Part shown: positions 1-64,000 of the stretch, one piece after another
Position numbering within the stretch: the first letter of the stretch is position 1
Layout of the letters: the number at the start of each line of letters is the position of its first letter
From: Patescibacteria group bacterium
GTDB lineage: Bacteria > Patescibacteriota > Microgenomatia > UBA8517
Direction: 5' to 3'
Assembly: GCA_036381415.1 (NCBI GenBank)
Contig: DASVCV010000003.1
Coordinates: 4,162-68,161 of the forward strand
Length of the DNA: 64,000 bases
The notes under the pieces: generated by a model
The model's input: the letters and a program-made list of their open reading frames with translations, nothing else
The model's database searches: none
What the model was told of the DNA's origin: nothing
Made by a program: the position numbers and the translations under genes

Positions 1-250
1 TCTTTTTCAAGCTGCTTAACTATTGGGTAGGATATTCCACAAGCTGGGCACTGAAAATCTCCGAATTCTACTAATGTAACTTTAGCTTTATCTGGACTTG
101 TTTGATGGCTGTCTTTTTTTACAAGAAGAGAGGTGTCTGAGATTACTTGGGGAGGAATGGGAGCTGGAGGTTTTGATCCAAAATAAATGAAAGCTAAAAA
201 GATTAAAAAGAAAAATGCTCCAATTGCAATTATTATTTTTGTTTCTTTAT
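1..250 (-). CDS. DsbA/BdbD-like thiol:disulfide oxidoreductase (partial, C-terminus outside window)
   Basis: Reverse translation of 1..250 starts MNKETKIIIAIGAFFFLIFLAF (TM/signal) and contains VEFGDFQCPACG with a thioredoxin CxxC. It lies immediately downstream of the DsbB-like gene. Confidence 0.55.
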
Positions 251-715
251 TCATTTTTTATTCTTTCTTTTTGGTAAGGCTTTGGCTCCCCTATTATACC
301 TTTTTGCCAGGAACATGCAGATATTTACCACTGTAAAGGCAGTTAATGAAAGAAGAGGGATTGTGATAATTCCAAACCAGGCAAAGAAACGAGTGGTACA
401 AGGAACATTTAAGCTACAGGGGGTAAGATTTTCTGAAACTATATGATAGTAGAGTAGGTTGTGATAGAAAGCTATCACCCAACCTACTATTGTTAAGGGT
501 AAAACATAGTAAGGAAGGTTTTTATCTTTTCTATAAATTCCAACTGCAATTATGAAAACTTGAGGATACATAAAAATACGCTGGTACCAACAAAGAACAC
601 AAGGGGTGTATTTTAAAACTTCACTAAAATAAAGACTTCCTAAAGTTGCAACAAGGACTTGTACCCAGGCAATGTAGTAAATGTTTTCCTTTAAATATTT
701 CTTCAGACTTAACAT
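251..715 (-). CDS. DsbB/BdbC-like disulfide bond formation membrane protein
   Basis: 154 aa with 4 TM helices and the CVLCWYQR CxxC motif in the first loop, typical of the Bacillus BdbC/DsbB family. Adjacent to the DsbA-like gene. Confidence 0.6.
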   Translation of the reverse strand: MLSLKKYLKENIYYIAWVQVLVATLGSLYFSEVLKYTPCVLCWYQRIFMYPQVFIIAVGIYRKDKNLPYYVLPLTIVGWVIAFYHNLLYYHIVSENLTPCSLNVPCTTRFFAWFGIITIPLLSLTAFTVVNICMFLAKRYNRGAKALPKRKNKK

Positions 716-761
716 GCTCTTTATATTATCAGATTAGAAAGAAGAGTTGAAATAGAGGATT

Positions 762-1715
762 CTAACGAGCAAAAATAATTGCATTGGGAATATTTCTTCC
801 AGGACCTGCAAGATAGCTTCCATTGTAGTAGAGGGCAGTGGAGCCTCCGGTATCTAAGTTTAATGCACCATCTGCACTTAAACTTTTGAAAACAAAGGCG
901 AACTCCTGCATGTTTACATTGTAGGCTACAACAATCATTACATTCTTACTTCCTCTTACTCCAATCCCTACTTTTGTTCCTTTTGCTTTTTGTTTATCAG
1001 CAAGTCCTGATTGATTGTCATCAATCTGTACATTTCCACCATTTACAAGTCCAGGATAATTTACAATCCCTGCAGTTAGTCCACCACTAAATCCATTGGC
1101 ATTTTGAATATAGTGAGCACCTGATCCGTCTACGTATACCATTGATCTACTGTTCCAAGATAAATTTCCTCCATTAATCCATTTTCCGAGTCTTGTGTTA
1201 TAGACTGGAAAATCATATGAATTTTTCTTACTGCTACATTCTGGATACTCAGCTGGACAAAAATATGTACCGTTTACTCCTGCAAAACCTCCATCTCTAG
1301 TTACATAATCTTTTAAAGGAGACACTGTACAGTTATCAGTGCATTCTGAATCGTTACCGGTGTCTGTAATCATTCTTGCAGAATTTAAATCGATTGAGAG
1401 AACACTAGCTGCAAAGTCACCTTTTTCAGTGTGAACTGTAATATAGCTATACCCTGCTCCTGGAGGACCTGTAACAGGTGCAGGGGTTGGCTTAAATGTA
1501 GGCGTAGCTGTTGCAACAATGGTCGGGGTTGGAGTTAGTGTGGGAGTCGGGACAGGTGTGGGAGAGGAAGTTGGGGTGGAAGTTGATGTTGGTGTAGGAG
1601 AAGAAAGATTTATATTAAAAGGAATTACCTTTTTTTGAATCAATATTGCTAAAACAATAATAATGCCTACTATTAAAAGTAAGGGAAGAATTTGTATAAA
1701 TCCCCTTTTTCTCAT
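762..1715 (-). CDS. secreted/membrane-anchored protein with Pro/Thr-rich linker, possibly phosphodiester-glycosidase (DUF2233)-like
   Basis: N-terminal TM (ILPLLLIVGIIIVLAIL), a PTPTSTSTPTSSPTPVPTPTLTPTPT linker, and a C-terminal globular domain ending YYNGSYLAGPGRNIPNAIIFAR. Confidence 0.35.
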   Translation of the reverse strand: MRKRGFIQILPLLLIVGIIIVLAILIQKKVIPFNINLSSPTPTSTSTPTSSPTPVPTPTLTPTPTIVATATPTFKPTPAPVTGPPGAGYSYITVHTEKGDFAASVLSIDLNSARMITDTGNDSECTDNCTVSPLKDYVTRDGGFAGVNGTYFCPAEYPECSSKKNSYDFPVYNTRLGKWINGGNLSWNSRSMVYVDGSGAHYIQNANGFSGGLTAGIVNYPGLVNGGNVQIDDNQSGLADKQKAKGTKVGIGVRGSKNVMIVVAYNVNMQEFAFVFKSLSADGALNLDTGGSTALYYNGSYLAGPGRNIPNAIIFAR

Positions 1716-2114
1716 ATATATTATTTATACTATATTTGAAGTTTGAAACCTAAAGTTGAATTGATATGAAACAGGTGTCTTTGTAAAGCTTTTCCTTTAT
1801 ATATTATTTTTAGATTGCTCTTTTATATATCTTTCAATCTCAGTTGGAGTTGGAACTCTTGTTGTACCGTGGAGTGTCGGTGTTGTTTTTGAAAAGGTGC
1901 TTCCACTACCATTACCATTGTATTTGTTCTTTTTGTTGAATCCATATACTCTTTTTATTTCTTCAAGAAAATCATTTTCTTTCATACTTATTATTTATGG
2001 TTTACCTGGAAGCTAATTTCAATTCTGTATTTATATCAGGAACTTAATGTAGAATGGTGCTAGCCCACTTTTTTTAACCTTCTTATTTGACTGGTACAGC
2101 AGATAACCATATAA

Positions 2115-2837
2115 TTGCCCACAATGGAAAGACTTAATAGAGTAATACTTAAATTAAGTGGAGAATTATTTGGAGAGAATGGAAATCATATTGATTTTCA
2201 AAAATATGATGATGTTGCTAATAGGCTTATTGAGATTAAACAAAAGTCAGGCACTCAACTTGCAATAGTAGTAGGCGGAGGAAATATCTTCAGAGGCAGA
2301 CAGGCTGACATAGAAGTTGACCACACTGAGGCAGACTTCATGGGAATGCTAGCAACTGTAATTAATGGGGTTGGCTTAAGAGAAGCACTAGTTAGAAATG
2401 GAGAGGCAGACACACGACTTATGACTGCTTTTAATTTGCCTGAGATGGCAGAACCATATATTAAGCACAAAGCAAGACACCATTTGCAAAATGGAAGAAT
2501 GGTTATTATTGCAGGAGGATTAGGAATTCCTAACTTCTCAACAGATTCAGCAATAGCACAGTATGCAGATGAACTTATGTGCCAAATGGTTTTAAAAGCA
2601 AGTACTGTGGATGGAGTTTATGATTCTGATCCTAGGAAAAATCCAGATGCTAAAAGATTTGCTGAAATAAGCTACCAGGAAGCTTTACAAAAAAGACTTG
2701 CTGTAATGGATGCAACAGCATTTGCAATGTGCATGAGATCTGATATTCCTATCTTTGTATTTAATATTAAGGATTTAGATAGAGTTCCTGATGCAATTGA
2801 AGGAGATCTTTCTTTTGGAACTGTAGTAAAAGGCTGA
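2115..2837 (+). CDS. pyrH: UMP kinase
   Basis: Start KLSGELFG..., IVVGGGNIFRG, amino-acid-kinase fold motifs, 240 aa. Confidence 0.9.
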   Translation: MPTMERLNRVILKLSGELFGENGNHIDFQKYDDVANRLIEIKQKSGTQLAIVVGGGNIFRGRQADIEVDHTEADFMGMLATVINGVGLREALVRNGEADTRLMTAFNLPEMAEPYIKHKARHHLQNGRMVIIAGGLGIPNFSTDSAIAQYADELMCQMVLKASTVDGVYDSDPRKNPDAKRFAEISYQEALQKRLAVMDATAFAMCMRSDIPIFVFNIKDLDRVPDAIEGDLSFGTVVKG

Positions 2838-2841
2838 CTTC

Positions 2842-3324
2842 TTAGGCTGTTTTGCTAAAGGTATTTAAAGCATCAATCTGATTTTGGCTTAAATGAATGA
2901 CAGGACGTTTTGATTTTAGGTAATTAATTGCTTCATCTGGCTTCATACCTTTTTTAATTAGATAGGCTATAAAAAGAGTTGGAGCTCTTCCGTGTCCATT
3001 TTTACAATGGATATAAATCTTGATATTTTTATTTATTAAACTCTCTAGGACTTCTACCCCAAAGGATAATTTATCAGGACTTGGAGCCTCATGGTCAAAT
3101 GTTGGCAGCCAAATAAAATAGTCTACTCCAAGAGGTGTGTCTATTCTTTCATCTTCCAAACTAATGTCTGCACGGACATTTTTGGCAAGCAACTCTTTAT
3201 TAAATCCAAACTGACAACACATATTTGTACCGAGAAAAACATTTTCATCAATTTTTGTGTAGTCAAAGCCGGGACGGCCTGAGATGTGGTTAAATTTATC
3301 AACTAGAAGATTGGGCATGTACAC
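2842..3324 (-). CDS. dual-specificity / tyrosine protein phosphatase
   Basis: HCKNGHGRAPT matches the CX5R catalytic P-loop. 160 aa. Confidence 0.7.
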   Translation of the reverse strand: MYMPNLLVDKFNHISGRPGFDYTKIDENVFLGTNMCCQFGFNKELLAKNVRADISLEDERIDTPLGVDYFIWLPTFDHEAPSPDKLSFGVEVLESLINKNIKIYIHCKNGHGRAPTLFIAYLIKKGMKPDEAINYLKSKRPVIHLSQNQIDALNTFSKTA

Positions 3325-3363
3325 GTAAAGTATAGCAGAGGAAGATGCGAAAGAAGAAAAAAA

Positions 3364-4560
3364 TTAGTCTATAAAGGTATAGGCTTTACCTTTTTTACCA
3401 GCACGGCCTGTACGGCCAATTCTATGAACATAATCTTCATATGATTCTGGAAGATCATAGTTAATTACATGGGTGACATTATTAATATCAAGGCCACGAG
3501 AGGCAATGTCTGTTGCAAGCAATATTTGAATGTAGTCATTTTTAAAGTCAGTGATTGCACGTTGTCTTTGACCTTGAGTTTTATTTCCATGAATGGAAGC
3601 TGCTCTAAATCCCCTATATGAGAGTTCACGGGATAGATTTTCAACTCCATATTTGGTTCTACCAAAAATTAGAACTTTTTTAAATTCATCTTTAATGAGC
3701 ATTTCATGGAGAACTTCAACTTTAGGTTTTCCATTTAATCTAATAATGTCCTGGTCAACATTTGCAGTTGGGGCATTTGAGGCAATTTGAATTATGACCG
3801 GGTTTCTTAATAATCTAGCCATGACTGATTGGATTTTAGGATTAAGGGTAGCTGAAAAGAATAATGACTGACGAGAAGAGGAAAGCTTTCCTACAATATC
3901 ATTAACATCATCAATAAATCCCATATCAAGCATGTGGTCTACTTCGTCAAGAACTATGTTCTTAAATTCACTAAAGTTTAGCTTTCTTTGTCTTTCTAGG
4001 TCTTTTAACCTTCCTGGTGTTCCAATTACAAATTGTGGACGACGGGAAAGGATTTTGATCTGTCCATACATACTTACTCCCCCAATACAAAGAACAGAAT
4101 ACATATTTAATCCACGGCTAAATTTTTCAAATTCATCTCTAATTTGAACTGCAAGCTCACGGGTTGGAGCTAAGATAAGGACTCTTTCCTGTGGGTTTTT
4201 AATGAGTTTATTAATTAAAGGAATTAAAAATGCAGCAGTTTTACCTGTTCCAGTTTTTGCAATTCCTACCAAATCGCGTCCATTAAGAAGCTCAGGAATT
4301 GCCTGGTCTTGGATAGGAGTTGGGGTTACATAGCCACAAGAGACTATATTGGCCTTTAATTTATCTGAAATGGCAAATCCAGCAAAGGTGTTTTTTGCTA
4401 CATATTCTTGATCTGCAACTGGCTTTTCTTCATGGGCTGATCTTTGGATTAGGACAGTTGGGTCAAATGATCTTTGACGCCTTCCTCCTCCACGACGAGG
4501 CCTTCCGAAGCCTCTTTGGCCACGGAAATTAGAATTAGAACGAAAATTTCTGTTATACAT
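3364..4560 (-). CDS. DEAD-box ATP-dependent RNA helicase with N-terminal RGG-rich tail
   Basis: Q-motif region, Walker A AKTGTGKTAAF, PTRELA, DEVD box (LDEVDHMLDMGF), SAT, HRIGRTGR. The N-terminus is Arg/Gly-rich (GRPRRGGGRRQR). Confidence 0.9.
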   Translation of the reverse strand: MYNRNFRSNSNFRGQRGFGRPRRGGGRRQRSFDPTVLIQRSAHEEKPVADQEYVAKNTFAGFAISDKLKANIVSCGYVTPTPIQDQAIPELLNGRDLVGIAKTGTGKTAAFLIPLINKLIKNPQERVLILAPTRELAVQIRDEFEKFSRGLNMYSVLCIGGVSMYGQIKILSRRPQFVIGTPGRLKDLERQRKLNFSEFKNIVLDEVDHMLDMGFIDDVNDIVGKLSSSRQSLFFSATLNPKIQSVMARLLRNPVIIQIASNAPTANVDQDIIRLNGKPKVEVLHEMLIKDEFKKVLIFGRTKYGVENLSRELSYRGFRAASIHGNKTQGQRQRAITDFKNDYIQILLATDIASRGLDINNVTHVINYDLPESYEDYVHRIGRTGRAGKKGKAYTFID

Positions 4561-4727
4561 ATCTTTTATTTTTTGGCTGCTTAACTAAATACGTATCTAA
4601 TTTGGAGAAAAGATACAATTAAAAAAACTGGGGTACCTTTATCTATCAAACTCAAATATTACTTAACAAATTAAGCAGTGGAAGGAGTATATCAGTAGAG
4701 GTCCAAAAAAGCAATTTTTAGGGCTTT

Positions 4728-5282
4728 TTAAGCTTTTCCAGTTAAAAGAGCATCAATAACATCATGGGGTAAGGAGGCTGCATTTAGGAGCGCTTTTCTA
4801 ACTAAGCTACCTGCATCGCTTCCTACTTCATCAGCTGCTTTAAGGGTTCCAACTACTGCACTTTTGGCAAGGTCACCTGAGTTAGCTCCAACGTCCCCTG
4901 CTGCTTTAATTGCTCCTGTTACTGCTGAAACTGCTACTTCTCCTAAATCTGCTCCTACTCCTGCTGCACTTTTTACTACATTGTGTGAAGCTTGGGTTGC
5001 TGTTGTACCTAAATCTCCTCCAACTTCCTTTACTCCACCAATTACTCCTGCTACTAAACCTGTAGCTGCTTGAGAAACAGAGACTCCTGTTTCTGAGGCA
5101 ACTTTAACTCCTTCTGAGACTACTTTTCCAACAGTTTCCACTGATTGGGAAGCAACTTCACCTCCTGCTTCTAGTGTTTTTACAATTAACTCTTTGGCAA
5201 CATCACGGGTGGTAGTAACTACATCGCCTGCTCCTGCTACTAAAGAAGTATAGGTCTTTTTAAAATCTTCAACGATGTCCAT
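4728..5282 (-). CDS. Ala/Gly/Val-rich repeat protein (amphipathic 11-mer-like repeats), function unknown
   Basis: 184 aa of low complexity with recurring (A/V)xxAGxVG(A/S)D(L/A)G-type periodicity. No TM segments. Confidence 0.4.
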   Translation of the reverse strand: MDIVEDFKKTYTSLVAGAGDVVTTTRDVAKELIVKTLEAGGEVASQSVETVGKVVSEGVKVASETGVSVSQAATGLVAGVIGGVKEVGGDLGTTATQASHNVVKSAAGVGADLGEVAVSAVTGAIKAAGDVGANSGDLAKSAVVGTLKAADEVGSDAGSLVRKALLNAASLPHDVIDALLTGKA

Positions 5283-5323
5283 GTACTTTTAAAAGTACAT
5301 GTTTAGAAAAGTCCTGTCAATTA

Positions 5324-6673
5324 TTAAATTTCTATTTCCTGGTTTAGTTTAGGTAGAGCTACATCTTCAATTCTTAATTCTTGGGAGATTTTTTTGGAAA
5401 GAGCTGTTCTTGAAACATCTTCCCCATGGGTCAAAAACACTTTTTTGACATTCTTAATGTGGCTAAGCCAGCCTAGAAGCTGCTTTTGGTCGGCATGAGA
5501 ACTCATGGCTTGAGTGTCACTTACAGTTGCCATTACATTAACTTTTTGTCCTTCAATTACAATTTTTTTGCTTCCTTCAAAAAGCTGCCTTCCTAAAGTC
5601 CCCTCTCCTTGGAACCCAACGATTAAAAGACGGGTAGAGGCAAGAGGCAGATAATAGGCAGCATGATTTAAGATTCTTCCTCCAACCATCATTCCGCTTC
5701 CTGCAATAATTACTTTTGGTCCTGGTTGTTTGTGCAAAGACTCACTTTCCTGAGGGCTTTGTATTACCTTTAAACCCGTAAATTCAAAAGGATTTCTTTT
5801 TTGTAAATCAGCTTGAATATGACTGTTAAGAAGTTCTTTATAATCCAAATAGAAAACAGTTGCTTTTTTGGCCATTGGGCTGTCCATATAGATGGGAGTA
5901 GTGGGTGCTACTTTTTTTTCTTCTTTTAAGTGCATTATCATATGCAAAAGTTCCTGAGTTCTTTCTAAAGAGAAGGCTGGAATAAGAAGTGTACCTCCTG
6001 ATTTTTCAATGCTATTAATTTCAGATTGGATAGCATCGGACGGGTTAAGATGAGGGTGAAGACGGTCCCCGTAAGTTGATTCTAGAACGACTGCATCGGA
6101 AGTACTAACTAATTCTGTTTCTTTTTCTAAAGGCTCTGGAGAGTTGCCTAAGTCTCCACTAAAAACAATCTTTCGGATTTGAGAGTTAGGATGTTTGTCT
6201 TCTATTTCAAGACTTGCAGAGCCTAGAATGTGGCCTGCATCAATTGCATTAATGGTAAAGTCACCAATTGTTATTGGTGCGTGATAATTGAAAGTTTTAA
6301 ATTTAGATATTGCTTTTAGAGCAAGATTTTCATCATATAAAACCTCATGATCTCCATTTTTTGCAATTTTTGCACTATCAAGAAGAGACAATTGAGTTAG
6401 ATCGCGTGTTGCCGGAGTCATCCAGATACTTTCTTTAAAGCCTTTGGATAAAAGGATTGGAAGCCTGCCACAATGATCAAGGTGGGCATGAGTTAAAACC
6501 ATTCCAGATAGGTTTCTTACATCATAGTCAAATGGTTCATAGTTTAGCTTTTCCACTTCGGGAGTGCCTTGAAACATTCCTAAATCTATAATAATGGAAG
6601 ATCCTGCCCCTGATGTGAGGACATAACTTGAACCTGTAACAGTTCCTGCCGCTCCAAGAAATTTGATTAACAT
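5324..6673 (-). CDS. MBL-fold metallo-hydrolase, beta-CASP RNA-metabolising nuclease (RNase J/CPSF-like)
   Basis: HAHLDHCG metallo-beta-lactamase motif 2, downstream beta-CASP region, C-terminal H motifs (LTHGE). 449 aa. Confidence 0.75.
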   Translation of the reverse strand: MLIKFLGAAGTVTGSSYVLTSGAGSSIIIDLGMFQGTPEVEKLNYEPFDYDVRNLSGMVLTHAHLDHCGRLPILLSKGFKESIWMTPATRDLTQLSLLDSAKIAKNGDHEVLYDENLALKAISKFKTFNYHAPITIGDFTINAIDAGHILGSASLEIEDKHPNSQIRKIVFSGDLGNSPEPLEKETELVSTSDAVVLESTYGDRLHPHLNPSDAIQSEINSIEKSGGTLLIPAFSLERTQELLHMIMHLKEEKKVAPTTPIYMDSPMAKKATVFYLDYKELLNSHIQADLQKRNPFEFTGLKVIQSPQESESLHKQPGPKVIIAGSGMMVGGRILNHAAYYLPLASTRLLIVGFQGEGTLGRQLFEGSKKIVIEGQKVNVMATVSDTQAMSSHADQKQLLGWLSHIKNVKKVFLTHGEDVSRTALSKKISQELRIEDVALPKLNQEIEI

Positions 6674-6732
6674 TTAAGTAACTTTACAGTATCTTTCGTA
6701 TAATTGTCATTATAGAAAACTGGGAGCAAAGA

Positions 6733-7092
6733 TTATTCTTTCCAAGGAGTTACAAGCTGGAAGTAATTTCCGTCTGGGTCGGCAAAGGTTGCAATCCAAG
6801 CACCCCCCATTTCATATGGCTTGGCAATAACTTTGGCACCTGTTTTTTCTATTCTTTCAGATTCCTCCTTCACCTCGGTGGTTTCTAGATTAAACATGAA
6901 ACGTTCTGGGGTTTTATTTTTGCCTTTTACTTTGTCATGGGGGCCGATAGTTAAGAAGGTTTTTCCTACTAGAAATCCATAATAGCCATTGTCATCTGCC
7001 ATTTCTGGATCTTTTTGAAAGACTTTTTGATAGAAGCTACTTAAAGCTTTTGGATTACTAGATGAAAGTAGGATTGAGTTTAGGTTTAACAT
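6733..7092 (-). CDS. VOC (glyoxalase/bleomycin-resistance fold) family protein
   Basis: 119 aa. Size and residue pattern (GYYGFLV, GAWIATFADPDGNYFQL) fit a glyoxalase-fold domain. Confidence 0.45.
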   Translation of the reverse strand: MLNLNSILLSSSNPKALSSFYQKVFQKDPEMADDNGYYGFLVGKTFLTIGPHDKVKGKNKTPERFMFNLETTEVKEESERIEKTGAKVIAKPYEMGGAWIATFADPDGNYFQLVTPWKE

Positions 7093-7104
7093 AATTTTTT
7101 AAGA

Positions 7105-7590
7105 TTATCCTTCATATGCTTCTTTTAGCTTTTGGGTGTCAATTTTCTTCATCTTTAACATTGCAGTCATTACTCTCTTAGATTTTTCAGGATCTTTATC
7201 GGCGAGCAGTTCATTTAGAAGAGTAGGAACTATTTGCCAGGAAACTCCGTATTTATCTTTTAACCATCCACATTGGCTTTCTTGTCCTCCATTTTCAGTA
7301 AGCTTCTGCCATAATTCATCTACTTCTTCCTGGGTCTCACATTTAACAACAAAAGATATTGCTTCAGTAAACTTAAAGACAGGTCCGCCATTAAGAGCCG
7401 TAAACTCCTGGCCTTCTAAAACAAAGGCAACTGTCATTGCTGTTCCCTCTTTCATTCCTGCAGCTTTAGCTGCCTCACTATCATACTTATTTACACTTAC
7501 TATTTTGGAGTTTTTAAAGACAGAAACATAGAAGTTGGCTGCTTCTTCTGCTTGGTTATCAAACCAGAGAAATGGAGTAATTTTTTGCAT
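7105..7590 (-). CDS. VOC family protein, PhnB-like (3-demethylubiquinone-9 3-methyltransferase domain)
   Basis: The N-terminus [25 protein letters not shown] and the central [15 protein letters not shown] are typical of PhnB-type glyoxalase-fold proteins. Confidence 0.6.
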
Positions 7591-7654
7591 TTTTAAATGA
7601 TACCAGAAAAAATAAATTTATACTAATGAGCTTGGATTTTATTGAAATTAGGAC

Positions 7655-8011
7655 TTATTCTTTGCCCCTACTCTCATTTATCTTTACTCTTGCCTTTACC
7701 AGTTTTTCAATGAGTTTAATTGGCAACTTCTGACTAAGAGGAAACTGGACAGTTGATTTAGCAGTGACATATCCTTTCAATTCATCTTTATGTTCCTCAA
7801 TGACAGGAGGAGGAATATAAAGGCCAATGTGCTTTTTGGCAAGCCTAAAGTAGGCTAGTCTGCCTTTGTAGCCGTAATACGGCATGCCATAACTAATTTT
7901 TTCTTCTGCTTTTGGAGCTGCCTTTTTTATAACTGATCTAATTTTTTTAAGACTAGATTGAACATCACTAGGACAACTAGCTATATATTCATCAACATCC
8001 TTTGGCTTCAT
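7655..8011 (-). CDS. DUF1801 (YdhG-like) domain protein
   Basis: 118 aa with the pattern DVDEYIASCP...KKIRSVIKKAAPKAEEKISYGMPYY. Confidence 0.5.
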   Translation of the reverse strand: MKPKDVDEYIASCPSDVQSSLKKIRSVIKKAAPKAEEKISYGMPYYGYKGRLAYFRLAKKHIGLYIPPPVIEEHKDELKGYVTAKSTVQFPLSQKLPIKLIEKLVKARVKINESRGKE

Positions 8012-8028
8012 TTAAACATTATATCTTG

Positions 8029-8439
8029 CTATTTACTTTTAGCCAAAATGAATCCAGCAATATATGCTGCGATAAATCCTTCAACAGTCCAGACTCCAAC
8101 CATTAAGGCCGATACATTAAAACTAGTGTATGTAACAAACATGCCTGGAATTGTTGCTATCAAGAAATAAAGGATGGCAAAATTTAGAGCTTTTTGAGAA
8201 ACTTTCTTTCCTTCAATGTGACTACCTAATTTGTTCCAGAAATAAGCTAATACAAATCCAACAATAAAGGGATGTAAAAAGAAAAGCATCATTAATGGAT
8301 CTGTCCAAGGTCTAAAAAGACCACTTTGATACTGACTCCCCAGACTAGGTATTAGAAAACTTAAACCTTGAGAAAGGATAAAAGTAACTATTAAATTTAT
8401 TACTCCAATAATTAATCCTTGTTTTATGATCTTACCCAT
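8029..8439 (-). CDS. integral membrane protein (4 TM), unknown function
   Basis: Hydrophobic helices throughout 136 aa. Confidence 0.4.
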   Translation of the reverse strand: MGKIIKQGLIIGVINLIVTFILSQGLSFLIPSLGSQYQSGLFRPWTDPLMMLFFLHPFIVGFVLAYFWNKLGSHIEGKKVSQKALNFAILYFLIATIPGMFVTYTSFNVSALMVGVWTVEGFIAAYIAGFILAKSK

Positions 8440-8524
8440 TTTCTCACCTTCTTTACTCTAATTTGATAATGGAACAACTAAGGAATGTTTTCAAGTTTTA
8501 AAGAATTACTACTTTGTAAAGATC

Positions 8525-8677
8525 TTATTTTTCTTTATCAATCAATTCTTGGAGTTTAGGAGGAATTGGACGGCAATCACAATTTTTAGCATGAGAAATG
8601 TGCCATTTAATCCTTTCTTTAATAGTAGGGTTTTTTGGCATTTTATTTTTAAGATGCCAGTTTTTATTTATAGGCAT
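8525..8677 (-). CDS. unannotated small Cys/His-containing protein (50 aa)
   Basis: Manually read ORF: MPINKNWHLKNKMPKNPTIKERIKWHISHAKNCDCRPIPPKLQELIDKEK. It has a clean ATG, sits below the 60-aa ORF-track cutoff, and lies in an otherwise empty 270-bp gap. Confidence 0.3.
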   Translation of the reverse strand: MPINKNWHLKNKMPKNPTIKERIKWHISHAKNCDCRPIPPKLQELIDKEK

Positions 8678-8713
8678 AATTAATGACAGCACTAGAATCT
8701 AGGAATAAAGGGC

Positions 8714-9718
8714 TTAAGAATCTTTAATTAAACTCCAAGTTGCATATTCTTCAGGAGTAAGAGAGAGCTTTTTGGCTGATTTTCTACTGTAGGATCTTTC
8801 AAAATGCGGAACTAAAATATTTTTCTCGTAAGAAGTAATAATTACTGGGTGGATATAGTAGGTACGACAGACTTTCTTGGTATTTCCTAAATGATCTGCT
8901 ACTTCAGATACAACTTCTACGATATTTCTCTTAAGGTCAGTTGGTGTGGGGGCATTTCCTTTCTTGTACAAAGAATCTCCTGCTAAAACACTTCCTCCCC
9001 AGGTACGGAAATCTTTTGCAGAAAAGTCAGCTCCTGTGTGGACTTGCAAATAATTATTAACATCTTGGGAATCTACAACTTTTTTATTGTTGTCATCATC
9101 TACATATTGGAAGAGCTCATAACCTGGAAGTTCAATACATTCTTTTATTGTTTTGGCAATACGAGGGTAGGTAACATCAATGTCATGGAAGACACCACTT
9201 TTTCCTTTAAAGCTAAAAGTTACCGTGTTGCCTTCTACTTCTACATGTTTTTCCCGCATGGTTGTTAGACCATATGATTCATTCTCCTTGGCATATGTTT
9301 TATTGCCTACTCTAATGAAGGTGTGCTCTAACAACCAAACAACAGTTGCTACTACTCTATTCTGAGTTAGAGAACGTTCACTCATGTGAGCCTTAACTGC
9401 TTTTCGAAGAGTGGGAAGGCGCTCACCAAAGAGGACCATTTGGTCAAATTTACGTTCCTGGCTTTTTTTGACCCATTCTGGGTGATATATGTACTGCTTT
9501 CTGCCTGCAGCATCTATTCCTATTGCTTGAATATAATTCTTGGGATCTTTACTAATTTGAACATCTTTCCAGGCAGGAGGAATGACAAGACCTTTTATAC
9601 GGCTTGCTGCATTTTTAGAAACAGGTTTTCCACTTTCTGTTACAAACCTAAAGCCACTCTCCTTTTTAACTCTTTTCCAGGCAAGTTCTGTATCTTTACC
9701 ATAATGAATATGGGTCAT
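8714..9718 (-). CDS. DNA topoisomerase IB (poxvirus-type)
   Basis: 334 aa. Start MTHIHYGKDTELAWKRV..., core FRGKSG..., C-terminal CRTYYIHP...SYxK region with the active-site Tyr motif of bacterial TopIB. Confidence 0.8.
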   Translation of the reverse strand: MTHIHYGKDTELAWKRVKKESGFRFVTESGKPVSKNAASRIKGLVIPPAWKDVQISKDPKNYIQAIGIDAAGRKQYIYHPEWVKKSQERKFDQMVLFGERLPTLRKAVKAHMSERSLTQNRVVATVVWLLEHTFIRVGNKTYAKENESYGLTTMREKHVEVEGNTVTFSFKGKSGVFHDIDVTYPRIAKTIKECIELPGYELFQYVDDDNNKKVVDSQDVNNYLQVHTGADFSAKDFRTWGGSVLAGDSLYKKGNAPTPTDLKRNIVEVVSEVADHLGNTKKVCRTYYIHPVIITSYEKNILVPHFERSYSRKSAKKLSLTPEEYATWSLIKDS

Positions 9719-9793
9719 TACTTATTGTAGTTCAGTTTGGTTTTGTTAAGAAGAAGAAATTATATTTTTGATTTATCTTTTATGTGGAGGGTG

Positions 9794-10336
9794 TTATTCA
9801 AGGGAATTTACGTTGTTAACATAATAGTCTTTGATTTTCTCATTCTTACCAAACAGAAAACTTGCTTTCACTAAAGATCCTGACAAAACTTTAGGCAACC
9901 AGAACTTATCATCTGGCCACATTTTATTATATGGAATGTCTTTTACTTTAAACCATTGAGGCTTCATTTCCTCAGATTCAACTGGTTCTCCTTGCCACTT
10001 GGTTGCAGTAAATACATGAACTTGCTGGTGTTCACCCTTATCATGAGAGGAATAGAAACTTAATACTGCTACTTTTTTTGGTTCTAAAGGGATAACATCA
10101 ATTTCTTCTTTTGATTCTCTAATTGCTGTTTGTTCTATTTTTTCACCGGGATTTGGCTTTCCCCCTACCCCATTCCACTTATTAACTCCAAAACCTCTTT
10201 TCTTCATTGCAAGTAAAATTTCATCACCTTTTAAAAGAAAAACAATGGTAGCTTGTCTTAGTGGAGCCTCTAGACTTTGTTCATATTCAACGAGTTTCAT
10301 TTGAGGCATTCTATTCCAAAAATTAAAAGGAAACAA
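9794..10336 (-). CDS. NUDIX hydrolase (MutT-like)
   Basis: Nudix box GGKPNPGEKIEQTAIRESKEEIDV (GX5EX7REUXEEXGU). Paralogous to 15277..15780. Confidence 0.8.
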   Translation of the reverse strand: MFPFNFWNRMPQMKLVEYEQSLEAPLRQATIVFLLKGDEILLAMKKRGFGVNKWNGVGGKPNPGEKIEQTAIRESKEEIDVIPLEPKKVAVLSFYSSHDKGEHQQVHVFTATKWQGEPVESEEMKPQWFKVKDIPYNKMWPDDKFWLPKVLSGSLVKASFLFGKNEKIKDYYVNNVNSLE

Positions 10337-10344
10337 TACTTTTT

Positions 10345-10662
10345 TTAATTTGTACTGCGAGCTTTTTTCTTTTTACTGAGCACATACTTCACTGAGGAGC
10401 TTATTGGTTTATCCTTACGATGAATGCATCCTATCCAACAACATGGCCTTCGCATTCCTTCCTTGAGTTCACTAACTGTTCTTTTAACATGCTCCTTCCT
10501 TGTTTCATCTTTCTTAACGAAGGTAACCCAGCAGATCCACTCATTACGAGCAAGAGGTGTAATGTCTTCCCAAATTGCAAGTGCTTTTGTATCAGCAGTG
10601 AGGGCTTTTCTTAAATCTGCTGGTAATTGGTGTACTACTCCAGCTGATATTTCTTTGGCCAT
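10345..10662 (-). CDS. YdeI/OmpD-associated family-like small protein
   Basis: 105 aa with the WICWVTFVKKDETRKEHVKRTVSELKEG pattern. The start overlaps the Nudix stop. Confidence 0.4.
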   Translation of the reverse strand: MAKEISAGVVHQLPADLRKALTADTKALAIWEDITPLARNEWICWVTFVKKDETRKEHVKRTVSELKEGMRRPCCWIGCIHRKDKPISSSVKYVLSKKKKARSTN

Positions 10663-10709
10663 AATATTTAAATTATTAATTCCTTCTAATTATTTTAGAA
10701 CTTATTTTA

Positions 10710-11306
10710 CTAAAATGAACCTGTTTTAACTTTTCCAGCACGTTTGTAGTTTGCAAATATTACTCCACTTGGAGAAGTTTTAGTTTCTATTAGTTTAAAT
10801 GCTTTGGGAATTGTTCCATCTTGGAATAAATGTTTTCCTTTTCCAAGAGTTATTGGGAAAATTTTTAACCAAAGTTCATCAACTAAATCATTTTTAAGGA
10901 GTGTTTGAACTAAATTTCCACTACCATAGACTTGCATGTCTGGACCATTTCCTTTTTTAAGCTTTTTTAGTTTCTCAACAACATTGTTATTTATGAATAC
11001 AGAGTTATTCCACTCATGTTTTTTTAGAGAACTTGAAACAACATACTTTGTAGCAGCATTAACTCCTGGCCACTCTTCTTCATGCTTAGGCCAATATGAA
11101 GCAAAAATTTCAAATGTTTTTCTTCCAAGAAGCAGGCTAAAAGGCTCTTTCATTTGCTTGCCCATCTCTTTTCCTGCAAAATCATCAAAATAAGGAGCAG
11201 TCCAACCTCCATATTTAAAACCACCCGATGTGTCTTCTTTGGGTCCGCCAGGAGCTTGCATTACTCCATCCAGGGTAATAAATTCAAGAACGAGAATTTT
11301 TCTCAT
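10710..11306 (-). CDS. dihydrofolate-reductase-like protein (RibD C-terminal domain family)
   Basis: MRKILVLEFITLDGVMQAPGGP..., followed by GRKTFE and a C-terminal YKR pattern. Confidence 0.7.
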   Translation of the reverse strand: MRKILVLEFITLDGVMQAPGGPKEDTSGGFKYGGWTAPYFDDFAGKEMGKQMKEPFSLLLGRKTFEIFASYWPKHEEEWPGVNAATKYVVSSSLKKHEWNNSVFINNNVVEKLKKLKKGNGPDMQVYGSGNLVQTLLKNDLVDELWLKIFPITLGKGKHLFQDGTIPKAFKLIETKTSPSGVIFANYKRAGKVKTGSF

Positions 11307-11491
11307 TCGTTATTATATCATGTGATTTTGAAGCTAATTTGCTCCAGCTGGCGGATGAAGTTAGAATTCATTTTGATAATCTTTAATTACTTCTAATCTA
11401 CAAATATCAAATTCGCAATTTATTTCATGTCTAATATTGATCACCTTGACTTATAAAATTGAAAGGATGATGCTTCTTAGTAAGAAAGAGG

Positions 11492-11923
11492 GTGATTTAT
11501 ATGGCAGAAACACAACAAGTGATTCGGGAAAAACAATCTGGGGTAACTCCAAGTGGTAAACAAGTGGTATCTGAAAAAACTCAAGTTTCATCATCAAGTG
11601 CTGAAAAATACGAGACTGTAGGTGTTATTACTAATTTGGTTCTTTATGGTGCTGGTGTTATAGAAATCTTACTTTTGTTCCGATTTATTTTAAAAATATT
11701 AGGAGCTAATCCAGGAAGCATGTTTGTATCATTTATCTATACAGTATCTGGAATCTTTGAAATGCCTTTCCGAGGAATATTTCATTCAACAGCAACTCAA
11801 GGAATTGAAACATCGTCAATTCTTGAGCCATCTACTGTAGTAGCTTTGTTTGTATATTTAGTAATTGCAGTAGGGATAACACAACTAATAAGGTTGCTTA
11901 CAGCAACAAATAAAGGAGATTAA
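11492..11923 (+). CDS. membrane protein, possibly YggT-like
   Basis: Hydrophilic N-terminus followed by 2-3 TM segments (LLLFRFILKILGANPGS...). Confidence 0.3.
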   Translation: MIYMAETQQVIREKQSGVTPSGKQVVSEKTQVSSSSAEKYETVGVITNLVLYGAGVIEILLLFRFILKILGANPGSMFVSFIYTVSGIFEMPFRGIFHSTATQGIETSSILEPSTVVALFVYLVIAVGITQLIRLLTATNKGD

Positions 11924-12059
11924 TTTATTTTACTTACTAGGAGCATTTTAGAACGTGGTTCTTGCTGGGACGATTTTGGACTAACCCTTGTTCAATCAAT
12001 CCCCTATCTGTACCACAGTATCAGCCTCAAATAAGAATGCTTATTAGTAAAAGTAAATC

Positions 12060-12440
12060 TTATTTTTTGTTCGGCACTAACATATAAATGACGCTGCTAA
12101 TAAGTGACAGCACTATGCCAAAGACGAGCGCCCAAAGTATTCCATCTACCTTAAACCCTGGGACAATGGCTGCAACTAGCATTATCATAAGAGCATTTAT
12201 AACTAAACTAAAAAGCCCTAAAGATAGAATATTTATTGGAAGTGTCAAAAGCGAAACTAAAGGCTTTATAAAAGTATTAACAACAGCTAACAATACGGCT
12301 ACAATCAGTGCTGTAACAAATCCATCAACCTTTATACCTGGCAATATATAAGCACTAATAAAAACTGCAACCCCACTTAGTATTAAGTTAATTAAAATTT
12401 GCAAATTTATCACCCCCTCACGGATTTGATTGTTGAACAT
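12060..12440 (-). CDS. phage-holin-family (DUF360/YvlD-like) membrane protein
   Basis: 126 aa with 4 TM helices and the ILPGIKVDGF...GFKVDG pattern. Confidence 0.5.
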   Translation of the reverse strand: MFNNQIREGVINLQILINLILSGVAVFISAYILPGIKVDGFVTALIVAVLLAVVNTFIKPLVSLLTLPINILSLGLFSLVINALMIMLVAAIVPGFKVDGILWALVFGIVLSLISSVIYMLVPNKK

Positions 12441-12621
12441 TTACATCAATTTTACTAGGTACATTAATAGTCGGAGTTCCCAATTGCACATTTTTAAGTG
12501 CAGGGAGTCCGTATACGAAAAATAGATATCCCACAACAACAAGGACAACAAGAACAATGATTAAGGTTATGGGTCCGCTTGAATTATCTGAGGATTGTGG
12601 ATTGTTTATAATAGTTGCCAT
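12418..12621 (-). CDS. small single-TM protein
   Basis: 67 aa with one TM (ITLIIVLVVLVVVGYLFFVYGL). Overlaps the downstream holin-like gene start. Confidence 0.3.
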   Translation of the reverse strand: MATIINNPQSSDNSSGPITLIIVLVVLVVVGYLFFVYGLPALKNVQLGTPTINVPSKIDVNVQQSNP

Positions 12622-12722
12622 ATTTCAATCACCCCCATCCCTGATAAGCTTCTCATATATAAAATATGTGGTCAAATTTTATGCTGAAGTTGTGCTTTGT
12701 CTGGTGGATGAAGTTAGATGTA

Positions 12723-13229
12723 TTACCGGTGTTCCCAATCTTCTGGAACTGGGTGTATTTCTAAATTTCTTCTTCTATAGTCTGATTCAATTTGCTTTAA
12801 GATTAGTAATCCATTTTGAGCATCATTTAATGACGGAAGCGTAGCAGGTACTATCATTCCATTGCTGTCAAGACTAACTGTAAATTGAGAACTGCCTTCT
12901 TTGTCTTTGAAATTAATACCTATTGTGCTAATTCTTCCATATTTGTCATAGACTTTACCAACAACACGGGCAACAAGATTTATTAAAACAGATCGTCCGT
13001 CTGGGGAAGTAAATTCCATTTCTGGTGTAGCGGCAACTCCACAAGGCAATTCTCTATATTTTTGCTTATGGTCTATTTGAACGTATTCTGTAGGACCGTA
13101 ATCTAGCATAATCTTTTTTGCATTACTAACAAATGTTTCAGCAGTTTCTTGTCTTTTTAATTGTTCTTGTTCTTGAAGAATTAAAAATGATACTTGGTCA
13201 AGGTGAGATCCTGTTCTATCAGTTATCAT
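12723..13229 (-). CDS. hypothetical protein
   Basis: 168-aa ORF with coding-like composition. Confidence 0.4.
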   Translation of the reverse strand: MITDRTGSHLDQVSFLILQEQEQLKRQETAETFVSNAKKIMLDYGPTEYVQIDHKQKYRELPCGVAATPEMEFTSPDGRSVLINLVARVVGKVYDKYGRISTIGINFKDKEGSSQFTVSLDSNGMIVPATLPSLNDAQNGLLILKQIESDYRRRNLEIHPVPEDWEHR

Positions 13230-13277
13230 TTGGCTGAATAATATCTATTTGTTGAAGTTGTGTCAATGTTAAAAAAA

Positions 13278-13303
13278 GCTCGCTTACTGGGAAGATTTTA
13301 GAA
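13278..13303. repeat. 26-bp direct repeat, copy 1 (second copy at 13683..13708)
   Basis: gctcgcttactgggaAgattttagaa versus gctcgcttactgggaTgattttagaa. Each copy lies at the 3' end of a consecutive minus-strand gene. Confidence 0.5.
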
Positions 13304-13634
13304 AAGTTGATTTATAAAAGTCAGAATCTGTTATCTCTTGTGCAATCCTCTTCATTTCTTCTGTAACTTCATCAGAGCCTGCCAGCACCCATTTGTTTTT
13401 GTCTAAATGAGCAAGAACTTCAGGATACATGAGCATGATACCTATTGGAATCCAATTAACACCCTGGCTACTTACTAAAGGGGAATGTCCCTCAACGCAA
13501 AAGTACTCACCATAAGTATGTTCAGGATATTTTTTGATCAGTTCTTTCCCCCAACTTCCTTCAAAAGGAACAACTTTTCTTAATGCTCTATATGGAGAGT
13601 GGTCTGCGTCAGGTTGAAATTCTGTATTTGACAT
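13284..13634 (-). CDS. hypothetical protein
   Basis: 116-aa ORF. Its 3' end lies within a 26-bp repeat. Confidence 0.4.
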   Translation of the reverse strand: MSNTEFQPDADHSPYRALRKVVPFEGSWGKELIKKYPEHTYGEYFCVEGHSPLVSSQGVNWIPIGIMLMYPEVLAHLDKNKWVLAGSDEVTEEMKRIAQEITDSDFYKSTFLKSSQ

Positions 13635-13710
13635 GAGGTATTTTAATACAAGTTTACAATACTATCAATGTAAAATAAGTTGGCTCGCTTACTGGGATGA
13701 TTTTAGAACT

Positions 13711-14349
13711 TTATGAAAATGGATCTCTAACGTCTTTCCAATCTGTGAACTGAAATTGTGTTCCAAATATTTTACCAATATAATCTCCTATATAATTAAT
13801 TATCTTAGGAATATCTTTAATCCCTTGTTGTCTTGCTTCTTTTGCTCCTACTCTCATTGCATTACCAATAACTTGTTGAGACATACTCTTATCTCCAAAT
13901 TCTCCTTCTGTTTTTGGTCCTCGATTTTCAGCCGGCCAAAAAGCAATTCTGCCGAAGGTATTAAAAATATAATTGATTTCTGCTCCACTTGATTTGGAGG
14001 TTAAATCACTTGTCGAAGGCAGACTTGAGAAAAACTTAGATTTTTCTTCACTACCTTCGTTTGCAGGTATATGAGTATGAGCTATCAAGATTACTTTTCC
14101 TACTTGTTCCTTGAATCTTTCAAATTCGTAGCCTTCTTCCCATTTTGTTGAATATTTCTTATTATCCTCGGTAACAATAAATATTACTTCAAATGGATTT
14201 GAAGCTATCTTGATAATTTCTTCTTTAGTAGGTAAACGGTCAATTTCTACTAGTTGGTTAACGAGCTGATCTTTCAATTTCGAATGGAAAACTTCAAAAG
14301 TCATGGTGGATGGGGTTGTAACTTGTGGATCCTTTTTATCTTCAGTCAT
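13711..14349 (-). CDS. hypothetical protein
   Basis: 212-aa ORF. Confidence 0.4.
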   Translation of the reverse strand: MTEDKKDPQVTTPSTMTFEVFHSKLKDQLVNQLVEIDRLPTKEEIIKIASNPFEVIFIVTEDNKKYSTKWEEGYEFERFKEQVGKVILIAHTHIPANEGSEEKSKFFSSLPSTSDLTSKSSGAEINYIFNTFGRIAFWPAENRGPKTEGEFGDKSMSQQVIGNAMRVGAKEARQQGIKDIPKIINYIGDYIGKIFGTQFQFTDWKDVRDPFS

Positions 14350-14548
14350 ATCGTAAGAATTATATCAAAGAAGTTCTGAAATCGTCCCGCTTACACTAGT
14401 CTTAGCTCCCTAGTCCTGAGATTCTAATTTCATCTTCAGAAGCCATAATCCGAGCATTCTCTAACCCAGTTCAGCTCGAAGCAATCAAGCATAAGTGGGA
14501 GGAAATAAAGAAACTTAACATGTTTAATGAAAAATTGTGTACAAACTT

Positions 14549-14585
14549 GCTGCCAAGACGGGGTCATTCCCCGTCTTTCGGCAGC
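14549..14585. other. long near-perfect inverted repeat (15-bp stem) just downstream of hsp20
   Basis: gctgccaagacgggg-tcatt-ccccgtctttcggcagc. Possibly the hsp20 terminator, but no adjacent T-tract. Confidence 0.4.
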
Positions 14586-14598
14586 AACTCATAAACCC

Positions 14599-15063
14599 TT
14601 ATTGTTTTTTGACGCTTATCTTTTTAGGCTGAGCCTCTTGAGATTTAGCAAAAGTAACTGTCATTACACCATTCTTGCATACTGCCTCTGGCTCAACATT
14701 GTGATCAACGTCTGAAGGGATAGCGACTCTATACGAAAAAGACTGAGCTGATTGGCGGTAATACTTCCTCTTCTTGTCTTTTTCTTCCTCCTTGGTCTCG
14801 CCGTGAATCCAGACATAACCATCCTGATATGTTACTTCTATATTATCTGGATCAATTCCGGGAACAGCCGCCTCAACATACACACTCTTGTCGTCTTCCG
14901 AAACAGAAAGACCAGAATTTGTCATTGCTGGTGCTGTTAACCAATTGTCATCATCGTCCCAAAATGAAGAAATACTTGGGACTGAAAAAAATCTTTTTGG
15001 TACAAGATCAGTGATCATACTTTCTTCACCTCCTTTCCTGTATTTAGCACTCATAATAATCAA
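14599..15063 (-). CDS. Hsp20/alpha-crystallin small heat-shock protein
   Basis: Alpha-crystallin domain DDKSVYVEAAVPGIDPDNIEVTYQDGYVWIHGE...SFSYRVAIP...NGVMTVTFAK. The true start may be an internal Met (MITDLVPK). Confidence 0.85.
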   Translation of the reverse strand: MIIMSAKYRKGGEESMITDLVPKRFFSVPSISSFWDDDDNWLTAPAMTNSGLSVSEDDKSVYVEAAVPGIDPDNIEVTYQDGYVWIHGETKEEEKDKKRKYYRQSAQSFSYRVAIPSDVDHNVEPEAVCKNGVMTVTFAKSQEAQPKKISVKKQ

Positions 15064-15115
15064 GTGCTAAACGTTTGTCAAGAGTCTTTTGCTAGTCTAG
15101 GAAGGTTACCAAGGG

Positions 15116-15151
15116 CTTCCAAATCCGAAGAAATCCGTAGAAAATGCTCCC
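15116..15151. promoter_or_regulatory. 36-bp conserved element, copy A, upstream of hsp20
   Basis: cttccaaatccgaagaaatccgtagaaaatgctccc is near-identical to 15824..15860. The copy sits 53-88 nt upstream of the hsp20 start on the minus strand. Confidence 0.45.
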
Positions 15152-15276
15152 AAGTTCTGAAATACTAATTCGTATAACTCAGTCTATTATAACAGCATTT
15201 TCAGATTCAGTTTCTTTTGAATCAATGAAAATAAAATGGAAAGAAATTAAGAAAATTCAATTTACAAGCCGAACCG

Positions 15277-15780
15277 TTAATCAAGAGATTGCACTTCTGT
15301 AATGTAATAATCGTCGATACTGTCATTCTCCCCAAACATAAAGCTTCCAGTTAATAACTTTCCTGCAAAAACTTTAGGCATCCAGACTTCGTCATCAACC
15401 CACATCTCCTTAAACGGAATCTCATCCAATTTGAACCACTTGGGTCTCATTTCTTCTGTTTCTACAGGTTCGCCATGCCATTCGGTTGTAGTAAACACCC
15501 ACACTTTCATACCAAAATTATTGTGTGGAAAATGATACTTGAAAACAGCTACATTTTTAAGATTTGATGGAGTAATTCCGATTTCTTCTTGAGATTCTCT
15601 TATTGCAGTGCTTTCGATATCTTCATTGGGATTTGGTTTACCACCAACACCATTCCACTTACCAACGCCAAAGCCTCTTTTTTTCATTGCCAATAAGACT
15701 TCGTCGCCTTTCAGTAAAAGTAATACGGTTGCCTCTTTTAGAGGAATCGTTAATGTCTGCTCATATTCCCTAACTCCCAT
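15277..15780 (-). CDS. NUDIX hydrolase (paralog of 9794..10336)
   Basis: Nudix box GGKPNPNEDIESTAIRESQEEIGI. About half of its residues are identical to the other copy, including C-terminal LTGSFMFGENDSIDDYY. Confidence 0.8.
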   Translation of the reverse strand: MGVREYEQTLTIPLKEATVLLLLKGDEVLLAMKKRGFGVGKWNGVGGKPNPNEDIESTAIRESQEEIGITPSNLKNVAVFKYHFPHNNFGMKVWVFTTTEWHGEPVETEEMRPKWFKLDEIPFKEMWVDDEVWMPKVFAGKLLTGSFMFGENDSIDDYYITEVQSLD

Positions 15781-15823
15781 TGATAAATATTTTACACCTT
15801 AAAAGTAATAACACCATTGAAGG

Positions 15824-15860
15824 CTTACAAATCCGAAGAAATCCGAAGAAAATGCTCCCC
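15824..15860. promoter_or_regulatory. 36-bp conserved element, copy B, upstream of the Nudix paralog
   Basis: cttacaaatccgaagaaatccgaagaaaatgctcccc, 44-80 nt upstream of the CDS start at 15780. Confidence 0.45.
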
Positions 15861-15949
15861 CTAAAGGACTTATTCATCAACAGAGTAATTGAATTTGATA
15901 TTGATTTAGAGGGACTAAAAATATTATTCAAACATCTAAATTTAGAGAT

Positions 15950-16714
15950 CTAAACAGTTGGCAAATGTAAATATTCTGTTCCAAATACTTGTTTAAAATC
16001 AAGATCGTTTAGTGCTAAGGGGAATAAATTAGGCTTGTTATAAAAATTGTGGAACGCTAGAGCTTTGCGCTTAAGAACCAGTTGAGTCTCGGTTAATTTA
16101 TAGCTATATTCAATTTCTTTGTTTAGCAAACCAAACTCCTTTGACCAATACTCTAGTTGAGGAATTAAATCTGGATTTAGTCTCTTTTTTGCGCCTGCTA
16201 ACCAATTAGACATCGCGTCTCTGTTAATAGTAATTTCTGATAGAAAGATTTGTTCTGGATATTTATTTTTGAGATGTCTTCCCACTAGATGAATTACTTT
16301 GTGGTCTTTGTTTCCATATCCCCCATTTTTGTCGTAGGACACAAGTGAAATTGGCAGTTTGATATTATTCTTTCCAAGCGCTTCAAGAAGTTCATTACCT
16401 ACATCTTCTATTTTTTGGTTCATAAGAGGAAAAACGTTTGTCCCCTGATACTTTGGCTCACTATATTTTAAGAAAATAACCGAACTTATTCCTAATATTG
16501 AACAAGCCTCGATTGTTTGTTGTTGACGTATAATTGTTTTTTCTTCTCCCTTAACTGAAGCTGCTGCCCCATATATGGCTACACATTTTCTTTTTTTTCT
16601 GGAAAGCTCATTTAATAAACCAGCAGATAAAAAAGATTCATCGTCGCAGTGAGCATGAAAGAATACGACAGGACGATTCTTTGGAAAAATTTCATCTATT
16701 TTTGTATTACTCAT
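15950..16714 (-). CDS. PIG-L/LmbE-family N-acetylglucosaminyl deacetylase
   Basis: VVFFHAHCDDESF (the HxDD zinc-binding motif of the LmbE/MshB/BshB family). The start overlaps the GT4 stop. Confidence 0.8.
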   Translation of the reverse strand: MSNTKIDEIFPKNRPVVFFHAHCDDESFLSAGLLNELSRKKRKCVAIYGAAASVKGEEKTIIRQQQTIEACSILGISSVIFLKYSEPKYQGTNVFPLMNQKIEDVGNELLEALGKNNIKLPISLVSYDKNGGYGNKDHKVIHLVGRHLKNKYPEQIFLSEITINRDAMSNWLAGAKKRLNPDLIPQLEYWSKEFGLLNKEIEYSYKLTETQLVLKRKALAFHNFYNKPNLFPLALNDLDFKQVFGTEYLHLPTV

Positions 16715-17891
16715 TTTTACTTAGATTTTCAAACAATTTAGTATCTAATCTAGATACTTCTTTTACAGATTTAAATGATTTAATAAAGTTAAGAGCTTGG
16801 GTAGAGAGGATATTCCTTTCTTTTAGAGATTCTACTGCTAGATTTGCGAATTTCTGGAAGTTTAATAGCTTAACTTTTTTAACCGCATTTGTAGCTGAAT
16901 AATTAAGTTTGGAAAAAGGAACACTCCATGTAATGACAGGTAATCCAAGGGCCAATGCTTCATTCACTACAGTTGGATAATTGTCATAATGAGAGGGATA
17001 CAGGAAAACACCACAGGAAGGCAGTATAGAATTTTTAGTTGAATCATCAGCCCACCCTTCATAATCTGCCTCAAAGTGTTTACTTTTATTTGAAACAAGC
17101 TTAGCTAAGGCTTGTTTACTAAAAGAATCGTCTGCCCTACCTAAAATAACTATTTTTACTTTTCTTCCAATCTTTATAGATATTCTTTTCAAAATATCCT
17201 CTAAATATTCCACACCTTTACCTTTTTCCATTCTAGCCATATAGGCAAAGTCATATTTTAAGTTGCTACTGATTTTGTAAGATTTATCCGCCTCAACTAC
17301 AGATGAAGCAGGCAAAACTAAAATTGGTAAATTTTTGAAATAAGTATTGAAGTAAAAAGCAACTGTTTTGTTGTTTGCTATTATTCTTACATTTTTAAAC
17401 ACTTCTTCAACTTCTTGATAGTGATTTAAAAGATAGTCTTTACGGTAAGTTGATATTCCTGAATTTGCATATTTTTCAACATCTTTTTTGAAATCTCCGC
17501 TAGGATTAGTAGGTGAAACCAAAAATGGCATAGCGTGCACTACTGTTGCGAAAGGTACTTTTCCCTTTAGGTTTTTGCCTAATTCTCTCATTAAGTCCCA
17601 TATTTCCATCTGCAGTATTACTGCGTCGGGCTTAAATTGGGTAATAAAGCTATTTATGTTTTCAACTACCTTACTCTGATCTTTAACTTCCCAACCATTA
17701 AATTCAACTGGATAATGAAAAAAGGTAATATTTTCGTAATTCTTCTTTGTGTTTTCATCATCAGGATTTTTGCCTAAACATACAATACTAATTTCATTTA
17801 ATTGAGAGAGGTATTTTAATTCTCTTGATAAACGAGCTAGGTGGCCTGCATTAGAAGATAAAGTTGAAAACGTAAGAAACATCAATCTCAT
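16707..17891 (-). CDS. glycosyltransferase family 4 (GT-B)
   Basis: 394 aa. C-terminal GT1/GT4 pattern (E...E motif region, DNYPTVVNEALALGLPVI). Confidence 0.75.
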   Translation of the reverse strand: MRLMFLTFSTLSSNAGHLARLSRELKYLSQLNEISIVCLGKNPDDENTKKNYENITFFHYPVEFNGWEVKDQSKVVENINSFITQFKPDAVILQMEIWDLMRELGKNLKGKVPFATVVHAMPFLVSPTNPSGDFKKDVEKYANSGISTYRKDYLLNHYQEVEEVFKNVRIIANNKTVAFYFNTYFKNLPILVLPASSVVEADKSYKISSNLKYDFAYMARMEKGKGVEYLEDILKRISIKIGRKVKIVILGRADDSFSKQALAKLVSNKSKHFEADYEGWADDSTKNSILPSCGVFLYPSHYDNYPTVVNEALALGLPVITWSVPFSKLNYSATNAVKKVKLLNFQKFANLAVESLKERNILSTQALNFIKSFKSVKEVSRLDTKLFENLSKNE

Positions 17892-18544
17892 AGCTGAGAC
17901 TTATTATTTTCATTAAAAATATAGATGGTTCCTACTTTTTCCTCCATTTTTCCTTCAGAATCCAAAATCATACCTGAATCTTCAGGTAGGGCTAGAACTT
18001 CAGATTTTGTCTTTTTAATTGTTTTATATACGTTTTTGTCGGCCTCTTCCTTGTAGTGACAAATTACAGACTTACCACCAAGCAGATTAAGTCCTTCGTA
18101 ATATGAATAGTTGCTATCATTTTCCTCTTCAACTGTTCTTATATCTTTGCCCAATATTATTGCTCCTGCACTTCCTCCATATACAATTCCACCATTTTTG
18201 ATAAATGTTTTGATTTTTTCATCCAATCCACTTTTTTTAATGTAATTTAGAAGTTTATAAGTGTTTCCACCACCCATATATATGGAATCATATAGCTTAA
18301 GATCTGGGATTTCGTCATCTTCCAAAAGCATTGTAAAATCTATATCTTTTTGGTTTGAGTGCTTTACAATAACTGTAGAAAACCAATCGTAGCTAGCTTC
18401 AAATCCAGTTTTGGTTCTGTTTAGTGCTATTGGAATATAGAGTATTTTTGAGTTGTTTTTAAGTAGAGAGAAATATTTTTTATCAATTCCAACACTAATA
18501 TCTATGTCTCCTCCACCTCCTAGGATAATTTTTCCCTTCTTCAT
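17888..18544 (-). CDS. peptidase S51 (dipeptidase E / cyanophycinase-like) family protein
   Basis: YMGGGNTYKLL...IVYGGSAGAIILG places the S51 catalytic Ser in GGSAG context. Overlaps neighbours on both sides. Confidence 0.6.
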   Translation of the reverse strand: MKKGKIILGGGGDIDISVGIDKKYFSLLKNNSKILYIPIALNRTKTGFEASYDWFSTVIVKHSNQKDIDFTMLLEDDEIPDLKLYDSIYMGGGNTYKLLNYIKKSGLDEKIKTFIKNGGIVYGGSAGAIILGKDIRTVEEENDSNYSYYEGLNLLGGKSVICHYKEEADKNVYKTIKKTKSEVLALPEDSGMILDSEGKMEEKVGTIYIFNENNKSQL

Positions 18545-19704
18545 GCTATTTTTTTAACTATCTCATCTATCTTATCTTTTGGCAACGAAAAACCAACTTG
18601 TTTTAAAAAGTCTTGAGTTGGCTGATTTATATCAACATAAATTTCGGTTGTTCCCTCTCTACCCAAGGTCTCTAAAAACAAACCATTATAATTCCTATCA
18701 TTTTCTAAAGATACAACCTTTAGCACCTCTTCTTTACTTACGGTCGGCTTATATCCCCATTTTTTCCAGAACTCGTAAGATGTATCTACTAATTCTGCTA
18801 CATTAGTATTTGTCCCTATGCTTCTTTGAACAAACCGTTTTGAAAGTTGTCTTAATCTATATCCGTGATCGTGAGAGGAAGGTTTTGTTCCTTCACCTGC
18901 TATTAAGACCATTGTTCTAATGGGGTCTATTATGGAAGCAATTTTATCTGCATCTGCTTGATCGTATAGTTCGTCAAATTCAGTAAAATAATGTTTAGTG
19001 GCGTTGATTGCCCAATTTAGCCTTTCTATTCCAAAACCTATATCAACAATTGATATTTTTTTGTCTTCTGTAACAGGATAATCATGAATATACACACACT
19101 CGCCTAATTCAATTCCGCCTGCATATATTGTAAATTGTGTCTTTGTGAACTTTCTACTACCCCATCTGTCGGGCACATTTTCTACTTGGAATCTTAAACT
19201 GCTTGCACTTACACCCAAACTTGTAATAAGTTTTATAAATTGATTAGACAGTTTTATAAAGTCATCGGGTTTTGCATCTACTGATTCTACTGAAAAATTG
19301 ATGAAAGATGATGAAGTTCCTTCTTTTATTTTATCCATAAACTGGCTCCTTATAACTGGCTGACTTACAACGAATGCTTCTCGTTTTAAATCACTACCTG
19401 TTCTTAGTACTGTTTCTATATGCTGAACTCCTGCTGAAGTAAAAAATGTCGTATCGCCTTTGGGCCTACAAACGGCATCAGGCTCTATTGACTTAACTCC
19501 ATCAAAATATTGGAATATATCTTCTGGTTTTTCCAATGGTTTTCTTTCGCTTGTTACTTGGGGTTTTTCATAATGAGTTGAGGGTGATAGCCTTAGAAAA
19601 TCTTGCCTTTCTTCATCTGCGACTAATCCTAAGTTTTGTGCGATAAAATCCTTGTTTAATTCAGTTTCTTGTGGGTATTTATTTTTAACCCTATCCATGT
19701 TCAT
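18541..19704 (-). CDS. stand-alone alanyl-tRNA-synthetase catalytic-core paralog (class II aaRS-like ligase)
   Basis: FFTSAGVQHIE matches AlaRS LLFTNAGMNQFK, VLRTGSDL matches CVRAGGKHNDL, and VDIGFGIERL matches VDTGMGLERI. It is only 387 aa, with no editing or C-Ala domains. Confidence 0.55.
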   Translation of the reverse strand: MNMDRVKNKYPQETELNKDFIAQNLGLVADEERQDFLRLSPSTHYEKPQVTSERKPLEKPEDIFQYFDGVKSIEPDAVCRPKGDTTFFTSAGVQHIETVLRTGSDLKREAFVVSQPVIRSQFMDKIKEGTSSSFINFSVESVDAKPDDFIKLSNQFIKLITSLGVSASSLRFQVENVPDRWGSRKFTKTQFTIYAGGIELGECVYIHDYPVTEDKKISIVDIGFGIERLNWAINATKHYFTEFDELYDQADADKIASIIDPIRTMVLIAGEGTKPSSHDHGYRLRQLSKRFVQRSIGTNTNVAELVDTSYEFWKKWGYKPTVSKEEVLKVVSLENDRNYNGLFLETLGREGTTEIYVDINQPTQDFLKQVGFSLPKDKIDEIVKKIA

Positions 19705-19707
19705 TAT

Positions 19708-20931
19708 TTAATAAAGTTGAATTTTTTCTTGTAACAGCAATTTTGTAATTTCAGGAATAGATTTAACTTCCTTTTCAACTAGTTTTTTAACGCCATCTTT
19801 GTCTTTGAAATCTTCTGGAAGTGTTATAAATATTGCCCAAGGATCAAGTAAGTCTCTACCACTTTGGCTAATTAAGGCAACTTCGTTAGGAACTTTAAAT
19901 TCTTCATATATTTTTTTACTTATTTCATTAGCAGTCACATAATAAACTTTTCCAATATGATAAACAGGGTTTTTACCACATGCTCCTTCCATGCTCATTG
20001 GTCTAGTTGGTGAAATAACTCCATTTATTCTATTTCCTCTACCAACCAATCCTTCATCTCCACTTTCAATGGAAGAACCTATTGCCGTAAGGTAGAGCTC
20101 CATTGTGTTGAAATTGTCTCTGGTGTTGAAGTTAAGTTCTAAATCTTTTATTCCTAAATCTTTGGAAATTTTAAATATTACTTTCCTTGCCTTTTCCATA
20201 TTAGTTTTATATTCACCAGCAGATTTAACATGGTCTGCTATTTGAGGGATGCACATGGTAATTCCAAACTGGTCATGGTTTCTGTAACCCATTATTTTTA
20301 TGTCTGAACCAATCCAGGGATTTTCCTTTTTAAATTCTTCAGAATTTAAGGTGTTTTCAATTTTTAGTACTAGCTGCTCTAAGATTGTATGTGGTGCATA
20401 GCCTACCCCAAGAGATGTGTCATTTGAAACTAATTTCTTGGTTTCAGGTAAATCTTGTAGTGTTCTAGGTTCAAACCAATGCTTTCTTGGAGCATTTGTA
20501 GATTCAAATTCTTCTGTTTTTCCTGGACTACTTTGGCTACTTAAATTGTAATGAAACTCTAAATCCTTGTCTGGATTTATCATTGGAAATCTAGATTTAA
20601 GAAACTCTTTTGCCCAAGAAATTAACATTTCTTTAACAGGTATTTCTTCATCCCCAAACTTGGTTGATGCACGACCATTTAGTAAAACTCTAATTGGCTT
20701 AATCAGATAACCTTTACCAAACGTTACAAAAGAAGCTCCACCTAGAAGTCCCACTTTGTCAAAATTGTGATGTAAAACTGCTCCAAATTTTTCAAGGGTA
20801 TAGTTAGAGTATTTGACAGATAAAACCTCTGCTAATGCATCTGATAGGGTGTCTGGATGTCCAATCCCCTTTCTTTCAACAAACTCATAATCTGGGCTGT
20901 CTTTAGGCTTTTTAGTAATATAGATATTCAT
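19708..20931 (-). CDS. archaeal-type S-adenosylmethionine synthetase
   Basis: MNIYITKK...[18 protein letters not shown] is the N-terminal signature of archaeal-type MAT. 407 aa. Confidence 0.85.
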
Positions 20932-21104
20932 AGGAGCTCAATTATAGCAGTACTCATCTGTAAAACCCAAATAATAGGGTCATTTTAAAGTAGATCTAGC
21001 TTTAAAGAACCGTAATCTCTTATTCTCCTCTGGAATTAAGGATGAGTTTGTGATATTATCTTTACCCAAAGGGTGAAGAAAAACTTGATTCCAATTACTA
21101 AACA

Positions 21105-21422
21105 ATGTATATTGAATTTGTTAACAGTAAAATTCGAAAGGTGTGTGAAAAGCGTTCAATTGCCATTAAAAAATTAGGTTTGAGAAATGCAGACTTGGTG
21201 GTTCAAAGAATAATGGAAATGGAAGCGGCAGCAAGTTTACAAGATTTAAGGATTTTACCAGGCCCAAGATGTCATCCTTTGAGCGGAGATAGAAAGGGAC
21301 AATATGCTGTTGACCTTGTTCATCCCAAAAGATTAGTTTTTTTGCCAGTAACTAAACTAAACGAAATTGCAGAAAGTTTGATTACAGAAATAATGGTTAT
21401 CGAAATAGTAGATTATCATTAA
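21105..21422 (+). CDS. higB: HigB-like (plasmid-maintenance killer, RelE superfamily) toxin
   Basis: 105 aa. The pattern ...NADLVVQRI...LQDLRILPGPRCHPLSGDRKGQYAVDL is typical of the HigB killer family. It lies immediately upstream of HigA. Confidence 0.7.
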   Translation: MYIEFVNSKIRKVCEKRSIAIKKLGLRNADLVVQRIMEMEAAASLQDLRILPGPRCHPLSGDRKGQYAVDLVHPKRLVFLPVTKLNEIAESLITEIMVIEIVDYH

Positions 21423-21424
21423 CT

Positions 21425-22510
21425 ATGATTAAGCAAAAAATAAATAATTACACACCAGATTTTATTGTTCACCCAGGTGTCACTTTGTCTGAAACGCTGG
21501 GTGCTATTGGTATGAGTCAAACCGAATTGTCCAAAAGAATTTCCCGACCAGAAACGGCAATTAGTGAAATTATAAACGGTTCCAAATCACTTACTCCCGA
21601 GACAGCAATCCAATTAGAAAGAGCTCTGGGCATCCCAGCTTCATTTTGGAATAATCTTGAGAAGAATTATCAGGAACTTAAAGCTAAATCTGAGTCTAAA
21701 AAAGCTTTACTTAAACAATCCGACCTAGCTGCAAATTATCCTTATGCTGAAATGGCAAAAAATGGCTGGGTGCAACAGACCAACAGTCTAGAAGAAAAAA
21801 TTGAAAATTTGTTGTCCTTCTTTGCAGTGGATAAATTATCTGTAATACCTGAAGTCATGCCTACTGCTTTTAGACAGCATAATGGGCGTTCTATATCCCA
21901 CTACTCTATACAAGCATGGCTGAGGAAGGGACTTATAGACAGTCAAATGGTAGATACAAAACCGTTTAATAAACAAAAATTAAACAATTTACTTGACGAG
22001 TTTAGAACGCTTTCAGTTGAAACCCCCAATATTATAGTGGACAAATTAACAAGATCCCTTGCAGAGTGCGGGATTGCTCTTGTATTCACAAAGGATTTAC
22101 CAAACACTTATGTCTGTGGAGCTTCTCGTTGGATAACACCTAACAAGGCAATCCTACAACTTTCATTAAGAGGACTTTATGCAGATATAATGTGGTTTAC
22201 TTTTTATCATGAATTAGGACACTTGTTGTTGCATAGCAAAAAGAAATATTTTGTAGATTTAAATCACACGACAAATAACACTGAGGAGGAAAAAGAAGCA
22301 GACAATTTTGCTTCGGAACACATTATCCCTGAACAAAAATTGTCTGAATTTATTTCAAAGAATGAAATTAGCGTCACATCAATTACAAATTTTGCTAACG
22401 AATTAGGTATCCATCCAGGAATTATTGTAGGTAGGCTCCAACACAAAAAGAAAATAGAATACAAGGATTTTAATCACCTAAGAGCTAAATATTATTTTGT
22501 AAAATCATAA
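21425..22510 (+). CDS. higA: HigA-type HTH antitoxin fused to an ImmA/IrrE-family metallopeptidase domain
   Basis: N-terminal HigA HTH (GVTLSETLGAIGMSQTELSKRISRPETAISEIINGSKSLTPETAIQLERALGIPASFW). C-terminal HEXXH (FYHELGHLLLH) with a downstream acidic residue, as in ImmA/IrrE. Confidence 0.7.
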   Translation: MIKQKINNYTPDFIVHPGVTLSETLGAIGMSQTELSKRISRPETAISEIINGSKSLTPETAIQLERALGIPASFWNNLEKNYQELKAKSESKKALLKQSDLAANYPYAEMAKNGWVQQTNSLEEKIENLLSFFAVDKLSVIPEVMPTAFRQHNGRSISHYSIQAWLRKGLIDSQMVDTKPFNKQKLNNLLDEFRTLSVETPNIIVDKLTRSLAECGIALVFTKDLPNTYVCGASRWITPNKAILQLSLRGLYADIMWFTFYHELGHLLLHSKKKYFVDLNHTTNNTEEEKEADNFASEHIIPEQKLSEFISKNEISVTSITNFANELGIHPGIIVGRLQHKKKIEYKDFNHLRAKYYFVKS

Positions 22511-22535
22511 AATTATTCTGAAGATGTAATGAATT

Positions 22536-23519
22536 ATGATGACTGGAAAAGAAAAACTCTATTTTCTTCTTGATACTATTGATGATGCAAGGTCTGTATC
22601 ACCTTCTGGCCAACCCTTAATTATTGATCCTGCGAATGACCTAAACGACAGACTTAGAGGTGTTGAATTAGAACAACTATTCACAAAGCTAGAAAAAGAC
22701 GAACAAGTCTTGAAAATTTTGCAAATCCCGAGCGGAATAAAAACTATTAGCATAGTTGAAGATGCTGATCCTTACGATCAGCTTTATGAAAATGACGATG
22801 GGTGTTGGCACATAGAACTTTTGCCTGCTTTTGATGACTATTTTTTAAAAATTCAAAATGAGCTTGAATATCAAGAGTTTACAGGCAAAAAACCGAGTTT
22901 TGAAACAGACATCCAAAGATTGTATGAAAAAATTCAGAAAGTAGATGAGCAAATCAGCATAAGAAGAGAGGCATGGGCTAAAGCTCAATCTACGATAAGC
23001 GACAATTCTTATTATTCTGAAGCAACAAGGACTGGACACCTTGCAAAACTTGAGCAACAAGCACAAACGGATATTGGTAATTTCATTAAACAAAAGGAAA
23101 CATACTTAGTAGAACTTAATCTTAGAAAAACAGATGTTCCAAAAAGCTCCCAAGCAAAACCTTTCAACGAAGAAGATAAATCAAACTCGGACAAGGTGTA
23201 TGAAATCACGTATATCTCAAGAGATATACTGCTTAATAATACTTTTCATTTAGCTAAACCAGATTTTGATAGCGAAAATGAGGTAGTTTTTTCATTTCTG
23301 TTTAATAATCCAAATCAGACTTTTAGTCGAACTGAAATAGAGGTGGAGATCCGAAGGAAAATAGCTAAGTCGCTTCATAAAATTGTAGAGAATCTGGGAT
23401 TTGTAGGTGATCTGAAAAAAGTTTTTTTTAACGTAAGCAAGGATTCTATCTGTTTCAAGAATCCTGTAACTAGACCTGATTTAGACAAGCTAGGGGTTGT
23501 CCACATTAAACTCCCCTAG
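22536..23519 (+). CDS. hypothetical protein
   Basis: 327-aa acidic protein with no recognisable motifs. Confidence 0.4.
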   Translation: MMTGKEKLYFLLDTIDDARSVSPSGQPLIIDPANDLNDRLRGVELEQLFTKLEKDEQVLKILQIPSGIKTISIVEDADPYDQLYENDDGCWHIELLPAFDDYFLKIQNELEYQEFTGKKPSFETDIQRLYEKIQKVDEQISIRREAWAKAQSTISDNSYYSEATRTGHLAKLEQQAQTDIGNFIKQKETYLVELNLRKTDVPKSSQAKPFNEEDKSNSDKVYEITYISRDILLNNTFHLAKPDFDSENEVVFSFLFNNPNQTFSRTEIEVEIRRKIAKSLHKIVENLGFVGDLKKVFFNVSKDSICFKNPVTRPDLDKLGVVHIKLP

Positions 23520-23847
23520 CGGTTGATAGGCATACGCTCCTTTTTGTACCTAAGTTTCCCTACCACGACGACAAACTACCAAATCGTCCTTATTCTCCTT
23601 TTATGGAAACAAAAAAAGCGGAACAAACCCAAGAGGAAACAGACAGGCACAAAGATCGTTTGGCCAAATTTTTTAATCTTTTGATTGAAATTGACCAGAA
23701 GAACAAGAGGAAAGAGGTGAATAAAGATGTATAAGAAATCAAATTTTCAAAAGAAACTACAGGAATTACTAGCAAAAGAATACAAGCGAATGCTAAGCGA
23801 AAACATAAAAAAAGGTTTCAAGTTGGCTATAGAAAGGAAAAATAAAA

Positions 23848-24135
23848 ATGAGAATAAGTGAAATTCAGATTATTCCGATCAAACCGCAAAACGGCCTTGT
23901 TGCCTTTGTGAGCTTTGTTTTAGACAGTAACCTTTATCTTAGTTCAATTGGTGTAATCACAAGACCACAAGGTGGTTACAGACTTACCTACCCTACTAAA
24001 AGAGTGGGTGTAAAAGACTTAAATATTTTCTATCCGATAAATAAAACTTTTGCAGAAGAAATAGAAAAGGAGGTGTCAGCAAAGCTTGAAGAAGTAATGA
24101 ATAATTATGATAGATACAATAAAACTAGTGCTTGA
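23848..24135 (+). CDS. SpoVG-family protein
   Basis: MRISEIQIIPIKPQNGLVAFVSFVLDSNLYLSSIGVITRPQGGYRLTYPTKRV... matches the SpoVG fold pattern (MxITDVRI..., G.Y.IS.P). Confidence 0.55.
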   Translation: MRISEIQIIPIKPQNGLVAFVSFVLDSNLYLSSIGVITRPQGGYRLTYPTKRVGVKDLNIFYPINKTFAEEIEKEVSAKLEEVMNNYDRYNKTSA

Positions 24136-25243
24136 TAGCAGTATGTATACAATTTTAGGTATGAATTTTTTTGAAAAAGGTAAAACAAATATGAGTCGTG
24201 GTTATTCAACATTTGTTCAAAATCCTACACAGAGTGAGTTGAAACGAGGTATATATAGACCGAGATTAACTGAGACTCATAGATATAATTGTTCTGGCCG
24301 TTCAGGTAAGACTTTAACTATTGAACTTTCTCTTCCCAAACTTATGTATGGAAATAATTTTGATGAATTAAAAGATGAAGATTTTCCTGTCGTATTTGAA
24401 AAGCTAAGACAGGTGTTAAAAGATGTGTCTGTTCGTGTTTATGAAAAGAGTTTAGAAAATGCACCTGTTTCTGCGGCTCACTATTCAAAAAACATTCCTT
24501 TAACTGATGGTTTAACTCCTCACTTTCTTATAAGTAAAATTAAAGAAGCGAATATTAAGCTTTCTCTTGATATTAGCGAGACTAGTTACAGTAATGATGG
24601 CCACATCTACAAATGGCACAGCAATTCCTATGAAGTTACTTTTTATGACAAAATTCATGATTTAGGAAAAGCTAAGGTTAGTGACAAAAGAGCAATAGAA
24701 AGAGACAATGCAATTCAGCTTGGTCTATTTGATAACTTTAAAAATAGAAAAATGTTTGAGGTTTTGCGAATGGAGATACGTTTAAAAAGGCCAAAGATGC
24801 GTAAATTATTTAGCGAATTGGGTATAGAAAAAGAATTCACATTTAAGAAACTGTTTAGCTCTCAAATCTCACAAAAAGTATTGCTACATTACCTTAATGA
24901 GATTGAACAGCAACGACTCCCCCTTCTTGACTATTCAACTTCAGACAAAGCTTTGTTGGCTGATTTAGTTATCAATAATCCTTCACTAGGAATAAAAAGA
25001 ACCCTGCAATTATATGGGTTTAAACAAGCGTTAAATAACGTGAGTATTCGTGAATTAAGGACGATGTTTGGGAAATGCAGTTCAAATAGCTGGTATAGAT
25101 TGATGTCTGATGCTAATAAAGTTAAGCCTCTTCCCCATCCAAGTCCTTTTAAAGTTATTAGAGATAATTTAGAAAGATTTGAACCGCTAAACATTGTTGA
25201 CTTTCAAGATGACAAGATGTTAAATAATGATAAATATAACTGA
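24107..25243 (+). CDS. hypothetical protein, possibly a replication-initiation (Rep_trans/phage CRI-like) factor
   Basis: 378 aa. N-terminal MIDTIKLVLDS resembles the IDxL start of Rep_trans proteins. Embedded among recombinase and excisionase genes. Confidence 0.3.
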   Translation: MIDTIKLVLDSSMYTILGMNFFEKGKTNMSRGYSTFVQNPTQSELKRGIYRPRLTETHRYNCSGRSGKTLTIELSLPKLMYGNNFDELKDEDFPVVFEKLRQVLKDVSVRVYEKSLENAPVSAAHYSKNIPLTDGLTPHFLISKIKEANIKLSLDISETSYSNDGHIYKWHSNSYEVTFYDKIHDLGKAKVSDKRAIERDNAIQLGLFDNFKNRKMFEVLRMEIRLKRPKMRKLFSELGIEKEFTFKKLFSSQISQKVLLHYLNEIEQQRLPLLDYSTSDKALLADLVINNPSLGIKRTLQLYGFKQALNNVSIRELRTMFGKCSSNSWYRLMSDANKVKPLPHPSPFKVIRDNLERFEPLNIVDFQDDKMLNNDKYN

Positions 25244-25418
25244 TATGGCACAGGAGTATTACTACTCTATCGAGGAGGTAGCAAAAACGTTAAAAGTTGC
25301 CTACCTTACTGTTTATCGATGGGTACAAGCAAAAAAATTAGCAGCCTTCAAAGCAGGCAAGCAGTACAGGATTAGGAAAGAAGACTTAGATCTGTTCTTA
25401 AAAGGTTATGAAGAATAA
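25227..25418 (+). CDS. excisionase/MerR-like HTH DNA-binding protein
   Basis: 63 aa. YYSIEEVAKTLKVAYLTVYRWVQAKKLAAFKAGKQYRIRKEDLDLFL has the shape of excisionase-family HTH_17 proteins. Confidence 0.55.
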   Translation: MINITDMAQEYYYSIEEVAKTLKVAYLTVYRWVQAKKLAAFKAGKQYRIRKEDLDLFLKGYEE

Positions 25419-26223
25419 AGGTATGAATAACTCATTTAAAATTCCAATTGAACAAGAGGATTATGACTATTGTTCTCAATTAGTAAGAAAAGAAATCAGT
25501 AAAATAATTCAAACAGCTATTGAAAAAGGTGATAACAAAATATTTATTCATACAAATCTACGCAGAGGGCTACCATTAGAAAATATAAACAAAGTTGCAG
25601 GTCCTTTTGTGGAAGCATGGGCATTGGAAAAGTTTGAAAAAATAGCTGAAAATCCTTTAAACGAATATAACTTAGTTAATGTTGAACCTGGTGTGCGTTT
25701 GGCACCATACGATATTATTCTTCAGTTTAAGAAGAAAAAGAGTAATGCTTCAGAAGTAGCGACTGCAAATGTGGATGTGAAAGCTACCTCAGACGATATT
25801 CCAACCTCTGGCCGAAGTCCAAACATAACTTCCTTTGGCAGGATACGAACAGAATATATTAACGATCCAGATTACATTTTTATTATTTTGTCATTGAAAC
25901 ATAAAGTCTATGGTGAAAGAAATGACAAAACTGGGATGACAAATGGAATTATGGAAGTTACAACCTACTCAGTTTACGATTTAAAATATGTAGATGAAAA
26001 AGATATTAGTTATAATCCAGCTCTCGGAACAGGTCAATTGCAAATACGAGACATTCATTATGTGTCTGAGACAAAAAGAACTACTTGGGAATTTCTCCAA
26101 ATATTGGATAGGAAGTTTATACGCTCAAAAGGCCAATCTGCTTGGGACAAGTTGGCAAAAATACATGGTTGGTTAATCGGAACAGAACCAAAAGTAGAAG
26201 TTACCGCAGAAGAAGTTCTATGA
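25408..26223 (+). CDS. putative type II restriction endonuclease
   Basis: Stop overlaps the MTase start (ATGA). Possible PD-(D/E)xK elements (PYDIIL ... NVDVKAT). Confidence 0.35.
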   Translation: MKNKGMNNSFKIPIEQEDYDYCSQLVRKEISKIIQTAIEKGDNKIFIHTNLRRGLPLENINKVAGPFVEAWALEKFEKIAENPLNEYNLVNVEPGVRLAPYDIILQFKKKKSNASEVATANVDVKATSDDIPTSGRSPNITSFGRIRTEYINDPDYIFIILSLKHKVYGERNDKTGMTNGIMEVTTYSVYDLKYVDEKDISYNPALGTGQLQIRDIHYVSETKRTTWEFLQILDRKFIRSKGQSAWDKLAKIHGWLIGTEPKVEVTAEEVL

Positions 26224-27014
26224 AGACTAATTATTTCATTGTTGGTGATGCCATTGAAAAAATGCAAAGACTCCCGAACGAGTCTATTGATTTAGTGGCA
26301 ACTGATCCACCTTATAATCTAGGGAAGAATTACGGCAATAACATCGACTACAAGGAGTGGCATGATTACCAACTGTTTACAGAAAGATGGCTGTCTGAGG
26401 CTGTGAGAGTTTTGAAATCATCAGGTAGTATTTATGTGTTTATGGGGGTAAGGTTTATTTCTAAGCTATTTACTTTAATGGAAGAAAAAGGCTTATTATT
26501 CAATGGTTGGATCACCTGGCACTACACTCAAGGTATGGGTAGAACACTTGGATTTTCCCCACGACATGAAGATCTTTTGTATTTTACCAAATCATCTAAT
26601 TTTACTTTTAATTTAGATGATATAAGAGTTCCACAAAAATACTTCCGAGAAAGAAATAACATGAAGGGTGCAAACCCTGGTGACGTTTGGCTGTTTTCTC
26701 ATGTTCATTACTCAAATCCAGAAAGGCAACCTCACCCTACACAAAAACCCTTGGCTGTAATGGAAAGGATAATTAAAGCAAGTTCAAATAAAGGTGATCT
26801 CGTTTTAGATCCGTTTGTAGGAAGTGGAAGTACATGCGTTGCTGCAAATGCACTAGATCGAAAATGGATAGGAATTGATACTAATCCAGATTATATTAAA
26901 ATGTCTAAAAAAAGAATATCGGAAATTTATTCTCCTGACTCCTTTGACCCTCGTCAAAGCAGAACTCCCCGAGATCTTAAAAAAAATGTTAATCAGAAAG
27001 GTTTACTTTTTTGA
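26220..27014 (+). CDS. DNA methyltransferase, beta-class amino-MTase (N4-C or N6-A)
   Basis: Motif IV VATDPPYNL precedes motif I LDPFVGSGST. The ORF track started it at an upstream alternative codon (26142). Confidence 0.85.
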   Translation: MKTNYFIVGDAIEKMQRLPNESIDLVATDPPYNLGKNYGNNIDYKEWHDYQLFTERWLSEAVRVLKSSGSIYVFMGVRFISKLFTLMEEKGLLFNGWITWHYTQGMGRTLGFSPRHEDLLYFTKSSNFTFNLDDIRVPQKYFRERNNMKGANPGDVWLFSHVHYSNPERQPHPTQKPLAVMERIIKASSNKGDLVLDPFVGSGSTCVAANALDRKWIGIDTNPDYIKMSKKRISEIYSPDSFDPRQSRTPRDLKKNVNQKGLLF

Positions 27015-27016
27015 CA

Positions 27017-28480
27017 ATGAAAGCAATAATCCTAGCTAGAGTATCTACTGAAGAACAAAAAGAGGCTGGAAATTCTTTACCTGCTCAACAAGCTAGGCTA
27101 AGAGCCTACATAGATAGAAAGTCCGATTTTCAATTAGTAAAAGAGTTTATATTTGATGAGTCAGCATATCAAGATAAAGAAAGGAAAAAATTTCAGCAGG
27201 TTGTTGATTATATTAGCAACCAAAAAGAAACAATTGCAGTTTGTTGCGATAAAGTAGATAGATTAAGCAGAGATTTTTTACTTGGTTTGCCTGCCTTAGA
27301 AAAGCTTAGAAGAATTGGTAAGATTGAATTGCACTTTCCTTCTGATAACTTAGTTATTCATAAAGATTCTCCTGCAACTGATCTATTTCACTACAATATT
27401 GCTTTGAGTTTGGCTCAATATTTTTCAAACGCTATTAGCGATAACGTCAAAAGAGCAATTGAACAAAAGCTCCGCAATGGTGAGTGGCCAGGTAAAGCTC
27501 CTTATGGATATAAAAATATAAGTATAAGCGAAGATAAAAAGGATATTATAGTGGATGAATTTACTTCAAGAGTTGTAAAGAAAATGTATGAGTGGTATTC
27601 AACGGGTGCCTATTCCCTACTCATTATTAGAAAGAAACTTAAAGAAGATCATAACATAGATTTTTCAAAGGGTTATATTGATGCAATTCTTAAAAATCCT
27701 TTCTATTGTGGTTTAATGCGTTTCAAAGGCGACCTTTACCCTCATAAATATGAACCTTTAATTTCTAAAGAGCTGTTTGATAAGGTGCAACAAATAAAGG
27801 CTGGGTATAACAAGAAGCATCATAAGTTTGCAGGGCTTCCCTACGCATATAGGGGCTTAATTCGCTGTGCTGTGTGCGGTTGTATGATAACCCCTGAGAA
27901 GCATAAAGGTCATATTTACTATCACTGCACACAATACAAAGGTAAGCATAAGATGGAATGGCTTAGAGAAGAAGATATAACCGAACAGTTTGCACAGTTA
28001 TTTAAAAAGCTACAGATACCACAAGAAATATTGGAAGATATCACAAACTCGCTTAAAAGCGTTCATAAGGGAAAAATTGAATACAGAGAGGAAGAGTTTA
28101 AAGCATTAAATGCGGAAAAGAATAAATACGCGAAAAGAATTGAACACTCATACGAGGATAGACTTGATGGGCGTATTACTGTAAATGAATATGACAAATA
28201 TCACACTGAGTTTAGAAATAAGATAAACGAAATTGATAGTAAATTAGCAAACTTACAGAAAGCAGAAGATGACTATTATTTGAGCGCAAAATACCTTCTG
28301 GAATTGGCAAACAGAGCTTCTGATTTATTCAAAAGTTCTGAAATTGAGGAAAGACGCCAACTTTTGAAGCTTACACTTCAGAACCTTACCTTGGATGGTA
28401 AAAAAGTCCGATTCCAAGCTCAAAAACCCTTTGATACAATCTTAAATTTCGCAGATAGTCCTTCTTGGCTCCCCCGGTAG
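27017..28480 (+). CDS. large serine recombinase (resolvase/invertase N-domain plus recombinase and zinc-ribbon domains)
   Basis: KAIILARVSTEEQ (catalytic Ser), C-terminal CAVCGC...CTQYKG zinc ribbon and a coiled-coil tail. Its stop codon lies inside the tRNA-Asn 3' exon on the opposite strand. Confidence 0.85.
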   Translation: MKAIILARVSTEEQKEAGNSLPAQQARLRAYIDRKSDFQLVKEFIFDESAYQDKERKKFQQVVDYISNQKETIAVCCDKVDRLSRDFLLGLPALEKLRRIGKIELHFPSDNLVIHKDSPATDLFHYNIALSLAQYFSNAISDNVKRAIEQKLRNGEWPGKAPYGYKNISISEDKKDIIVDEFTSRVVKKMYEWYSTGAYSLLIIRKKLKEDHNIDFSKGYIDAILKNPFYCGLMRFKGDLYPHKYEPLISKELFDKVQQIKAGYNKKHHKFAGLPYAYRGLIRCAVCGCMITPEKHKGHIYYHCTQYKGKHKMEWLREEDITEQFAQLFKKLQIPQEILEDITNSLKSVHKGKIEYREEEFKALNAEKNKYAKRIEHSYEDRLDGRITVNEYDKYHTEFRNKINEIDSKLANLQKAEDDYYLSAKYLLELANRASDLFKSSEIEERRQLLKLTLQNLTLDGKKVRFQAQKPFDTILNFADSPSWLPR

Positions 28481-28727
28481 GATTCGAACCTACAACCTTA
28501 TTCTTACAGTACCCCTTCTGTTACCAAAAGGACTGGACTATCTCATCTCCCTTAATGGGAGTCGGGTATATAGTCTCTACACATTTACTCTATTTAAAAA
28601 TAGAGATTTAGCTCGGGATTATCCTTTTTACAGGATTTCCCCGAATTAGCCCGATTTTACATTCTGCATTACTACAGAACGCTGCCTAACTTGACAGGAA
28701 TCTGCTCTGCCGTTGAGCTACAGGGGA
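28469..28727 (-). tRNA. tRNA-Asn(GUU) gene interrupted by a group I intron
   Basis: The 5' exon 28694..28727 reads TCCCCTG-TA-GCTC-AACGGCA-GAGC-A-GATTC-CUGU and ends in U. The 3' exon 28469..28506 reads UAA-GAAUA-AGGUU-GUAGG-UUCGAAU-CCUAC-CGGGGGA-G and follows an intronic G. Spliced, the anticodon loop is CUGUUAA, the acceptor stem pairs with one G-U, and CCA is encoded at 28466..28468. Confidence 0.6.
28507..28693 (-). ncRNA. group I intron (Azoarcus tRNA-Ile intron-like, ~187 nt) in the anticodon loop of tRNA-Asn
   Basis: P, Q, R and S elements are present. AAUUCGGGGAAAUCC (P) pairs with AAUCCCGAGC (Q). GUGUAGAGACUAUAUACC (R) and GAGAUAGUCCAG (S) form the P7 GACUA/UAGUC pairing and closely resemble the Azoarcus GUGUAGAGACUAGACGG. 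There is a U-G pair at the 5' splice site (exon CUGU with intron GGCAG) and a terminal omega-G. Confidence 0.6.
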
Positions 28728-28809
28728 ATGTTAATGAACAGGCTTATTATATCAGATTTTAGTTAAACTGCTATTGCTTTTAACTCATCTATGATACTAA
28801 AATGAATTT

Positions 28810-28840
28810 CCAGAGCATAGTAAAAGCTCTGGGTTTTTTG
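28810..28840 (+). terminator. hairpin plus T-tract (rho-independent-terminator-like)
   Basis: ccagagc-atagtaaaa-gctctgg followed by gttttttg. Confidence 0.3.
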
Positions 28841-29008
28841 TGCATTGAAAGGAGGTGAAAAATGGAGAGACAAGATTTGATTTTTGAGCCGTCTGGATTG
28901 GTTAAGGATCCTAATAACAAAGAGGAACTTGAGTTTTGGGGGCATGATGGAGGTGAATTTGTTCCTAAAAAGAGCGAAGAAGAGTCTGGGTCTAATAAAG
29001 AAAAAAAG

Positions 29009-29911
29009 TTAGAAACCGTAGGCGCTTAAAGGAGCATTGCCTATTCTAATTCTTGGAAGAGTAAATCTTTTCTGTTTACACATAGTAGAACCTGGAACAG
29101 TTGTAAAAGCTAGTTTGTAATTTAAAGACTGCAATATACTAATTGCATAATCTGCATAATTTCCATATGGATAGGCAAAAACAAGACCCTGATTTAAACC
29201 ATGCTCCTTAAGCTGAGTATCTGCTGTTTCTATTTCTTTTTTGTCTACATCAAATGATACTGCTACAGAGTGATGACTCCAGGTATGATTGGCAATGTAT
29301 ACAAGTCCTGAGTTTGCAGCTTCTTGTACTTGGTCCCAGGTGAGAAATTCTTGATTGTTTACTAATCCAGTGGGTAGAAACAAAGTTGCTTTAAAACCAA
29401 ATTCTTTTAAGACGGGAAGGGCATTTGCTGCAAAGTCATCATACCCATCATCAAAAGTAATAAGTATTGAGTTGCTTGGAACAGATGCTCCACTATCAAA
29501 GAAGCTGGTAAGTACTTCAGGAGAAACAGGAGTGTAGCCTTTGTCTTTAAGATACTGCATTTGGCTTCTAAAATCTCCTGGGTCTACTGAAAGACCTAGG
29601 TCCCCTTTTGATCTAGCTACATCCAAGTTTCTAATGTGGTGATACATAATGGTTGGTAAATGAACACAAGGTCCATATAGTTTATTTCGTTCTTCAAAAG
29701 TAAGAGGCTTAGGGGTAGGAGTCGGAGTTGGGACAGAGGTTGGTGTGGGAGATGGTGTAGAAAGATTTGCATCACTTTTTTGAAGGAAGGGTGGCAATTC
29801 TAACCTTCCTGCTTTTGTAAGAGCCACTCCTCCAAAGCCTAAAAAGAGACCTATTACTACAAGAATAACTACATGCTGAGAGATGATGATATTTTTTAAT
29901 TTTGGCAACAT
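29009..29911 (-). CDS. polysaccharide deacetylase (NodB/CE4) family, membrane-anchored with Pro/Thr linker
   Basis: N-terminal TM, PTPTSVPTPTPTPKP linker, NodB motifs ITFDDGYDDF and HTWSHH. Confidence 0.75.
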   Translation of the reverse strand: MLPKLKNIIISQHVVILVVIGLFLGFGGVALTKAGRLELPPFLQKSDANLSTPSPTPTSVPTPTPTPKPLTFEERNKLYGPCVHLPTIMYHHIRNLDVARSKGDLGLSVDPGDFRSQMQYLKDKGYTPVSPEVLTSFFDSGASVPSNSILITFDDGYDDFAANALPVLKEFGFKATLFLPTGLVNNQEFLTWDQVQEAANSGLVYIANHTWSHHSVAVSFDVDKKEIETADTQLKEHGLNQGLVFAYPYGNYADYAISILQSLNYKLAFTTVPGSTMCKQKRFTLPRIRIGNAPLSAYGF

Positions 29912-29944
29912 TTTGTCTACTTAACAGTATATATTATTTTCTCT

Positions 29945-31075
29945 TTACTCTGCTAAATAATCTTGAAGCTTTCTTCTTCTTGAAGGGTGTCTTAATTTTC
30001 TTAGCGCCTTTGCTTCAATTTGTCTTATTCTTTCCCTTGTTACACCAAATACTTTACCTACATCTTCCAAGGTCTTTGGATCTCCACCTTCAAGACCAAA
30101 CCTATAGATAAGAACTTTGGCTTCTCTTTCTGAAAGAGTAGAAAGAATTTCATTAAGGTGGTCTTTAAGAAGCTGGCGGGAAGCTGCTTCAACTGGGGAA
30201 ACCTGGGATTCATCTTCAATGAAATCTCCAAGAGAGCTTTCTTCATCTTCACCAACTGGTGTTTGGAGTGAAGTAGTTTCTTGAGAGATCTTAAAGATTT
30301 CTCTTACTCTATCTCCACTTATTCCTAATTCTTCTCCAATTTCTTCAGGAGTTGCTTCACGGCCAAGATCCTGCATAAGTCTTTGGGAAGTCCTATAGAG
30401 CTTATTTATGGTTTCCACCATGTGGACTGGAATACGGATGGTGCGAGCCTGATCAGCAATTGCACGAGTTATTGCCTGCCTAATCCACCAGGTAGCATAG
30501 GTTGAAAACTTATACCCTCTTCTCCAGTCATACTTCTCAACTGCTCTTATAAGTCCTTGGTTTCCTTCTTGTATAAGATCAAGAAGAGATAGACCACGGC
30601 CTATATACTTTTTAGCAATGGAAACAACTAAACGAAGGTTTGACTCTGTAAGCTTGTCTTTTGCTCTTTTGTCAGCTTTTTCAAATCTCTTGGCAAGTTC
30701 TACTTCTTCTTCTGCATCAAGAAGAGCAAACTTACCAATTTCTCTTAAGTACTGCCTAACAGGATCTGTTGACTCTGGGCCTTCAATTTTGGAAAGAATT
30801 TCAATTTCTTGTTCAAGGTTGGCTTGGGCTCCTTCTTCATCTTCTTGTGGAGTGACTGATTCAAAGACATCTACACCTTCATCTAGAAGCTGGCCATACA
30901 GAAGATCTAATTCCTCTATTCTTTTTTCAGCATCGGGAAATGCAACCAGGATATCTTCCTGAGTAAGAAAGCCTTGGTCTTTTCCTTTTTTAATTAGGTC
31001 TTGGGTAATTTTTCTAAGCATAAGTTTCCTTCCTTGCTTATTAGCATTATTTACGCAAGAAAAGCGAGAGCACAC
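29945..31075 (-). CDS. rpoD: RNA polymerase sigma-70 primary sigma factor
   Basis: Region 1.2 [16 protein letters not shown], regions 2-4 ([55 protein letters not shown]). The probable true start is the internal MLRKITQ. Confidence 0.9.
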
Positions 31076-31081
31076 TCTCGC

Positions 31082-32869
31082 CTACTTGGTTTTCCCTATT
31101 ATACGCTCAAAATCAACGTCTTTAAAGCCCTTTAACTTTGCAGACAGATTTTCATACTCTTTTTGAGCTTTAGGGTCATTGTTTTCGGCTATACGCCGTA
31201 AGACTTTTTTAAGCCTTTGCTTGGTATCAAGGGTAAAAAGTTCTTTAAAAGTGAGCTTTAGCTCCTTTTGACAATCAACACCATCTTCTACCCCTTTAAA
31301 CACTAATACGCCAAATCCTTCAAAAAGTTCCACTGGAAGGCTTTCAGAAAAGCTTTTAAGGTTAAATTCAGAGTGAGATGAGAGAAATAAAGAGGCTTCT
31401 TGGACTATTCTTTTTATGAGAGGAGTTGTAAAAAATGAACTAATTTCTTCATTTTGAAAGATATGAGGATCATACTGAAAAATAAGACTGGCAAAGCGCT
31501 CTTCAATAAGTTCTCTTCTTGTTTTTGATTTTTCAACTTCAGGTACAGGAAGTGTTTTTTCATCTTTTTTAGCATCATTTGCCTCTTTGGGAGTATGTCT
31601 TACAAGTTCTTCTACTACTGCTTCATCTGGAATATCAAGTCTTTTTGCTACTAAATCAATGTAGTGAGCTTGAACAATTTTATCTGGAATGGAGGCAAGA
31701 ATAGGAGTTACTTCCCTACTAATTTTTGCTACATCTGCATCTTCTTTTCCTTCATGCTTTGAAAATACTAAGTCTAAAAGGAAATCCCAAATTCCGATTG
31801 TTTTTTTAAGTGCATCTTTATAACCTGCAGGGTCTGCACGAGCTGCATCATCTGGATCTTTATATTTAGTAAGTCTTAAAACTTTAATATCAAATCCAAA
31901 TTCATTAAGAATAGTAATTCCACGCCTTGCTGCTTCTCCTCCTGCAAAATCAGAATCTAGTGCCAAGACCACTTCTTTTGCAAAACGGGAAAGGATTCTT
32001 CCTTGGTCAGCAGTAACTGCAGATCCTTTAATTGCAACAACATTTCTAATTCCAATTTGCCAGGAAGAAATTAAATCAAGCTCTCCTTCAACAATCAATG
32101 CAGTGCCACTTTTTTTAATGTCAGGACGAGTAATGTTGAGTCCATATAATGTGGCACCTTTGTGATAAATAGGAGTTTCTGGGGAATTTATGTACTTGGC
32201 TGAATCTGGTCTTTCATAGTTAGGTAAAATGCGTCCGGCAAGAGCAAGAGTGTTGCCACGGTAATCAAGAATTGGAAAGATTGCTCTTCCTCTAAATCTG
32301 TCTAAGTAACTTCCTCTTACTTTAATAGCAAGGCCTGCTTTTTCAACATCAGCGGGTTTAAATTTCTTTTTGTTTACTAGGAAATTAAAAAGAGTGGAAG
32401 GATTATTAGGGGCAAAACCTAAATTAAAAGTTTCAATTGTTTCTTTTTTTAGTCCCCTTTTCTCACTTAAATAAGCTAGAGCATCAGTTCCAATTTTATG
32501 TTTAGTTAAAAGAAAATTATAGAATTTGGCTGCAAGAGCATTAAGTTCATATAACACTTCTTTTCCTGACTTATCCTGAAAAGAAGACCTTTCAAGTTTA
32601 ATACCGGCTCTATCTGCTAAATACTTTAAAGCTTCTCCAAAATCCATTCCTTCCTGTTTTTCAAGAAAAGAAAAAACGTCCCCACCCTCACCACATCCAA
32701 AACATTTATAAATTTGAAGTTCTGGAGAGACCATGAAGGAAGGAGACTTTTCAGAATGGAATGGACAGAGTCCTTTAAAGTTAGATCCAGCTTTTTTTAA
32801 GACAACATGCTCTCCAATAATTGCAACAATGTCTGTTTTTTGTTTTATTTCTTCAATCTGATCTGCCAT
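31082..32869 (-). CDS. dnaG: DNA primase
   Basis: Zinc-binding CPFHSEKSPSF...CFGCGEGGD, TOPRIM EGELDLIS...DSDFAGG. It lies immediately upstream of rpoD in the classic dnaG-rpoD arrangement. Confidence 0.9.
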   Translation of the reverse strand: MADQIEEIKQKTDIVAIIGEHVVLKKAGSNFKGLCPFHSEKSPSFMVSPELQIYKCFGCGEGGDVFSFLEKQEGMDFGEALKYLADRAGIKLERSSFQDKSGKEVLYELNALAAKFYNFLLTKHKIGTDALAYLSEKRGLKKETIETFNLGFAPNNPSTLFNFLVNKKKFKPADVEKAGLAIKVRGSYLDRFRGRAIFPILDYRGNTLALAGRILPNYERPDSAKYINSPETPIYHKGATLYGLNITRPDIKKSGTALIVEGELDLISSWQIGIRNVVAIKGSAVTADQGRILSRFAKEVVLALDSDFAGGEAARRGITILNEFGFDIKVLRLTKYKDPDDAARADPAGYKDALKKTIGIWDFLLDLVFSKHEGKEDADVAKISREVTPILASIPDKIVQAHYIDLVAKRLDIPDEAVVEELVRHTPKEANDAKKDEKTLPVPEVEKSKTRRELIEERFASLIFQYDPHIFQNEEISSFFTTPLIKRIVQEASLFLSSHSEFNLKSFSESLPVELFEGFGVLVFKGVEDGVDCQKELKLTFKELFTLDTKQRLKKVLRRIAENNDPKAQKEYENLSAKLKGFKDVDFERIIGKTK

Positions 32870-32948
32870 GGAGTTAGGTTGATTTTAGCACAAATACCGA
32901 AAAAATAATGAAGCTCTAGTGAAATTATAAAAATGTGGAGTAGAATAC

Positions 32949-33713
32949 TTGGAAAAGATGAACGAGAGAAAAGACCGCGCACAAACTAACTTGCTTAAGG
33001 ATTACTTTATAAGAAATGGAGTAGAACTTGTACTTTTTGACTTGGATGATACGCTTTTAAAAACCCACCAAGTTTTTGTTGACCAGATTTCAGCTTATTA
33101 TAAACATATTGCTTCATGCATTCCTGATATAGACATGGCACGTCTTATCCAAATTTTTGAAAAGGCAAACATAGATGTTTTTAGCATAAGTAGTGTTAAT
33201 CCAAATAGATGGGAGCATGTGGTTTATAGACTAAAAAGTTATTTTCCTTCAAATCCAGCTCCATTTGAATCTGGCAGGGATATCTTAATGCAGATATACA
33301 ATGTTGTTCCTGAATTGGAAGAAGGAGCAATTGAAACCCTTGAAGTTTTTTCAGAGACTGGAATACCTTTAGAATTAGTAACTCATGCAAACGAAGCTTG
33401 GACATATTTTAAACTTGATAATACAGGGCTTAGGAAATATTTTAGAGAACCTAATGTTATCAGTCAGGATGGATATAAAACTTCTGAAGAGTGGAGAAGG
33501 GTAATATCAAGAAGAAAAGTAAATCCAAATTCAGTTATGGTGATTGGAGATAACATTGAAGGAGATATTATTTCTTCAAACAAGGCAGGTGTAACAAAGC
33601 TAGTGTGGGTGAATTGTAAAGACGGGTGGAGCCGTTTTAAACAAGGAGAGGTGCCAGAAGGAACAATTAAGATTAAAGGGGTAAATGAATTAGTTAATAC
33701 CTTATTGAAGTGA
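32949..33713 (+). CDS. HAD-superfamily hydrolase
   Basis: Motif I LVLFDLDDTLL and motif IV VIGDNIEGDI. Confidence 0.6.
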   Translation: MEKMNERKDRAQTNLLKDYFIRNGVELVLFDLDDTLLKTHQVFVDQISAYYKHIASCIPDIDMARLIQIFEKANIDVFSISSVNPNRWEHVVYRLKSYFPSNPAPFESGRDILMQIYNVVPELEEGAIETLEVFSETGIPLELVTHANEAWTYFKLDNTGLRKYFREPNVISQDGYKTSEEWRRVISRRKVNPNSVMVIGDNIEGDIISSNKAGVTKLVWVNCKDGWSRFKQGEVPEGTIKIKGVNELVNTLLK

Positions 33714-33715
33714 GC

Positions 33716-33798
33716 GGAAGGGACAGGATTCGAACCTGCGAGGGCTTGCGCCCACACGCTCTCCAAGCGTGCGCCTTGAACCGCTCGGCCACCCTTCC
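33716..33798 (-). tRNA. tRNA-Ser(GGA)
   Basis: Reverse complement GGAAGGG-UG-GCC-GAGCGGUUCAA-GGC..., anticodon loop UUGGAGA, long variable arm, T-loop GGUUCGAAUCC, acceptor CCCUUCC-G. Confidence 0.75.
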
Positions 33799-34239
33799 CT
33801 ATTTTTTCTTTTTCTTTTTTTCTGCCTCTAATTTTTTAAGAAGGTCACGAGCTCCCCTTAACATGGCTTGGTCTCTTTTGGTGGTAAGCTTTTTAATAGC
33901 TTTTCCATATTCAAACCAATCATATGCAGCAAAACCTAGTACTTCTTTTCCTTCTTTATTAATCATTAAGTAATAAAGATACCTTTGAGGAACGGTGCGC
34001 CCTCCAAGCATTGCAGCTCCTCCACCACGGCCTACTTCTTCAAGGACTTTTGCTCTCATTCCACCTTGCTCACCCATGGCTCTAATTACTGCTCTAACTG
34101 AAGACTCTCCCCTTCTTGCAGTGGTTTTGGGAAGTTCCCAATCAGAATCTTCTTTTTGTTTTACAAGAAACCAAGTTGTTTTACCATTTGCCTTGCGGTA
34201 AACAACTGCTGCTCCTACTAATAATATTTTTTCTTTCAT
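33799..34239 (-). CDS. hypothetical protein, weakly NUDIX-like, Lys-rich C-tail
   Basis: 146 aa. WELPKTTARRGESSVRAVIRAMGEQGG resembles a degenerate Nudix box. The C-terminus is KKKKKK. Confidence 0.35.
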   Translation of the reverse strand: MKEKILLVGAAVVYRKANGKTTWFLVKQKEDSDWELPKTTARRGESSVRAVIRAMGEQGGMRAKVLEEVGRGGGAAMLGGRTVPQRYLYYLMINKEGKEVLGFAAYDWFEYGKAIKKLTTKRDQAMLRGARDLLKKLEAEKKKKKK

Positions 34240-34252
34240 TTTTTCAATTATG

Positions 34253-34324
34253 TGTCCCTGGTCAGAATTGAACTGACATCAAAGGTTCCGGAAACCTTTA
34301 CTTTATCCATTAAGCTACAGGGAC
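34253..34324 (-). tRNA. tRNA-Arg(CCG)
   Basis: Reverse complement GUCCCUG-UA-GCUU-AAUGGAUA-AAGU-A-AAGGU-UUCCGGA-ACCUU-UGAU-GUCAG-UUCAAUU-CUGAC-CAGGGAC-A. Confidence 0.75.
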
Positions 34325-34352
34325 TTATTATACTCTACTTTGTAGCCTAATG

Positions 34353-34435
34353 CGGAGAGGACAGGACTCGAACCTGCAAGGGCTTACGCCCGCCGGTTTT
34401 CGAAACCGGTACCTTACCATTCGGTACACCTCTCC
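34353..34435 (-). tRNA. tRNA-Ser(CGA)
   Basis: Reverse complement GGAGAGG..., anticodon stem CCGGU/ACCGG with loop UUCGAAA, long variable arm GCGGGCGUAAGCCCUUGC, T-loop GGUUCGAGUCC, acceptor CCUCUCC-G. Confidence 0.75.
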
Positions 34436-34449
34436 TTAATTTTAATTTG

Positions 34450-34521
34450 TGCACCCGCCCAGAGTCGAACTGGGATCAAAAGCTCCGCAAGCTTGTACTC
34501 TATCCATTGAGCTACGGGTGC
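34450..34521 (-). tRNA. tRNA with anticodon GCG (Arg, unusual G34)
   Basis: Reverse complement GCACCCG-UA-GCUC-AAUGGAUA-GAGU-A-CAAGC-UUGCGGA-GCUUU-UGAU-CCCAG-UUCGACU-CUGGG-CGGGUGC-A. There is a C27-U43 mismatch in the anticodon stem. Confidence 0.6.
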
Positions 34522-34524
34522 AAG

Positions 34525-35076
34525 TTATTTATTACCCGGCATCCTTTTTGAAACCCAGATGGTTGCTTTATCTATATATGAAGGTGGAATTTCTTCATGT
34601 ACTAAGTACTCTGAAATTTCCTTTTTAATTTCATCCTTCACACTAGAATTAACAACCACTTCTAGACGGCCAGGCAGAGTTACTGTTTCTACAACCAAAA
34701 GTTCACTGTCAAACCTTTTAGTAAACCAAAATCTTCCCATTACATCCCAAGATGTGGTCTTACCTGCCACATTTATTCCTTTATTAGTAATTTTGTACTG
34801 GATGTTTTCAGGCTCTACAGTACTCATTACATAGAAAAGAAATACAAGAGAAATTATTAGAATTACAGGTAAAAAGCCTTCTATTAAAAAAAGAACAAAT
34901 CCGGCAACAGCTGCCATTGCTATCACTGTTACAAAAAACTCTTTGTTTCTTCTTTTAAAAGGCCTTGCTGGCGCGGTCCAAGTTACCAAGTCTTTTTCAG
35001 GCTCAGATTTCATCACTTCTGGCTTTGTATTTTGGTTTTCTGGTAATGTGCTACTTTCTTTTTCAATGGCAGGCAT
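34525..35076 (-). CDS. membrane protein with bacterial PH (bPH_2/YdbS-like) domain
   Basis: Two TM helices followed by a PH-like domain (KITNKGINVAGKTTSWDVMGRFWFTKRFDSELLVV). Confidence 0.45.
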   Translation of the reverse strand: MPAIEKESSTLPENQNTKPEVMKSEPEKDLVTWTAPARPFKRRNKEFFVTVIAMAAVAGFVLFLIEGFLPVILIISLVFLFYVMSTVEPENIQYKITNKGINVAGKTTSWDVMGRFWFTKRFDSELLVVETVTLPGRLEVVVNSSVKDEIKKEISEYLVHEEIPPSYIDKATIWVSKRMPGNK

Positions 35077-35144
35077 ATTAACCCATATTATACGCTAGTT
35101 TAGGGTACGTTCCAAGCTTACAATCTGATATAATGTGCTTGTTT

Positions 35145-35230
35145 GGAGGGTATCCCGAACGGCTCAGGGAATGGTTTGCTAAACCATAACGTTTAATTGC
35201 GTTAGGTGGGTTCGACTCCCGCACCCTCCG
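35145..35230 (+). tRNA. tRNA-Ser(GCU)
   Basis: GGAGGGU-AU-CCC-GAACGGCUCA-GGG-AA-UGGUU-UGCUAAA-ACCAU with long variable arm AACGUUUAAUUGCGUUAG, then GUGGG-UUCGACU-CCCGC-ACCCUCC-G. This parse is a 5-bp stem with a UGCUAAA loop (the working notes used AUGGU/UUGCUAA/ACCAU); under either parse the anticodon is GCU. Confidence 0.75.
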
Positions 35231-35262
35231 CACTAAGCCAAATTTGCTATAATCTACTATAG

Positions 35263-35353
35263 GGTGAGGTGTCCGAGAGGCCGATGGAGTTAGTCTTGAA
35301 AACTAATGTAGCGAATTTCGTTACCGTGGGTTCGAATCCCACCCTCACCGCCA
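35263..35353 (+). tRNA. tRNA-Ser(UGA), CCA encoded
   Basis: GGUGAGG-UG-UCC-GAGAGGCCGAU-GGA-G-UUAGU-CUUGAAA-ACUAA with long variable arm, then GUGGG-UUCGAAU-CCCAC-CCUCACC-G-CCA. Confidence 0.75.
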
Positions 35354-35355
35354 AC

Positions 35356-35967
35356 TTACGAGGCCATAGTTAAACCTATTGTTTCTTTTGCTCCATTTTC
35401 TTTTAATACTTTTTCTACTTCTTTAATTGTTGAACCAGTTGTAGCTACATCATCAAATATAACGTAGAAAAAATCAGGCTCAATTTTTTCTTTCCAGGCG
35501 TGATTTACCGCAAATTTACCGCGTAAATTCCGCAGCCTTTCTTCCTTTGCCAGTTCAACTTGAGGCTGACTGGCTTCAGTTTTTGCTATGAGGTCTGGGT
35601 TGAATTTCCAACCAAAATCTTTAGCTATCTTTTTTCCCATCATTTCAGCCTGATTAAAACCTCTCCAGTTTTGTCTTTGTTTGTGGAGTGGGACTGGAAC
35701 TAGAATTAGGTTTTTTGGAAATGAGAAGTTTTTCCTTTTAAGTTCTAGAATGGTTAGTTTTGCTAATTCTTCCCCTACTTCAAAGGCAAACTTGTATTTT
35801 AAGGCTAGAATGGCCTGTTTAATGACTCCTTCATAATTCCAAATGGAGATTATATTTTCTTGGTTTTGAGAATACCTTACTTTAGATAGACAGCTGCCAC
35901 AGATATACTTCCCTTCTTTTTTACAGGTTAAGCATCTTTTGGGAAATACTATATCTAGGACAGACAC
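35356..35967 (-). CDS. ComF-family protein (double zinc ribbon plus phosphoribosyltransferase domain)
   Basis: N-terminal CLTCKKEGKYICGSCLSKV zinc ribbon. C-terminal PRTase motif VIFDDVATTGSTI. Confidence 0.7.
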   Translation of the reverse strand: MSVLDIVFPKRCLTCKKEGKYICGSCLSKVRYSQNQENIISIWNYEGVIKQAILALKYKFAFEVGEELAKLTILELKRKNFSFPKNLILVPVPLHKQRQNWRGFNQAEMMGKKIAKDFGWKFNPDLIAKTEASQPQVELAKEERLRNLRGKFAVNHAWKEKIEPDFFYVIFDDVATTGSTIKEVEKVLKENGAKETIGLTMAS

Positions 35968-35970
35968 CTC

Positions 35971-36447
35971 ATGTACAATATACCTAATATGAAAACTAAC
36001 AGCAAAGCTAAGCCAGTAAGACTATTTAACAAGAGGGCTAAGTTTAACTATGAGCTTGGGAAGAAATATGAGGCTGGAATAGTACTTTCCGGAGGGGAGG
36101 CTAAATCAGTGCGTACTGGGCACTGTGATCTGTCCCGCTCATACGTTAAGATCATGAATAATGAGGCTTATTTAATTAATGCCAATATTCCTGTAGCTGG
36201 GGCTTTAAACTATGACTCAACAAGAACCCGCAAGCTCCTTTTACATAGGTCAGAAATATCAGATATTGAGACTAATCTGAAGCAGAAAAAATTGACTATT
36301 GTGCCTATCAGTGTGTATACTAAGGGACGCTTAATTAAGGCTGAAATAGCCTTGGGTAAGCCCAAAAAGACGTTTGAGAAAAAAGCCTCTATAAAGCAAA
36401 AAGATATCAAAAGGGATATTGAGCGGGAGGCAAGAGTTAAAGAGTAG
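35971..36447 (+). CDS. smpB: SsrA-binding protein
   Basis: NKRAKFNYELGKKYEAGIVLSGGEAKSV... is the SmpB signature. The tmRNA gene follows directly. Confidence 0.9.
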   Translation: MYNIPNMKTNSKAKPVRLFNKRAKFNYELGKKYEAGIVLSGGEAKSVRTGHCDLSRSYVKIMNNEAYLINANIPVAGALNYDSTRTRKLLLHRSEISDIETNLKQKKLTIVPISVYTKGRLIKAEIALGKPKKTFEKKASIKQKDIKRDIEREARVKE

Positions 36448-36452
36448 TTCAT

Positions 36453-36815
36453 GGGGACGATCGGTTTCGACGAGAAGCACTTTAAAAAAACTGCAAGCCA
36501 AGTTTGATTCACACTTGTAAAAAGGGGTCAAAAAATAACAGCTAAATCTAACGATTCAGCTTCAGTTAATCAAAACTTTGTTTTTGCTTAACTGACATCC
36601 TGAGATTTGATTCTCGACCGAATTGAATGGGTGTAAGAAAGATCGAGATATATATTAGTTTTCTGGCTTAGAAACTAATAATGAAAAAATTAAGCCTTAC
36701 TCTAAATTATCCTGTTAGCTGGTAAGATTTAGAGGAAATAAATAATAACTAAACAAGCTTGTAGAGGTTTTTCGAAGCACTTTTACGGACGAGGGTTCAA
36801 TTCCCTCCGTCTCCA
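36453..36815 (+). ncRNA. ssrA: tmRNA (ssrA)
   Basis: 5' GGGGACGAUCGGUUUCGACG and 3' GGACGAGGGUUCAAUUCCCUCCGUCUCCA form a tRNA-like domain. The internal reading frame after AAAAAAUAACA reads GCU AAA UCU AAC GAU UCA GCU UCA GUU AAU CAA AAC UUU GUU UUU GCU UAA, giving tag AKSNDSASVNQNFVFA. Confidence 0.8.
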
Positions 36816-36839
36816 CTAGATTTAAGAAATATTAATTAA

Positions 36840-36867
36840 GAAGCCTAATGGTTGGGCTTCTTTTTTG
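36840..36867 (+). terminator. rho-independent terminator after ssrA
   Basis: gaagcc-uaaugguug-ggcuuc followed by uuuuuug. Confidence 0.5.
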
Positions 36868-37426
36868 TATTTTAGAAATGTTAGAAATAAACTCTTGTCT
36901 TGCCCAGAATGGTCTTTTGACCCCTGATTTGGTGCCTTACAAACACACTCCTATTTTTTCACTTAAAATTAAGGCAGACTGTAAAAAAAGAAACTGTCTG
37001 CCTTCTATTATTGAGGCTTTGGACCTTAGCTATTCTGATCACCCTGTTGCTAAAGATTTACTTTTTAGTCTAAAAAATCCTCAAAATTATGCTTTTAGAG
37101 CTTTCATAAGATCAAACAAAGCCTTGAGGGCAGTAGCTGAATCAGAAGTTGTAAAAGATAATTTAAACAAATTTGGAATTGAAGTGCCACTTACAGAAAT
37201 ATATCAAGGGGATGTGTTTATGCAGATAGGAGGAACTGATTACCTTCCTGATTATTTATGTCCTAAGTGCGATTGTTCTTTAGAAGCCAAAAAGAAAAAG
37301 TCATACCTTGTTGTCTATCACAATAATGGGCTTGAATATAATGGACATGCCTCAGCAGTTAAAATAACTGATGGAGAATCTTTAAAAGATAAAGTATTAG
37401 GTGCTATAGAAGTAATTTGGTCTTAA
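36848..37426 (+). CDS. hypothetical protein (true start probably the internal Met at ~36878)
   Basis: 192-aa ORF. The first 10 codons overlap the ssrA terminator hairpin. Confidence 0.4.
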   Translation: MVGLLFCILEMLEINSCLAQNGLLTPDLVPYKHTPIFSLKIKADCKKRNCLPSIIEALDLSYSDHPVAKDLLFSLKNPQNYAFRAFIRSNKALRAVAESEVVKDNLNKFGIEVPLTEIYQGDVFMQIGGTDYLPDYLCPKCDCSLEAKKKKSYLVVYHNNGLEYNGHASAVKITDGESLKDKVLGAIEVIWS

Positions 37427-37432
37427 ATTAGA

Positions 37433-39361
37433 TCAAAGGTGTTTTATATCAAGGTAAAACAGTTTTGTTCCTGTAAGAAATATAATCTTTTTGTCTTCTT
37501 CTGAAACAACAATTCTTTTTGCTTCCTTTAGCTTGTCAGAAATATACTGGGCTTTAAATACTCCATTTTTATCTACAACTACTACTCTTCCATTTTGACT
37601 ATCTAGGATATAAATATCCTGGGTTTCATCATTGGTAAAAATATCAGTTGGACTGGCAACTGGATTATCCATATTTGAAATAGTAAATTCCTGGGGAGAT
37701 CCAAGAGAAAACTTAAGAACTCTTCCAGAATTAGTAAGCATCCAGATTGATCCATCAATTGCCATTCCCTTAACATTTGATAGATCTGGACTGACTCCGG
37801 CTCCAAACCAGTTTTGCTTGGTTCCAAATGTTCCTCCATCCCCTGCAAATCTCCAAACTATATTTTTTCCTTTTTCTAAAACATAAATATTTCCAGAGTA
37901 AGCAGCTACTAAAGTATCACCATCCCAATCTTTTTTAACTGCTATTTCTGCTTTGTCCCCTACAGTCCAGATTCCATCATCTGAAACAACAAAGTTTCTG
38001 TCTGAATAAACTGCAAGAGCAAGAGCAGTTGGCATGGTGTCAGGACCTGCTGCAATTTCAGCTTTTTTGGTGTCTACTTTAATGCTAATGATAACTTTTT
38101 TACTTTTATCTAGAGCTGCAATTCTTCCTTCTGAAATTCCAATGTCATCTCCAATAAACCCACTGGTTTGAAGAGATAAATCAAAATAAAAATTAGAATC
38201 CTGTCTATAAATACCTGCAATTTTTCCTAACCCACTTGCTATATCTTGTGAGAGAGCTACTAACCTTTCATCTTTTACTCCTTGAGCATTTAAATCATCA
38301 ACTGCTGTTTTTGCTCCAAGAACTAAGTCTCTTGCACGGGATGGATTAAGTGAGGATAAAGAAAGAGATTTTGCTTCTTCAAAATCATGCTGGGCTTGAA
38401 TTAACTTTCCTTCATATTTTGATTTTGAGAATTTTGATGCATTTTGCTTTGCTCCAAAAGCAATGCTTACTGCTAGTAATACAAGAAGTACAAGACCAAT
38501 GGAAACTGCCATTTTCTTTTTGTGAGTGGGAGCAAAATCATTTTCACCTCTTACAAAAATCCTTCTTTCAGGCAGGATTGCAATTGCTTTATCTAAGACT
38601 TTAGCAAGAGATCTTCTAACAGGAGATATTGCTATAGTTGTTGGCTGATATGAATTAATTTTGGGTGAAGGCGGAGCATTTATTTGAAGAGCAGGATTAA
38701 TAGCTACTTTTTGGGAAACAGCTTGTGGCTTTATTTTTACAAGATAAGTGCCAAGGGTTGCAAAATTAGAAGATGAGTGGACTTTGGGTGCTAAGTTTTC
38801 TACAAAAGACTGGTGAGAAGGATTGGCAAGAGAGGCTTGCACAACTTTTAAGGGTGCAAGTTCAAAGAGATTGGTTGTTGTAAAAAGGTATGAATCTTGG
38901 TGGGATATTTTTCCAGATGCTGCAACAACTTTTTCAAAATTTCCTTTAAGTATTTGTCCGAAAGATCCTTTTCTTGAAACAAATGCTGCAACATTTCCTG
39001 AAGCTGCAAGAAAAACTGCATCATCAAGAAAAACTACAGCAAGAAGGCTTAGTTTTTCTTTTTGAGATCCAAATTCTTTAACTACTTGAGAGACTGCATC
39101 TTTTAGTGAAGTAAATGCAGGGCCGGTTTTACCAAAATATTCCTGATTTAATCTTCCTAGAATATTTCTTGCCTCAATTACTTCTTTTGCAAGTCCTGGC
39201 TGAGAGGGAGCTAAACTTTGTCTTTCCATTGAAACAACTGCTATTAAGTGGCCATGGCTTTTAACTAAATTACCTTGAGCTGGTGTGAAATCATGGATTT
39301 GCGCCCAACCACCATTGTTTGGGTGTCCTGTTAGTTTATTTGAGGCAAGTTCAAAGTTCAC
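37433..39361 (-). CDS. single-pass membrane protein with a large C-terminal repeat (beta-propeller-like) ectodomain
   Basis: 642 aa. One central TM (VSIGLVLLVLLAVSIAF). The C-terminal region has repeated hydrophobic/Gly/Asp-rich blocks. Confidence 0.4.
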   Translation of the reverse strand: MNFELASNKLTGHPNNGGWAQIHDFTPAQGNLVKSHGHLIAVVSMERQSLAPSQPGLAKEVIEARNILGRLNQEYFGKTGPAFTSLKDAVSQVVKEFGSQKEKLSLLAVVFLDDAVFLAASGNVAAFVSRKGSFGQILKGNFEKVVAASGKISHQDSYLFTTTNLFELAPLKVVQASLANPSHQSFVENLAPKVHSSSNFATLGTYLVKIKPQAVSQKVAINPALQINAPPSPKINSYQPTTIAISPVRRSLAKVLDKAIAILPERRIFVRGENDFAPTHKKKMAVSIGLVLLVLLAVSIAFGAKQNASKFSKSKYEGKLIQAQHDFEEAKSLSLSSLNPSRARDLVLGAKTAVDDLNAQGVKDERLVALSQDIASGLGKIAGIYRQDSNFYFDLSLQTSGFIGDDIGISEGRIAALDKSKKVIISIKVDTKKAEIAAGPDTMPTALALAVYSDRNFVVSDDGIWTVGDKAEIAVKKDWDGDTLVAAYSGNIYVLEKGKNIVWRFAGDGGTFGTKQNWFGAGVSPDLSNVKGMAIDGSIWMLTNSGRVLKFSLGSPQEFTISNMDNPVASPTDIFTNDETQDIYILDSQNGRVVVVDKNGVFKAQYISDKLKEAKRIVVSEEDKKIIFLTGTKLFYLDIKHL

Positions 39362-39591
39362 AATATTAGAAAAGCAATTACTAGAACGCCAAGAGCAAAA
39401 AGGAAATGCAGGTAGGCAAGAACTTTTACTGGAATTTCAAAACTTAAATCAAGAGTGTCAGTCATAATATTTACCTGCTTAATTACAACAAGGGCAAAAA
39501 TAAGGTATATAACTAAGGCAATCAAGAAAAAGATTTTGACTATTATCCAAATGGATGTACCTATTAAAGGAATTGTTTCCATATTATTCAA
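39358..39591 (-). CDS. small two-TM membrane protein
   Basis: 77 aa, strongly hydrophobic. Confidence 0.3.
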   Translation of the reverse strand: MNNMETIPLIGTSIWIIVKIFFLIALVIYLIFALVVIKQVNIMTDTLDLSFEIPVKVLAYLHFLFALGVLVIAFLIL

Positions 39592-40270
39592 CCTTCATTC
39601 TAAGCTCAGAAAGGATTCTTCCAATCCTGTCTGGGTGCGGTACTGCATCAAAAGTTACTTCTGGGATTTCAGCAGCTGTTTGAATTATTAAATCTCCATA
39701 ATCAAAAAGAGTTCTAATGACAGATCCCATTTGGACTGTTGCATCTTCAATATGAGTAATTTCTGCATCTGTTATTTTTCTGTATATTAAATTTTCAAAA
39801 TCAACATCCACTACCCTTTTGGTTGTAATTATATTTACTGTAAAAAACCAAGTTAAAAATCCCTGGATGAAAATAACAAGGTCAAGAAGGTACCAACCAA
39901 GAATTGCAACTTCTTGAAATCTAAATGGTAAAAAATCAAGAAGTGGAAAAGAAGAAAGGACTAAAGGAGCAAATGCCATGACTATTACTAATAAAATCCA
40001 AGGAATGTTTGTAATTGGATGACGGCGCACAAGAAGAATTACTTTTTCATCAGGCTCTTGTTCACTAAAAGAAACTCCATGAGGGTAGAAAGAAAATGCT
40101 GCAAAAGGGTTATGAGTGTGACCTTTTAAATCCTCAAGATGATCAGGGTGAGATGGATCAGGTGGAACAATACTTTCAGGACCATTTGTCTTTAAAGAGA
40201 CTTTTGGTTCAGCAACTGTCGGAGCAGAAGATTTTTTCTTGGGTTTTTTGGATATAAAAACATCTGGCAT
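39584..40270 (-). CDS. YdbT/DUF304-like membrane protein with bacterial PH domain
   Basis: 2 TM helices plus ...IITTKRVVDVDFENLIYRKITDAEITHIEDATVQMGSVIRTLFDYGDLIIQTAAE, matching the bPH_2 pattern. Confidence 0.5.
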   Translation of the reverse strand: MPDVFISKKPKKKSSAPTVAEPKVSLKTNGPESIVPPDPSHPDHLEDLKGHTHNPFAAFSFYPHGVSFSEQEPDEKVILLVRRHPITNIPWILLVIVMAFAPLVLSSFPLLDFLPFRFQEVAILGWYLLDLVIFIQGFLTWFFTVNIITTKRVVDVDFENLIYRKITDAEITHIEDATVQMGSVIRTLFDYGDLIIQTAAEIPEVTFDAVPHPDRIGRILSELRMKVE

Positions 40271-40357
40271 TTCACAATGATTGTATCATTTTGAACTTAA
40301 ATTTTAAATGAGTGTACAAAAATTAATGCAACACTTCAAAGAGTACAAACTGAGCAA

Positions 40358-42049
40358 TTAAAGTTTTTCTATATTAAAAAGAGAACTTTTTAAACCAATA
40401 TATCCTGGAGCTCTTAAATTGAATGCTTTTTTAAAGTCATCTCCTGATATAGTTACGCTTCCTTTATTGGTTGAAAAGGTAACTGATTGAGTTGATCCAT
40501 CATTTCCATATATAACTGAGACTCCACTTACACTGGTAAACCCGCCTAATCCTGACAACTCAGAGACAGAATATGGATTTCCTCCCCAACAATCAGTGTC
40601 AGTTGGAGAAATACGGCTTTGATCTCCCCCTCCCTGGGTCAAAACAACATTGGCATTTAGAATATCTGCCAATTGTTCTGATGTTAACCAAGGATTGCTT
40701 TTACCGCAGGTGGCACCTGAACGAGATTTATACCAGCCTTTGTAAAACCAAGGAGATCCACCTACTTTTTCATATGCAGTGTCTGGCCAAGAACCTGGTG
40801 CGTCTTTAATTCCAGACCAGCCCCATTGGGAAATTGTCCAACCCCCTGCAGTTGAAGCATAAAAAGCGGGTGCAGGAGATCCACCTTTAAGAAGAACTAC
40901 TCCTCTTGTTGCATTTACTGCATCTTTCCATTTGCCTGTTTTTAGAGCTGGCTTATAGACTTGGCAGGATTCATCGGTACAAATTGATCTTGCTCCATTT
41001 CCTGTTGCATACAAAGAATAGGTGCGGGCTGCAATTGCCTGGGCTTTAAGAGCTTCAAAACCACCTGAATCTCCCCAGGATTCAGGAATTTCATATATTC
41101 CCATTAAATAGTTGTCTTCAAAAGAAACTGTTCCAATCCCTGCAACAGTTATGTTTGCAGGTTCTGCATACCCTGTTGCAAGCTGAGATCCCTGATAGTA
41201 GGCAGAAAGAATATCTTGATATGATTGGCCGGCTTTACTTCTTCCATATGCTCCATATTGGCTCATACCGGTTCTATGAGGAGCTCCAAAAGAAAAGGCT
41301 GCAAAGGCAGGACGAAATCCTGGATCACAAAAGTTTGAAGAGTTTGGAGATCCTGAACAGGGCTCTAAAGTATCAGGAGTTTCTCCAACTGAAGTTTGAA
41401 ATCCTCCTGCTTTTAAGGCTGCTAGTTCCTGCTGCTTTGCTGACAGCTCACCAAGGTAACTATCCACTTTTGCTACCTCACTTGCTAGAAACTTTGCTCT
41501 TTCATCTACTTTTGATTGAAGAGAGGCTAAACTAGCTTTATTTTTTTCTAAATTGTCTTTATCTTTTTTAAGATTACTTAAATCAACAGCGTATTTATCA
41601 ATTGCAAGTCTGTCTTCATCAGCAGCACGCTGCCTAAAAATTAACTCTCTAAAGACAGTTGATGCATCACTTGCTGAGAAAAATGGAGCAATGGGATCAT
41701 ATGTACGAAGGAATTTGTAATGGTTTGCAGTTTTTTCTTCAAAGATTTTTCGGGTAAAAGCTAAATCCTCTTCCCTACCCTCAATCTGGGAGGCAAGATC
41801 ATCTAATTGACTAGAAAGACCTAAAATTCTATTTTTAAGATCTGCAAGTTGGGAGTTAAGGCCTGATAATTCTTTTTTGTTATTTTCTTGAGCAGGAGTT
41901 AAGGCATCTATTTCTCTTTGGATTTTTTGGATTTGACAGTCTAGGTCTGCCCCACAATCTTGTGCTTTAACTAAAGAAATGGAGAAAAAAAGTATTAAAG
42001 AAAATGAGAGCAAAAAAAGAAATAAACGTATGGGCTTAGGAAATTTCAT
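40358..42049 (-). CDS. SpoIID/LytB-domain protein with N-terminal signal peptide and long coiled coil
   Basis: Signal/TM, ~200 aa of heptad-rich coiled coil (similar in layout to PcsB/CwlO), C-terminal SpoIID/LytB block (ALKAQAIAARTYSLYA..., GWTISQWGW). Confidence 0.7.
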   Translation of the reverse strand: MKFPKPIRLFLFLLSFSLILFFSISLVKAQDCGADLDCQIQKIQREIDALTPAQENNKKELSGLNSQLADLKNRILGLSSQLDDLASQIEGREEDLAFTRKIFEEKTANHYKFLRTYDPIAPFFSASDASTVFRELIFRQRAADEDRLAIDKYAVDLSNLKKDKDNLEKNKASLASLQSKVDERAKFLASEVAKVDSYLGELSAKQQELAALKAGGFQTSVGETPDTLEPCSGSPNSSNFCDPGFRPAFAAFSFGAPHRTGMSQYGAYGRSKAGQSYQDILSAYYQGSQLATGYAEPANITVAGIGTVSFEDNYLMGIYEIPESWGDSGGFEALKAQAIAARTYSLYATGNGARSICTDESCQVYKPALKTGKWKDAVNATRGVVLLKGGSPAPAFYASTAGGWTISQWGWSGIKDAPGSWPDTAYEKVGGSPWFYKGWYKSRSGATCGKSNPWLTSEQLADILNANVVLTQGGGDQSRISPTDTDCWGGNPYSVSELSGLGGFTSVSGVSVIYGNDGSTQSVTFSTNKGSVTISGDDFKKAFNLRAPGYIGLKSSLFNIEKL

Positions 42050-42103
42050 TGCTTTTACATTATACCAGTCATTTTCTCTATTGGTTGTGATAAAATTTAA
42101 TGA

Positions 42104-42706
42104 ATGAGAAAATTTTTTTGGTTGGGTTTTGTTTTTTTGCTTTTGGGCCTAATATTTCCCCTCAGCGTAAGAGCTGCAGACTGTTATGAGTCTAACGTTC
42201 AACCTGGCTACAATGCCTGTATTAATTCATCAGGCCATAATAGTTGCGGGAAGGGAGCTGATGGTTTAGATGTATGCTGCAATCCTGGCATAATTGTTTG
42301 CCCGCCCGATACAGCTAAAGGCAAAACACAGGATCCACACCAAACTGTTGGTACAGAATACACAGGCATAACTTGTGGAACAGATGGAGAAGGAATAAAC
42401 ACAGCCATTGGTTGCATCCCATTTGGTGATTCAACTAAATTGATTTCATTTTTCCTTGGATGGGGTATGGGAATTGCAGGAGGAATTGCATTTTTATTGA
42501 TACTTTTTGCAGGTTTTCAAATTATGACATCTAGGGGAGATCCCAACAGACTTAAGGCTGGACAAGAGCTACTTACTTCTGCAATTGCCGGACTAATTTT
42601 ACTAATATTTTCTATATTTATACTAAGAGTGATTGGAGTTGATATACTACAAATAAAGGAAATAAGTACAAGTACATCAACACAAACAACAGGAGGTAAA
42701 CAGTAA
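42104..42706 (+). CDS. Cys-rich extracellular domain fused to a VirB2/TrbC-like pilin module
   Basis: Signal peptide, about 12 Cys in the first 100 aa, then FFLGWGMGIAGGIAFLLILFAGFQIMTSRGDPNRLKAGQELLTSAIAGLILLIFSIFIL. This helix-loop(GDP)-helix unit is shared with the seven downstream small genes. Confidence 0.5.
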   Translation: MRKFFWLGFVFLLLGLIFPLSVRAADCYESNVQPGYNACINSSGHNSCGKGADGLDVCCNPGIIVCPPDTAKGKTQDPHQTVGTEYTGITCGTDGEGINTAIGCIPFGDSTKLISFFLGWGMGIAGGIAFLLILFAGFQIMTSRGDPNRLKAGQELLTSAIAGLILLIFSIFILRVIGVDILQIKEISTSTSTQTTGGKQ

Positions 42707-43029
42707 TGACCACAAAACTAGCACAAATTGACTTTAACGCACTACAAAATGCAAATGGAGGGACTTTTCAGCCAACTAGTATTGGAGACTTAATCTCCAG
42801 GCTTCTTCCGTATCTTTTTACAATAGCGGGGTTAGTACTGCTTCTTTATCTTATATTTGGGGGTCTTCAACTTATGCTTTCAGGCGGAGATCCTAAAGGA
42901 GCTGCTTCTGCAAAAGCACATATTACAAATGCGTTGATTGGCTTTGTAATAATTTTTATTGCTTTTTGGGCAGTACAGATATTTGGAGCAGTATTGGGAC
43001 TAAAAGGTATAACTGCAATATTTAGATAA
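42706..43029 (+). CDS. VirB2/TrbC-like pilin paralog 2
   Basis: 107 aa with two hydrophobic helices flanking LSGGDPKGAASAKAHITNALIGFVIIFIAFWAVQI. Confidence 0.5.
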   Translation: MTTKLAQIDFNALQNANGGTFQPTSIGDLISRLLPYLFTIAGLVLLLYLIFGGLQLMLSGGDPKGAASAKAHITNALIGFVIIFIAFWAVQIFGAVLGLKGITAIFR

Positions 43030-43078
43030 ATTAGGCTCTTTTCATTGCTATATAGTAGAGAGGTTGATAAAATAAGGT

Positions 43079-43384
43079 GTGAATTACTTAGCGGTTAACA
43101 TTGGAAGTCAGTTTGGCTCTCCATTTGGAGTTACAAACACACTTGGAGATCTTGTTTCACTTCTTTTAAAAGCATCTTTTACAATTGCAGGGCTTTTAAT
43201 TTTATTTTTTATAGCTTTTGCTGGATTTCAGATGATTGCTGGAGCAGGGAGTGGAAATCCAGAATCTGCTAAAAAAGGAAGAGAGGCAGCAACTGCAGCA
43301 GTTCTTGGATTTGTAATTATATTTGTGGCATACTGGATAGTAAGGATTATTGAGATCATTACAGGATTAAGATTAATATCATAA
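43079..43384 (+). CDS. VirB2/TrbC-like pilin paralog 3
   Basis: 101 aa. ...FQMIAGAGSGNPESAKKGREAATAAVLGFVIIFVAYWIVRII. Confidence 0.5.
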   Translation: MNYLAVNIGSQFGSPFGVTNTLGDLVSLLLKASFTIAGLLILFFIAFAGFQMIAGAGSGNPESAKKGREAATAAVLGFVIIFVAYWIVRIIEIITGLRLIS

Positions 43385-43386
43385 AA

Positions 43387-43746
43387 ATGAAATTTTTAGC
43401 ACAAGCTGATAACATCTTTGGAACAGTCACCCCACCTTCCCCACTTGCTGCTGGAGGTAAATTTGACTTATTAAATGGTGGAATTGGAAATTTTTTAAAT
43501 TTGATTTTAAAACTTTTAATTGTGGGTGGTGGAATTTATGCTCTATTTAATTTGGTTTTAGCTGGGTATGCATTTATGTCAGCTGGAGATGATCCTAAAA
43601 AGATGGAGGGGGCAACCGCTAAAATCTGGCAAACTGCAATTGGACTTGTTTTTATGGCAGGGGCTTTTGTACTGGCAGCAATATTTGGACTATTAATTTT
43701 TGGAAGGGCAGATGCGATACTTAATCCAAGTATTCCTACGATTTAA
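43387..43746 (+). CDS. VirB2/TrbC-like pilin paralog 4
   Basis: 119 aa. ...AFMSAGDDPKKMEGATAKIWQTAIGLVFMAGAFVLAAIFG. Confidence 0.5.
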   Translation: MKFLAQADNIFGTVTPPSPLAAGGKFDLLNGGIGNFLNLILKLLIVGGGIYALFNLVLAGYAFMSAGDDPKKMEGATAKIWQTAIGLVFMAGAFVLAAIFGLLIFGRADAILNPSIPTI

Positions 43747-43752
43747 TTAATT

Positions 43753-44109
43753 ATGAAAAACTTGCTATCTGATATAAATATAGGACCCCTTCAAGGGGTG
43801 GGTCCTCTTGGGACGGGAATTAGTGATGCTAATGCTGCAACTAAGTTTAACGATGTCATATCCAAAATAATTGGAGTTATGACAGTTGTTGCTTTTATAT
43901 GGTTTACTTTTCAAGTTGTAATGGGAGCCATAAGAATTGTTACATCTGGTGGAGATAAAGGAGCATTAGAGGGAGCAAGAAAACAAATTACAACAGGCAT
44001 CATCGGGTTGGTTGTAGTTGTTGCAGCAATATTTATAGTAAAGCTATTAGGAACACTTCTTGGAATTCCCGATATTCTTAACCCAACAACAATTTTAAAT
44101 ACAAAATGA
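43753..44109 (+). CDS. VirB2/TrbC-like pilin paralog 5
   Basis: 118 aa. ...IRIVTSGGDKGALEGARKQITTGIIGLVVVVAAIFIVKLLG. Confidence 0.5.
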   Translation: MKNLLSDINIGPLQGVGPLGTGISDANAATKFNDVISKIIGVMTVVAFIWFTFQVVMGAIRIVTSGGDKGALEGARKQITTGIIGLVVVVAAIFIVKLLGTLLGIPDILNPTTILNTK

Positions 44110-44450
44110 AAAACAAATTACTAGCTGCTGATTCCATAAGTAATCCCGCACTTGGCAATCTTAATACCAATTCTGGTGTTACTTTTTTCCAAAAACTTAT
44201 TCCCTCTTTAATAGGACTTGCTTTTGTTGCAGGAGTTTTAATATTTTTTTTCATGCTTTTATTGGGAGCAATTCAATGGATAACTTCAGGTGGAGATAAG
44301 GGAGCTTTAGAGGGAGCAAAAGGAAGACTAACCAATGCTTTGATAGGAATAATTGTGCTTTTTGCGGTTTTTGCTATAATAAAACTTATTGAAGGGTTTT
44401 TTGGCATATCAATATTGACACTTGACATAGGACCTTTGATAATTAAATAA
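44106..44450 (+). CDS. VirB2/TrbC-like pilin paralog 6
   Basis: 114 aa. ...IQWITSGGDKGALEGAKGRLTNALIGIIVLFAVFAIIKLIEG. The start overlaps the previous stop. Confidence 0.5.
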   Translation: MKNKLLAADSISNPALGNLNTNSGVTFFQKLIPSLIGLAFVAGVLIFFFMLLLGAIQWITSGGDKGALEGAKGRLTNALIGIIVLFAVFAIIKLIEGFFGISILTLDIGPLIIK

Positions 44451-44456
44451 TAAATT

Positions 44457-44849
44457 ATGTTGAATAGATTATTAGCAGCAACTAATCCAACCTCAGGTGC
44501 TGATAAAACCATAAACATTGCTCCTGGTGGTGGTGGAGAAGCTCAATTTGGTGCTTTAAAGGATATAACCATTGGAGGTCTTATTTCAGGGGCAATTTCA
44601 CTTGCCCTTTTGGTTGCAGCAGTTGTTTTCTTCTTCATGTTGGTAATTGGAGGCATTAAATGGATAACTTCAGGTGGAGATAAAGGACAAACTGAAGCTG
44701 CAAGAAGCCAAATTACAGCTGCATTGGTCGGGCTTGTAATAGTATTTGCTGCTTGGGCAATTGCACAGTTAATTTCAAGCTTGTTCGGTATTACAATCTT
44801 TAGCGGATCTTTCCAACTTCCCACTTTTACAAGTGGAGCTGCAAAATAA
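44457..44849 (+). CDS. VirB2/TrbC-like pilin paralog 7
   Basis: 130 aa. ...IKWITSGGDKGQTEAARSQITAALVGLVIVFAAWAIAQLISS. Confidence 0.5.
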   Translation: MLNRLLAATNPTSGADKTINIAPGGGGEAQFGALKDITIGGLISGAISLALLVAAVVFFFMLVIGGIKWITSGGDKGQTEAARSQITAALVGLVIVFAAWAIAQLISSLFGITIFSGSFQLPTFTSGAAK

Positions 44850-44893
44850 ATAATTGGTTGCTTCAAAGATTGTGTTGAGATAAACTTACATTA

Positions 44894-45211
44894 ATGGGTT
44901 TAGTTAAAACTGTTTATGCACAAGGTACTGGTGCTCCCCCGGCACAGCTATCTGGATTAGAAGGTATTTTTTCAAACATTATTTCTCTTGCAATTGGTTT
45001 TGCTGGAATTGCTTTTTTTGTAATGTTTCTTGTTGGAGGATTTCAATATCTAACTGCAGGTGGAAACCCTCAACAAGCAGAGGGGGCAAAGAAAACTTTA
45101 ACTTATGCAATTTTTGGGCTTGTCTTTATTGCACTTGCTTATCTTATATTAAGATTCATTGCATCTTTAACTGGAGTGGACAGCATTCTTAACTTTAAAA
45201 TTTCTCAATAA
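44894..45211 (+). CDS. VirB2/TrbC-like pilin paralog 8
   Basis: 105 aa. ...FQYLTAGGNPQQAEGAKKTLTYAIFGLVFIALAYLILRFIAS. Confidence 0.5.
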   Translation: MGLVKTVYAQGTGAPPAQLSGLEGIFSNIISLAIGFAGIAFFVMFLVGGFQYLTAGGNPQQAEGAKKTLTYAIFGLVFIALAYLILRFIASLTGVDSILNFKISQ

Positions 45212-45253
45212 CTACTATTCTGACACTTCTGCCTTTGCTATATAATTAAGATC

Positions 45254-48200
45254 ATGCTGAAGAAATCTTTCAAATTGTTTTTTATTTTAACGGTATTGTT
45301 TTCATTCCTTAGAATTGTTAATTCTAAAAGCAGTTTTGTATATGCACAGGCTGCTTGTAGTACAGCAGGTGCTACGTGCTGCAAAGATACTTCTAATAAA
45401 TATTTCTGCAATAACGGACTTAATCCCACCTCACAGACAGCACTTTGTACATGTAGTGGCAGCACACCTTCTACCCAAACTCCAACTCAAAATTCATCTA
45501 CCCCTGTGACTCAATCTCATGCAAATGGAGATAAGATTGGACCTGAACTTGCAGACCCGGCAGCTGGGGCAAATGTTGTAGATAGAAATGGATTCAAAGG
45601 AACAGTTGCTGTAATCAATAGCATTGGCGGTTCAGTCCAGAATACTGTTCCGAGCAAAAGTAGCAATCCGGTTGCCTTGAGGCTTCTTATGGATTCAGGT
45701 ACAACAATTGATTCAATGATACTTTATGCAAATCTGCTAAATGGATCGGGTCCTAGTCAATTTCCCAATGGGGCTATCATAATCCTTGGCAATGAGCTTA
45801 ATAACCTTAAGGGAGAATGGAAAGATACAAACTTTACACTTAGAGACGCAGGTGCAAGATATGCATTTATGTTTAACTCATTTGCGGACAATGTAACGCT
45901 TGATCGAGGAAAGTTTAAAGTGGCTCCAGCTCCACCTGATATGTACAATGGCGATTTTGATCCAGTGGAGTGGCTAAATGGATTTTTATACGGAGACGAA
46001 AAACACCGATATAGCTACGGCGTAGATTGTGACAGAATAGATACTTTAATTGCAAATGTTTTTCAAGTTCAGCCGGCGGCAAAAGTAGGAGGACAATGGG
46101 ATCAAACTTATATTTTTCTTCAAAATTATATAGGCAAAAAGTGTCCTGGAAAAACTGTGACTCATTTTGAAGGCTGGGGAGCTGATCCACATGCCTCTGT
46201 TTCAGATCAAGTAAACTTTTTAAACACACAGCCTTTGCCTGTTAACTCAGCTGCTACCTTAATAGTTGATAACTGTGATGGAAGTTTTGGAGGAAATGGC
46301 ATTAAACCGTGGCTTTACTATATTCCAAAAGCTCCTTTTGTTTACAAAGCTGATGGAACTCCCTTAGATCCTCAAACTTGTAGTGGAAGTTCAAATCTTG
46401 CAACAACTAAAAATCCTTATACTCCAAAAGACGTGCCATGTGATTCAAGAATTGGTGAATACTCTGATGAGTACCACTCACTTCGACCCTACCCTGCTTC
46501 TCCTTGTAAAAAAGAAGTGAGTGAAACAGCACTCATGTGTGGAAATGATTTAATTGTTAAAAAAACATTTAGTGATTTGGCTCCAAGTGGCGATTGTACA
46601 TCGCCGGGAGCTGATGGATCATTTTTCTGCAATTATAAATATTCAGGACTAACCGACAATGTAACCATAAATCTTAAAAATGCAGAGTTACCAATTCTTG
46701 GGAACACTGAGTTAGTACCAAATTCAACTGATAGAAACGGTGCTAAAAGAGCTTATATAACTTATGGTCAGAGAGTAAATGAATATGTCAGCTGGTACTT
46801 AAATGGAGCTATAGACAGAGCTGAGGAAAACTTTATTAAAATTCCATCTGATATTGACACTCTTCTTAACTACTCTGGACCTTTAAGGAAACTTTTTCCT
46901 TGGAGTGTTCAGATTAATCAAGGAATGAAAACAGTACAGCAGGTTTTTGATACGAGACACGATCAGACAGTTGGCTGCTATTCAAATGGCCAACCTGTTT
47001 CTTGTGCAACACCTGAAGCTTTAAAGGATACACAAGAAGTAAGGGCAAGTTTCTGGAAGAATGCATCTCCCCCATTAGAATCTGCATTTAGTGATTTTAG
47101 AGAATACTGGAAAGCTTATATGACTTGGAGAGGACAATTTTGCACTCCAAGCCTTTTAGGATTTTTTCTCTGTAGCCCAGATCTAACTGCTGGGCCAAAC
47201 TGGCTTGCTTCATTTTTCCCTTTTATTCCTCAATCCTCTACTGAAGATAGGACAGGGCAGGTTATTACTGACAACAATATTGTAGTGAATGGAAAGCAAC
47301 AACTTGAACATACTGTGCAACTTAAGGATGGACAAGGAAATGGAGGTACAGTGGAGAATGTTTCATTTACACCTGTAAGTGATAACCACAATCTGTATTT
47401 TGCACACACTGAAGAAGTAGCAACCTTGGGACAACTTTTACAAAGTACATTTGCTACTAAAAGTGATCCAATCAATGACTGGGAGACAAGACTTTCTCGA
47501 GATGTAGCAATTCATGATCCTGATGCAGTTGGAGGAATGCAAAAATACCAAACATATGGATGCAATACCCAGGATGTGCGTATAAATCCAGGAGACAATC
47601 TATATGGAGACTTGCCAAAAGATGGAAACCAGATAACTGGAAACTTGAACTATGATGCTACTTTTAGCTGCAAGTTTGAAAGGAAAACTGATCAAGCTTG
47701 TGTAGACAACTGTAAGGGAGATCAGACCTGTGCTGCAGCTTGTACACACACAAATGGGTGTAGTAAAGATATTTATGTTTCCCTGGCAATTTATACTAAA
47801 ACTCCCAAAGCACAAGAGATTTGGGACAGACTCGTTGACGGGGAAATGTCTGTTTTTAAAAAGATATTTCCTAAAGCTGGTCCAAACAGCCCTGTAGAAT
47901 CTATTAAAGACATTCCTGCTGCAAGCAAGGTTGTCTATACATCAACAACTGATGAAGCAAAAGCTGGAATGACTGGAAGAGGTGGAGCTGAGGCACAGCT
48001 ATTTTTCCCACATATAGGGAGCTTGGAAGAATATTTCTTAAAAGGTATACAACAGGCACTTAGACCGAAAGATGTAGGTGAAACTGCCATTGCTGGAAAG
48101 CCAGGAGCAATGTGTAGCCCAACAAACCCAACTAACAAATCAACATTTAGGGATACTGAAATTTCAGATGGAGTAATTGGACTTGCCCTACAAGTAAGCA

Positions 48201-48781
48201 GATACACTTGCACCCCAGCTGAACTTTTAATTGGAGTTTTGTCACAGGAAACCAGAGGAAGAACAGTTACTTCATTTAATCCCCTAACCCAAGAACCTAT
48301 TACTGGAGATCCTAATCAAAAGGTTGTAAGAACTGAGAGGTGTTTAAATGGAGATTTGAATGATCCAAATGGGTGTGGTCCCTATTCCTGGCATCCTTTT
48401 GTGACATATACAAACATGGCTGGCCAATGGCAAAAACAAGCTGCCGACTGCATTAACCACTTTGGTGTGTCATCCCCTCTTGACCAAAGAATTATTGCAC
48501 AGGCAATGTGCTACACTTCTGCTCATTTCTGGGGGTCAATTAGACTGAAGGATAGTTCTTTGCCTGATTGCACAGGAGAAAATCAAAAACCTTATACGCT
48601 TGACCAAGTTGATCCGGCTGGAGTGAGGCTTGCAACACTACAATTTTGCGGAGAAGCTGAAAATGGAGTTTTTACTCCAAGGTGTCAATCATATGCTGAT
48701 ACCTACAATACAATGATTGAGGGATACAAAGCTTCAGTTGGAATAGTAAGAGATCAGATGAAGGCATGTTTGACTCCATAA
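45254..48781 (+). CDS. large secreted Cys-rich protein (1175 aa), possible T4SS-associated surface/adhesin or cell-wall-active protein
   Basis: Signal peptide and many paired Cys (CSTAGATCCKD..., CVDNCKGDQTCAAACTHTNGC). The C-terminal region has ELLIGVLSQETRG, weakly reminiscent of lytic-transglycosylase catalytic-Glu context. Confidence 0.45.
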   Translation: MLKKSFKLFFILTVLFSFLRIVNSKSSFVYAQAACSTAGATCCKDTSNKYFCNNGLNPTSQTALCTCSGSTPSTQTPTQNSSTPVTQSHANGDKIGPELADPAAGANVVDRNGFKGTVAVINSIGGSVQNTVPSKSSNPVALRLLMDSGTTIDSMILYANLLNGSGPSQFPNGAIIILGNELNNLKGEWKDTNFTLRDAGARYAFMFNSFADNVTLDRGKFKVAPAPPDMYNGDFDPVEWLNGFLYGDEKHRYSYGVDCDRIDTLIANVFQVQPAAKVGGQWDQTYIFLQNYIGKKCPGKTVTHFEGWGADPHASVSDQVNFLNTQPLPVNSAATLIVDNCDGSFGGNGIKPWLYYIPKAPFVYKADGTPLDPQTCSGSSNLATTKNPYTPKDVPCDSRIGEYSDEYHSLRPYPASPCKKEVSETALMCGNDLIVKKTFSDLAPSGDCTSPGADGSFFCNYKYSGLTDNVTINLKNAELPILGNTELVPNSTDRNGAKRAYITYGQRVNEYVSWYLNGAIDRAEENFIKIPSDIDTLLNYSGPLRKLFPWSVQINQGMKTVQQVFDTRHDQTVGCYSNGQPVSCATPEALKDTQEVRASFWKNASPPLESAFSDFREYWKAYMTWRGQFCTPSLLGFFLCSPDLTAGPNWLASFFPFIPQSSTEDRTGQVITDNNIVVNGKQQLEHTVQLKDGQGNGGTVENVSFTPVSDNHNLYFAHTEEVATLGQLLQSTFATKSDPINDWETRLSRDVAIHDPDAVGGMQKYQTYGCNTQDVRINPGDNLYGDLPKDGNQITGNLNYDATFSCKFERKTDQACVDNCKGDQTCAAACTHTNGCSKDIYVSLAIYTKTPKAQEIWDRLVDGEMSVFKKIFPKAGPNSPVESIKDIPAASKVVYTSTTDEAKAGMTGRGGAEAQLFFPHIGSLEEYFLKGIQQALRPKDVGETAIAGKPGAMCSPTNPTNKSTFRDTEISDGVIGLALQVSRYTCTPAELLIGVLSQETRGRTVTSFNPLTQEPITGDPNQKVVRTERCLNGDLNDPNGCGPYSWHPFVTYTNMAGQWQKQAADCINHFGVSSPLDQRIIAQAMCYTSAHFWGSIRLKDSSLPDCTGENQKPYTLDQVDPAGVRLATLQFCGEAENGVFTPRCQSYADTYNTMIEGYKASVGIVRDQMKACLTP

Positions 48782-48833
48782 AAGAATCTAAACGGGACTT
48801 TAGTTTTTGGATCAAGTATAATATGATAAATCA

Positions 48834-50525
48834 ATGTCCAAACTATTCAAGAAATTTTTAGCTTCGTTTTTGGTTGCATTTTTTTTGCTCATAACGGTTG
48901 CAACACCTTTTGCTCATGCTCAATCAAATGGTACTTGGTATTCTCAGGGTTTTGACCAGTGGTATGCCAAGGTTTATGACACAAGTAATCCCCAAGAAAT
49001 TTTTGGAGAAAGGTATACTGCAGCACAAGTACAATGGGTTTTTTATGGAGCTGCTTCTTTTTTCTTAAATTTAGCCTTGGGAGGCAATACCGATTTAGTT
49101 CAGTGTTCAATTCTACATGACGTAGGAAAATGTAATGCAGCGGTTCAAAAAATGTTTTCATTTAGAGACAATGCCATACCTGTAGCTGAAAAAAATGAAA
49201 CTCTTTTATCACAAATATTTGCTGACCGTCCCCTTTCAGGCATTACTTATGTAAAAGATTTAGGACGAAAATTCCATCTTGTTCCTGAGGCAAAAGCTCA
49301 GTCTGTCGGGTTTGGATATCAGGCACTCTATATTATTCAGGATGCATGGAGGGCAGTACGAGATCTTTCATATGTGTTCTTTGTGATAGTAATTTTAGTT
49401 TTTGCCTTCATGATCATGTTTAGAGTAAAGATATCACCCCAAGTGGTAATTACTGTTCAATCAGCGCTTCCAAAGCTGGTTGTTGGACTTATTCTTGTTA
49501 CTTTTTCCTACGCTATTGCAGGGTTTTTAATAGACTTGATGTATGTGATTATTGGTTTTATCAGTATTATTTTCTCCCGAATCGATGTGATCGGGTTTTC
49601 TAAAAATGCGGTAGATTATTTTAATTTGTTTACCAAAGGACCGGCAATTGGGCCAGTACGAGGAGGGGTTGTACTGTTTTTAGTCTATTATTTCCTTTAT
49701 TTCTTGGTAGCCTGGGTTCTTACTTTTTTCTTTGGCTTAGTCAGCTCCCTAACAAGTTTAACAAATCAGAATCTTAGCGGATTTATAGGTGGAGAGAGTA
49801 TGAGTGCTTTAATACTTCTAGTAGGAATAATTTTGCTGATTGTACTTATAATATTAATCATCATAAATATTTTTAAAATTTTGTTGATGCTTGTAAAAGC
49901 TTTCGCATCGATACTTCTTTTGACGATATTTGCGCCTCTTCAGCTAACGGTAGGTATGGTTGTCCCAGGCCTAGGTTTTGGTTCGTGGCTCAAAAGTTTT
50001 GTCTCTAAACTTGCAGTGTTCCCTGTAACTGGAGCTCTTTTTATGCTGGCTTTCTGGTTTTTGAATCTTGCAGTTGGTATAGCATTTGATCAAACTCGTA
50101 TTAACCTGGCAAGCGGAGCTCTTTCTGGGCTTATTGTTAAGGTTGACCCCAATGTAATTAGTGGATTTAATGCAAGTTTTACTCAAGGTTGGCCTCCCCT
50201 TCTAGGCGGACTTCCCCAAATGGCAGCACTTGTAATGTTAGTTGTAAGTTTTATGGTTTTTGCAATGATACCTAAAGCAGGAGATATGGTAGAAGGACTT
50301 ATTTCAGGAAAGTTTGCATTTGGTAGTGCAATTGGAGATTCATTTAAGCCATTCACAGCTTTTGGTGGAGCAATCTATGGAACAGCCCAAAAAGCTGGTG
50401 CTGAAGGAGCTGTTGGCTATATAGGCGGCAGGCTTGCACAACAAGGAGGCTTAGTCGCTAGAGGAGGTAGATATCTAGAACAAGCCGTAAGAAGAGGTAG
50501 AACAGTGAAGGAGGAAGAAGCTTAA
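48834..50525 (+). CDS. polytopic membrane protein, VirB6/TrbL-like
   Basis: Signal peptide, ~150-aa extracytoplasmic segment, at least 7 TM helices, Gly-rich C-terminal tail. The layout and position next to the pilin genes fit a VirB6 analogue. Confidence 0.4.
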   Translation: MSKLFKKFLASFLVAFFLLITVATPFAHAQSNGTWYSQGFDQWYAKVYDTSNPQEIFGERYTAAQVQWVFYGAASFFLNLALGGNTDLVQCSILHDVGKCNAAVQKMFSFRDNAIPVAEKNETLLSQIFADRPLSGITYVKDLGRKFHLVPEAKAQSVGFGYQALYIIQDAWRAVRDLSYVFFVIVILVFAFMIMFRVKISPQVVITVQSALPKLVVGLILVTFSYAIAGFLIDLMYVIIGFISIIFSRIDVIGFSKNAVDYFNLFTKGPAIGPVRGGVVLFLVYYFLYFLVAWVLTFFFGLVSSLTSLTNQNLSGFIGGESMSALILLVGIILLIVLIILIIINIFKILLMLVKAFASILLLTIFAPLQLTVGMVVPGLGFGSWLKSFVSKLAVFPVTGALFMLAFWFLNLAVGIAFDQTRINLASGALSGLIVKVDPNVISGFNASFTQGWPPLLGGLPQMAALVMLVVSFMVFAMIPKAGDMVEGLISGKFAFGSAIGDSFKPFTAFGGAIYGTAQKAGAEGAVGYIGGRLAQQGGLVARGGRYLEQAVRRGRTVKEEEA

Positions 50526-50678
50526 CAGTATGAGAAAAAAAGCTTTCACTCCAAAGAATGTTGAAGATGGTGGGCAAAATGTGAGAAAGGGAAAAGTATC
50601 TCGTGAAATTTTAAAATGGATTAATATTGGAAAAAAGCAGAAAGATGTCTATGTCCCAACGAATGAATAAAAGATAGT

Positions 50679-52538
50679 TTACCCTCCTCTTGTACGTACG
50701 ATTTTCTCTAGTGTTGCTACGGCTGAGTTTATAGCCAAGCGCCTATAAGGGTGAACAATTTTTACAATCTTATCTATTTGTGTTGGGGTTATAAGCATAA
50801 AAGGTTGGCGTGTTTCTGGATCTATACCTACAGGTCTTTGCAACATATTAAGAAATGTTCCCATTTGGGGTGCATCCCAAGTAAGAAGAGTTGCTTGTCT
50901 TGTAGCTTCTTCAACTATGCCTAATGCAAGATAGTAACGAAGTCTAAAAATTTCTTTGGTTGGGTAGGCGGGTATATTGGCATCGGGGATATCAGGAGGA
51001 TCAGGGGTTTCTGTTGTATCTGCTCTCATAGCGGCTCCAATCCAGCTGACGGCGTTGTCTTCAGTTGTGTCACTTGGTTTATAGTCTGATTTCAACAAAT
51101 TCACCGAGGTATTAACAACCGATGGCAGATAGACAGCTAAATACACAGCATAACTCCCTCCTGGAAGGTTTTTGTAATTAGGTGCGGATGTGTCTAAATG
51201 AAAATCAGCGTAGGTTTGATCATCGGGTCTTCCTGTTTTACCCATTAGCTTTCGTATACAAGTTATTTTGTAGACTACGTCCATAGCGTCTCTCATTTTG
51301 TGCATTTTGTTTAATCTCCCTGCTTCTTGCCATTTTTGTTCATTAAAGAGGTGAGCTTTGTTTGCATAAGCAGCTCTTCTTAAATAGGAGGTTGCAAAAC
51401 CGTCAATAAGTTCGAGAGTGATAGCAGGCCCAAAATCCCCACCAGTTTTAAGCTCTGTTCTTCTGAACTCTGAAAAGTAGGCAGCTTTTGTAATTGGATC
51501 TTGAGCATTAACTTCTTTCCACAATGAATATTCAAACGTTGCATGAGCGAGTCGTTCTGCAAGCGTAACAGCTTTGCGTATTTCTGGAGTATCACCACCC
51601 AATTCGCTCCTAATAAATTCATCCATTCTTCCAGCTTGATCGCTAGACATCCTTCCTGCGTACCTTATCGGTTTCCCTTTATCATCTACTCCAACAGAGC
51701 GTGCTCCTTCAAAGGCTGTTCTTTCCAAAACAGCGTGAGCTCTGGATATTCCTAAGTCACTTTCTTTATATAGATACTCTAAATCTTCACCTTCTAAAAG
51801 CAGTCCTCTAACTGTCATTTCCTTAACTATATCTCTCATCGAATTTACGAAGTCTTCAGGCCTACCGCTTACTCTTTCTACCAGAGTGTAACATGCGTGC
51901 AACCGAAGTCTTGCCTGGACTTCTTTTGCAACTTCAGGAGATAAATGCTGATTCTTTAAAGCATCTGCTAACTGCTGATAGTTGTGTGCATTAATTTGGT
52001 GATCTAGAGGATAGGTATTTGCTTCTATTTTATCCAATACTTCTCTAACCTTTTGACGCTGTAGCTCCGGATTTCCCTTGTCTCTTTCTATTTCAGATAA
52101 GTTCAGTCCTCCAATTTGAGTTGCTGACTCACCTACAGCTTTTCTAACTTTCTTTAACTCTCTTACAACAGGGTCTTCATGGGGATTTTCTTGTCGAGCT
52201 TGTCTTATGCTTCCATGGCCGGAAGTTTGTGCGAGTCTTTCCTTTTCTTCACCTATTACACCTGCTAATTTTGCCCAGTCCTCAAGACTAATTCTTTTTG
52301 ATGGGTCTTTGTCCATGACCATATCATTACCCCTATCTAGGATTTGATCTAAAGTCTTTAAATTTTTACTAGAAGGAAGCAATGCTACTCTAGCAAGATG
52401 TTGGACATTCTCGTCTTTTATTTCAACTTCTTTGCCTTTTTCAGAGTAGATTAAACCCTTTACTTTCTCTTCAAAGGACTTCGGGGATGGCAATTCTGGT
52501 GTGCGATTATTTTCTACTGGCATATTTCCCTCGGGCAT
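50679..52538 (-). CDS. large soluble hypothetical protein (619 aa)
   Basis: Long ORF with no TM segments and no recognisable catalytic motifs. Antisense to the flanking T4SS-like genes. Confidence 0.4.
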   Translation of the reverse strand: MPEGNMPVENNRTPELPSPKSFEEKVKGLIYSEKGKEVEIKDENVQHLARVALLPSSKNLKTLDQILDRGNDMVMDKDPSKRISLEDWAKLAGVIGEEKERLAQTSGHGSIRQARQENPHEDPVVRELKKVRKAVGESATQIGGLNLSEIERDKGNPELQRQKVREVLDKIEANTYPLDHQINAHNYQQLADALKNQHLSPEVAKEVQARLRLHACYTLVERVSGRPEDFVNSMRDIVKEMTVRGLLLEGEDLEYLYKESDLGISRAHAVLERTAFEGARSVGVDDKGKPIRYAGRMSSDQAGRMDEFIRSELGGDTPEIRKAVTLAERLAHATFEYSLWKEVNAQDPITKAAYFSEFRRTELKTGGDFGPAITLELIDGFATSYLRRAAYANKAHLFNEQKWQEAGRLNKMHKMRDAMDVVYKITCIRKLMGKTGRPDDQTYADFHLDTSAPNYKNLPGGSYAVYLAVYLPSVVNTSVNLLKSDYKPSDTTEDNAVSWIGAAMRADTTETPDPPDIPDANIPAYPTKEIFRLRYYLALGIVEEATRQATLLTWDAPQMGTFLNMLQRPVGIDPETRQPFMLITPTQIDKIVKIVHPYRRLAINSAVATLEKIVRTRGG

Positions 52539-52665
52539 GGCCTATTTTAACATTTTGTAAACGGTTTATCTAATTAACTTCTTGTAGTTTCTTTATAATA
52601 CTAAACTCTTTTATGTTAAAGGTGTTTGAAATTGCTTAAAAAGGGATTTGAAAGAAATGTTTCTA

Positions 52666-53424
52666 TTATATATTTGGTATTGGTGTCACTAACGCAGCTA
52701 TTGCAAAAGATCGCCCAAGTGGATCTCTATTCTCTGATCTTATGTATAAATTGCCACTTTCATCAAAGGGGCCAACGGTGGCAAAGTTGTTTCGCATACT
52801 GCCTGCATCATCTGCAGGAGTGGAAGTTATTATATGTTGGTTTTGGTCAAATAGTTTTTCACCTGTTTTTTCTAGATGTAAGATTGCTAGCTCTGCATAT
52901 TGATTTACTCTGCCCATCACAGCGAATGCGCCTGTTTTTAAATTTATTTGTTCTGAAAAGTGAGATATTCTTTTGGGCCAATCCCACCAAGGCCAGGCGT
53001 TACTTCCCGGAAGAAGAAAGGTGTTTGGTTTTACTGCTACTTCAACAGCCTTTGAAACATCCTCAAAAAAGCTTTCACGAGAGTAGTCCCAACCAAACTT
53101 TTCACTGCTATTTTTTGCAGAATCAATAATTGGCTTACCTGCTTCCATTAATTCTGAGATGGATGAACCTGTTAGTGTATAAACAAAGAATCCAGCCTGT
53201 TCCAGTTTTTCTAGCGTTTCTGGATTAAATCTAGAGACATAAACTTTTTTCTCAGAACTTCCATAGCCAGTAACAGGAATGTCTTTCCCCCGCTGCTTCA
53301 AAATTTTATTGATAACATCGGCGTGGTTAGAGTCATCTAGATTTCCAGTAGATCTTAGCTCTTCTTCAATTCTTCTCAGCATAGCGAGATTATAATAACG
53401 GTGGCGTAGAAAATCAAATATCAA
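52666..53424 (-). CDS. hypothetical protein (252 aa)
   Basis: ORF with coding composition. The overlapping + strand ORF 52626..53129 is Leu-rich and low-complexity, and is treated as spurious. Confidence 0.35.
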   Translation of the reverse strand: MIFDFLRHRYYNLAMLRRIEEELRSTGNLDDSNHADVINKILKQRGKDIPVTGYGSSEKKVYVSRFNPETLEKLEQAGFFVYTLTGSSISELMEAGKPIIDSAKNSSEKFGWDYSRESFFEDVSKAVEVAVKPNTFLLPGSNAWPWWDWPKRISHFSEQINLKTGAFAVMGRVNQYAELAILHLEKTGEKLFDQNQHIITSTPADDAGSMRNNFATVGPFDESGNLYIRSENRDPLGRSFAIAALVTPIPNI

Positions 53425-53459
53425 TATGCGTATTAGTTGGCAGGGGGGTTATGGAATAT

Positions 53460-54428
53460 TTAACACTTAACATTTTCTCCACAGTGTTTGCAGTTAGATA
53501 GCAATTTATGAGGTTCTCTTGTGTTTATTCTATGGCAATATGGACACTCAAAATTTAATGATCCATATTCGTCTTCTTGTCTAACAATCTTTACCATTCC
53601 AAATAAACTTTTGTTTTGCATTGAAAGAAGATCTCTGTTTAATACACCACACCCACCCCGAGAGAGGTTCCATCCCCTCTCCTCCATTCCATTTTCAATT
53701 CTTGCACCTCTGTGCAACAGATCCTCCTTACTAACTTTGGCGTCATTTAATACTTTTTTGCTTTCTTCTCTTGCATCTTTAAGGGCCTTCATTTTTAAAT
53801 GGTGAGCTTCTCCATGGCTAATTTTTTCAAACAGGACTGACAGTTCTGGAAAAGTTGATGAAAGGAAATTAACCCAATTGGAGTTTTGAGGTGGCAAAAA
53901 GATAGAGATCTTATCTCTTAAGTCTTCTGGGGCTTTTATTTGCTGACTTGGTTTATCAGAAAACTCTTCAAGCATTAAGAATAACTTTTCACAATATTCT
54001 GGAGTTACATCTTTTAATGGGATCCCATATGATTGAAGTACTTTTACTCCTAATATTTCTCTAACTTTTCCAATTTCAAACCTACCTTCCTGATAATTAA
54101 ATTCTCCTCCGGGCGGACTGACCCAGGCTAAAACTGTTCCAGGTTCTTCATCAACTAAAGCTTGCCTTATTATTAACCCTGCAATTTTTTCTTTTTGAGT
54201 TTGAGGTGTTTCATCTGAATAAAAATCTTTGACATCTCTTGTCTTATCTAAGCTGGGATTAACTACTAGTCCATTCGACAGATGAGCAAGAAAAAAGCTG
54301 TGTATATTTCCTGAAGATTCTATGACTAAAGCTGCAGTATCTCTTTCAAGAGCCTTTCTATTAAAGCCTTCTGACTTTTGATACCTTGATAGATCAAATG
54401 CTTTGCGTGATTCTAATATTCTTTCCAT
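53460..54428 (-). CDS. hypothetical protein with C-terminal zinc ribbon
   Basis: 322 aa ending CPYCHRINTREPHKLLSNCKHCGENVKC (CxxC...CxxC). Confidence 0.4.
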   Translation of the reverse strand: MERILESRKAFDLSRYQKSEGFNRKALERDTAALVIESSGNIHSFFLAHLSNGLVVNPSLDKTRDVKDFYSDETPQTQKEKIAGLIIRQALVDEEPGTVLAWVSPPGGEFNYQEGRFEIGKVREILGVKVLQSYGIPLKDVTPEYCEKLFLMLEEFSDKPSQQIKAPEDLRDKISIFLPPQNSNWVNFLSSTFPELSVLFEKISHGEAHHLKMKALKDAREESKKVLNDAKVSKEDLLHRGARIENGMEERGWNLSRGGCGVLNRDLLSMQNKSLFGMVKIVRQEDEYGSLNFECPYCHRINTREPHKLLSNCKHCGENVKC

Positions 54429-54537
54429 ATTCCTGCTCGGGATATTAGATTGTTAGTTTTCTGGCTTTACAGTTGCGGCACAGCTAGGGATTTGCACCCT
54501 ATTCCTTAAACACAATCTTTAAGTCATCATAAAATCT

Positions 54538-55359
54538 TTGTGTTTATTTTCAATAGGCAAATTGACAATAAAACCTATAATATCTATAATCCAGACCATG
54601 AGTGATTTTGAAAGAGCAAGACATAGACTGCAACAAAAAGCAGAAGAATCACAGAGAAGAAAATTAGAAGAGACTGAGACAGAAAAAATCTTCCAAGAGA
54701 CAGAGCAGTCAAGGTTGAAAAATGAGGCTGAACAATTAAGATTAGACCAAGAAGGGCTAGAAGCAAGAAAAAAAATACTACCCGCAGCCCAATTAAAAAT
54801 ATCTGAATTTTTATCTGAAATTAATGCTAAGCTTTTTTTAAATAAAGGTGCAATATCAGGCTGGAGAGTAGTTGAAGATCTACATGATCACACTACTTAT
54901 TACGAAGAGGGCATGTATGATAACTATTGTAGCTGGTCAGAAACTGAGCACCATAAATCTAAACAACTTGTAACCAGCCTCCATCTGGACGCCAATCAAT
55001 CCCTCTTCTTTTCTATACCTGTAATGAGTTCTACATTGGTAGAGAAAGAAAAATTCATAGAAGAGAGAGACTGGTTGATGCGTAAAACTGGGGTTGTCTT
55101 TTCCGATGGTTATGAAAAATTGTGGGAAGACAGATTAGCTTTGGATAAACAGTTGGGTCAAGTATCTTTAGGTGGAGAAAAATGTTACAGAGAAACTGCA
55201 AGGGTTCCTATTAGTTATTATAATGAGGAAGAGAGGAAGAAACTCTTTATTGCAGGTGAACCAATAGTTTGCAGATTACCACTTAAGGGTGACGAGTGGA
55301 ATAAATTTAGAGAACTAGTTCTTTATTATATTGCCGAAGAGTTGAATCTTCCTGATTAA
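54538..55359 (+). CDS. hypothetical protein (start probably the internal Met at ~54599)
   Basis: 273-aa ORF. The N-terminal 60 aa are charged and coiled-coil-like. Confidence 0.35.
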   Translation: MCLFSIGKLTIKPIISIIQTMSDFERARHRLQQKAEESQRRKLEETETEKIFQETEQSRLKNEAEQLRLDQEGLEARKKILPAAQLKISEFLSEINAKLFLNKGAISGWRVVEDLHDHTTYYEEGMYDNYCSWSETEHHKSKQLVTSLHLDANQSLFFSIPVMSSTLVEKEKFIEERDWLMRKTGVVFSDGYEKLWEDRLALDKQLGQVSLGGEKCYRETARVPISYYNEEERKKLFIAGEPIVCRLPLKGDEWNKFRELVLYYIAEELNLPD

Positions 55360-55454
55360 TAATTTGTGAAAAGGGCAACTACTTGCAATAGACACTTCAC
55401 GCAGTAAGCTAAACATAGCCGTACAAAGTATTAATAATGTAATCACTGCCTATC

Positions 55455-56498
55455 ATGGAACAGCATCCAGTACCACAACAAATTTCATCCTATCAATTCC
55501 ATTTGGTAGGAGACATGACTCTAAAACAGTTCCTGCAGCTAGCAGGAGGTGTTGTTGTGGGAATAGTTTTCTATGCAACAGGGCTACCTGGAATTATTAA
55601 ATGGCCACTTATTCTAATTTCAGTAGCAATAGGTGGAGCAATGGCTTTTATTCCTTTTGAAGAAAGACCACTTGAACAATGGTTTATTGCATTTTTTAGA
55701 TCTATTTACTCCCCTACTATTTTTGTTTGGAGCCACCAAGCAGGTACTGCCAAGATTTTTCAGGATGAAACAGTAGTGGGTGAAGTAATTGAGGCAAAAT
55801 CAACAGGTCCAAAGATTCCATTTCTTTCTAATTTGGAAGATAGTGAAAATAAATTCCTCTCTAAGATTTCATCATTTTTTACACCATCTTCTGCACCTAC
55901 TCCACAGGTTCAATTTCATCCTACTCCTGTTGTCCAAGCCCAACCTCCTGCTCCTACTCCTCAAGCACCTGTTCAAACTTCCCCTTTTGGAGGAGTACCT
56001 ACTGAAGGAGTTCAGGCATTTAGGCCTGCAAGTGAAGTGCAAAATGTGCAGCAAGCTAAACCTAGTCTTGTAATAGAAGATAAAGTTACAACTCCTGGAG
56101 TGACTGCTGATATTGCACCTTTAAGGCAATCTATAACTACTCAACCTGCTATGAATTTACCACAGGCTGCATTTTCAACTCAGGCTGCTCCCCCTTCTCC
56201 TCCAACAATTCCTAACACTATTGTTGGACAAGTTATTGATCCTGATGGAAAAATCGTTGAAGGTGCAATACTTGAGATTCGGGATACCTTAGGAAGACCA
56301 GTCAGAGCTTTAAAAACTAACAAAGCCGGGCACTTTTTAATTGTTACACCTTTAATGGAAGGAAGGTATGAGCTTATCACTGAAAAAGATGGACTTTTGT
56401 TTGATTCAATGGCTTTTGAGGCACAGGGAGCAATTATTCCACCTATAGCAATTAAAGCAAAAGGAAGACAAGTTGCTCCAGAGGAGGTTAAAAATTAA
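55455..56498 (+). CDS. PrgI/VirB3-like membrane protein with Pro/Gln-rich extension
   Basis: N-terminal YQFHLVGDMTLKQFLQLAGGVVVGIVFYATGL plus a second TM matches the PrgI/VirB3 pattern found directly upstream of VirB4 in Gram-positive-type T4SS. The remainder is PAPTPQAP-rich. Confidence 0.45.
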   Translation: MEQHPVPQQISSYQFHLVGDMTLKQFLQLAGGVVVGIVFYATGLPGIIKWPLILISVAIGGAMAFIPFEERPLEQWFIAFFRSIYSPTIFVWSHQAGTAKIFQDETVVGEVIEAKSTGPKIPFLSNLEDSENKFLSKISSFFTPSSAPTPQVQFHPTPVVQAQPPAPTPQAPVQTSPFGGVPTEGVQAFRPASEVQNVQQAKPSLVIEDKVTTPGVTADIAPLRQSITTQPAMNLPQAAFSTQAAPPSPPTIPNTIVGQVIDPDGKIVEGAILEIRDTLGRPVRALKTNKAGHFLIVTPLMEGRYELITEKDGLLFDSMAFEAQGAIIPPIAIKAKGRQVAPEEVKN

Positions 56499-57215
56499 AT
56501 GAAAATCTCACCTCCAAAAACCAATCCTATAGGGAATGTGGTCAAGAATGTTCCTTTTTTAAGCTTGCCTGATAGGCCACTTGTTACTTCTACTCAAGAA
56601 CAAATGCCTATTGCTGATATTACAGATGAAGGCTTGGTTCTTTTTAAAGATGGAGGAGCTTCAGTAATACTTGAGTCAACTTCACTTAATTTTGGATTGT
56701 TGTCTGAGAAAGAACAGGAGGCAGTTATTTATGCATACGCAGCACTCCTTAATTCTCTTTCCTACACAATACAGATTGTTGTAAGGTCTCAAAGAAAGGA
56801 TATCTCAAACTACTTAACCTACTTAGATAGGTCATACCAAAAACTAACAAATCCTAAATTGAAGGAGTTGATGGCAGGATATAAAAGCTTTATCTCAGAA
56901 ACTATTAAAAAGAAAAATGTTTTGGGGAAAAGATTTTTTGTTGTAATTCCCTTTTCTCCACTGGAGCTTGGAGTAACTAAATCTTTTTTGTCAGTTACTA
57001 AAAGGAAAGGGCCTCTCCCCTTTCCTAAAAGCTACATTATTAAAAAAGCAGCAGTGGCTCTTTTTCCAAAAAGAGATCATTTAATAAGACAGGCAGGAAG
57101 ATTAGGAATAAAACTGACACAAGTGCAAAAAGAAGAAATCATTACACTTTTTTATGATGTATTTAATCCTAGTGCACCTGTTATTAGATCTAATGAGCAG
57201 GCAACAAAAGCTTAA
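56499..57215 (+). CDS. VirB4 N-terminal (CagE/TrbE/VirB) domain encoded as a separate ORF
   Basis: MPIADITDEGLVLFKDGGASVILESTSLNFGLLSEKEQEAVIYAYAALLNSL...TIQIVVRSQRKD matches the canonical VirB4 N-terminus. The ORF stops 17 nt before, and in a different frame from, the ATPase ORF. Confidence 0.5.
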   Translation: MKISPPKTNPIGNVVKNVPFLSLPDRPLVTSTQEQMPIADITDEGLVLFKDGGASVILESTSLNFGLLSEKEQEAVIYAYAALLNSLSYTIQIVVRSQRKDISNYLTYLDRSYQKLTNPKLKELMAGYKSFISETIKKKNVLGKRFFVVIPFSPLELGVTKSFLSVTKRKGPLPFPKSYIIKKAAVALFPKRDHLIRQAGRLGIKLTQVQKEEIITLFYDVFNPSAPVIRSNEQATKA

Positions 57216-57231
57216 GGAGTAATTTTAAAAT

Positions 57232-59073
57232 ATGGATAAACAAGGCTTAACTACACAAAAACAAGTATTTACAAGTGGCACTGTAAATCCAAGTACAGGA
57301 GCTGTTGTACAGACTACTACTAGCGAGCAAAAACCAAATGTGGCTAATCCTGCTGCTGCAATTAAAGAAGGCAAAATTGGAATACAGGATTTAATTTCTC
57401 CAAAGAGTATGGAGATTGATTTTGAATATTTAAAAATCGGAGATGTTTATCTTAGAACTCTTTTTGTAGCAGGATATCCCAGGTTTGTTTCTGCCGGATG
57501 GCTAGAACCTGTTATTAATTTTGACCACTCAATGGATATTTCTTTTTATGTATATCCAGTAGAGGGAAAATCAGTACTTGATGATCTTAGGCGAAAGATT
57601 GCTGAGATGGAAGCTGAGATTTCAACGGATATACAGCGTGGAAAAGTAGTTAATCCTTCCACTCAGGCAAAACTTGAGGATGCATTAGTACTGCAAGAGC
57701 AGCTTGTTAAAGGATCCGAGAGATTTTTTGAGTTTTCTTTTTACATAACAATACCTGCTGCAACTTTGGAAGAACTTGATCATGTAACAAGACAAATTAT
57801 TTCAACACTAGGTTCCCTTCTTATTGTTGGCAAGAAGGCAACACTTGATATGGAAAGCGGATTTTTATCCACTGCTCCATTTGGAGTGGATAGACTTTCC
57901 ATAACAAGGAATATGGATACAACTTCACTTGCCACTACTTTTCCATTTACATCAGCAGAGCTTTCAAGTGACACTGGAATTTTATATGGAATTAATCCTC
58001 AAAATGAATCTTTTATTATTTTTGATAGATTCTCTTTGGAAAACTACAACATGACAATATTTGCTACCTCTGGAGCTGGAAAATCATTCTTTGTGAAGCT
58101 TGAATCAATTAGATCTTTAATGCTTGGAAGCGATGTGATTATTCTTGATCCTGAGGCAGAATATAAACCTCTTGCAGAAGCTGCAGGAGGAGAATATATA
58201 TCTTTTTCATTTAACTCCCCTTCTAAAATAAATCCTTTTGATTTATCAGCAATACAGGAAGAAGGAGAAAATCAACTGGGACTAAAAATTCTTTCACTTC
58301 ATTCTTTGTTTAAAGTAATTATGGGGGAACTTAATGCAACCCAGGAGGCACTACTAGATAGAGCTTTGATTGGAACATATAGGGCAAAAGGAATTACACA
58401 AGACCCTGCAACTCAGACAAAAGAACCACCTTTAATAGAAGATCTATACAAAACTTTAATTGGAATGGAGGTGCCTGAGGCACTTGATTTGGCAGCTAGA
58501 ATAGAAAAATTTGTAAAAGGCTCATTTGTAGGAATATTTGACCAGCAAACAAATATTGATATTAAAAATCCTTTTACTGTTTTTAGCGTAAAGGATCTAC
58601 AAGATGTACTTAGGCCAATTGCAATGTTTATTATCCTAGATTTTATTTGGACCAAGGTTAAGAAAGACATTAAAAAGAGACTTCTAATAGTTGATGAGGC
58701 ATGGCACATGATGAGATATCCTGACTCAGCACAATTCTTGTGGTCTGTTGTGAAGAGGGCCCGCAAGTACTACCTAGGACTTACCACAATCACCCAGGAC
58801 GTGGAGGACTTCCTTGCACAGGACATTGGAAAGGCAATTGTTACTAACTCATCTTTGAGAGTGCTTTTAAAACAATCTCCTGCTGCAATTGATAAAATAG
58901 GAGAATTGTTTTATTTGTCTCAAGGAGAAAAACAATTATTACTTGCAGCTAATGTGGGTGAAGGAATATTTTTTGCAGGGCCACACCATGCACCAATTAG
59001 AGTTGTTGCATCACCTAGCGAATATCAATTAATTACAACCAAACCTGCTGACATTATTAATCAAAGACAATGA
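57232..59073 (+). CDS. VirB4/TrbE-family T4SS ATPase (C-terminal ATPase portion)
   Basis: Walker A FATSGAGKSFFVKL, Walker B with the VirB4-diagnostic LLIVDEAWHMM, and C-terminal motifs. 613 aa. Its own AAGGAG RBS lies upstream. Confidence 0.85.
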   Translation: MDKQGLTTQKQVFTSGTVNPSTGAVVQTTTSEQKPNVANPAAAIKEGKIGIQDLISPKSMEIDFEYLKIGDVYLRTLFVAGYPRFVSAGWLEPVINFDHSMDISFYVYPVEGKSVLDDLRRKIAEMEAEISTDIQRGKVVNPSTQAKLEDALVLQEQLVKGSERFFEFSFYITIPAATLEELDHVTRQIISTLGSLLIVGKKATLDMESGFLSTAPFGVDRLSITRNMDTTSLATTFPFTSAELSSDTGILYGINPQNESFIIFDRFSLENYNMTIFATSGAGKSFFVKLESIRSLMLGSDVIILDPEAEYKPLAEAAGGEYISFSFNSPSKINPFDLSAIQEEGENQLGLKILSLHSLFKVIMGELNATQEALLDRALIGTYRAKGITQDPATQTKEPPLIEDLYKTLIGMEVPEALDLAARIEKFVKGSFVGIFDQQTNIDIKNPFTVFSVKDLQDVLRPIAMFIILDFIWTKVKKDIKKRLLIVDEAWHMMRYPDSAQFLWSVVKRARKYYLGLTTITQDVEDFLAQDIGKAIVTNSSLRVLLKQSPAAIDKIGELFYLSQGEKQLLLAANVGEGIFFAGPHHAPIRVVASPSEYQLITTKPADIINQRQ

Positions 59074-60833
59074 ATAAATCTGTAGGAAATTTTTTATTTC
59101 AAGCTTCTCAGTTTTTTGCTACCAATCCTAGAGAAACTGCATATAAAGATATTTTTCCAAAAGACCACATGCTTTCTCTTTTTTTCAAGAGACAAGAGTT
59201 TAGGAAAAAGCTACTTGAGAAAAATGAAGATGTAGAGAAAAGAAAAGATAAACAGATGCAAAGGATCAAACAAACTTTGCAGACAATTTCATCTACCCCA
59301 GAAGAAATTCCTTCTGTCTCACCTGAAGCAGAAAATATAGTAAGTGAGTATGCAACTTTAACACAAGCTAAGGATTTGGGAGGAATAGACCAAGAACAAA
59401 TTAATGCAAGGAAAGGTCAGATAGATCAGAAGTTTAATGGCTTTATAGACAAAAATCCTGCACCACTTTCTGCATTAACTAATTTTGCATTACAAAAAGC
59501 TGGAGGAAAAATTGCAGAGGCAGCTGCAACAAAGGCAGTTGCTGCAGTTGCAACAGGAATCAATCCAGCATTGGGAGCTATTGTTACTTTTATAAGCAAA
59601 GAGGTAATTTCAAGAGTCATAACCTGGCTTGCAAAGAACAAAGAAAGGTTTTTTGAGGTATTGGGTGGAGGAATGATTTTAGGAGGAATACTTGTTGGAG
59701 GAACAGGAGGAAGCGTATTGGCTGTTGCAGGAGCAGGAGTTGGAGCAGCAGGAGTGATAAGTGCTGCAGGCGGAGTAAGTGCTGCGGCCGGAACTCTTGG
59801 AGCTGCTTTCTTCACTTTTGTTGGAGCAATTTTAGGAACAATTATTGCGGCAATTATAATTCCTTTAACAATTGCCTTTATTGCAATACCAATAATAACT
59901 GTTTTAATTCTTTTTATAATTAATTCAGGAGCTTATGTAGTACCACCTGCTCCATCTCTTTCTGGAACATCGGGCAGCAGTACTCTTGGAATTACTATTT
60001 CTTCTCCCTATATAGATGTTGTAAAGACAGCATCTCCTGCTGGACCATTTGAAAATAGTGCACTTACTAACGGTCTTACTATTAAATATGATGTTACAGT
60101 ACGTGCAAAAAAGGGTGCTTTATCTAACTTGAAATTCGAAAATACTTGCCAACAGGTTAAAAAGGGAGGGTCAGCTGTTTGTGATGCACAGATTCCAAGC
60201 AAAGATGCTATGCCTCAGTTTGTTGATCCCGGCAAACCTTATACATTTTCTTATTCTGAAACATACTTTTCACCTAGCTTTGAAGATTCTTTTGTAGTTG
60301 ACACATTTAAAGTTACCGCTGATGCTGTTCCGGAAAAAACAGGGGCAATAGCTGCAGCTAGTGCGGTAGTTAAAATTGGAAAGCCGCCTGAAGATTGCCC
60401 CTCGGGGTGGCCAGTGGATGGAGATATTGTTATTACCCAAGGACCAAACGGTTCCCTCTCCCATTACGGCTATCAAGCAATAGATATAAGTAAGCCTGCA
60501 CTGACTCCTATACATGCAACACATGCTGGCACTGTTATATCTCAGTACTGGGAAGTGTCCTATGGGCATCATGTCAGAATTGTTTCAAGCTGTAATGGAA
60601 AGACTTTTGAGTCAGTATATGGGCATATGGATACAATTGCAGTTAAGACGGGAGATTTTGTGGCACCTGGAGAAATTATAGGGACAATAGATAATACTGG
60701 CCGAAGCTCTGGGAACCATCTTCACTATGAATTCCGGCCAGTTACACCTGGGTCAAATGATGGTCCAGTTTTCCCACAATCTAATCAGCCTTTACTTATG
60801 AATCCGCCTTATATTCCAAAGTCGGTGCAGTAA
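59070..60833 (+). CDS. membrane-anchored M23 (LytM-type) metallopeptidase with Gly/Ala-rich TM region
   Basis: C-terminal M23 motifs HYGYQAIDI (HxxxD) and GNHLHYEF (HxH). The central region is extremely Gly/Ala-rich and hydrophobic. The start overlaps the VirB4 stop. Confidence 0.7.
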   Translation: MNKSVGNFLFQASQFFATNPRETAYKDIFPKDHMLSLFFKRQEFRKKLLEKNEDVEKRKDKQMQRIKQTLQTISSTPEEIPSVSPEAENIVSEYATLTQAKDLGGIDQEQINARKGQIDQKFNGFIDKNPAPLSALTNFALQKAGGKIAEAAATKAVAAVATGINPALGAIVTFISKEVISRVITWLAKNKERFFEVLGGGMILGGILVGGTGGSVLAVAGAGVGAAGVISAAGGVSAAAGTLGAAFFTFVGAILGTIIAAIIIPLTIAFIAIPIITVLILFIINSGAYVVPPAPSLSGTSGSSTLGITISSPYIDVVKTASPAGPFENSALTNGLTIKYDVTVRAKKGALSNLKFENTCQQVKKGGSAVCDAQIPSKDAMPQFVDPGKPYTFSYSETYFSPSFEDSFVVDTFKVTADAVPEKTGAIAAASAVVKIGKPPEDCPSGWPVDGDIVITQGPNGSLSHYGYQAIDISKPALTPIHATHAGTVISQYWEVSYGHHVRIVSSCNGKTFESVYGHMDTIAVKTGDFVAPGEIIGTIDNTGRSSGNHLHYEFRPVTPGSNDGPVFPQSNQPLLMNPPYIPKSVQ

Positions 60834-60859
60834 ACAGAGGTAAAGCAAAGTTGTAAAAT

Positions 60860-61873
60860 ATGTTTATGAATTTATCAAGCAGAAAAAGAATAATTATGTT
60901 TTTAGCAGCCTTTACTTTTTTTGTGGCTGTAATGGGATTTTTGTTCATAAGAGGAAGACAAAATGTTTCTCCTGCTAATCCACCTGCTCCTCCCCAGATT
61001 TCAACATATGTGAATCAGACTTTTCCTATAAAAGTACAGCTTACTAAAGATGATTTTAATTTCCCAACTTCCCTCCCCCTTTTATATAAAGGAGGTTCTA
61101 GTCCAATAACTTTAGCTGAAGCAAAAGAAATTGCACTAAAGTTTGGATTTACTGGAGAGGTGCAAGAGCTTAAGGATATTCAGGAAGGAATTGTCTACTC
61201 CTGGTCAAACGAGACGGCAGGGTTATCTATCAGACCTAATAGAAAGGAAATCAAATACACAGTAAATCAGGCTCTCTCAACTTCGATTAGAAAACTATCA
61301 GAACCTGAGCTTATAGAAAAAGCTGCTACATTCTTAGAGCAAAAAAATCTCTTGGGAAATGACCAGGCAAAAACAGCCTTTGTTTATTATTTTTCTACTC
61401 AGGCTAGTGGAACAGATGAATTAAAACTTACCACTATTGATAAAGCAGATTATGTTGAAGTTAATTTTTCAGTAAAAGCTTCAGACTATAAACTCCTTAC
61501 TTTGGATCCACTTTCTTCCCCTATTGGGGTTCGACTTTTGCCAGATGGGAATATCACAGAAGTTGATTTAGCTAAACTTCCAGAAATTACAAAAGGAGGA
61601 GATTTGTTTAAGATTAAGAACTATGATCAGTTTGTATCAACTATCAAGGAGGCAAAAATAGTCAGTCTTAATGAAGGTGAAATGTTAAGCACAGATCCAA
61701 ATGCCAATCCAATTAACAGTGTAAATGTAACTGAGGTTGAACTTGTATATTTAATTGATTCGTCATCTTCAAATTATTATCAACCTGTTTTTCTTATTAA
61801 AGGGACGGCTGATATTGAGGGTATTGGAAAATATATTAGTAGCTATATGTACCTTCCAGCAATTACGAAGTAA
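60860..61873 (+). CDS. hypothetical signal-anchored extracytoplasmic protein
   Basis: N-terminal TM, then a 300-aa soluble domain. The last gene of the cluster. Confidence 0.4.
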   Translation: MFMNLSSRKRIIMFLAAFTFFVAVMGFLFIRGRQNVSPANPPAPPQISTYVNQTFPIKVQLTKDDFNFPTSLPLLYKGGSSPITLAEAKEIALKFGFTGEVQELKDIQEGIVYSWSNETAGLSIRPNRKEIKYTVNQALSTSIRKLSEPELIEKAATFLEQKNLLGNDQAKTAFVYYFSTQASGTDELKLTTIDKADYVEVNFSVKASDYKLLTLDPLSSPIGVRLLPDGNITEVDLAKLPEITKGGDLFKIKNYDQFVSTIKEAKIVSLNEGEMLSTDPNANPINSVNVTEVELVYLIDSSSSNYYQPVFLIKGTADIEGIGKYISSYMYLPAITK

Positions 61874-62972
61874 CTTTTACAGGCATTATTAAGTGAAGAA
61901 AATCAGGGTCTTTTGAATCTCTAAATACCCCGGGAGAGGAAGTATCAACTAAGGCAATTTCTATTTCTTCTCCTTCTACTGCATTTGCTACTTCTTCAAT
62001 AAATTTCCAGTTAAAGGATATTTCAACAGATGGACCAACAACATTTGCATCTAGTTTTGTTTTCTGGTTTCCAACTGATGAGGATTCTGCACTTACGGTC
62101 AGACTCCCCTCACCTGTCGTGAGTTTAACAATATTTCCCTGATCTTTTGCAAAAACAGATGCAATTTTTACAGCTCTTACTAGATCTTCTCTTCCTACCT
62201 TTACTTTTGTATTTGAAACTTTGGGGATTATTTTTTCAAAATTAGGAAACTCCCCTTCTATAATTCTTGTAGCTAAAAATGCATCTGACTCCCCTATTCC
62301 AAAAACAACCTGGTTGGCTCCGGATTTTATTTGAAAAGAAAGAGAATCTGAACTGCTTGCAATTTTTACTAGTTCCATTAATGCAGGCTTTGGAATAACA
62401 ACTTTCCCCTCCCCTTTAAGTTTGGCTGGTATCTTTTTTTGAGAAAGACGAAAGCCATCGGATGCAACTAAAGTTAATGAGTCTGGTGAGAGTAAAAACA
62501 ACACTCCAGTTAAAACAGGTCTTGTTTCATCTTGGGAAACTGCAAAGGCGACTTTAGAAAGACTTTTAATTAGGTCATCTTTGGGAAGAGTCAAAATGTC
62601 CCCTTTTTCAAAAGATTGAGGAATTGAGGGGAAATCATTGGTATTCATTCCTGCAACATTTCCTAGAAATCCTTCTTGAGATATAGCAAGCTGCTCTTTG
62701 TTTTGAACAAGATCAACTGTTCCTTTAGAAAGATGGGAAACTAATTCAACTATTGTTTTTGCAGGAACTGCGACTTTGCCTTCTTTTTCTACTTTTGCTC
62801 CAATTGAAGTAGAAAGGGACATCTCAAGATTGGTTGAAAGAACATAGAGCTTTGTTTTATTTGCTTCTAAAAGAATATTTCCTAGAACTGGAAGCTGGGC
62901 GTGGGGGTTTACAAAGTGTGAGGCTTGGGAAAGGGCTTTGGAAAAGTTTTCTTGTAAAACAGCTGCCTTCAT
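61863..62972 (-). CDS. dnaN: DNA polymerase III beta subunit (sliding clamp)
   Basis: MKAAVLQENFSKALSQASHFVNPHAQLPVLGNILLEANKTKLYVLSTNLEMSL... 369 aa with three-domain clamp pattern. Confidence 0.9.
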   Translation of the reverse strand: MKAAVLQENFSKALSQASHFVNPHAQLPVLGNILLEANKTKLYVLSTNLEMSLSTSIGAKVEKEGKVAVPAKTIVELVSHLSKGTVDLVQNKEQLAISQEGFLGNVAGMNTNDFPSIPQSFEKGDILTLPKDDLIKSLSKVAFAVSQDETRPVLTGVLFLLSPDSLTLVASDGFRLSQKKIPAKLKGEGKVVIPKPALMELVKIASSSDSLSFQIKSGANQVVFGIGESDAFLATRIIEGEFPNFEKIIPKVSNTKVKVGREDLVRAVKIASVFAKDQGNIVKLTTGEGSLTVSAESSSVGNQKTKLDANVVGPSVEISFNWKFIEEVANAVEGEEIEIALVDTSSPGVFRDSKDPDFLHLIMPVKVTS

Positions 62973-63198
62973 TGTGGAAAGAGTATATGTAATATTAGGT
63001 TCTTTGTCAAAATGAGTGGATATTGTTATTTAAATAGTAGCAGTAGTAGTAGAGGTTGTGGATATGTTGATAGATGAGCTTAGTCAGGCATTAAATTTGT
63101 GTGGATAATCGTGCGTAGGTCTTTGTTGATAGAATTGTGGACAAGTGAGTTTTCATTGGGGATAAGTGGATAAATAAGGTTTTTTCCCCAATTTGACC
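62973..63198. promoter_or_regulatory. dnaA-dnaN intergenic region with DnaA-box cluster (candidate oriC/dnaN promoter)
   Basis: Perfect TTATCCACA (reverse complement of tgtggataa at 63100..63108). Near-consensus boxes at about 63016 (gtggatatt), 63057 (tgtggatat), 63146 (tgtggacaa) and 63165 (agtggataaat). AT-rich tract at 63030..63050. Confidence 0.5.
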
Positions 63199-64000
63199 TC
63201 AGAAAGAATTTTTTATCCCCACTAAATCTTCACGGATCTTCACATTTTCTGAAGCTAGGTGGGTAATAGTTTCCACAGCGTGCATTACTGTTGAATGGTC
63301 ACGGCCACCAATTAATCTTCCTACCTCTTGGAGTGGGAGCCCAAGCTCTTTTCTTAATAAATACATGAGAATTTGTCTGGGTCTTACAACAATTCTTGCT
63401 CTTTGGGGACCCATGAGAACTTTTTTATTAATTGAGAAGTGGGATGAGACTGCATCAATTACTTTGTCTGGAGTAACTGCTTTTTTGGTTTCTTCAAGCT
63501 GGCCAGCACCTTTACTAAGGAGCCCTTTTACTAATTCTTCAGTGATACTGACATTTTTAAGCTTTGCTTCTGAAGTAAGCCTTATTAGAAATCCTTCTAT
63601 TTCACGAGCTGTAACAATATTGCCTGCAACAAGCTGGACAAGACTGGTGTCTAGCTCAATCCCCTTTTCTTGGCATTTAATTTGAATAATTGCACAACGG
63701 AGTTCAAAGTCAGGCGGGGCAACGTCTACTATGAGACCAGCTTGAAATCTGCTTCTTAATCTTTCTGCTAGTTTAGCAATTTCATGAGGAGGCCTATCTG
63801 AGGTAAGAACCACCTGTCCTCCTGCTCCTGTAACGGCATTGAAGGTGTGGAAGAATTCATCTTGAACTGCATCTTTGCCTGCAATGAATTGAATATCATC
63901 TATAAAAAGAGCTTTTAGCTTTCTATATTTATCTCTAAAACCCTGAGTTGTTTTGTTTCTAATTCCTTCAACAATATCGTTTGTAAACTCCTCTGCTGAG
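63199..64000 (-). CDS. dnaA: chromosomal replication initiator DnaA (C-terminal ~270 aa; gene continues beyond window end)
   Basis: The frame stays open to position 64000 and reads ...LFIDDIQFIAGKDAVQDEFFHTFNAV...VVLTSDRPPHEI... (AAA+ box VII region), then domain IV HTH (RQILMYLLRKELGLPLQEVGRLIGGRDHSTVMHAVE). Confidence 0.9.
   Translation of the reverse strand, partial: SAEEFTNDIVEGIRNKTTQGFRDKYRKLKALFIDDIQFIAGKDAVQDEFFHTFNAVTGAGGQVVLTSDRPPHEIAKLAERLRSRFQAGLIVDVAPPDFELRCAIIQIKCQEKGIELDTSLVQLVAGNIVTAREIEGFLIRLTSEAKLKNVSITEELVKGLLSKGAGQLEETKKAVTPDKVIDAVSSHFSINKKVLMGPQRARIVVRPRQILMYLLRKELGLPLQEVGRLIGGRDHSTVMHAVETITHLASENVKIREDLVGIKNSF

Follow-up and report, generated by a model that had tools for sequence, protein, structure and literature searches.

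A conserved cassette pairing a methionine adenosyltransferase with an alanyl-tRNA synthetase paralog in uncultured lineages

Closest described systems

Several known pathways share parts with the locus described here. Trojan-horse inhibitors of aminoacyl-tRNA synthetases (aaRS) include microcin C, which comes with the immunity peptidase MccF, and albomycin, which is accompanied by a second SerRS. They have in common with the cassette the aminoacyl-nucleoside product that we propose below, a serine peptidase acting on the aminoacyl-nucleotide bond and an aaRS, additional or neighbouring, with the specificity that is targeted, but no biosynthetic enzyme. The paromamine steps of 2-deoxystreptamine aminoglycosides rely on a BtrC-type cyclase, an aminotransferase, the GT4 glycosyltransferase BtrM/NeoD and the LmbE-type deacetylase BtrD/NeoL. 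A similar combination of an (amino)cyclitol with GT4 GlcNAc transfer and PIG-L-family deacetylation is found among the cassette loci, the third subfamily of which also encodes a fusion of a DHQ-synthase-like cyclase with a class III aminotransferase. On the other hand, the window's locus has no cyclase, and we know of no described aminoglycoside cluster with an AlaRS paralog or a dedicated archaeal-type methionine adenosyltransferase (MAT).

An initial annotation likened the locus to the mycothiol (Ino1, MshA, MshA2, MshB, MshC, MshD) and bacillithiol (BshA/B/C) pathways, with which it shares a GT4-type GlcNAc transferase, a PIG-L deacetylase and an aaRS-paralog ligase. As in mycothiol biosynthesis, sister loci add inositol-1-phosphate synthase, phosphatases and GNAT. 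However, the aaRS paralog is class II and derived from AlaRS instead of CysRS, the MAT and the S51 hydrolase have no counterpart in either pathway, and GT4 and PIG-L are dispensable in most cassette loci, with all matches under equivalog cut-offs. As for signs of thiol chemistry, neither a CysRS-like ligase nor a conserved Zn/thiolate motif was found. Furthermore, the association of GT4, PIG-L and a cyclitol fits aminoglycoside (paromamine) and GPI logic equally with mycothiol.

Another parallel is provided by the ascamycin cluster of Streptomyces sp. 80H647. Its AcmF is a truncated AlaRS-like protein with aminoacylation and tRNA-recognition domains, which does not charge tRNA but transfers Ala, Gly or Ser from aminoacyl-tRNA to an adenosine 5'-O-sulfamate, modelled in the adenylate pocket; the aaRS AcmD provides the donor and the hydrolase AcmE reverses the step (PMC12945691). 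By description, the cassette is alike in having a truncated AlaRS-like protein, a MAT for a 5'-substituted adenosine, an S51 hydrolase and, often, an adjacent SerRS. It differs in that its adenosyl partner would be SAM or SAM-derived and not a sulfamate, and its hydrolase is an S51 enzyme whereas AcmE is an alpha/beta hydrolase. The Asp of Escherichia coli AlaRS D235 is kept in the cassette but is Glu in AcmF, and the N212 position is Glu/Asp versus Gln. The cassette resides in CPR, DPANN and further uncultured lineages, and cyclitol/amino-sugar genes are attached. No description of a cassette combining a MAT with an AlaRS-like protein was found in the literature.

Organization of the operon and its core enzymes

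The analysed DNA, called here the window, is a 64,000-nucleotide stretch from a Patescibacteria group bacterium. Five minus-strand ORFs lie at the positions initially annotated, and their family calls are borne out by profile and structure matches. The first gene of the operon (19708..20931) encodes a 407-aa archaeal-class MAT (PF01941 AdoMet_Synthase, 6e-109), followed by the 387-aa AlaRS-like protein (18541..19704) and a 218-aa S51-family serine hydrolase (17888..18544; Peptidase_S51, 1.3e-22). The accessory module comprises a 394-aa GT-B glycosyltransferase of GT4-like type (16707..17891; PF00534 Glycos_transf_1, 3.9e-13; PF13692, 1.3e-12) and a 254-aa PIG-L/LmbE-family de-N-acetylase (15950..16714; PF02585 PIG-L, 6.3e-11). 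The overlap-chained operon proposed earlier holds for three junctions, with overlaps of 4, 4 and 8 nt, but the MAT and AlaRS-like genes are separated by a 3-nt spacer (TAA ata ATG). The AlaRS-like/S51 junction is an ATGA overlap, and S51 is translationally coupled to the AlaRS-like gene. A NUDIX hydrolase gene (15277..15780, minus strand; PF00293, 1.5e-17), located 170 nt downstream of the operon, adjoins the cassette in 1 of 34 loci, namely the window's own, and probably lies outside the system.

The MAT core is about 50% matched with the MATs of M. jannaschii and P. furiosus, and the motifs ERKGxGHPD, HHNxD, NDTS and GDxGxVGRGNR are all intact, with a score (370) under the NCBIfam equivalog cut-off (481). 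In cassette MATs of all subfamilies, that of the window included, the loop preceding NDTS is 7-19 residues longer and differently conserved, replacing the canonical GQGSxDxV segment. Since this remodelled loop is common to them, the cassette MATs constitute a dedicated clade.

The AlaRS-like protein reaches 25.5 bits with the PF01411 AlaRS profile, under the gathering score of 30.3, and 32.6-39.5 bits against alaS equivalog cut-offs of 457-745. It is made up of the aminoacylation core and the initial helical portion of the tRNA-recognition domain, and lacks both the editing and the C-Ala domain. The AF2 model (pLDDT 91), the top Foldseek matches, all of them AlaRS catalytic/tRNA-recognition fragments (A. 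fulgidus 3wqy, E=2e-15, TMq 0.65), and the match of the family profile to E. coli AlaRS 3hxu (1e-12) secure the AlaRS assignment. The initial view of an AlaRS catalytic-core paralog, distinct from a housekeeping AlaRS, is supported.

Five residues are invariant or nearly so across the family: the motif-2 Arg R119 (E. coli R69), F134, E199 and the motif-3 Arg R228 of the adenylate site, and the alpha-amino binder D221 (E. coli D235). With R119 and D221 in place, the paralog may simply adenylate an amino acid with ATP. Family-specific positions are G201 (Trp in E. coli) and E202 (E. coli N212), the latter being Glu or Asp. The Asn matching E. coli N303, the residue that reads G3:U70, is present in every sequence (20/20) of the SerRS-linked subfamily and is also the family-wide consensus. 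In natural fusions, the AlaRS-like domain is joined to S51 (P0201), to a glycosyltransferase (P0144, P0155) or to a class I methyltransferase (P0173).

In an 18-sequence alignment, the Ser of GGSAGA, the His of CHY and the Glu of PE are conserved in the cassette-linked S51 homologues, while a second, non-cassette S51 copy of locus L010 deviates at the catalytic motifs. The known substrates of S51 enzymes are Asp-X or beta-Asp-Arg bonds. Another cassette subfamily carries Amidohydro_2 as hydrolase instead of S51, and an S66 (MccF-family) peptidase is located near L010. The window's glycosyltransferase has no equivalog-level match to MshA/BshA. The deacetylase shows the HxDDE and DH metal motifs; its best characterised relatives are MshB/Mca/BshB1, every score being below cut-off.

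Spread of the cassette and its accessory modules

We gathered 103 related loci, 79 of them non-redundant, and co-occurrence was counted in the 34 non-redundant loci with enough flank. The MAT adjoins the AlaRS paralog in 33 of these and S51 is present in 29, versus 8 for GT4 and 7 for PIG-L. Thus MAT and S51, initially regarded as optional tailoring enzymes, form with the AlaRS-like protein the conserved core. This core spans three deep subfamilies at 22-35% mutual identity, and MAT identity declines in parallel with that of the paralog (83 to 40% versus 59 to 27%). The identical five-gene set and order was found again in L001/L011, L007 and L022-L024; a PHP gene is inserted into this order in L018-L020, and L014, without S51, has gained a GlyRS gene and another GT-like gene. 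The titles of all these loci name Patescibacteria, Saccharibacteria, Uhrbacteria and Alphaproteobacteria. Since the same genes occur elsewhere in the same order, the five-gene arrangement is not due to chance.

Bins with the conserved core are labelled CPR, DPANN, Chloroflexota, Alphaproteobacteria and Clostridia, and the AlaRS-like family also occurs in MAGs labelled Gammaproteobacteria. Mis-binned contigs may lie behind some of these labels; L016 and L017 have identical sequences yet are assigned to different phyla. A SerRS gene adjoins the MAT/AlaRS-like pair in 32 loci, canonical in 31 and methanogen-type in L037. This adjacency spans at least five gene arrangements and two unrelated SerRS types, and adjacent canonical SerRS reach 472 and 407 bits with the serS equivalog (cut-off 302). 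With SerRS as the recurrent neighbour, alanine, initially suggested as the ligated amino acid, is not indicated.

In 8/34 loci S51 is followed by an orthologue of the window's GT, PIG-L being present in nearly all of these, and L024 carries a PIG-L::GNAT fusion. Inositol-1-phosphate synthase is encoded directly upstream of MAT in seven sister loci, and PHP/HAD phosphatases are also present. The mycothiol-like reading is upheld for its parts list and for the recurrence of GT4 and PIG-L with the AlaRS paralog, but not for thiol chemistry or for the view that these two genes are what defines the system. Where sugar genes occur without PIG-L, an aminotransferase (DegT, Aminotran_3) would supply the amine, whereas loci with a C6-type GT alone have no amine-generating enzyme. 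One locus combines IMPase, an inositol-dehydrogenase-like GFO_IDH oxidoreductase, an aminotransferase and an APH-family kinase; carbamoyltransferase and methyltransferases are further accessory genes. Such a set is typical of aminocyclitol and aminoglycoside clusters, and GT4 with PIG-L is one of several interchangeable (amino)cyclitol/amino-sugar modules, others drawing on inositol-1-phosphate synthase, the cyclase::aminotransferase fusion, DegT, phosphatases or GNAT. In the single DPANN locus analysed, and in most loci of the second, Zn-ribbon subfamily, GT4 and PIG-L were undetected beside the trio, and no sugar- or amine-forming genes were found within the 8-10 kb flank.

Proposed function and alternative readings

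Since the pairing recurs in about 100 loci of uncultured microbes from several bacterial and archaeal phyla, the cassette most likely builds a small molecule, an amino-acid-bearing nucleoside or sugar compound with a role outside protein synthesis. Our best explanation, put forward tentatively, is that the dedicated MAT and the AlaRS-derived enzyme act as its engine, assisted by the S51 hydrolase, in ascamycin-like steps. The MAT, with its motifs intact, would turn ATP into a 5'-substituted adenosine; the default expectation is SAM, formed from methionine. The AlaRS paralog, presumably no longer charging tRNA(Ala), would hold this adenosyl compound in its Ala-AMP pocket, as AcmF is modelled to bind dealanylascamycin, and would couple it, or an amine positioned beside it, to a small amino acid. 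This amino acid would most likely be serine, delivered via Ser-tRNA(Ser) from the SerRS that is often adjacent, or activated in situ. By analogy with AcmE and MccF, S51 or Amidohydro_2 could break this aminoacyl bond again and so serve in immunity, maturation or editing. GT4 and PIG-L of the window's clade would make a hexosamine glycoside and remove its N-acetyl group; in sister loci this glycoside would be built on inositol phosphate. Its assembly would resemble the opening steps of paromamine, mycothiol and GPI synthesis, and it would become part of the final compound. A metabolite of the aminoacylated adenosyl/aminocyclitol-glycoside type is the likely product, and it might mimic seryl-adenylate. 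Against this explanation stand the lack of SerRS, Ino1 and phosphatase genes in the window, a SerRS adjacent in only 9/34 well-flanked loci, the retained adenylation residues R119 and D221 and the possible mis-binning of MAGs. In DPANN, the archaeal-type MAT and the SerRS might be single housekeeping copies whose synteny is retained for regulation.

The MshC-like scheme of the initial annotation appears doubtful. There, GT4 would make a GlcNAc-glycoside, PIG-L would deacetylate it, and the AlaRS paralog would adenylate a small amino acid and attach it as an amide to the amine of GlcN, with SAM and S51 merely tailoring the product. The retained R119, D221 and R228 are compatible with this chemistry, as are the AlaRS-like::GT fusions and GT4 and PIG-L downstream of the trio in 7-8/34 loci; Ino1, phosphatases and PIG-L::GNAT would complete an MshA/A2/B/D list, and PIG-L, DegT or Aminotran_3 stands beside sugar/cyclitol genes in many, not all, loci. 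However, the scheme leaves unexplained why MAT is near-universal when GT4 and PIG-L are patchy, why the MAT clade is specialised and why SerRS is adjacent, and it meets trios with no sugar/amine genes detected within the 8-10 kb flank. In a further reading, in keeping with the near-invariant MAT pairing, SAM itself would be the amino acid, its carboxylate being activated or its aminocarboxypropyl end used by the AlaRS paralog for linkage to an amine or hydroxyl of a cyclitol or amino sugar. S51 or Amidohydro_2 would process the intermediate, and later loss of MTA would leave a homoseryl, ACC, azetidine or acp-type side chain. There is a precedent in the colibactin NRPS domain ClbH-A2, which adenylates SAM as an amino-acid substrate, and E/D202 with Gly201 might, judging from sequence, make the pocket larger and favourable to a cationic group. 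Near L009, the most distant member examined, lie a PNP_UDP_1-family gene and an IF-2B-family gene; MTA phosphorylase and MTR-1-P isomerase belong to these two families. Nevertheless, such possible MTA-salvage genes occur at one locus only, the AlaRS pocket is the smallest among aaRS pockets and SerRS adjacency is not accounted for, which makes this route unlikely.

SerRS would find a place in a pathway of the adenomycin type. Adenomycin contains L-serine and sulfate. In this compound, C5' of adenosine is joined to C3 of L-chiro-inositol, which bears L-gulosamine (PMC6540904). An adenosyl group, from SAM or directly from ATP via the variant MAT, would be transferred to a cyclitol hydroxyl as a 5'-ether, and a hexosamine added by GT4/PIG-L would be N-serylated by the AlaRS paralog with SerRS. 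Each moiety has its gene class (MAT; Ino1/cyclase; GT with PIG-L/DegT; SerRS with AlaRS-like), and the altered MAT loop could reflect a different nucleophile. We consider this pathway quite unlikely, since we know of no O-adenosylating MAT, minimal loci have no cyclitol and sugar genes, and the family was seen neither in Streptomyces nor in any cultured organism. A role in translation is highly improbable, whether as a split or minimal housekeeping AlaRS or as a factor that edits or converts amino acids in a tRNA-dependent way, MAT and SerRS then being ordinary housekeeping neighbours. These two are housekeeping families, and the fold keeps part of the tRNA-recognition domain and the N303-equivalent Asn. 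But the editing and C-Ala domains are missing, and scores lie far under the alaS cut-offs. A pattern scan matched only 23 of 185,579 species-representative genomes, so the family is much too infrequent to be the AlaRS of CPR. Some of its members come from MAGs labelled Alphaproteobacteria, Gammaproteobacteria and Clostridia, where a full-length alaS is expected, and the family is fused to glycosyltransferases, S51 and a methyltransferase and embedded among cyclitol and sugar genes.

The AlaRS-derived enzyme and its operon

The five minus-strand open reading frames named in the initial annotation were all found at their expected positions. In operon order, they encode an archaeal-type methionine adenosyltransferase (MAT; 19708-20931, 407 aa; Pfam PF01941, 6e-109), an AlaRS-like protein (18541-19704, 387 aa), an S51 hydrolase (17888-18544, 218 aa; Peptidase_S51, 1.3e-22), a GT4 glycosyltransferase (16707-17891, 394 aa; Glycos_transf_1, 3.9e-13) and a PIG-L deacetylase (15950-16714, 254 aa; PIG-L, 6.3e-11). 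The proposed chain of overlapping genes holds at three junctions, with overlaps of 4, 4 and 8 nt, whereas the MAT and AlaRS-like genes are separated by a 3-nt spacer. The closest database protein, a hypothetical protein from a Patescibacteria MAG, shows 100% identity, which indicates that the window is CPR DNA. Neither a full-length alaS nor genes for SerRS (serS) or inositol-1-phosphate synthase were found within the 64-kb window, and no riboswitch or T-box was detected at the cassette in the window and 9 related loci. A role in anti-phage defence was considered and rejected, as PADLOC gave no match for MAT, AlaRS-like, S51 and GT4, the PIG-L match is weak and likely spurious (E=0.004), and the only defence match near the cassette belongs to the neighbouring HTH/ImmA gene.

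The AlaRS-like protein matches the AlaRS family weakly (PF01411, 25.5 bits, under the gathering score of 30.3) and misses the curated alaS equivalog thresholds (TIGR00344, 32.6 versus 457; TIGR03683, 39.5 versus 745). Its class II catalytic core, previously read from motifs, is nevertheless borne out by fold, profile and the alignment of R119, R228 and D221. Indeed, an AlphaFold2 model built with 58 homologues has a mean pLDDT of 91, and every one of its top 27 Foldseek matches in the PDB is a catalytic/tRNA-recognition fragment of an AlaRS, with archaeal enzymes ranking first (3wqy, E=2e-15, TMq 0.65). The family profile likewise matches E. coli AlaRS 3hxu at 1e-12.

For residue comparison, the family was aligned to E. 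coli AlaS from the MG1655 record, whose gene-derived residue numbers are one higher (+1) than the literature numbers (Ec) given here. Only the C-terminal half was aligned to E. coli AlaRS by hhalign; residues of the N-terminal half were mapped by MAFFT and motif inspection, without structural superposition, and the equivalent of Trp170 is uncertain. The initial annotation had proposed comparing alanine-site and tRNA-contacting residues. The motif-2 arginine R119 (Ec R69), the motif-3 arginine R228 and F134 are invariant, and D221, equivalent to the alpha-amino binder Ec D235, is conserved at 95%, while E199, V204 and G223 correspond to Ec E209, V214 and G237. The residues of the adenine, ribose and phosphate sites and of the alpha-amino site are intact. 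On the other hand, the Trp preceding Ec N212 is replaced by glycine (G201, 95%) and the N212 position itself is acidic, with E202 in 84% of the close family and an Asp across the wider family. The PSN-motif Asn, reportedly identified by Naganuma in 2014 as the G3:U70 reader in AlaRS, varies: the window protein has Ser, and roughly half of the close family and 20/20 second-subfamily members have Asn. Reading of G3:U70 by this Asn is also described in a recent review (PMC12945691).

The editing and C-Ala domains are absent: the protein stops at residue 387, without a complete tRNA-recognition domain, and its alignment to E. coli AlaRS ends near Ec residue ~365-420. Family members are about 320-420 aa long, and their invariant or at least 90%-conserved columns contain no Cys and no His. 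The family pI is no guide to tRNA binding, since E. coli AlaRS is equally acidic. This truncated architecture, limited to the aminoacylation and tRNA-recognition part, matches the description of AcmF (PMC12945691).

A word-indexed search returned 67 relatives, all unnamed metagenomic proteins of ~340-420 aa, and an exhaustive HMM search of 1.84 billion representatives gave, with an E-value limit of 1e-30, 243 clusters (50% identity); with a limit of 1e-10 it gave 434. A pattern scan across 185,579 species, each represented by a single genome, revealed 23 loci, labelled as Patescibacteria, Saccharibacteria, Microgenomates, Chloroflexota, Omnitrophota, gut Alphaproteobacteria, Clostridia/Bacillota, Gammaproteobacteria and one archaeon, though such MAG labels can be wrong. 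For instance, two related loci, L016 and L017, are identical in sequence, yet one is labelled Patescibacteria and the other an Omnitrophota MAG, which suggests that one of the two was mis-binned or that the locus was transferred very recently. A member is also present in a Nanoarchaeia (DPANN) MAG, and the family occurs mainly in CPR and DPANN organisms; neither Streptomyces nor other cultured producers were seen among the homologue-search and genome-scan matches. We conclude that the 387-aa protein is an AlaRS paralog; the rarity and patchiness of the family, its missing domains and its altered pocket speak against the alternatives of a housekeeping or a split AlaRS.

Conserved core and accessory genes of the cassette

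The neighbourhoods of family members were compared at 103 loci, of which 79 are non-redundant at the 90% nucleotide-identity level, by tblastn and ORF clustering, with ORFs of related loci called mechanically and presence or absence covering 8-10 kb of flank. Neighbours within 7 kb were counted for those 34 non-redundant loci that have 3.5 kb or more of flank on each side. Co-conservation of the five genes, put forward as a check in the initial annotation, is high for MAT (33/34 loci) and S51 (29/34) and much lower for the GT4-type glycosyltransferase (8/34) and PIG-L (7/34). The other neighbours counted are SerRS (9/34), Amidohydro_2 (5/34) and inositol-1-P synthase (5/34).

The pairing of MAT with the AlaRS-like protein is kept across three deep subfamilies sharing 22-35% identity. 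Subfamily 1, to which the window cassette belongs, has the order MAT, AlaRS-like, S51 on one strand. Subfamily 2, probably largely CPR/DPANN, carries an N-terminal Zn ribbon and has AlaRS-like followed by S51, with MAT convergent. In the GC-rich subfamily 3, AlaRS-like is followed by MAT and by an Amidohydro_2 protein that stands in for S51, and loci L027 and L029 possess both hydrolases. Since many subfamily 2 loci and the DPANN locus contain only MAT, AlaRS-like and S51, with or without SerRS, the sugar module is accessory. An apparent second AlaRS paralog in subfamily 2 proved to be a clustering artefact, these proteins being SerRS. Among family proteins from the HMM search, the AlaRS-like part is fused to S51 (P0201), to a C6-type glycosyltransferase ('CDYDN..YTFPNF', GT-B-type; P0144 and P0155), to a class I SAM methyltransferase (P0173) and to an unassigned domain (P0183, whose relative P0206 matches GT2 marginally at E=0.03).

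Two unusual arrangements were also observed. A variant without adjacent MAT (L083:5427-7984; also L035, L046, L086, L087 and L093) combines a radical SAM enzyme of ~310 aa, S51 and AlaRS-like with K5, which is 299-537 aa long and lacks any known domain, and often also with SerRS. At L005:10652-12022 and L016:10455-11828, a 457-aa GluRS-like paralog follows MAT, AlaRS-like, S51 and a methyltransferase. It reaches 153 bits, where the gltX cut-off is 290, and by eye lacks HIGH and KMSKS; cassettes of this type would then carry a second aaRS paralog.

The window MAT (PF01941, 364.9 bits versus 27) keeps the catalytic motifs of the solved archaeal MATs 7p82 and 6s81 and scores under the NCBIfam equivalog cut-off (370.6 versus 481). 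The identities of related MATs and AlaRS paralogs to those of the window fall in parallel (83/59%, ~70/40% and 40/27%). In cassette MATs of every subfamily, the loop preceding NDTS is 7-19 residues longer and differently conserved, most members having 'SSPGKT...RKxWFEPR..DL' in place of the canonical 'GQGSxDxVxVF', the segment that forms the active-site gating loop. Because of this shared remodelled loop and the scores under equivalog cut-offs, cassette MATs may be read as a dedicated clade travelling with the AlaRS paralog.

The window S51 protein passes the Peptidase_S51 threshold (80.9 bits versus 23.9) and falls short of the PepE and cyanophycinase equivalog cut-offs. Its GGSAGA nucleophile elbow, the His of CHY and the Glu of PE are kept in cassette-linked homologues, which indicates that these are serine hydrolases, not Cys glutaminases. 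An ammonia-donating glutaminase for AsnA-like amidation, considered after a GATase_3 match, was rejected as the nucleophile is Ser, not Cys, in every aligned S51.

A Pfam census of 133 proteins neighbouring cassettes comprises GT1/GT4 (9 members), Ino1 (7), PIG-L (6), methyltransferases (4), HAD Cof/S6PP phosphatases (3), radical SAM (3), and carbamoyltransferase, GT8 and PHP (2 each). In L010 and in loci labelled Saccharibacteria, Uhrbacteria and Paceibacterota, Ino1 lies directly upstream of MAT; in L033, which is archaeal, the two genes adjoin each other but lie on opposite strands. Loci L037 and L078 carry a DegT sugar aminotransferase and radical SAM/SPASM enzymes, with a GFO_IDH oxidoreductase also in L037. 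Subfamily 3 has either a DHQ-synthase-like cyclase::class III aminotransferase or an IMPase with an aminotransferase, a GFO_IDH oxidoreductase and a GT4; an APH-family kinase, GNATs and an NRPS module are found near its cassettes. Collectively, the accessory genes correspond to the parts of (amino)cyclitol-aminosugar pathways. A cyclitol, GT4 transfer of GlcNAc and PIG-L deacetylation are common to mycothiol, GPI anchors and paromamine (2-deoxystreptamine aminoglycosides).

The window GT4 contains Glycos_transf_1, no MshA or BshA model appears among its NCBIfam matches at E<0.01, and PDB sequences give generic glycosyltransferases only (E~0.008). PIG-L passes the PF02585 cut-off (43.3 versus 28.2), and its best named relative is MshB, at a score far under the threshold (21.5 versus 224; 42.5 versus 224 for the L007 orthologue). 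The PIG-L at L024:10770-12149 has a C-terminal GNAT domain, a fusion parallel to MshD, and the one at L007:10952-12244 a C-terminal extension of ~150 residues with no family match, for which a CYTH domain guessed by eye found no Pfam or NCBIfam support. Mycothiol and bacillithiol use a CysRS-like MshC or BshC as ligase, whereas the candidate ligase of the cassette is AlaRS-derived, and no CysRS-like (MshC) or BshC-like gene was found in the window or related loci. A thiol product is likewise not indicated, no Cys or His being among the well-conserved columns of the AlaRS-like family.

A canonical bacterial-type SerRS adjoins the pair in 31 of the 103 loci, in several gene arrangements (including L031 of Clostridia/Bacillota, L009, L035, L046, L078 and L093), with TIGR00414 scores of 472 and 407 bits versus a cut-off of 302. 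Locus L037 has a methanogen-type SerRS (PF18490 + PF00587) directly upstream of MAT, so that an adjacent SerRS of one of two types occurs in 32/103 loci. The adjacency expected by chance is estimated at ~2% (single-copy gene, 700-1000 genes, ~14-gene span), against the 9/34 observed. A general aaRS enrichment was rejected: GlyRS, MetRS, HisRS and GluRS-like neighbours are at about chance level by a rough estimate for 0.7-1 Mb genomes, and SerRS alone stands out. AlaRS accepts serine and glycine, and the PDB holds E. coli AlaRS complexes with SerSA. Given the SerRS adjacency and this tolerance of AlaRS, serine is the best guess for the coupled amino acid. Serine might arrive in the form of Ser-tRNA; alternatively, SerRS could point to what the product targets, and the adjacent gene may also be the housekeeping copy. 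A dense RNA gene cluster of the window (33714-36816) contains every tRNA-Ser isoacceptor found, four in number (GGA, CGA, GCT and TGA), two tRNA-Arg and tmRNA; its position ~13 kb from a cassette with SerRS-linked relatives is probably a coincidence.

Possible chemistry and its alternatives

The only experimentally characterised AlaRS-core paralog that we found is AcmF (ACS Catal 2024; reviewed in PMC12945691). This truncated AlaRS takes Ala, Gly or Ser from aminoacyl-tRNA made by the cluster aaRS AcmD and transfers it to an adenosine analogue, at its 5'-sulfamate; modelling places this analogue in the former adenylate site, and the hydrolase AcmE reverses the step (PMC12945691). The scheme matches the cassette core part by part, with a maker of 5'-substituted adenosine, an AlaRS-like enzyme, a hydrolase and, often, an adjacent aaRS. 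Since it maps so onto the core, we tentatively favour, as possible if somewhat short of probable, a model in which we infer every chemical step from the observed gene content, conservation and fold. MAT would make a 5'-substituted adenosine, which would sit in the former Ala-AMP pocket of the AlaRS paralog, where a small amino acid (probably Ser) would be attached to it; S51 would serve as a reversing, immunity or editing amidase, and GT4 and PIG-L would supply a GlcN-cyclitol moiety. The product could be a seryl-adenylate mimic, and the adjacent SerRS would then be explicable as a resistance copy; such a copy (SerRS2) exists for albomycin.

The initial annotation points instead to an enzyme that, like MshC, would use ATP to ligate an amino acid to the amine of GlcN. 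This scheme is in keeping with the retention of adenylation residues and with the amine-forming enzymes, but it leaves the universal, specialised MAT and the sugar-gene-free loci unexplained, and we regard it as unlikely. That SAM itself is the 'amino acid' which becomes activated, or that it donates its aminocarboxypropyl group, would agree with the acidic and Gly substitutions in the pocket and with possible MTA-salvage neighbours in L009, and ClbH is a precedent for SAM as an activated amino acid; we nonetheless consider it improbable. Adenomycin contains serine and sulfate. It also comprises adenosine 5'-ether-linked to chiro-inositol bearing gulosamine (PMC6540904), and a gene class matches every moiety, but no family members were seen in cultured actinomycetes, and an adenomycin-type product seems quite improbable. 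A translation-related role has very little probability, and chance synteny is negligible given ~100 loci.

A wider, rather doubtful reading also has the MAT product used in the former adenylate pocket: the specialised MAT with its remodelled loop and the AlaRS-derived enzyme, as a hitherto unrecognised pair, could be the engine of a new class of adenosyl/aminoacyl metabolites in CPR/DPANN ultra-small symbionts and some gut and groundwater bacteria. These would be, for instance, seryl-SAM-type seryl-adenylate mimics or adenomycin-like adenosyl-cyclitol-aminosugar compounds, and the cassette MAT could even act on some nucleophile that is not methionine. The aaRS paralogs acting in small-molecule synthesis are few (MshC, AcmF, SbzA, amino acid:carrier-protein ligases and PoxA), and each revealed new chemistry. 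We classify the cassette as aaRS-paralog-driven small-molecule biosynthesis with an undescribed MAT pairing; full-text literature searches (AlaRS-like with SAM/MAT, Patescibacteria, AcmF and related themes) found no published description of it, and the AlaRS entry of a 2022 review of aaRS paralogs lists amino acid:carrier-protein ligases only. The chance that SAM or adenosyl chemistry of a new kind is involved is a real one. The AlaRS-derived family comprises at least 243 clusters at 50% identity and is tied to the putative dedicated SAM synthetase clade in nearly every examined locus. CPR and DPANN organisms are thought to be host-attached and nearly devoid of secondary metabolism. If true, a conserved aminoacyl-nucleoside/aminocyclitol pathway, possibly yielding an aaRS inhibitor, would bear on symbiont-host interaction and provide a new SAM-using or aminoacyl-tRNA-using enzyme scaffold. 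Furthermore, the cassette might fill in the biosynthetic logic that is still missing for adenomycin and other cyclitol nucleosides.

Other features of the window

Beside the cassette lies a divergent two-gene module (21105-22510, plus strand) composed of a 105-aa ORF followed by a 361-aa protein with HTH and ImmA/IrrE-type peptidase domains, which matches PADLOC PD-Lambda-2_B (5.8e-44). Together with a large serine recombinase gene (27011-28480), this module suggests a mobile or defence-island setting. The gap after the recombinase gene carries an Rfam group I catalytic intron match (28514-28703, minus strand; 89.4 bits, E=1.6e-21), where ARAGORN found no tRNA. Several large ORFs are devoid of any Pfam match, namely 45254-48781 (1175 aa), 37433-39361, 48834-50525 and 50679-52538. 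An AdoCbl-II (cobalamin) riboswitch aptamer (54447-54518, minus strand; 41.2 bits versus a gathering score of 36.5) is located upstream of the minus-strand ORF 53460-54428. Conjugation/type IV secretion-like genes occupy 55455-61873 on the plus strand and include a TraG P-loop/VirB4-like ATPase (57232-59073) and an M23 peptidase protein (59070-60833).

Follow-up and report, generated by a model that had tools for sequence, protein, structure and literature searches.

What is a protein resembling the catalytic part of alanyl-tRNA synthetase (AlaRS) doing in a Patescibacteria operon between a methionine adenosyltransferase and a serine peptidase? The window, by which we mean the whole 64-kb stretch of DNA analysed, holds a real open reading frame at 18541..19704 (-), which starts with ATG and encodes 387 residues, and we refer to its product as AlaL (AlaRS-like protein). 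The original prediction, made from the sequence alone, recognized two AlaRS motifs in it, and both are readily located, FFTSAGVQ at residues 87-94 (nt 19423-19446) and GFGIERL at residues 223-229 (nt 19018-19038). The similarity furthermore withstands profile comparison, as the AlaL family profile matches the 1-441 fragment of E. coli AlaRS (3hxu) with an E-value of 8.8e-13 and hhalign pairs the family with E. coli AlaRS at 96% probability. The AF2 model of AlaL (pLDDT 90.1, pTM 0.88) finds AlaRS from A. fulgidus, P. horikoshii, E. coli and human as its top Foldseek matches (E 3e-15 to 1e-10, TMq 0.55-0.66), followed by the GlyRS alpha subunit at a TMq of only about 0.33. The kinship is distant, the identity to canonical AlaRS being about 15-18%, and the single AlaL sequence falls short of the curated cut-offs of Pfam tRNA-synt_2c (PF01411; 25.5 bits against 30.3) and TIGR03683 (39.5 against 744.7) and of the TIGR00344 cut-off (32.6 against 457). 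Nevertheless only AlaRS models were matched in domain, profile and structure searches, which revealed no homology to the CysRS (MshC) or BshC families, and AlaL is clearly a remote AlaRS homologue.

The domain layout was in part predicted correctly, in that editing and C-Ala domains are indeed absent from the 387 residues, but the N-terminal extension, first put at some 40 residues, is closer to 58, and the protein is more than a catalytic domain. The extension (residues 1-58, 19531..19704 (-)) is family-specific and precedes the alignment with E. coli AlaRS, in which AlaL residue 59 pairs with E. coli residue 8 according to the profile alignment; its residues 11-40 are modelled with a pLDDT of 77-96, and it is missing in some relatives, such as a 347-residue form (locus L072). 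The alignment then maps residues 59-240 (18985..19530 (-)) to a class II catalytic core of the AlaRS type, reduced by about 60 residues relative to that of E. coli AlaRS. Residues 241-387 (18544..18984 (-)), which are all-helical in the AF2 model, constitute a reduced equivalent of the AlaRS tRNA-recognition domain, within which the protein ends, and it is the retention of this helical domain that takes AlaL beyond a catalytic domain alone. The alignment of AlaL residues 219-336 with E. coli residues 234-364 includes the PSN..GYxLRR signature.

Using the residue numbers of the E. coli AlaRS literature, and the roles assigned to the active-site residues there (PMC12143591), motif 2 is found as SQPVIR119 with R119 corresponding to R69, F134 is the adenine-stacking phenylalanine, W181 and V204 correspond to W170 and V214, E199 and E202 to E209 and N212, and the stretch D221-I-G223-F-G-I-E-R228 to D235..G237..R242. 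The set that defines a class II adenylate site, i.e. the motif 2 arginine, the stacking phenylalanine, the motif 3 arginine and the aspartate binding the alpha-amino group, is thus present. Among 194 family members Q115, P116, R119, F134 and R228 are invariant, as are all adenine and phosphate contacts, the D221 position is Asp in 93% (180/194) and Glu in the remainder, and position 202 is acidic (E/D) in 87%, so that E199 and E/D202 may form an acidic pair at the Mg-ATP site.

As to the residues that make AlaRS specific for alanine and its tRNA, which the original prediction proposed to score by alignment, the answer is divided. The pocket residues W181, V204 and G223 are kept and, judged from sequence, probably maintain a small side-chain pocket of Ala, Gly or Ser size in the subfamily of AlaL, whereas the two residues by which AlaRS recognizes G3:U70, an Asn and an Asp (N303 and D400 in E. 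coli), are not conserved. N303, the asparagine of the PSN motif, is replaced by Ser277 in AlaL, and the position is Asn in 52% of the family and otherwise His, Ser, Pro or Gln. No conserved equivalent of D400 is seen in the family segment matching LYDTYG, the last 50 AlaL residues being aligned here by eye and secondary structure only. The motif 2 loop likewise differs from that of AlaRS and has no lysine at the K73 position. Across the AlaL loci there is no clear co-variation between pocket residues and the type of adjacent aminoacyl-tRNA synthetase (aaRS), and a cysteine at the G237 position, found in a cassette containing GlyRS, also occurs in cassettes without GlyRS. The net charge of the helical domain compared to that of E. 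coli AlaRS is uninformative.

The operonic embedding is tight, since the stop codon of the upstream gene, an archaeal-type methionine adenosyltransferase (MAT, SAM synthetase; 19708..20931 (-), PF01941 E 6e-109), is separated from the AlaL start by 3 nt, and AlaL overlaps by 4 nt with the downstream gene for an S51-family serine peptidase or hydrolase of the PepE/cyanophycinase family (17888..18544 (-), PF03575 E 1.3e-22). The MAT has its motifs intact and matches M. jannaschii MAT (7p82) with an E-value of 5e-78, and in the S51 protein Ser125 of GGSAG and His163 are at least 90% conserved among 36 orthologues. A weak GATase_3 match raised the possibility that the S51 protein is a glutamine amidotransferase, which we reject because the nucleophile is the conserved serine of GGSAG and not a cysteine. 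A GT4-family glycosyltransferase follows in the position of MshA (16707..17891 (-), PF00534 and PF13692; 4-nt overlap with S51) and then a PIG-L/LmbE-family N-deacetylase in that of MshB (15950..16714 (-), PF02585; 8-nt overlap with GT4), so each of the five genes overlaps its neighbour or lies within a few nucleotides of it. No solved structure is matched by the GT4 orthologue profile at E<=0.001, and the likeness of the glycosyltransferase to MshA is therefore positional only. The deacetylase conserves HAHxDDE and HxxH, and its orthologue profile finds M. tuberculosis MshB/Rv1170 as the best solved match (E 4.5e-12), ahead of chitobiose deacetylases (4.5e-8) and BshB (2.4e-5). A Nudix hydrolase (15277..15780 (-), PF00293) lies downstream beyond a 169-nt gap, but it is a doubtful member of the cassette, being found near AlaL in only two other lineages (L011/L040 and L059), there on the opposite strand. 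No inositol-1-phosphate synthase is encoded in the window, a scan for promoters and terminators gave nothing above chance, and the core cassette genes found no match in a library of anti-phage defence systems.

As far as sequence can tell, AlaL belongs to a family, hitherto undescribed, of reduced AlaRS-like proteins that has invariant residues of its own. This family comprises 67 close clusters, or 244 cluster representatives at E<=1e-30, of nearly always 330-430 and typically about 390 residues, and its members are known from metagenomes only and are all unnamed; one JGI annotation calls a member alanyl-tRNA synthetase. The metagenome scan made use of the closer rather than the very diverse family alignment, and a search for a cultured carrier with a homologue from a proteobacterial context returned metagenomic proteins only. 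Among 185,579 species representatives AlaL was found in 13, which is a lower bound because the scan was pattern-based; the distribution is very sparse and not that of a gene occurring universally at about one per genome. In the literature we searched for accounts of the family, of archaeal-type MAT in the Candidate Phyla Radiation (CPR), and of inositol or mycothiol in Patescibacteria, and came upon none.

What the members share is their neighbourhood. In counts from 52 dereplicated loci, with denominators that vary by gene, MAT lies immediately upstream of AlaL in 32/41 and S51 immediately downstream in 31/37, the conserved order being MAT, AlaL, S51; GT4 and PIG-L come next in 13/23, and a myo-inositol-1-phosphate synthase (PF01658, E 4e-33) is nearby in 14/33. 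A PHP or His_Phos phosphatase is found inside some cassettes, while about one third to one half lack GT4 and PIG-L and have divergent glycosyltransferases and/or SAM methyltransferases instead. One distant relative cluster (L025) contains radical SAM enzymes, a DegT aminotransferase and methyltransferases. Adjacency of MAT and AlaL is the most conserved feature and persists where, as in the window, no other SAM-using enzyme is recognizable. Natural fusions of AlaL to S51 (P0204), to a glycosyltransferase and to a methyltransferase are furthermore found. The same cassette occurs in Patescibacteria and on contigs of proteobacterial context, and it is best explained as small, biosynthetic and horizontally mobile; MAT is unlikely to be a housekeeping neighbour by chance, since it stays with the cassette in genomes of unrelated background. 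The original prediction favoured a neofunctionalised paralogue over a split AlaRS, and the distinct family, the conservation of the cassette across distant lineages, the fusions and the sparse occurrence all speak for that choice.

Our preferred reading, to be taken as tentative, is hence that AlaL is a non-translational AlaRS paralogue that forms an amide bond within a small biosynthetic cassette. Its most likely substrate pair is a small amino acid and, in place of tRNA, a small-molecule acceptor, since the family travels with SAM synthetase, S51 and usually the sugar enzymes for glucosaminyl-inositol. In such a pathway the GT4 enzyme would transfer GlcNAc onto an alcohol, which in many relatives may be myo-inositol phosphate from the adjacent inositol-1-phosphate synthase, a phosphatase would remove the phosphate in those cassettes that have one, and the PIG-L enzyme would take off the acetyl group to leave a free sugar amine. 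AlaL would then adenylate a small amino acid with ATP in the class II site that it has kept intact and hand the aminoacyl group to the sugar amine instead of a tRNA. This is how MshC operates in the mycothiol pathway and BshC in that of bacillithiol, except that here a class II AlaRS scaffold would replace the CysRS scaffold. Trimming, recycling or detoxifying the aminoacyl product is the probable task of the S51 hydrolase, and since MAT is co-translated, the pathway presumably uses up SAM or a group derived from it; we infer these two roles, as we do the use of ATP and the nature of amino acid and acceptor. Since some cassettes lack GT4 and PIG-L, the acceptor cannot always be a glucosaminide if AlaL catalyses the same reaction everywhere. 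Also against the proposal, the mycothiol scheme leaves the invariant partners MAT and S51 without a task, and the window encodes no inositol-1-phosphate synthase. A bolder version of the proposal, which we regard as unlikely though worth stating, is that SAM is a stoichiometric building block and that AlaL has either been retuned for SAM or a SAM-derived amino acid, or aminoacylates the adenosine of SAM. The product would in that case be a new aminoacyl-glucosaminyl-inositol of the mycothiol kind or an aminoacyl-nucleoside, and it would give ultra-small Patescibacteria and reduced proteobacterial symbionts either a redox cofactor or a weapon against the host.

The main rival, a serious contender even if we do not think it likely, is that AlaL activates no amino acid at all but moves Ala, Gly or Ser from an aminoacyl-tRNA to an acceptor bound in the old adenylate pocket. 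The precedent is AcmF of ascamycin biosynthesis in Streptomyces, an AlaRS-like aminoacyl-tRNA-dependent transferase whose partners are AcmD, an AlaRS, and AcmE, a hydrolase removing the aminoacyl group, and which shows the same truncated architecture of aminoacylation and tRNA-recognition domains only (PMC12945691). The acceptor would be adenosine-containing or an amine and could be the glucosaminide, SAM supplied by the neighbouring MAT or a compound derived from SAM. The pathway would yield an aminoacyl-nucleoside or aminoacyl-glycoside that possibly inhibits an aaRS or the ribosome, and S51 would be a de-aminoacylating immunity hydrolase like AcmE or MccF. In agreement with this, nearly every cassette has a MAT as a source of an adenosyl compound, the conserved adenine and phosphate contacts would fit an adenosine-derived acceptor just as well, and the position of E. 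coli N212 is altered in both proteins, to E/D in AlaL and to Gln in AcmF. In addition, the canonical enzymes SerRS (adjoining the cassette in L023, L024, L066 and L068), GlyRS (within the operon in L011/L040) and ProRS (after MAT and S51 in L073) occur in or beside some cassettes, two of which (L021 and L026) have an S66 protein of the MccF family besides S51, and these aaRS genes together with the retained helical domain hint at aminoacyl-tRNA. However, AcmF is reported to have lost most of its ATP- and Ala-activating residues, including exchanges of Asn to Gln and Asp to Glu (PMC12945691), whereas in the AlaL family the adenine and phosphate contacts are invariant and the Asp is kept in 180 of 194 members and is Glu in the others, the Asn position being E/D in 87%. 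The window cassette furthermore has no dedicated aaRS, no tRNA gene is consistently associated with the cassette across loci, SAM offers no nucleophilic group where the AMP phosphate would lie, and the proximity of aaRS genes may in small CPR genomes be partly due to chance, direct adjacency being enriched an estimated threefold or so.

A clearly unlikely variant has AlaL activating SAM itself or a small amino acid derived from it, for instance azetidine-2-carboxylate (Aze) or 1-aminocyclopropane-1-carboxylate (ACC), and an amino acid made from SAM would explain why MAT is the constant upstream gene, even in cassettes with no other recognizable SAM-using enzyme. SAM is known to be activated by the adenylation domain of ClbH in colibactin synthesis, and the structural matches of AlaL include human AlaRS bound to an analogue of Aze-adenylate (PDB 5v59). 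E/D202 could conceivably pair with a sulfonium or secondary amine. The ProRS that takes AlaL's place beside MAT and S51 at one locus belongs, moreover, to the other type of synthetase that activates Aze. The support is nevertheless confined to gene order and analogy, the core cassette has no recognizable SAM cyclase or ACC synthase, and the pocket residues look Ala-sized.

Still more improbable is that AlaL is a genuine mini-AlaRS charging tRNA-Ala or another tRNA, be it as a spare synthetase or as a supplier of aminoacyl-tRNA to the pathway. The catalytic and tRNA-recognition-like domains that AlaL keeps are the minimal aminoacylating unit of AlaRS, and altered G3:U70 readers need not be prohibitive, since the 461-residue TuAlaRS of Tupanvirus lacks both Asn and Asp and yet charges tRNA-Ala and rescues yeast (PMC10036535), and since the alpha subunit of N. 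equitans AlaRS alone charges minihelices without G:U (PMC11392972). On the other hand the scores far below every AlaRS threshold, the shortened core, the motif 2 loop without its lysine, the variable Asn reader and missing conserved Asp, the strict linkage and fusion to metabolic enzymes, the very sparse distribution and the lack of a recognizable aminoacyl-tRNA-using transferase in the cassette all disagree with such a role. Although the size of AlaL and its absent editing and C-Ala domains resemble the split AlaRS of Nanoarchaeota (PMC11392972), it is very unlikely, indeed scarcely credible, that AlaL is the alpha subunit of a split housekeeping enzyme with its editing and C-Ala half elsewhere, as every Patescibacteria genome needs AlaRS while AlaL is in at least 13 of 185,579 species representatives, as it is also found on proteobacterial-type and other contigs and fused to S51, glycosyltransferase or methyltransferase, as its divergence is extreme for an essential enzyme, and as neither the window nor the regions flanking AlaL at about 70 related loci contain a beta-type reading frame.

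The AlaL family, with its several hundred sequence clusters, is uncharacterised and so far confined to uncultured and mostly host-dependent bacteria. Such bacteria are thought to be nearly devoid of biosynthetic capacity, and only few aaRS paralogues have been recruited to metabolism, each of them revealing new chemistry (MshC, AsnA, EpmA, HisZ, AcmF and SbzA). From the fixed partnership with an archaeal-type MAT, S51 and sugar enzymes of the mycothiol type one would expect a new small molecule in the CPR, perhaps an antibiotic or a cofactor of low molecular weight, and should SAM indeed be a building block, this would be new chemistry and a second, independent recruitment of an aaRS, now of class II, to the role of MshC. 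The cassette is a compact unit of five to seven genes and as such suited to heterologous expression. AlaL proteins mislabelled as alanyl-tRNA synthetase could, furthermore, inflate aaRS gene counts in reduced genomes.

Mycothiol and bacillithiol synthesis are among the closest known systems, since the window operon shows the coupling to GT4 (MshA/BshA) and PIG-L/LmbE (MshB/BshB) that is typical of the ATP-dependent, aaRS-derived or aaRS-like ligases MshC and BshC, an activity predicted for AlaL. The parallel to MshC drawn by the original prediction has thus gained in substance: MshA-, MshB- and Ino1-type genes all occur within AlaL cassettes, many relatives having the inositol-1-phosphate synthase and a phosphatase, and the cassette deacetylase is nearest to MshB. 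AlaL and MshC are however not homologous, since their scaffolds are class II AlaRS and class I CysRS, respectively, and the amino acid used by AlaL is probably not cysteine; the AlaL cassette also has no acetyltransferase (MshD), has MAT and S51 as obligatory partners and at times dispenses with the GT4 and PIG-L pair. A GT4 enzyme followed by an LmbE-type deacetylase is likewise found in the pseudodisaccharide route to aminoglycosides, where BtrM/NeoM and BtrD/NeoL attach GlcNAc to a cyclitol and then de-N-acetylate it, and the distant cluster with radical SAM, DegT and methyltransferase genes is reminiscent of this route as well. The core AlaL cassette has, however, no cyclitol aminotransferase or dehydrogenase, and aaRS-like acylation is not known from aminoglycoside routes. 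With canonical, mini and split AlaRS AlaL shares the fold, class II motifs 2 and 3, the Ala-binding Asp and the PSN..GYxLRR helix, and it differs in the shortened core, the family-specific extension, the unconserved G3:U70 readers and, compared to the canonical enzyme, in its accessory nature, its tie to an operon and its occasional fusion to metabolic enzymes. AcmF, going by its published description, is a further close counterpart, and like AlaL it is a truncated paralogue with a replaced N212 equivalent; it works in a small-molecule pathway on an adenosine-related scaffold and with an accompanying hydrolase that removes the aminoacyl group, as AlaL may do too. It belongs to another taxon and another cluster, however, and it is reported to have lost most of its activation residues and to have Glu in place of the Asp, whereas the AlaL family retains its adenine and phosphate contacts and in most members the Asp.

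The AlaRS-like protein AlaL is encoded on the minus strand at 18541..19704, starts with ATG and comprises 387 residues. Its kinship with AlaRS, originally predicted from the motifs FFTSAGVQ (residues 87-94) and GFGIERL (residues 223-229), holds under both profile and structure comparison. As a single sequence AlaL scores 25.5 bits against Pfam tRNA-synt_2c, below the gathering score of 30.3, and 39.5 bits against the archaeal AlaRS model TIGR03683 (E 2e-10; cut-off 744.7), and phmmer matches it to the A. fulgidus AlaRS at E 0.005. A family profile of 40 sequences matches an E. coli AlaRS fragment (1-441) at E 8.8e-13, and hhalign gives the kinship a probability of 96%. Furthermore, the best Foldseek matches of the AlphaFold2 model (pLDDT 90.1, pTM 0.88) are archaeal, bacterial and human AlaRS (E 3e-15 to 1e-10), followed by the GlyRS alpha subunit at a much lower TM-score. 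The protein had been described as a catalytic domain alone with an N-terminal extension of ~40 residues, but the extension is about 58 residues long and a reduced equivalent of the all-helical tRNA-recognition domain is kept after motif 3, residues 219-336 aligning to E. coli AlaRS 234-364 with the PSN..GYxLRR helix included; compared with E. coli AlaRS, the catalytic core lacks about 60 residues. Nor is AlaL an orphan, as a word-indexed search gave 67 clusters of relatives, nearly all of 380-395 aa, labelled 'hypothetical protein' in their sources and mostly from Patescibacteria MAGs, and an exhaustive HMM search of 1.84 billion representatives gave 244 family members at E<=1e-30 and 428 at E<=1e-10. 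A description of the family was found neither among curated models or defence-system models nor in the literature searched, and no cultured carrier turned up in a search with a divergent member as query.

In an alignment of 194 members, reaching down to about 22% identity, Q115, P116, R119, F134 and R228 are invariant, the position of D221 is Asp or Glu in every member, E227 is Glu in 98% and W181 is Trp in 95%. In E. coli AlaRS numbering, which is that of the literature and was checked against the translated gene, R119 corresponds to the motif 2 arginine R69 that binds the alpha-phosphate, F134 and R228 to the phenylalanine and motif 3 arginine that sandwich the adenine, E199 to E209, and V204 to V214, which contacts the methyl group of alanine (residue roles from PMC12143591). 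At the position equivalent to N212, 87% of members have E or D, and in the window's subfamily the residues of the pocket, W181, V or I at 204 and G, C or T at 223, are those of a small pocket. On this conservation, as judged from sequence, purifying selection on the nucleotide site is strong, and the side-chain pocket seems of a size to take Ala, Gly or Ser. Conservation does not extend to the residues with which AlaRS reads G3:U70: the Asn of PSN is Ser277 in AlaL and is kept in only 52% of members, and no conserved Asp was found in the segment expected to match LYDTYG.

Loci came from GTDB species representatives (13), from metagenomes (45) and by exact look-up, their ORFs were searched with the window's proteins, and 52 distinct loci were left after dereplication. 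An archaeal-type methionine adenosyltransferase (MAT) lies directly upstream of AlaL in 32 of the 41 loci with enough sequence (36 within 6 kb), an S51 peptidase directly downstream in 31 of 37, plus one fusion, GT4 and PIG-L orthologues follow in 13 of 23, and a myo-inositol-1-phosphate synthase (PF01658, E 3.7e-33) is found directly upstream of MAT, or nearby, in 14 of 33. The window's cassette, all on the minus strand, consists of MAT (19708-20931), AlaL, S51 (17888-18544), GT4 (16707-17891) and PIG-L (15950-16714), with 3 nt between MAT and AlaL and overlaps of 4 nt (AlaL/S51), 4 nt (S51/GT4) and 8 nt (GT4/PIG-L). Variant cassettes carry a second, divergent glycosyltransferase or, in loci L053, L062, L072 and L074, a PHP phosphatase between S51 and GT4; SAM-dependent methyltransferases replace the sugar enzymes in L003, L005 and L015, and a fused GlyRS sits inside the operon of L011/L040. 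AlaL is moreover fused to S51 (P0204), to glycosyltransferases (P0155, P0141) and to a methyltransferase (P0164). Of the more distant relatives, those in L023, L024, L066 and L068 have radical SAM enzymes and a genuine SerRS beside MAT and S51. In L021 (11497-16977) and L026 (11247-15555) two further gene sets are seen, one of a ProRS, its diverged paralogue, a protein like AsnA/AsnRS, a methyltransferase and a peptidase of the S66 (MccF) family, the other of an ABC importer, S66 and S51; both recall aminoacyl-nucleotide antibiotic synthesis or immunity. A WWE3 MAG (L073, 4346-9447) has the order MAT-S51-ProRS without an AlaL gene, adjoining a diversity-generating retroelement (reverse transcriptase and bAvd), and MAT-S51 may be an older core that takes various class II synthetases as partners. 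Since the cassette is also found on contigs of proteobacterial gene context, adjoining an autotransporter on a 690-kb contig, and in MAGs labelled Chloroflexota, Omnitrophota, Gammaproteobacteria and Tenericutes, we can conclude that it moves as one unit, MAT included.

The cassette MAT is a regular archaeal-type enzyme: it matches that of M. jannaschii at E 5e-78, and the alignment includes the conserved motifs. It is broken into two overlapping ORFs in L005 (6761-7980) and at the same place in L006, L043 and L044; these four entries are two contigs, one per JGI sample, each retrieved twice by different routes. The same break in two samples suggests that the frameshift is real (a pseudogene, or programmed) and does not stem from assembly. 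In L054 and L057 it is the AlaL gene that is split. In S51 the GGSAG serine and the catalytic His are kept in at least 90% of 36 orthologues, and a Cys amidotransferase was rejected, the conserved serine indicating a serine hydrolase. PIG-L orthologues keep HAHxDDE and HxxH, and their profile matches MshB of M. tuberculosis (E 4.5e-12), which deacetylates GlcNAc-inositol on the way to mycothiol, and, more weakly, chitobiose deacetylases (4.5e-8) and BshB (2.4e-5). No close solved relative of the cassette GT4 was found. A MutT-like Nudix gene after the cassette (15277-15780) matches the candidate defence-system model PADLOC PDC-S07 (E 6e-11), and in L011/L040 and L059 a Nudix gene is likewise found close to the cassette, but on the opposite strand.

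A mobile or defence island (21105-28480) adjoins the upstream end of the cassette. It encodes a protein that combines HTH_3 with an IrrE/M78 peptidase and has a small toxin-like ORF before it, a SpoVG-like protein, an excisionase-type protein with HTH_17, an N6/N4 DNA methylase adjoining a 271-aa ORF without assignment, which may be a restriction enzyme, and, at 27011-28480, a large serine recombinase; the island looks like an insertion, since DnaG and RpoD are much nearer to MAT in the related genome L001. Elsewhere, a tight cluster at 33714-36816 holds four tRNA-Ser (GGA, CGA, GCT, TGA), two tRNA-Arg (CCG, GCG) and a tmRNA with the tag AKSNDSASVNQNFVFA, and at 55455-60833 lie genes that resemble those of conjugation or type IV secretion and are of a kind typically seen in Patescibacteria; they encode a PrgI-like protein, a P-loop ATPase of the TraG/VirB4 type (57232-59073) and a protein with an M23 peptidase (59070-60833). 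The ORF at 8714-9718 encodes a type IB topoisomerase of the bacterial form (Topoisom_I and Top1B_N_bact), which is uncommon among bacteria. Four large ORFs, at 37433-39361 (642 aa), 45254-48781 (1175 aa), 48834-50525 (563 aa) and 50679-52538 (619 aa), are without a Pfam match at E<=1e-5.

In mycothiol synthesis GlcN-inositol is made by Ino1, MshA, MshA2 and MshB (inositol-phosphate synthase, GT4, phosphatase and deacetylase), and the following step belongs to the aaRS-derived ligase MshC. Across its loci the cassette has genes for enzymes of these four types, the deacetylase being MshB-like. Since AlaL is the only candidate ligase beside these genes, has an intact adenylate site and is sometimes fused to a glycosyltransferase, the best reading is that it would use ATP and a class II AlaRS scaffold to act as an amino acid:glucosaminide ligase; we hold this tentatively, at a little under an even chance, its chemistry being drawn only from gene context. 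The ligase reading leaves unexplained the invariant core, as MAT and S51 are present even in loci without GT4 and PIG-L. Because of this invariance, and as no other recognisable SAM-using enzyme is found in the window's cassette, SAM or a SAM-derived compound is probably a substrate of AlaL or of S51, to go by the neighbouring genes, and this keeps two rivals alive. In the first, AlaL would act like AcmF, the one characterised truncated AlaRS paralogue, which binds adenosine sulfamate in the old adenylate pocket, takes Ala from Ala-tRNA and is partnered by the AlaRS AcmD and by AcmE, a hydrolase that removes the alanyl group (PMC12945691); AlaL and AcmF have the same two-domain architecture, and there is a loose correspondence between the AcmF scheme and the cassette's MAT and S51 together with the SerRS, GlyRS or ProRS genes that occasionally lie nearby. 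In the second, AlaL would activate SAM itself or a small SAM-derived amino acid. That AlaL is a true mini-AlaRS is possible but unlikely, and the loss of the G3:U70 readers is compatible with tRNA binding, since the Tupanvirus mini-AlaRS lacks both and yet charges tRNA-Ala (PMC10036535). A subunit of a split housekeeping AlaRS, one of two readings in the original prediction, is very unlikely given the sparse distribution (at least 13 loci among GTDB species representatives), the fusions to metabolic enzymes and the absence from every locus examined of a beta-type gene that could be the editing plus C-Ala partner; a normal alaS is expected in the same organisms.

The other original reading, a neofunctionalised paralogue, is favoured by the conserved cassette linkage and the fusions, and the cassette is a concrete, testable lead to a new metabolite in bacteria of minimal metabolism. 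The AlaL family, its cassette and the link to an archaeal-type MAT are undescribed in curated libraries and the searchable literature, but they are of a known kind, that of aaRS paralogues in metabolism.

Follow-up and report, generated by a model that had tools for sequence, protein, structure and literature searches.

A probable 12.6-kb integrated element at a tRNA-Asn gene of a CPR bacterium, with a large serine recombinase gene divided between its two ends

The present analysis has identified a mobile element of about 12.6 kb, extending from 15854 to 28475 at the 3' end of a tRNA-Asn gene, in the genome of a bacterium of the Patescibacteria (CPR) (the window is the whole stretch of 64,000 nucleotides that was analysed). 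The ends of the element are formed by an 8-bp direct repeat, GCTCCCCC, and the gene of its large serine recombinase (LSR) is divided between them: codons 1-486 end at the tRNA, and the last 30 codons (LKDLFINRVIEFDIDLEGLKILFKHLNLEI) are found in the same frame at 15861-15950, 12.6 kb away. The same architecture recurs in related elements, and a probably circular relative is among them. We consider it probable that 15854-28475 is a single integrated element, that its LSR uses an attP inside its own gene with the 3' end of a tRNA as attB, and that it belongs to a large, apparently undescribed family of CPR elements. We infer that the copy in the window is active.

The LSR in its integrated, C-terminally truncated form (27017..28480, + strand, 487 aa, ending in ...FADSPSWLPR*) is 100% identical to P0001 (487 aa) and matches the phrog_95 integrase family (E 7e-76). 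Its Resolvase, Recombinase and Zn-ribbon domains and the RVS catalytic motif are all intact. The detached 3' piece (15855..15953, + strand) consists of LP, LKDLFINRVIEFDIDLEGLKILFKHLNLEI and a stop codon and is read in the frame of W-L-P at the tRNA end; it was recognised by translation and by a tblastn match to the C-terminus of P0019, an uninterrupted relative of 514 aa. The C-terminal 48 residues of P0019 match the window twice in tblastn, residues 2-18 at 28424-28474 (E 1.4e-7) and residues 17-48 at 15855-15950 (E 1e-10), and the two matches overlap exactly on LP, which corresponds to the core CTCCCC. P0019 also has the ...FADS..W end of the window protein, and the two tails are 69% identical. 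Differences between tails are mostly located at the third codon position (e.g. 5/2/12 and 8/4/17 at positions 1/2/3), which points to selection on the tail, and this substitution pattern across the family implies that the rejoined gene is translated. The tail was modelled as two short helices with low confidence (pLDDT 43-70); our preferred guess is that it acts as a state-dependent switch of recombinase activity or direction. The splitting of the recombinase gene by integration had been missed in the earlier note.

The attL core (28468..28475, + strand) lies antisense to tRNA positions 67-74 and the attR core (15854..15861, + strand) is its direct repeat; in the window as well as in L001, L005, L059, L058, L011 and L024 the core is followed by a conserved right flank. 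By itself GCTCCCCC is not significant, with four occurrences on the + strand of the window. The crossover would fall at TC, i.e. 15856-15857 in attR and 28470-28471 in attL, the latter corresponding to tRNA positions 72 and 71. The reconstructed attP reads AGTCCTT-cttgGC-TC-CCCCta-AAGGACT, forming a perfect 7-bp inverted repeat around TC, and this dyad symmetry is kept in the same register in L005 and L059. The attP junction would carry AGTCCTTCTTGGCTCCCCCTAAAGGACT and the attB junction GAAGAAAATGCTCCCCCGGTAGGATTCG.

In the proposed mechanism, the LSR would recombine an attP within its own ORF, some 30 codons ahead of the stop, with an attB at the very 3' terminus of a tRNA gene (tRNA-Asn in the window), by exchange at the TC antisense to positions 71-72 within the 8-bp identity. 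The tRNA would remain intact and acquire the element-encoded CCA. With attP placed within the recombinase ORF, integration would split the gene: the 486-codon body would stay at the tRNA junction, ending in the tRNA-antisense WLPR*, and the last 30 codons would end up 12.6 kb off, at the opposite end. Excision between the cores would yield a circle on which the gene is restored to about 516 aa.

The target is a tRNA-Asn(GUU) gene on the minus strand (28466..28727), comprising a 5' exon (28727-28694), a group I intron of 187 nt (28693-28507; Rfam RF00028, 89 bits) and a 3' exon with encoded CCA (28506-28466). The gene was missed by ARAGORN; the spliced sequence folds as tRNA-Asn. The earlier note had correctly described an intron-containing tRNA, with the final 12 nt of the recombinase gene, stop codon included, inside its 3' exon: the stop TAG occupies 28478-28480, and the two genes share 12 nt if counting ends at the discriminator base (28469) and 15 nt if it ends at the CCA. 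Its reading of this overlap as the footprint of an LSR-driven element integrated at the tRNA-Asn 3' end is also supported, and the position of attP within the recombinase ORF accounts for the overlap. The claim that the element rebuilds the tRNA hardly holds, as with a crossover at positions 71-72 it gives no more than the last few bases and the encoded CCA. That CCA sets tRNA-Asn apart in the window, where five of the six other tRNA genes are without it; the tRNA-Asn ortholog in L011, the closest relative, has neither intron nor encoded CCA, and the reconstructed attB also lacks CCA. The recombinase and the tRNA always adjoin, so that the tRNA could be regarded as part of the element and the overlap as mere compact gene packing. 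This explanation has next to no probability, however, as L011 carries tRNA-Asn at the same place relative to rpoD with no recombinase, the circular relative L060 is devoid of a tRNA and the family members are located at different tRNAs.

At least seven independent related loci share one architecture, in which the tail and leftward cargo are followed by the 327-aa, SpoVG and 378-aa proteins, an excisionase-like HTH protein, variable defence cargo and the LSR against a tRNA. The core with an in-frame tail is present at the far end in L001/L016, L005/L014, L017, L023, L024/L026 and L059, and at a tandem junction in L058. The recombinase 3' end overlaps an antisense tRNA 3' end in 17 metagenome loci (L013-L037) and in the re-scanned L001 and L005, the target tRNAs of the family being Asn, Gln, Arg and Leu. 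In the window and in all 14 loci whose junction was read the frame is identical; the tRNA CCA end is covered by the codon TGG (W) in 12 and by GGG in L001 and L034, and the junction GAT/GAC-TCG-AAC encodes D-S-N. Around the constant core the cargo varies, including type I, II and III-like R-M systems, Mrr, GmrSD and toxin-antitoxin pairs. Neither a published description of this family nor a published natural LSR with attP inside its own gene was found in the literature searched.

The contig of P0019 (L060) has 9579 nt with an exact terminal overlap of 30 nt, and contains the same core genes. On the basis of its matching ends L060 is probably circular. GCTCCCCC sits within its recombinase ORF, flanked by sequences that match the integrated L001, at attL on one side (75%) and at attR on the other (91%). 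L060 looks like an excised form of a related element; a circular contig arising from a tandem array could in principle give the same picture.

The composition of the element is uniform with its surroundings (tetranucleotide distance rank 5 of 57 windows; GC 0.343), and the discontinuity that the earlier note had suggested looking for was not present. Uniform composition and a gene order shared with relatives had been named there as signs against an element. Both were observed in part and mobility is not refuted by them; the gene order recurs because the whole family targets the same tRNA with different cargo. The uniform composition would also fit a fixed fossil, i.e. a once mobile element which is now vertically inherited with no excision, its recombinase being kept by chance or for another role. 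Part of the element also occurs in a relative (83% identity between the MetK orthologs), and the element encodes what may be the AdoMet synthetase of the genome; both observations point in the same direction. On the other side stand the three intact recombinase domains with their catalytic motif, the intact in-frame tail ORF, the perfect core repeats and dyad arms, the family tail substitutions implying translation of the rejoined gene and the existence of the circular relative. A fossil is thus an unlikely, though still considerable, alternative to the element being mobile.

The layout of the element is divergent, with a leftward five-gene metabolic cargo operon facing a rightward module. The operon, on the minus strand, encodes a PIG-L family de-N-acetylase (15950..16714; PF02585, E 6e-11) lying inside the att-bounded segment, a group 1 glycosyltransferase (16707..17891; PF00534, E 4e-13), a Peptidase_S51/glutamine-amidotransferase-like protein (17888..18544; PF03575, E 1e-22), a protein weakly matching the class II alanyl-tRNA-synthetase core (18541..19704; PF01411, E 6e-6, below the curated cut-off) and an archaeal-type S-adenosylmethionine synthetase (19708..20931; PF01941, E 6e-109), to which the L011 ortholog is 83% identical. 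These five genes, 15950-20931, bring the element to about 12.6 kb instead of the 7.4 kb noted earlier. The left boundary had been suggested at about 20.95 or 23.55 kb; the real left end, 15854-15861, is 5.2 kb outside the interval given in the earlier note. The direct repeat proposed for 20.9-24 kb was searched for, and no repeat of the tRNA 3' exon beyond chance was obtained there; the att repeat is of 8 bp and located at 15.85 kb.

Another possibility is that only about 21.0-28.5 kb is the active element, and that the core and tail at 15854 are the relic of an older element that has lost its recombination module and whose five cargo genes were domesticated (tandem accretion with the internal junction lost). 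L011, beside tRNA-Asn, has a diverged tail adjoining the same five leftward genes (68% DNA identity to the window; MetK 83% aa) and is without the HigB-to-recombinase module, hence it is not a clean empty site, and the five genes may be long-resident at a locus with a history of decay. Tandem arrays and decayed relics are also known in the family (L058, the two tails in L011 and the remnant ORFs P0241-P0243). However, 20932-21104 lacks a core, a tail and any significant repeat or dyad. The tail at 15855 is intact, retains its identity to the P0019 tail and forms the perfect 7-bp dyad with the P arm. Leftward cargo also directly follows the tail in L001, L005, L059 and L060. The tail of L011 diverges at about the DNA rate of its flanks, as would be expected for a decayed ortholog. 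A shorter active element is accordingly doubtful, and the single element bounded at 15854 is preferred.

All nine same-strand ORFs listed earlier at 21105-28480 are present. The rightward module (+ strand) begins with a HigB/RelE-like toxin (21105..21422; phrog_3066 toxin E 3.7e-11; PF05015 18.4 bits against a cut-off of 27) and a HigA-type HTH antitoxin fused to an M78 (IrrE-like) peptidase domain (21425..22510; TIGR02607 57 bits, cut-off 47.7; PD-Lambda-2_B E 6e-44). The 327-aa core protein (22536..23519), with no assigned function, has homologues at the same position in L001, L023, L030 and L060, the conservation among related elements covering the N-terminal 121 residues. It is followed by the SpoVG-like core protein (23848..24135; PF04026 34.7 bits, cut-off 29.6; same position in L001, L005, L056, L058, L059 and L060). 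A homologue of the 378-aa core protein (24107..25243) lies beside the recombinase in 13 of 14 scanned loci, the exception being the short contig L015, and none of its more than 1100 homologues has a Pfam domain. Searched with Foldseek, its AF2 model (pLDDT 74) matched unnamed viral proteins (E 1e-8, TM 0.53) as well as an Inoviridae protein, and hhalign against pT181 RepC was negative. The ORF proposed earlier as a possible Rep protein is real, and it is a candidate replication or mobilisation protein, the structural matches to unnamed viral proteins being the basis for a replication role. The excisionase-family HTH_17 protein (25227..25418; PF12728 E 1.5e-14; TIGR01764 57.8 bits, cut-off 28.8) is a candidate directionality factor or regulator. 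The type II R-M cargo comprises a restriction endonuclease (25408..26223; PADLOC REase_II E 1.3e-90), whose homologue in L017 is paired with the same methyltransferase, and an N6/N4 DNA methyltransferase (26142..27014; PF01555 213 bits; MTase_II E 2.7e-82), whose true start is probably downstream of 26142. The PHROG integrase match of the recombinase, the excisionase matches of the HTH protein and the weak viral structure matches of the 378-aa protein could indicate a prophage, phage satellite or conjugative element. This is highly improbable, as no capsid, terminase, portal, tail, lysis, relaxase or type IV secretion gene was found with PHROGs and Pfam, and the attP sequence and the 378-aa family are both absent from IMG/VR.

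In comparison to LSR elements and phages (phiC31, Bxb1, SPbeta SprA, TnpX, CcrAB), the element has the same domain set (resolvase, recombinase, zinc ribbon) and a long coiled coil. Its att sites are likewise short, with an imperfect dyad around a central dinucleotide, and long direct repeats are absent; a small accessory protein is again the candidate for a directionality factor. The element differs in having attP inside the recombinase ORF, so that integration removes the last 30 codons, in targeting the extreme 3' end of a tRNA instead of a protein-coding gene, and in its CPR hosts. In mycobacteriophages BPs and Brujita, which show integration-dependent immunity, attP lies in the 3' end of the phage repressor gene; a tyrosine integrase is used, and integration alters the repressor C-terminus, and hence its behaviour, by removing a degradation tag. 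The element resembles them in having attP in the 3' end of a gene whose product changes its C-terminus, whereas here it is the LSR gene that is split. The 'suicidal' integrases of SSV1-type archaeal elements also have attP in the integrase gene, which is split by tRNA integration and restored on excision (PMC7253208, PMC8371274). Those are tyrosine recombinases split in the gene body and inactivated, whereas here a serine recombinase loses a 30-residue tail and the known domains stay intact. Tycheposons of Prochlorococcus likewise integrate at tRNAs in a streamlined genome and carry cargo and replication genes; most use tyrosine recombinases, and a large serine recombinase is present in 27 of 937 (bioRxiv 10.1101/2020.12.28.424599). 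Their core genes are unrelated, and a split recombinase gene is not described in the part of the source consulted. Finally, the serine-recombinase integrative and mobilizable elements of Firmicutes (PMC5704250) use protein-coding or other target sites and have recognisable relaxases or Rep_trans proteins, whereas the 378-aa protein of the window matches no such family; they share with the present element the small size, a putative replication/relaxase protein and toxin-antitoxin or R-M cargo.

The element adjoining tRNA-Asn carries nine plus-strand ORFs between 21105 and 28480, which are present as a same-strand block in the manner described by the earlier note. The first of these codes for a HigB-like toxin, which scores weakly in Pfam (18.4 bits, below the cut-off of 27) and matches a PHROG toxin family with an E value of 3.7e-11. 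Profile searches further identified a HigA-type HTH antitoxin fused to an M78 peptidase domain (TIGR02607, 57 bits, above the NCBIfam cut-off of 47.7) and a SpoVG-like protein, and gave no match for a 327-aa and a 378-aa protein. The block also contains an excisionase-family HTH_17 protein of 63 aa (25227-25418), which is the only candidate directionality factor for excision, and a type II restriction enzyme (PADLOC REase_II, E 1.3e-90) adjoining its N6/N4 methyltransferase (MTase_II, E 2.7e-82) as in type II restriction-modification systems, the same pair being kept in the related locus L017. The last ORF encodes a recombinase with a resolvase catalytic domain (PF00239, E 1.8e-19, residues 5-159), whose N-terminus with the serine nucleophile is MKAIILARVSTEEQ, along with PF07508 (E 4.6e-12) and the PF13408 zinc ribbon (E 4.9e-7). 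In the AF2 model of P0019, a homologous recombinase of 514 aa, two long helices are found at 334-438, as is characteristic of the coiled coil of large serine recombinases. By its catalytic domain and its Recombinase and zinc-ribbon domains with the inserted coiled coil, the window enzyme is a large serine recombinase; an exact look-up of its own sequence returned no contig on record.

The overlap between the recombinase gene and the tRNA gene was also borne out, the stop codon (28478-28480) being 12 nt inside the tRNA when counted to the discriminator base and 15 nt when counted to the CCA. The tRNA gene is hidden from ARAGORN, which found no tRNA near 28.5 kb, because a group I intron interrupts it. 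This intron was detected by Rfam on the minus strand with 89 bits, and the exons on either side of it splice into a canonical tRNA-Asn(GUU) on that strand, with the 5' exon at 28727-28694, the 187-nt intron at 28693-28507 between anticodon positions 35 and 36, and the 3' exon including CCA at 28506-28466. That CPR tRNAs can contain group I introns is known from earlier work (PMC8172020). Introns in tRNA-Asn recur in other CPR loci adjoining related recombinases (L042, 1915-2147; L043, 588-820; L058, after 11485), where the recombinase ORF can run into the intron, P0029 and P0075 both ending in ...SVTKRLGLSH.... Just past the intron-bearing tRNA-Asn of L058 lies a minus-strand ORF with a 23S_rRNA_IVP domain (11844-12233), which may be intron-associated, and in L002 a GIY-YIG ORF (11559-11801) directly adjoins the tRNA-Asn.

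While the gene block and the overlap proposed in the earlier note are real, its extent for the element and its att prediction are wrong. A left boundary with an att repeat had been expected at 20.9-24 kb, possibly accompanied by a discontinuity in composition. Direct and inverted repeat searches over 20.5-29.1 kb, as well as targeted alignments of the tRNA 3' exon to the two intergenic regions it had named, gave chance-level matches only, and the composition of the window is uniform. The motif CTTATTCT(CCT) at 21019, 23588 and 28497 was considered as the att core and abandoned after the recombinase tail was found at 15854. It sits upstream of the rightward operons, in the two intergenic regions (21019-21029 and 23588-23599; 11 nt identical), in the tRNA anticodon stem region (28496-28505) and, as CTTATTC, in the P' arm (15869-15875), and its recurrence may be due to chance or to binding by a regulator or the recombinase.

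At plausible left ends of three relatives the tRNA terminus recurs as a short exact repeat, namely TGGCTCCCC just past a terminator hairpin in L024/L026, AACAGGGCTCC in the integrated Levybacteria element L001 and TGGCTCCCCC in L059, and the right flanks of these repeats are conserved across different elements. A scan of the window for GCTCCCCC together with this conserved right flank gave a match at 15854, which is intergenic and lies ahead of five minus-strand genes. The direct repeat GCTCCCCC is therefore present at 28468-28475 and again at 15854-15861, with the lost end of the recombinase gene following this second copy; the conserved flank codes for LPLKDLFINRVIEFDIDLEGLKILFKHLNLEI and a stop codon at 15855-15953, in frame with the W-L-P of the recombinase. 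In P0019 the gene is uninterrupted and its C-terminus reads ...FADSQTWLPLKDLFINREIEFDYSLEDIKILYSNLRLSI. When the last 48 residues of P0019 were used as a tblastn query against the window, residues 2-18 matched 28424-28474 (E 1.4e-7) and residues 17-48 matched 15855-15950 (E 1e-10), the two matches sharing the LP encoded by the core. Since the C-terminus of P0019 matches both ends and the matches overlap on the core, the recombinase gene has been split by integration and the element extends from 15854 to 28475. The integrated form of the enzyme has 487 aa, and the rejoined gene would encode 516 aa. Both its boundaries and the split gene are well supported, and it has the recombinase at the tRNA 3' end and the far-boundary direct repeat of the tRNA end that define tRNA-gene integrative elements. 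At 15852-15854 an ATG, made of the old tRNA trailer and the first core base, directly precedes the tail in frame and makes possible a 33-codon mini-ORF (15852-15953) in the integrated state; it may be a coincidence, since other loci carry GTG, TTG, TGG, CAG or GGG at this place.

From these ends attP was reconstructed as GATAGTCCTTCTTGGCTCCCCCTAAAGGACTTATTC and attB as CCGAAGAAAATGCTCCCCCGGTAGGATTCGAACC. The arms of attP, read outward from the TC at core positions 3-4, form a perfect 7-bp inverted repeat (AGTCCTT...AAGGACT), and the same dyad register about TC is found in the related elements L005 and L059 (TCAAC/GTTGA in the latter); attB shows little symmetry. The probable crossover dinucleotide is this TC, corresponding to tRNA positions 72 and 71. 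The encoded CCA of the tRNA-Asn has no counterpart in five of the six other tRNA genes of the window or in the tRNA-Asn of the relative L011. As the CCA now present is the Trp codon of the element and the reconstructed attB (...gaagaaaatGCTCCCCCggtaggattcgaacc...) has no encoded CCA, replacement by the element is confined to a few bases at the end of the tRNA gene.

A relative probably shows the free form. Contig L060, which encodes P0019, is 9579 nt long and is read as a circular assembly because its first and last 30 nt are identical. Besides the full-length recombinase, whose ORF contains GCTCCCCC, it holds homologues of the 327-aa and 378-aa proteins, SpoVG, HTH_17, a ResIII helicase-nuclease, a methyltransferase and three leftward genes, and it lacks a tRNA. 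The recombinase side of this circle matches the attL side of L001 as far as the core, and the sequence past the core aligns at 91% with the attR side of L001. This relative thus provides a probable excised circle, and the window copy is presumed to be active.

The five minus-strand genes (15950-20931) code for a PIG-L deacetylase, a GT1 glycosyltransferase, an S51/GATase-like protein, an AlaRS-core-like protein and an archaeal-type AdoMet synthetase, and they hold the slot of the leftward cargo, often TA pairs, in L001, L005, L059 and L060. The combination of PIG-L deacetylase, GT1 glycosyltransferase and aminoacyl-tRNA-synthetase-like ligase recalls mycothiol or bacillithiol-type pathways. 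The cumulative GC skew has its minimum at ~21 kb, where leftward genes give way to rightward genes inside the element; owing to this coincidence it reflects gene orientation and is no evidence for a replication origin.

Relative L011 bears on the membership of these five genes in the element. Its MetK ortholog is 83% identical to that of the window, and it is syntenic with window 15965-20949 and again at the tRNA and rpoD, with 1.1 kb in place of 7.5 kb and without the window's 21.0-28.4 kb. Reading L011 as a clean empty site, which would bracket the insertion to 20950-28466, was rejected because the same five genes lie there beside a diverged tail (15145, minus strand), with no recombinase module; a recombinase remnant was sought downstream of the L011 tRNA and nothing significant was found. 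The five genes could alternatively be an older resident whose internal junction with the module has been lost in the window, but the interval 20932-21104 offers no support for it. On the most parsimonious view, L011 harbours a decayed relative of the window element. Two tail relics are present in L011, 3.3 kb apart (15145 and 18476, minus strand), and an N-terminal fragment of the 327-aa gene (18849-19199) lies beside the outer one, so that this flank of tRNA-Asn looks like a graveyard of decayed elements. Within the MAG of the window, a 137-kb contig has a second, 120-aa C-terminal recombinase fragment (P0246, VF185_00695; ...FADSPSWLHLMDEV...), which suggests another decayed copy elsewhere in the genome.

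The element belongs to a large family. Protein searching gave more than 3700 recombinase homologues which, where the source is named, come from Patescibacteria, Levybacteria or Pacebacteria. The recombinase 3' end overlaps an antisense tRNA 3' end in L001, in L005 and in 17 metagenome loci with a tRNA found beside it, the partner being mostly Asn and also Gln(UUG, CUG), Arg(UCG) or Leu(CAA). The junction frame is identical in the 14 loci read out and in the window: one codon lies over the CCA end of the tRNA (TGG for Trp in 12, GGG in L001 and L034), and GAT/GAC-TCG-AAC is read as Asp-Ser-Asn. The set of core genes is constant and consists of the recombinase, the 378-aa protein and, in most loci, HTH_17, with the 327-aa protein and SpoVG often present too; of the 14 related recombinases scanned, 13 have a homologue of the 378-aa protein beside them, and the one without it is on a short contig. 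The cargo between HTH_17 and the recombinase varies (type I, II or III-like restriction-modification, Mrr, GmrSD). The far ends of L005/L014, L017 and L023 have tails as well; L023 targets tRNA-Gln and has its core altered accordingly to GCTGC. Differences between tails concentrate at third codon positions, so that translation of the rejoined gene and selection on it are evident. L058 is a tandem array in which the reading frame of one recombinase continues past the junction into the tail of its neighbour. The rejoined C-terminus used as a protein query gave short remnant ORFs only.

In four related loci the sequence following the recombinase is not an intact tRNA (L022 ~3771, L025 ~4716, L015 ~2812 and L030 ~11465). 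In L022 and L025 tRNA-like sequence extends as far as the D-stem, where it stops. L015 and L030 have different tails after TGGCTC(CG), both with GATGTTAG 12 nt past TGGCTC, which did not generalise as a motif following the core. Such ends may represent further kinds of tail, junctions of tandem copies or tRNAs that have been disrupted. Just outside its attR, L001 has 21 nt (919-939) left over from the 3' end of the tRNA.

With its attachment site within the recombinase gene, the element encodes a C-terminus for this enzyme that differs between the free and the integrated state, and this difference is a possible means of direction control. The detachable 30-residue tail, for which two short helices are predicted at low confidence, might tentatively be regarded as a built-in state sensor, with the direction of recombination set by the topology of the recombinase's own gene, though we consider this rather unlikely. 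Full-length, integration-competent recombinase would then be encoded by the excised circle only, and the integrated copy would give a truncated enzyme with a tRNA-antisense end and a different activity, direction or stability. If true, serine integrases would have a principle of control new to them, extending across a large tRNA-targeting CPR family.

To our knowledge, little is known of mobile DNA in CPR/Patescibacteria, and our study defines a family of mobile elements widespread among them, through which very small genomes acquire defence systems and, in the present case, a metabolic operon of five genes. Their serine integrases aim at tRNA 3' ends as a rule, a niche classically held by tyrosine integrases. 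Long tRNA repeats are useless for finding the boundaries of these elements, for which the split recombinase tail serves as the marker. The attB and attP of these enzymes can be read straight from genomes and may serve genome engineering.

Other identities were also considered. No capsid, terminase, portal, tail or lysis genes of a prophage were found with PHROGs and Pfam, IMG/VR gave nothing related to the recombinase, the attP sequence or the 378-aa profile, and no ORF in 15950-28480 has a Pfam match to relaxase, coupling or type IV secretion proteins of conjugative elements. The 378-aa protein, noted earlier as a possible Rep, belongs to a family of more than 1100 members with no Pfam domain. 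It has no sequence match in Pfam, PHROG, NCBIfam or PDB, nothing below E 0.1 in Foldseek against PDB and a probability of 0.2 against pT181 RepC in hhalign; its only structural matches are unnamed viral BFVD proteins (E 1e-8, TM 0.53) and one Inoviridae protein. A role as rolling-circle initiator (Rep_trans or phiX A-like) found no support, every named-family test having failed.

In the literature searched, no description of these CPR elements and no natural serine integrase with an intragenic attP was found. Among known systems, the tycheposons include a small share of tRNA-targeting elements that have a large serine recombinase (bioRxiv 10.1101/2020.12.28.424599). The SSV-type archaeal integrases have the split-gene principle alone in common with the window element (PMC7253208); the split integrase of the SSV type has the tyrosine recombinase fold, whereas the window enzyme is a serine recombinase.
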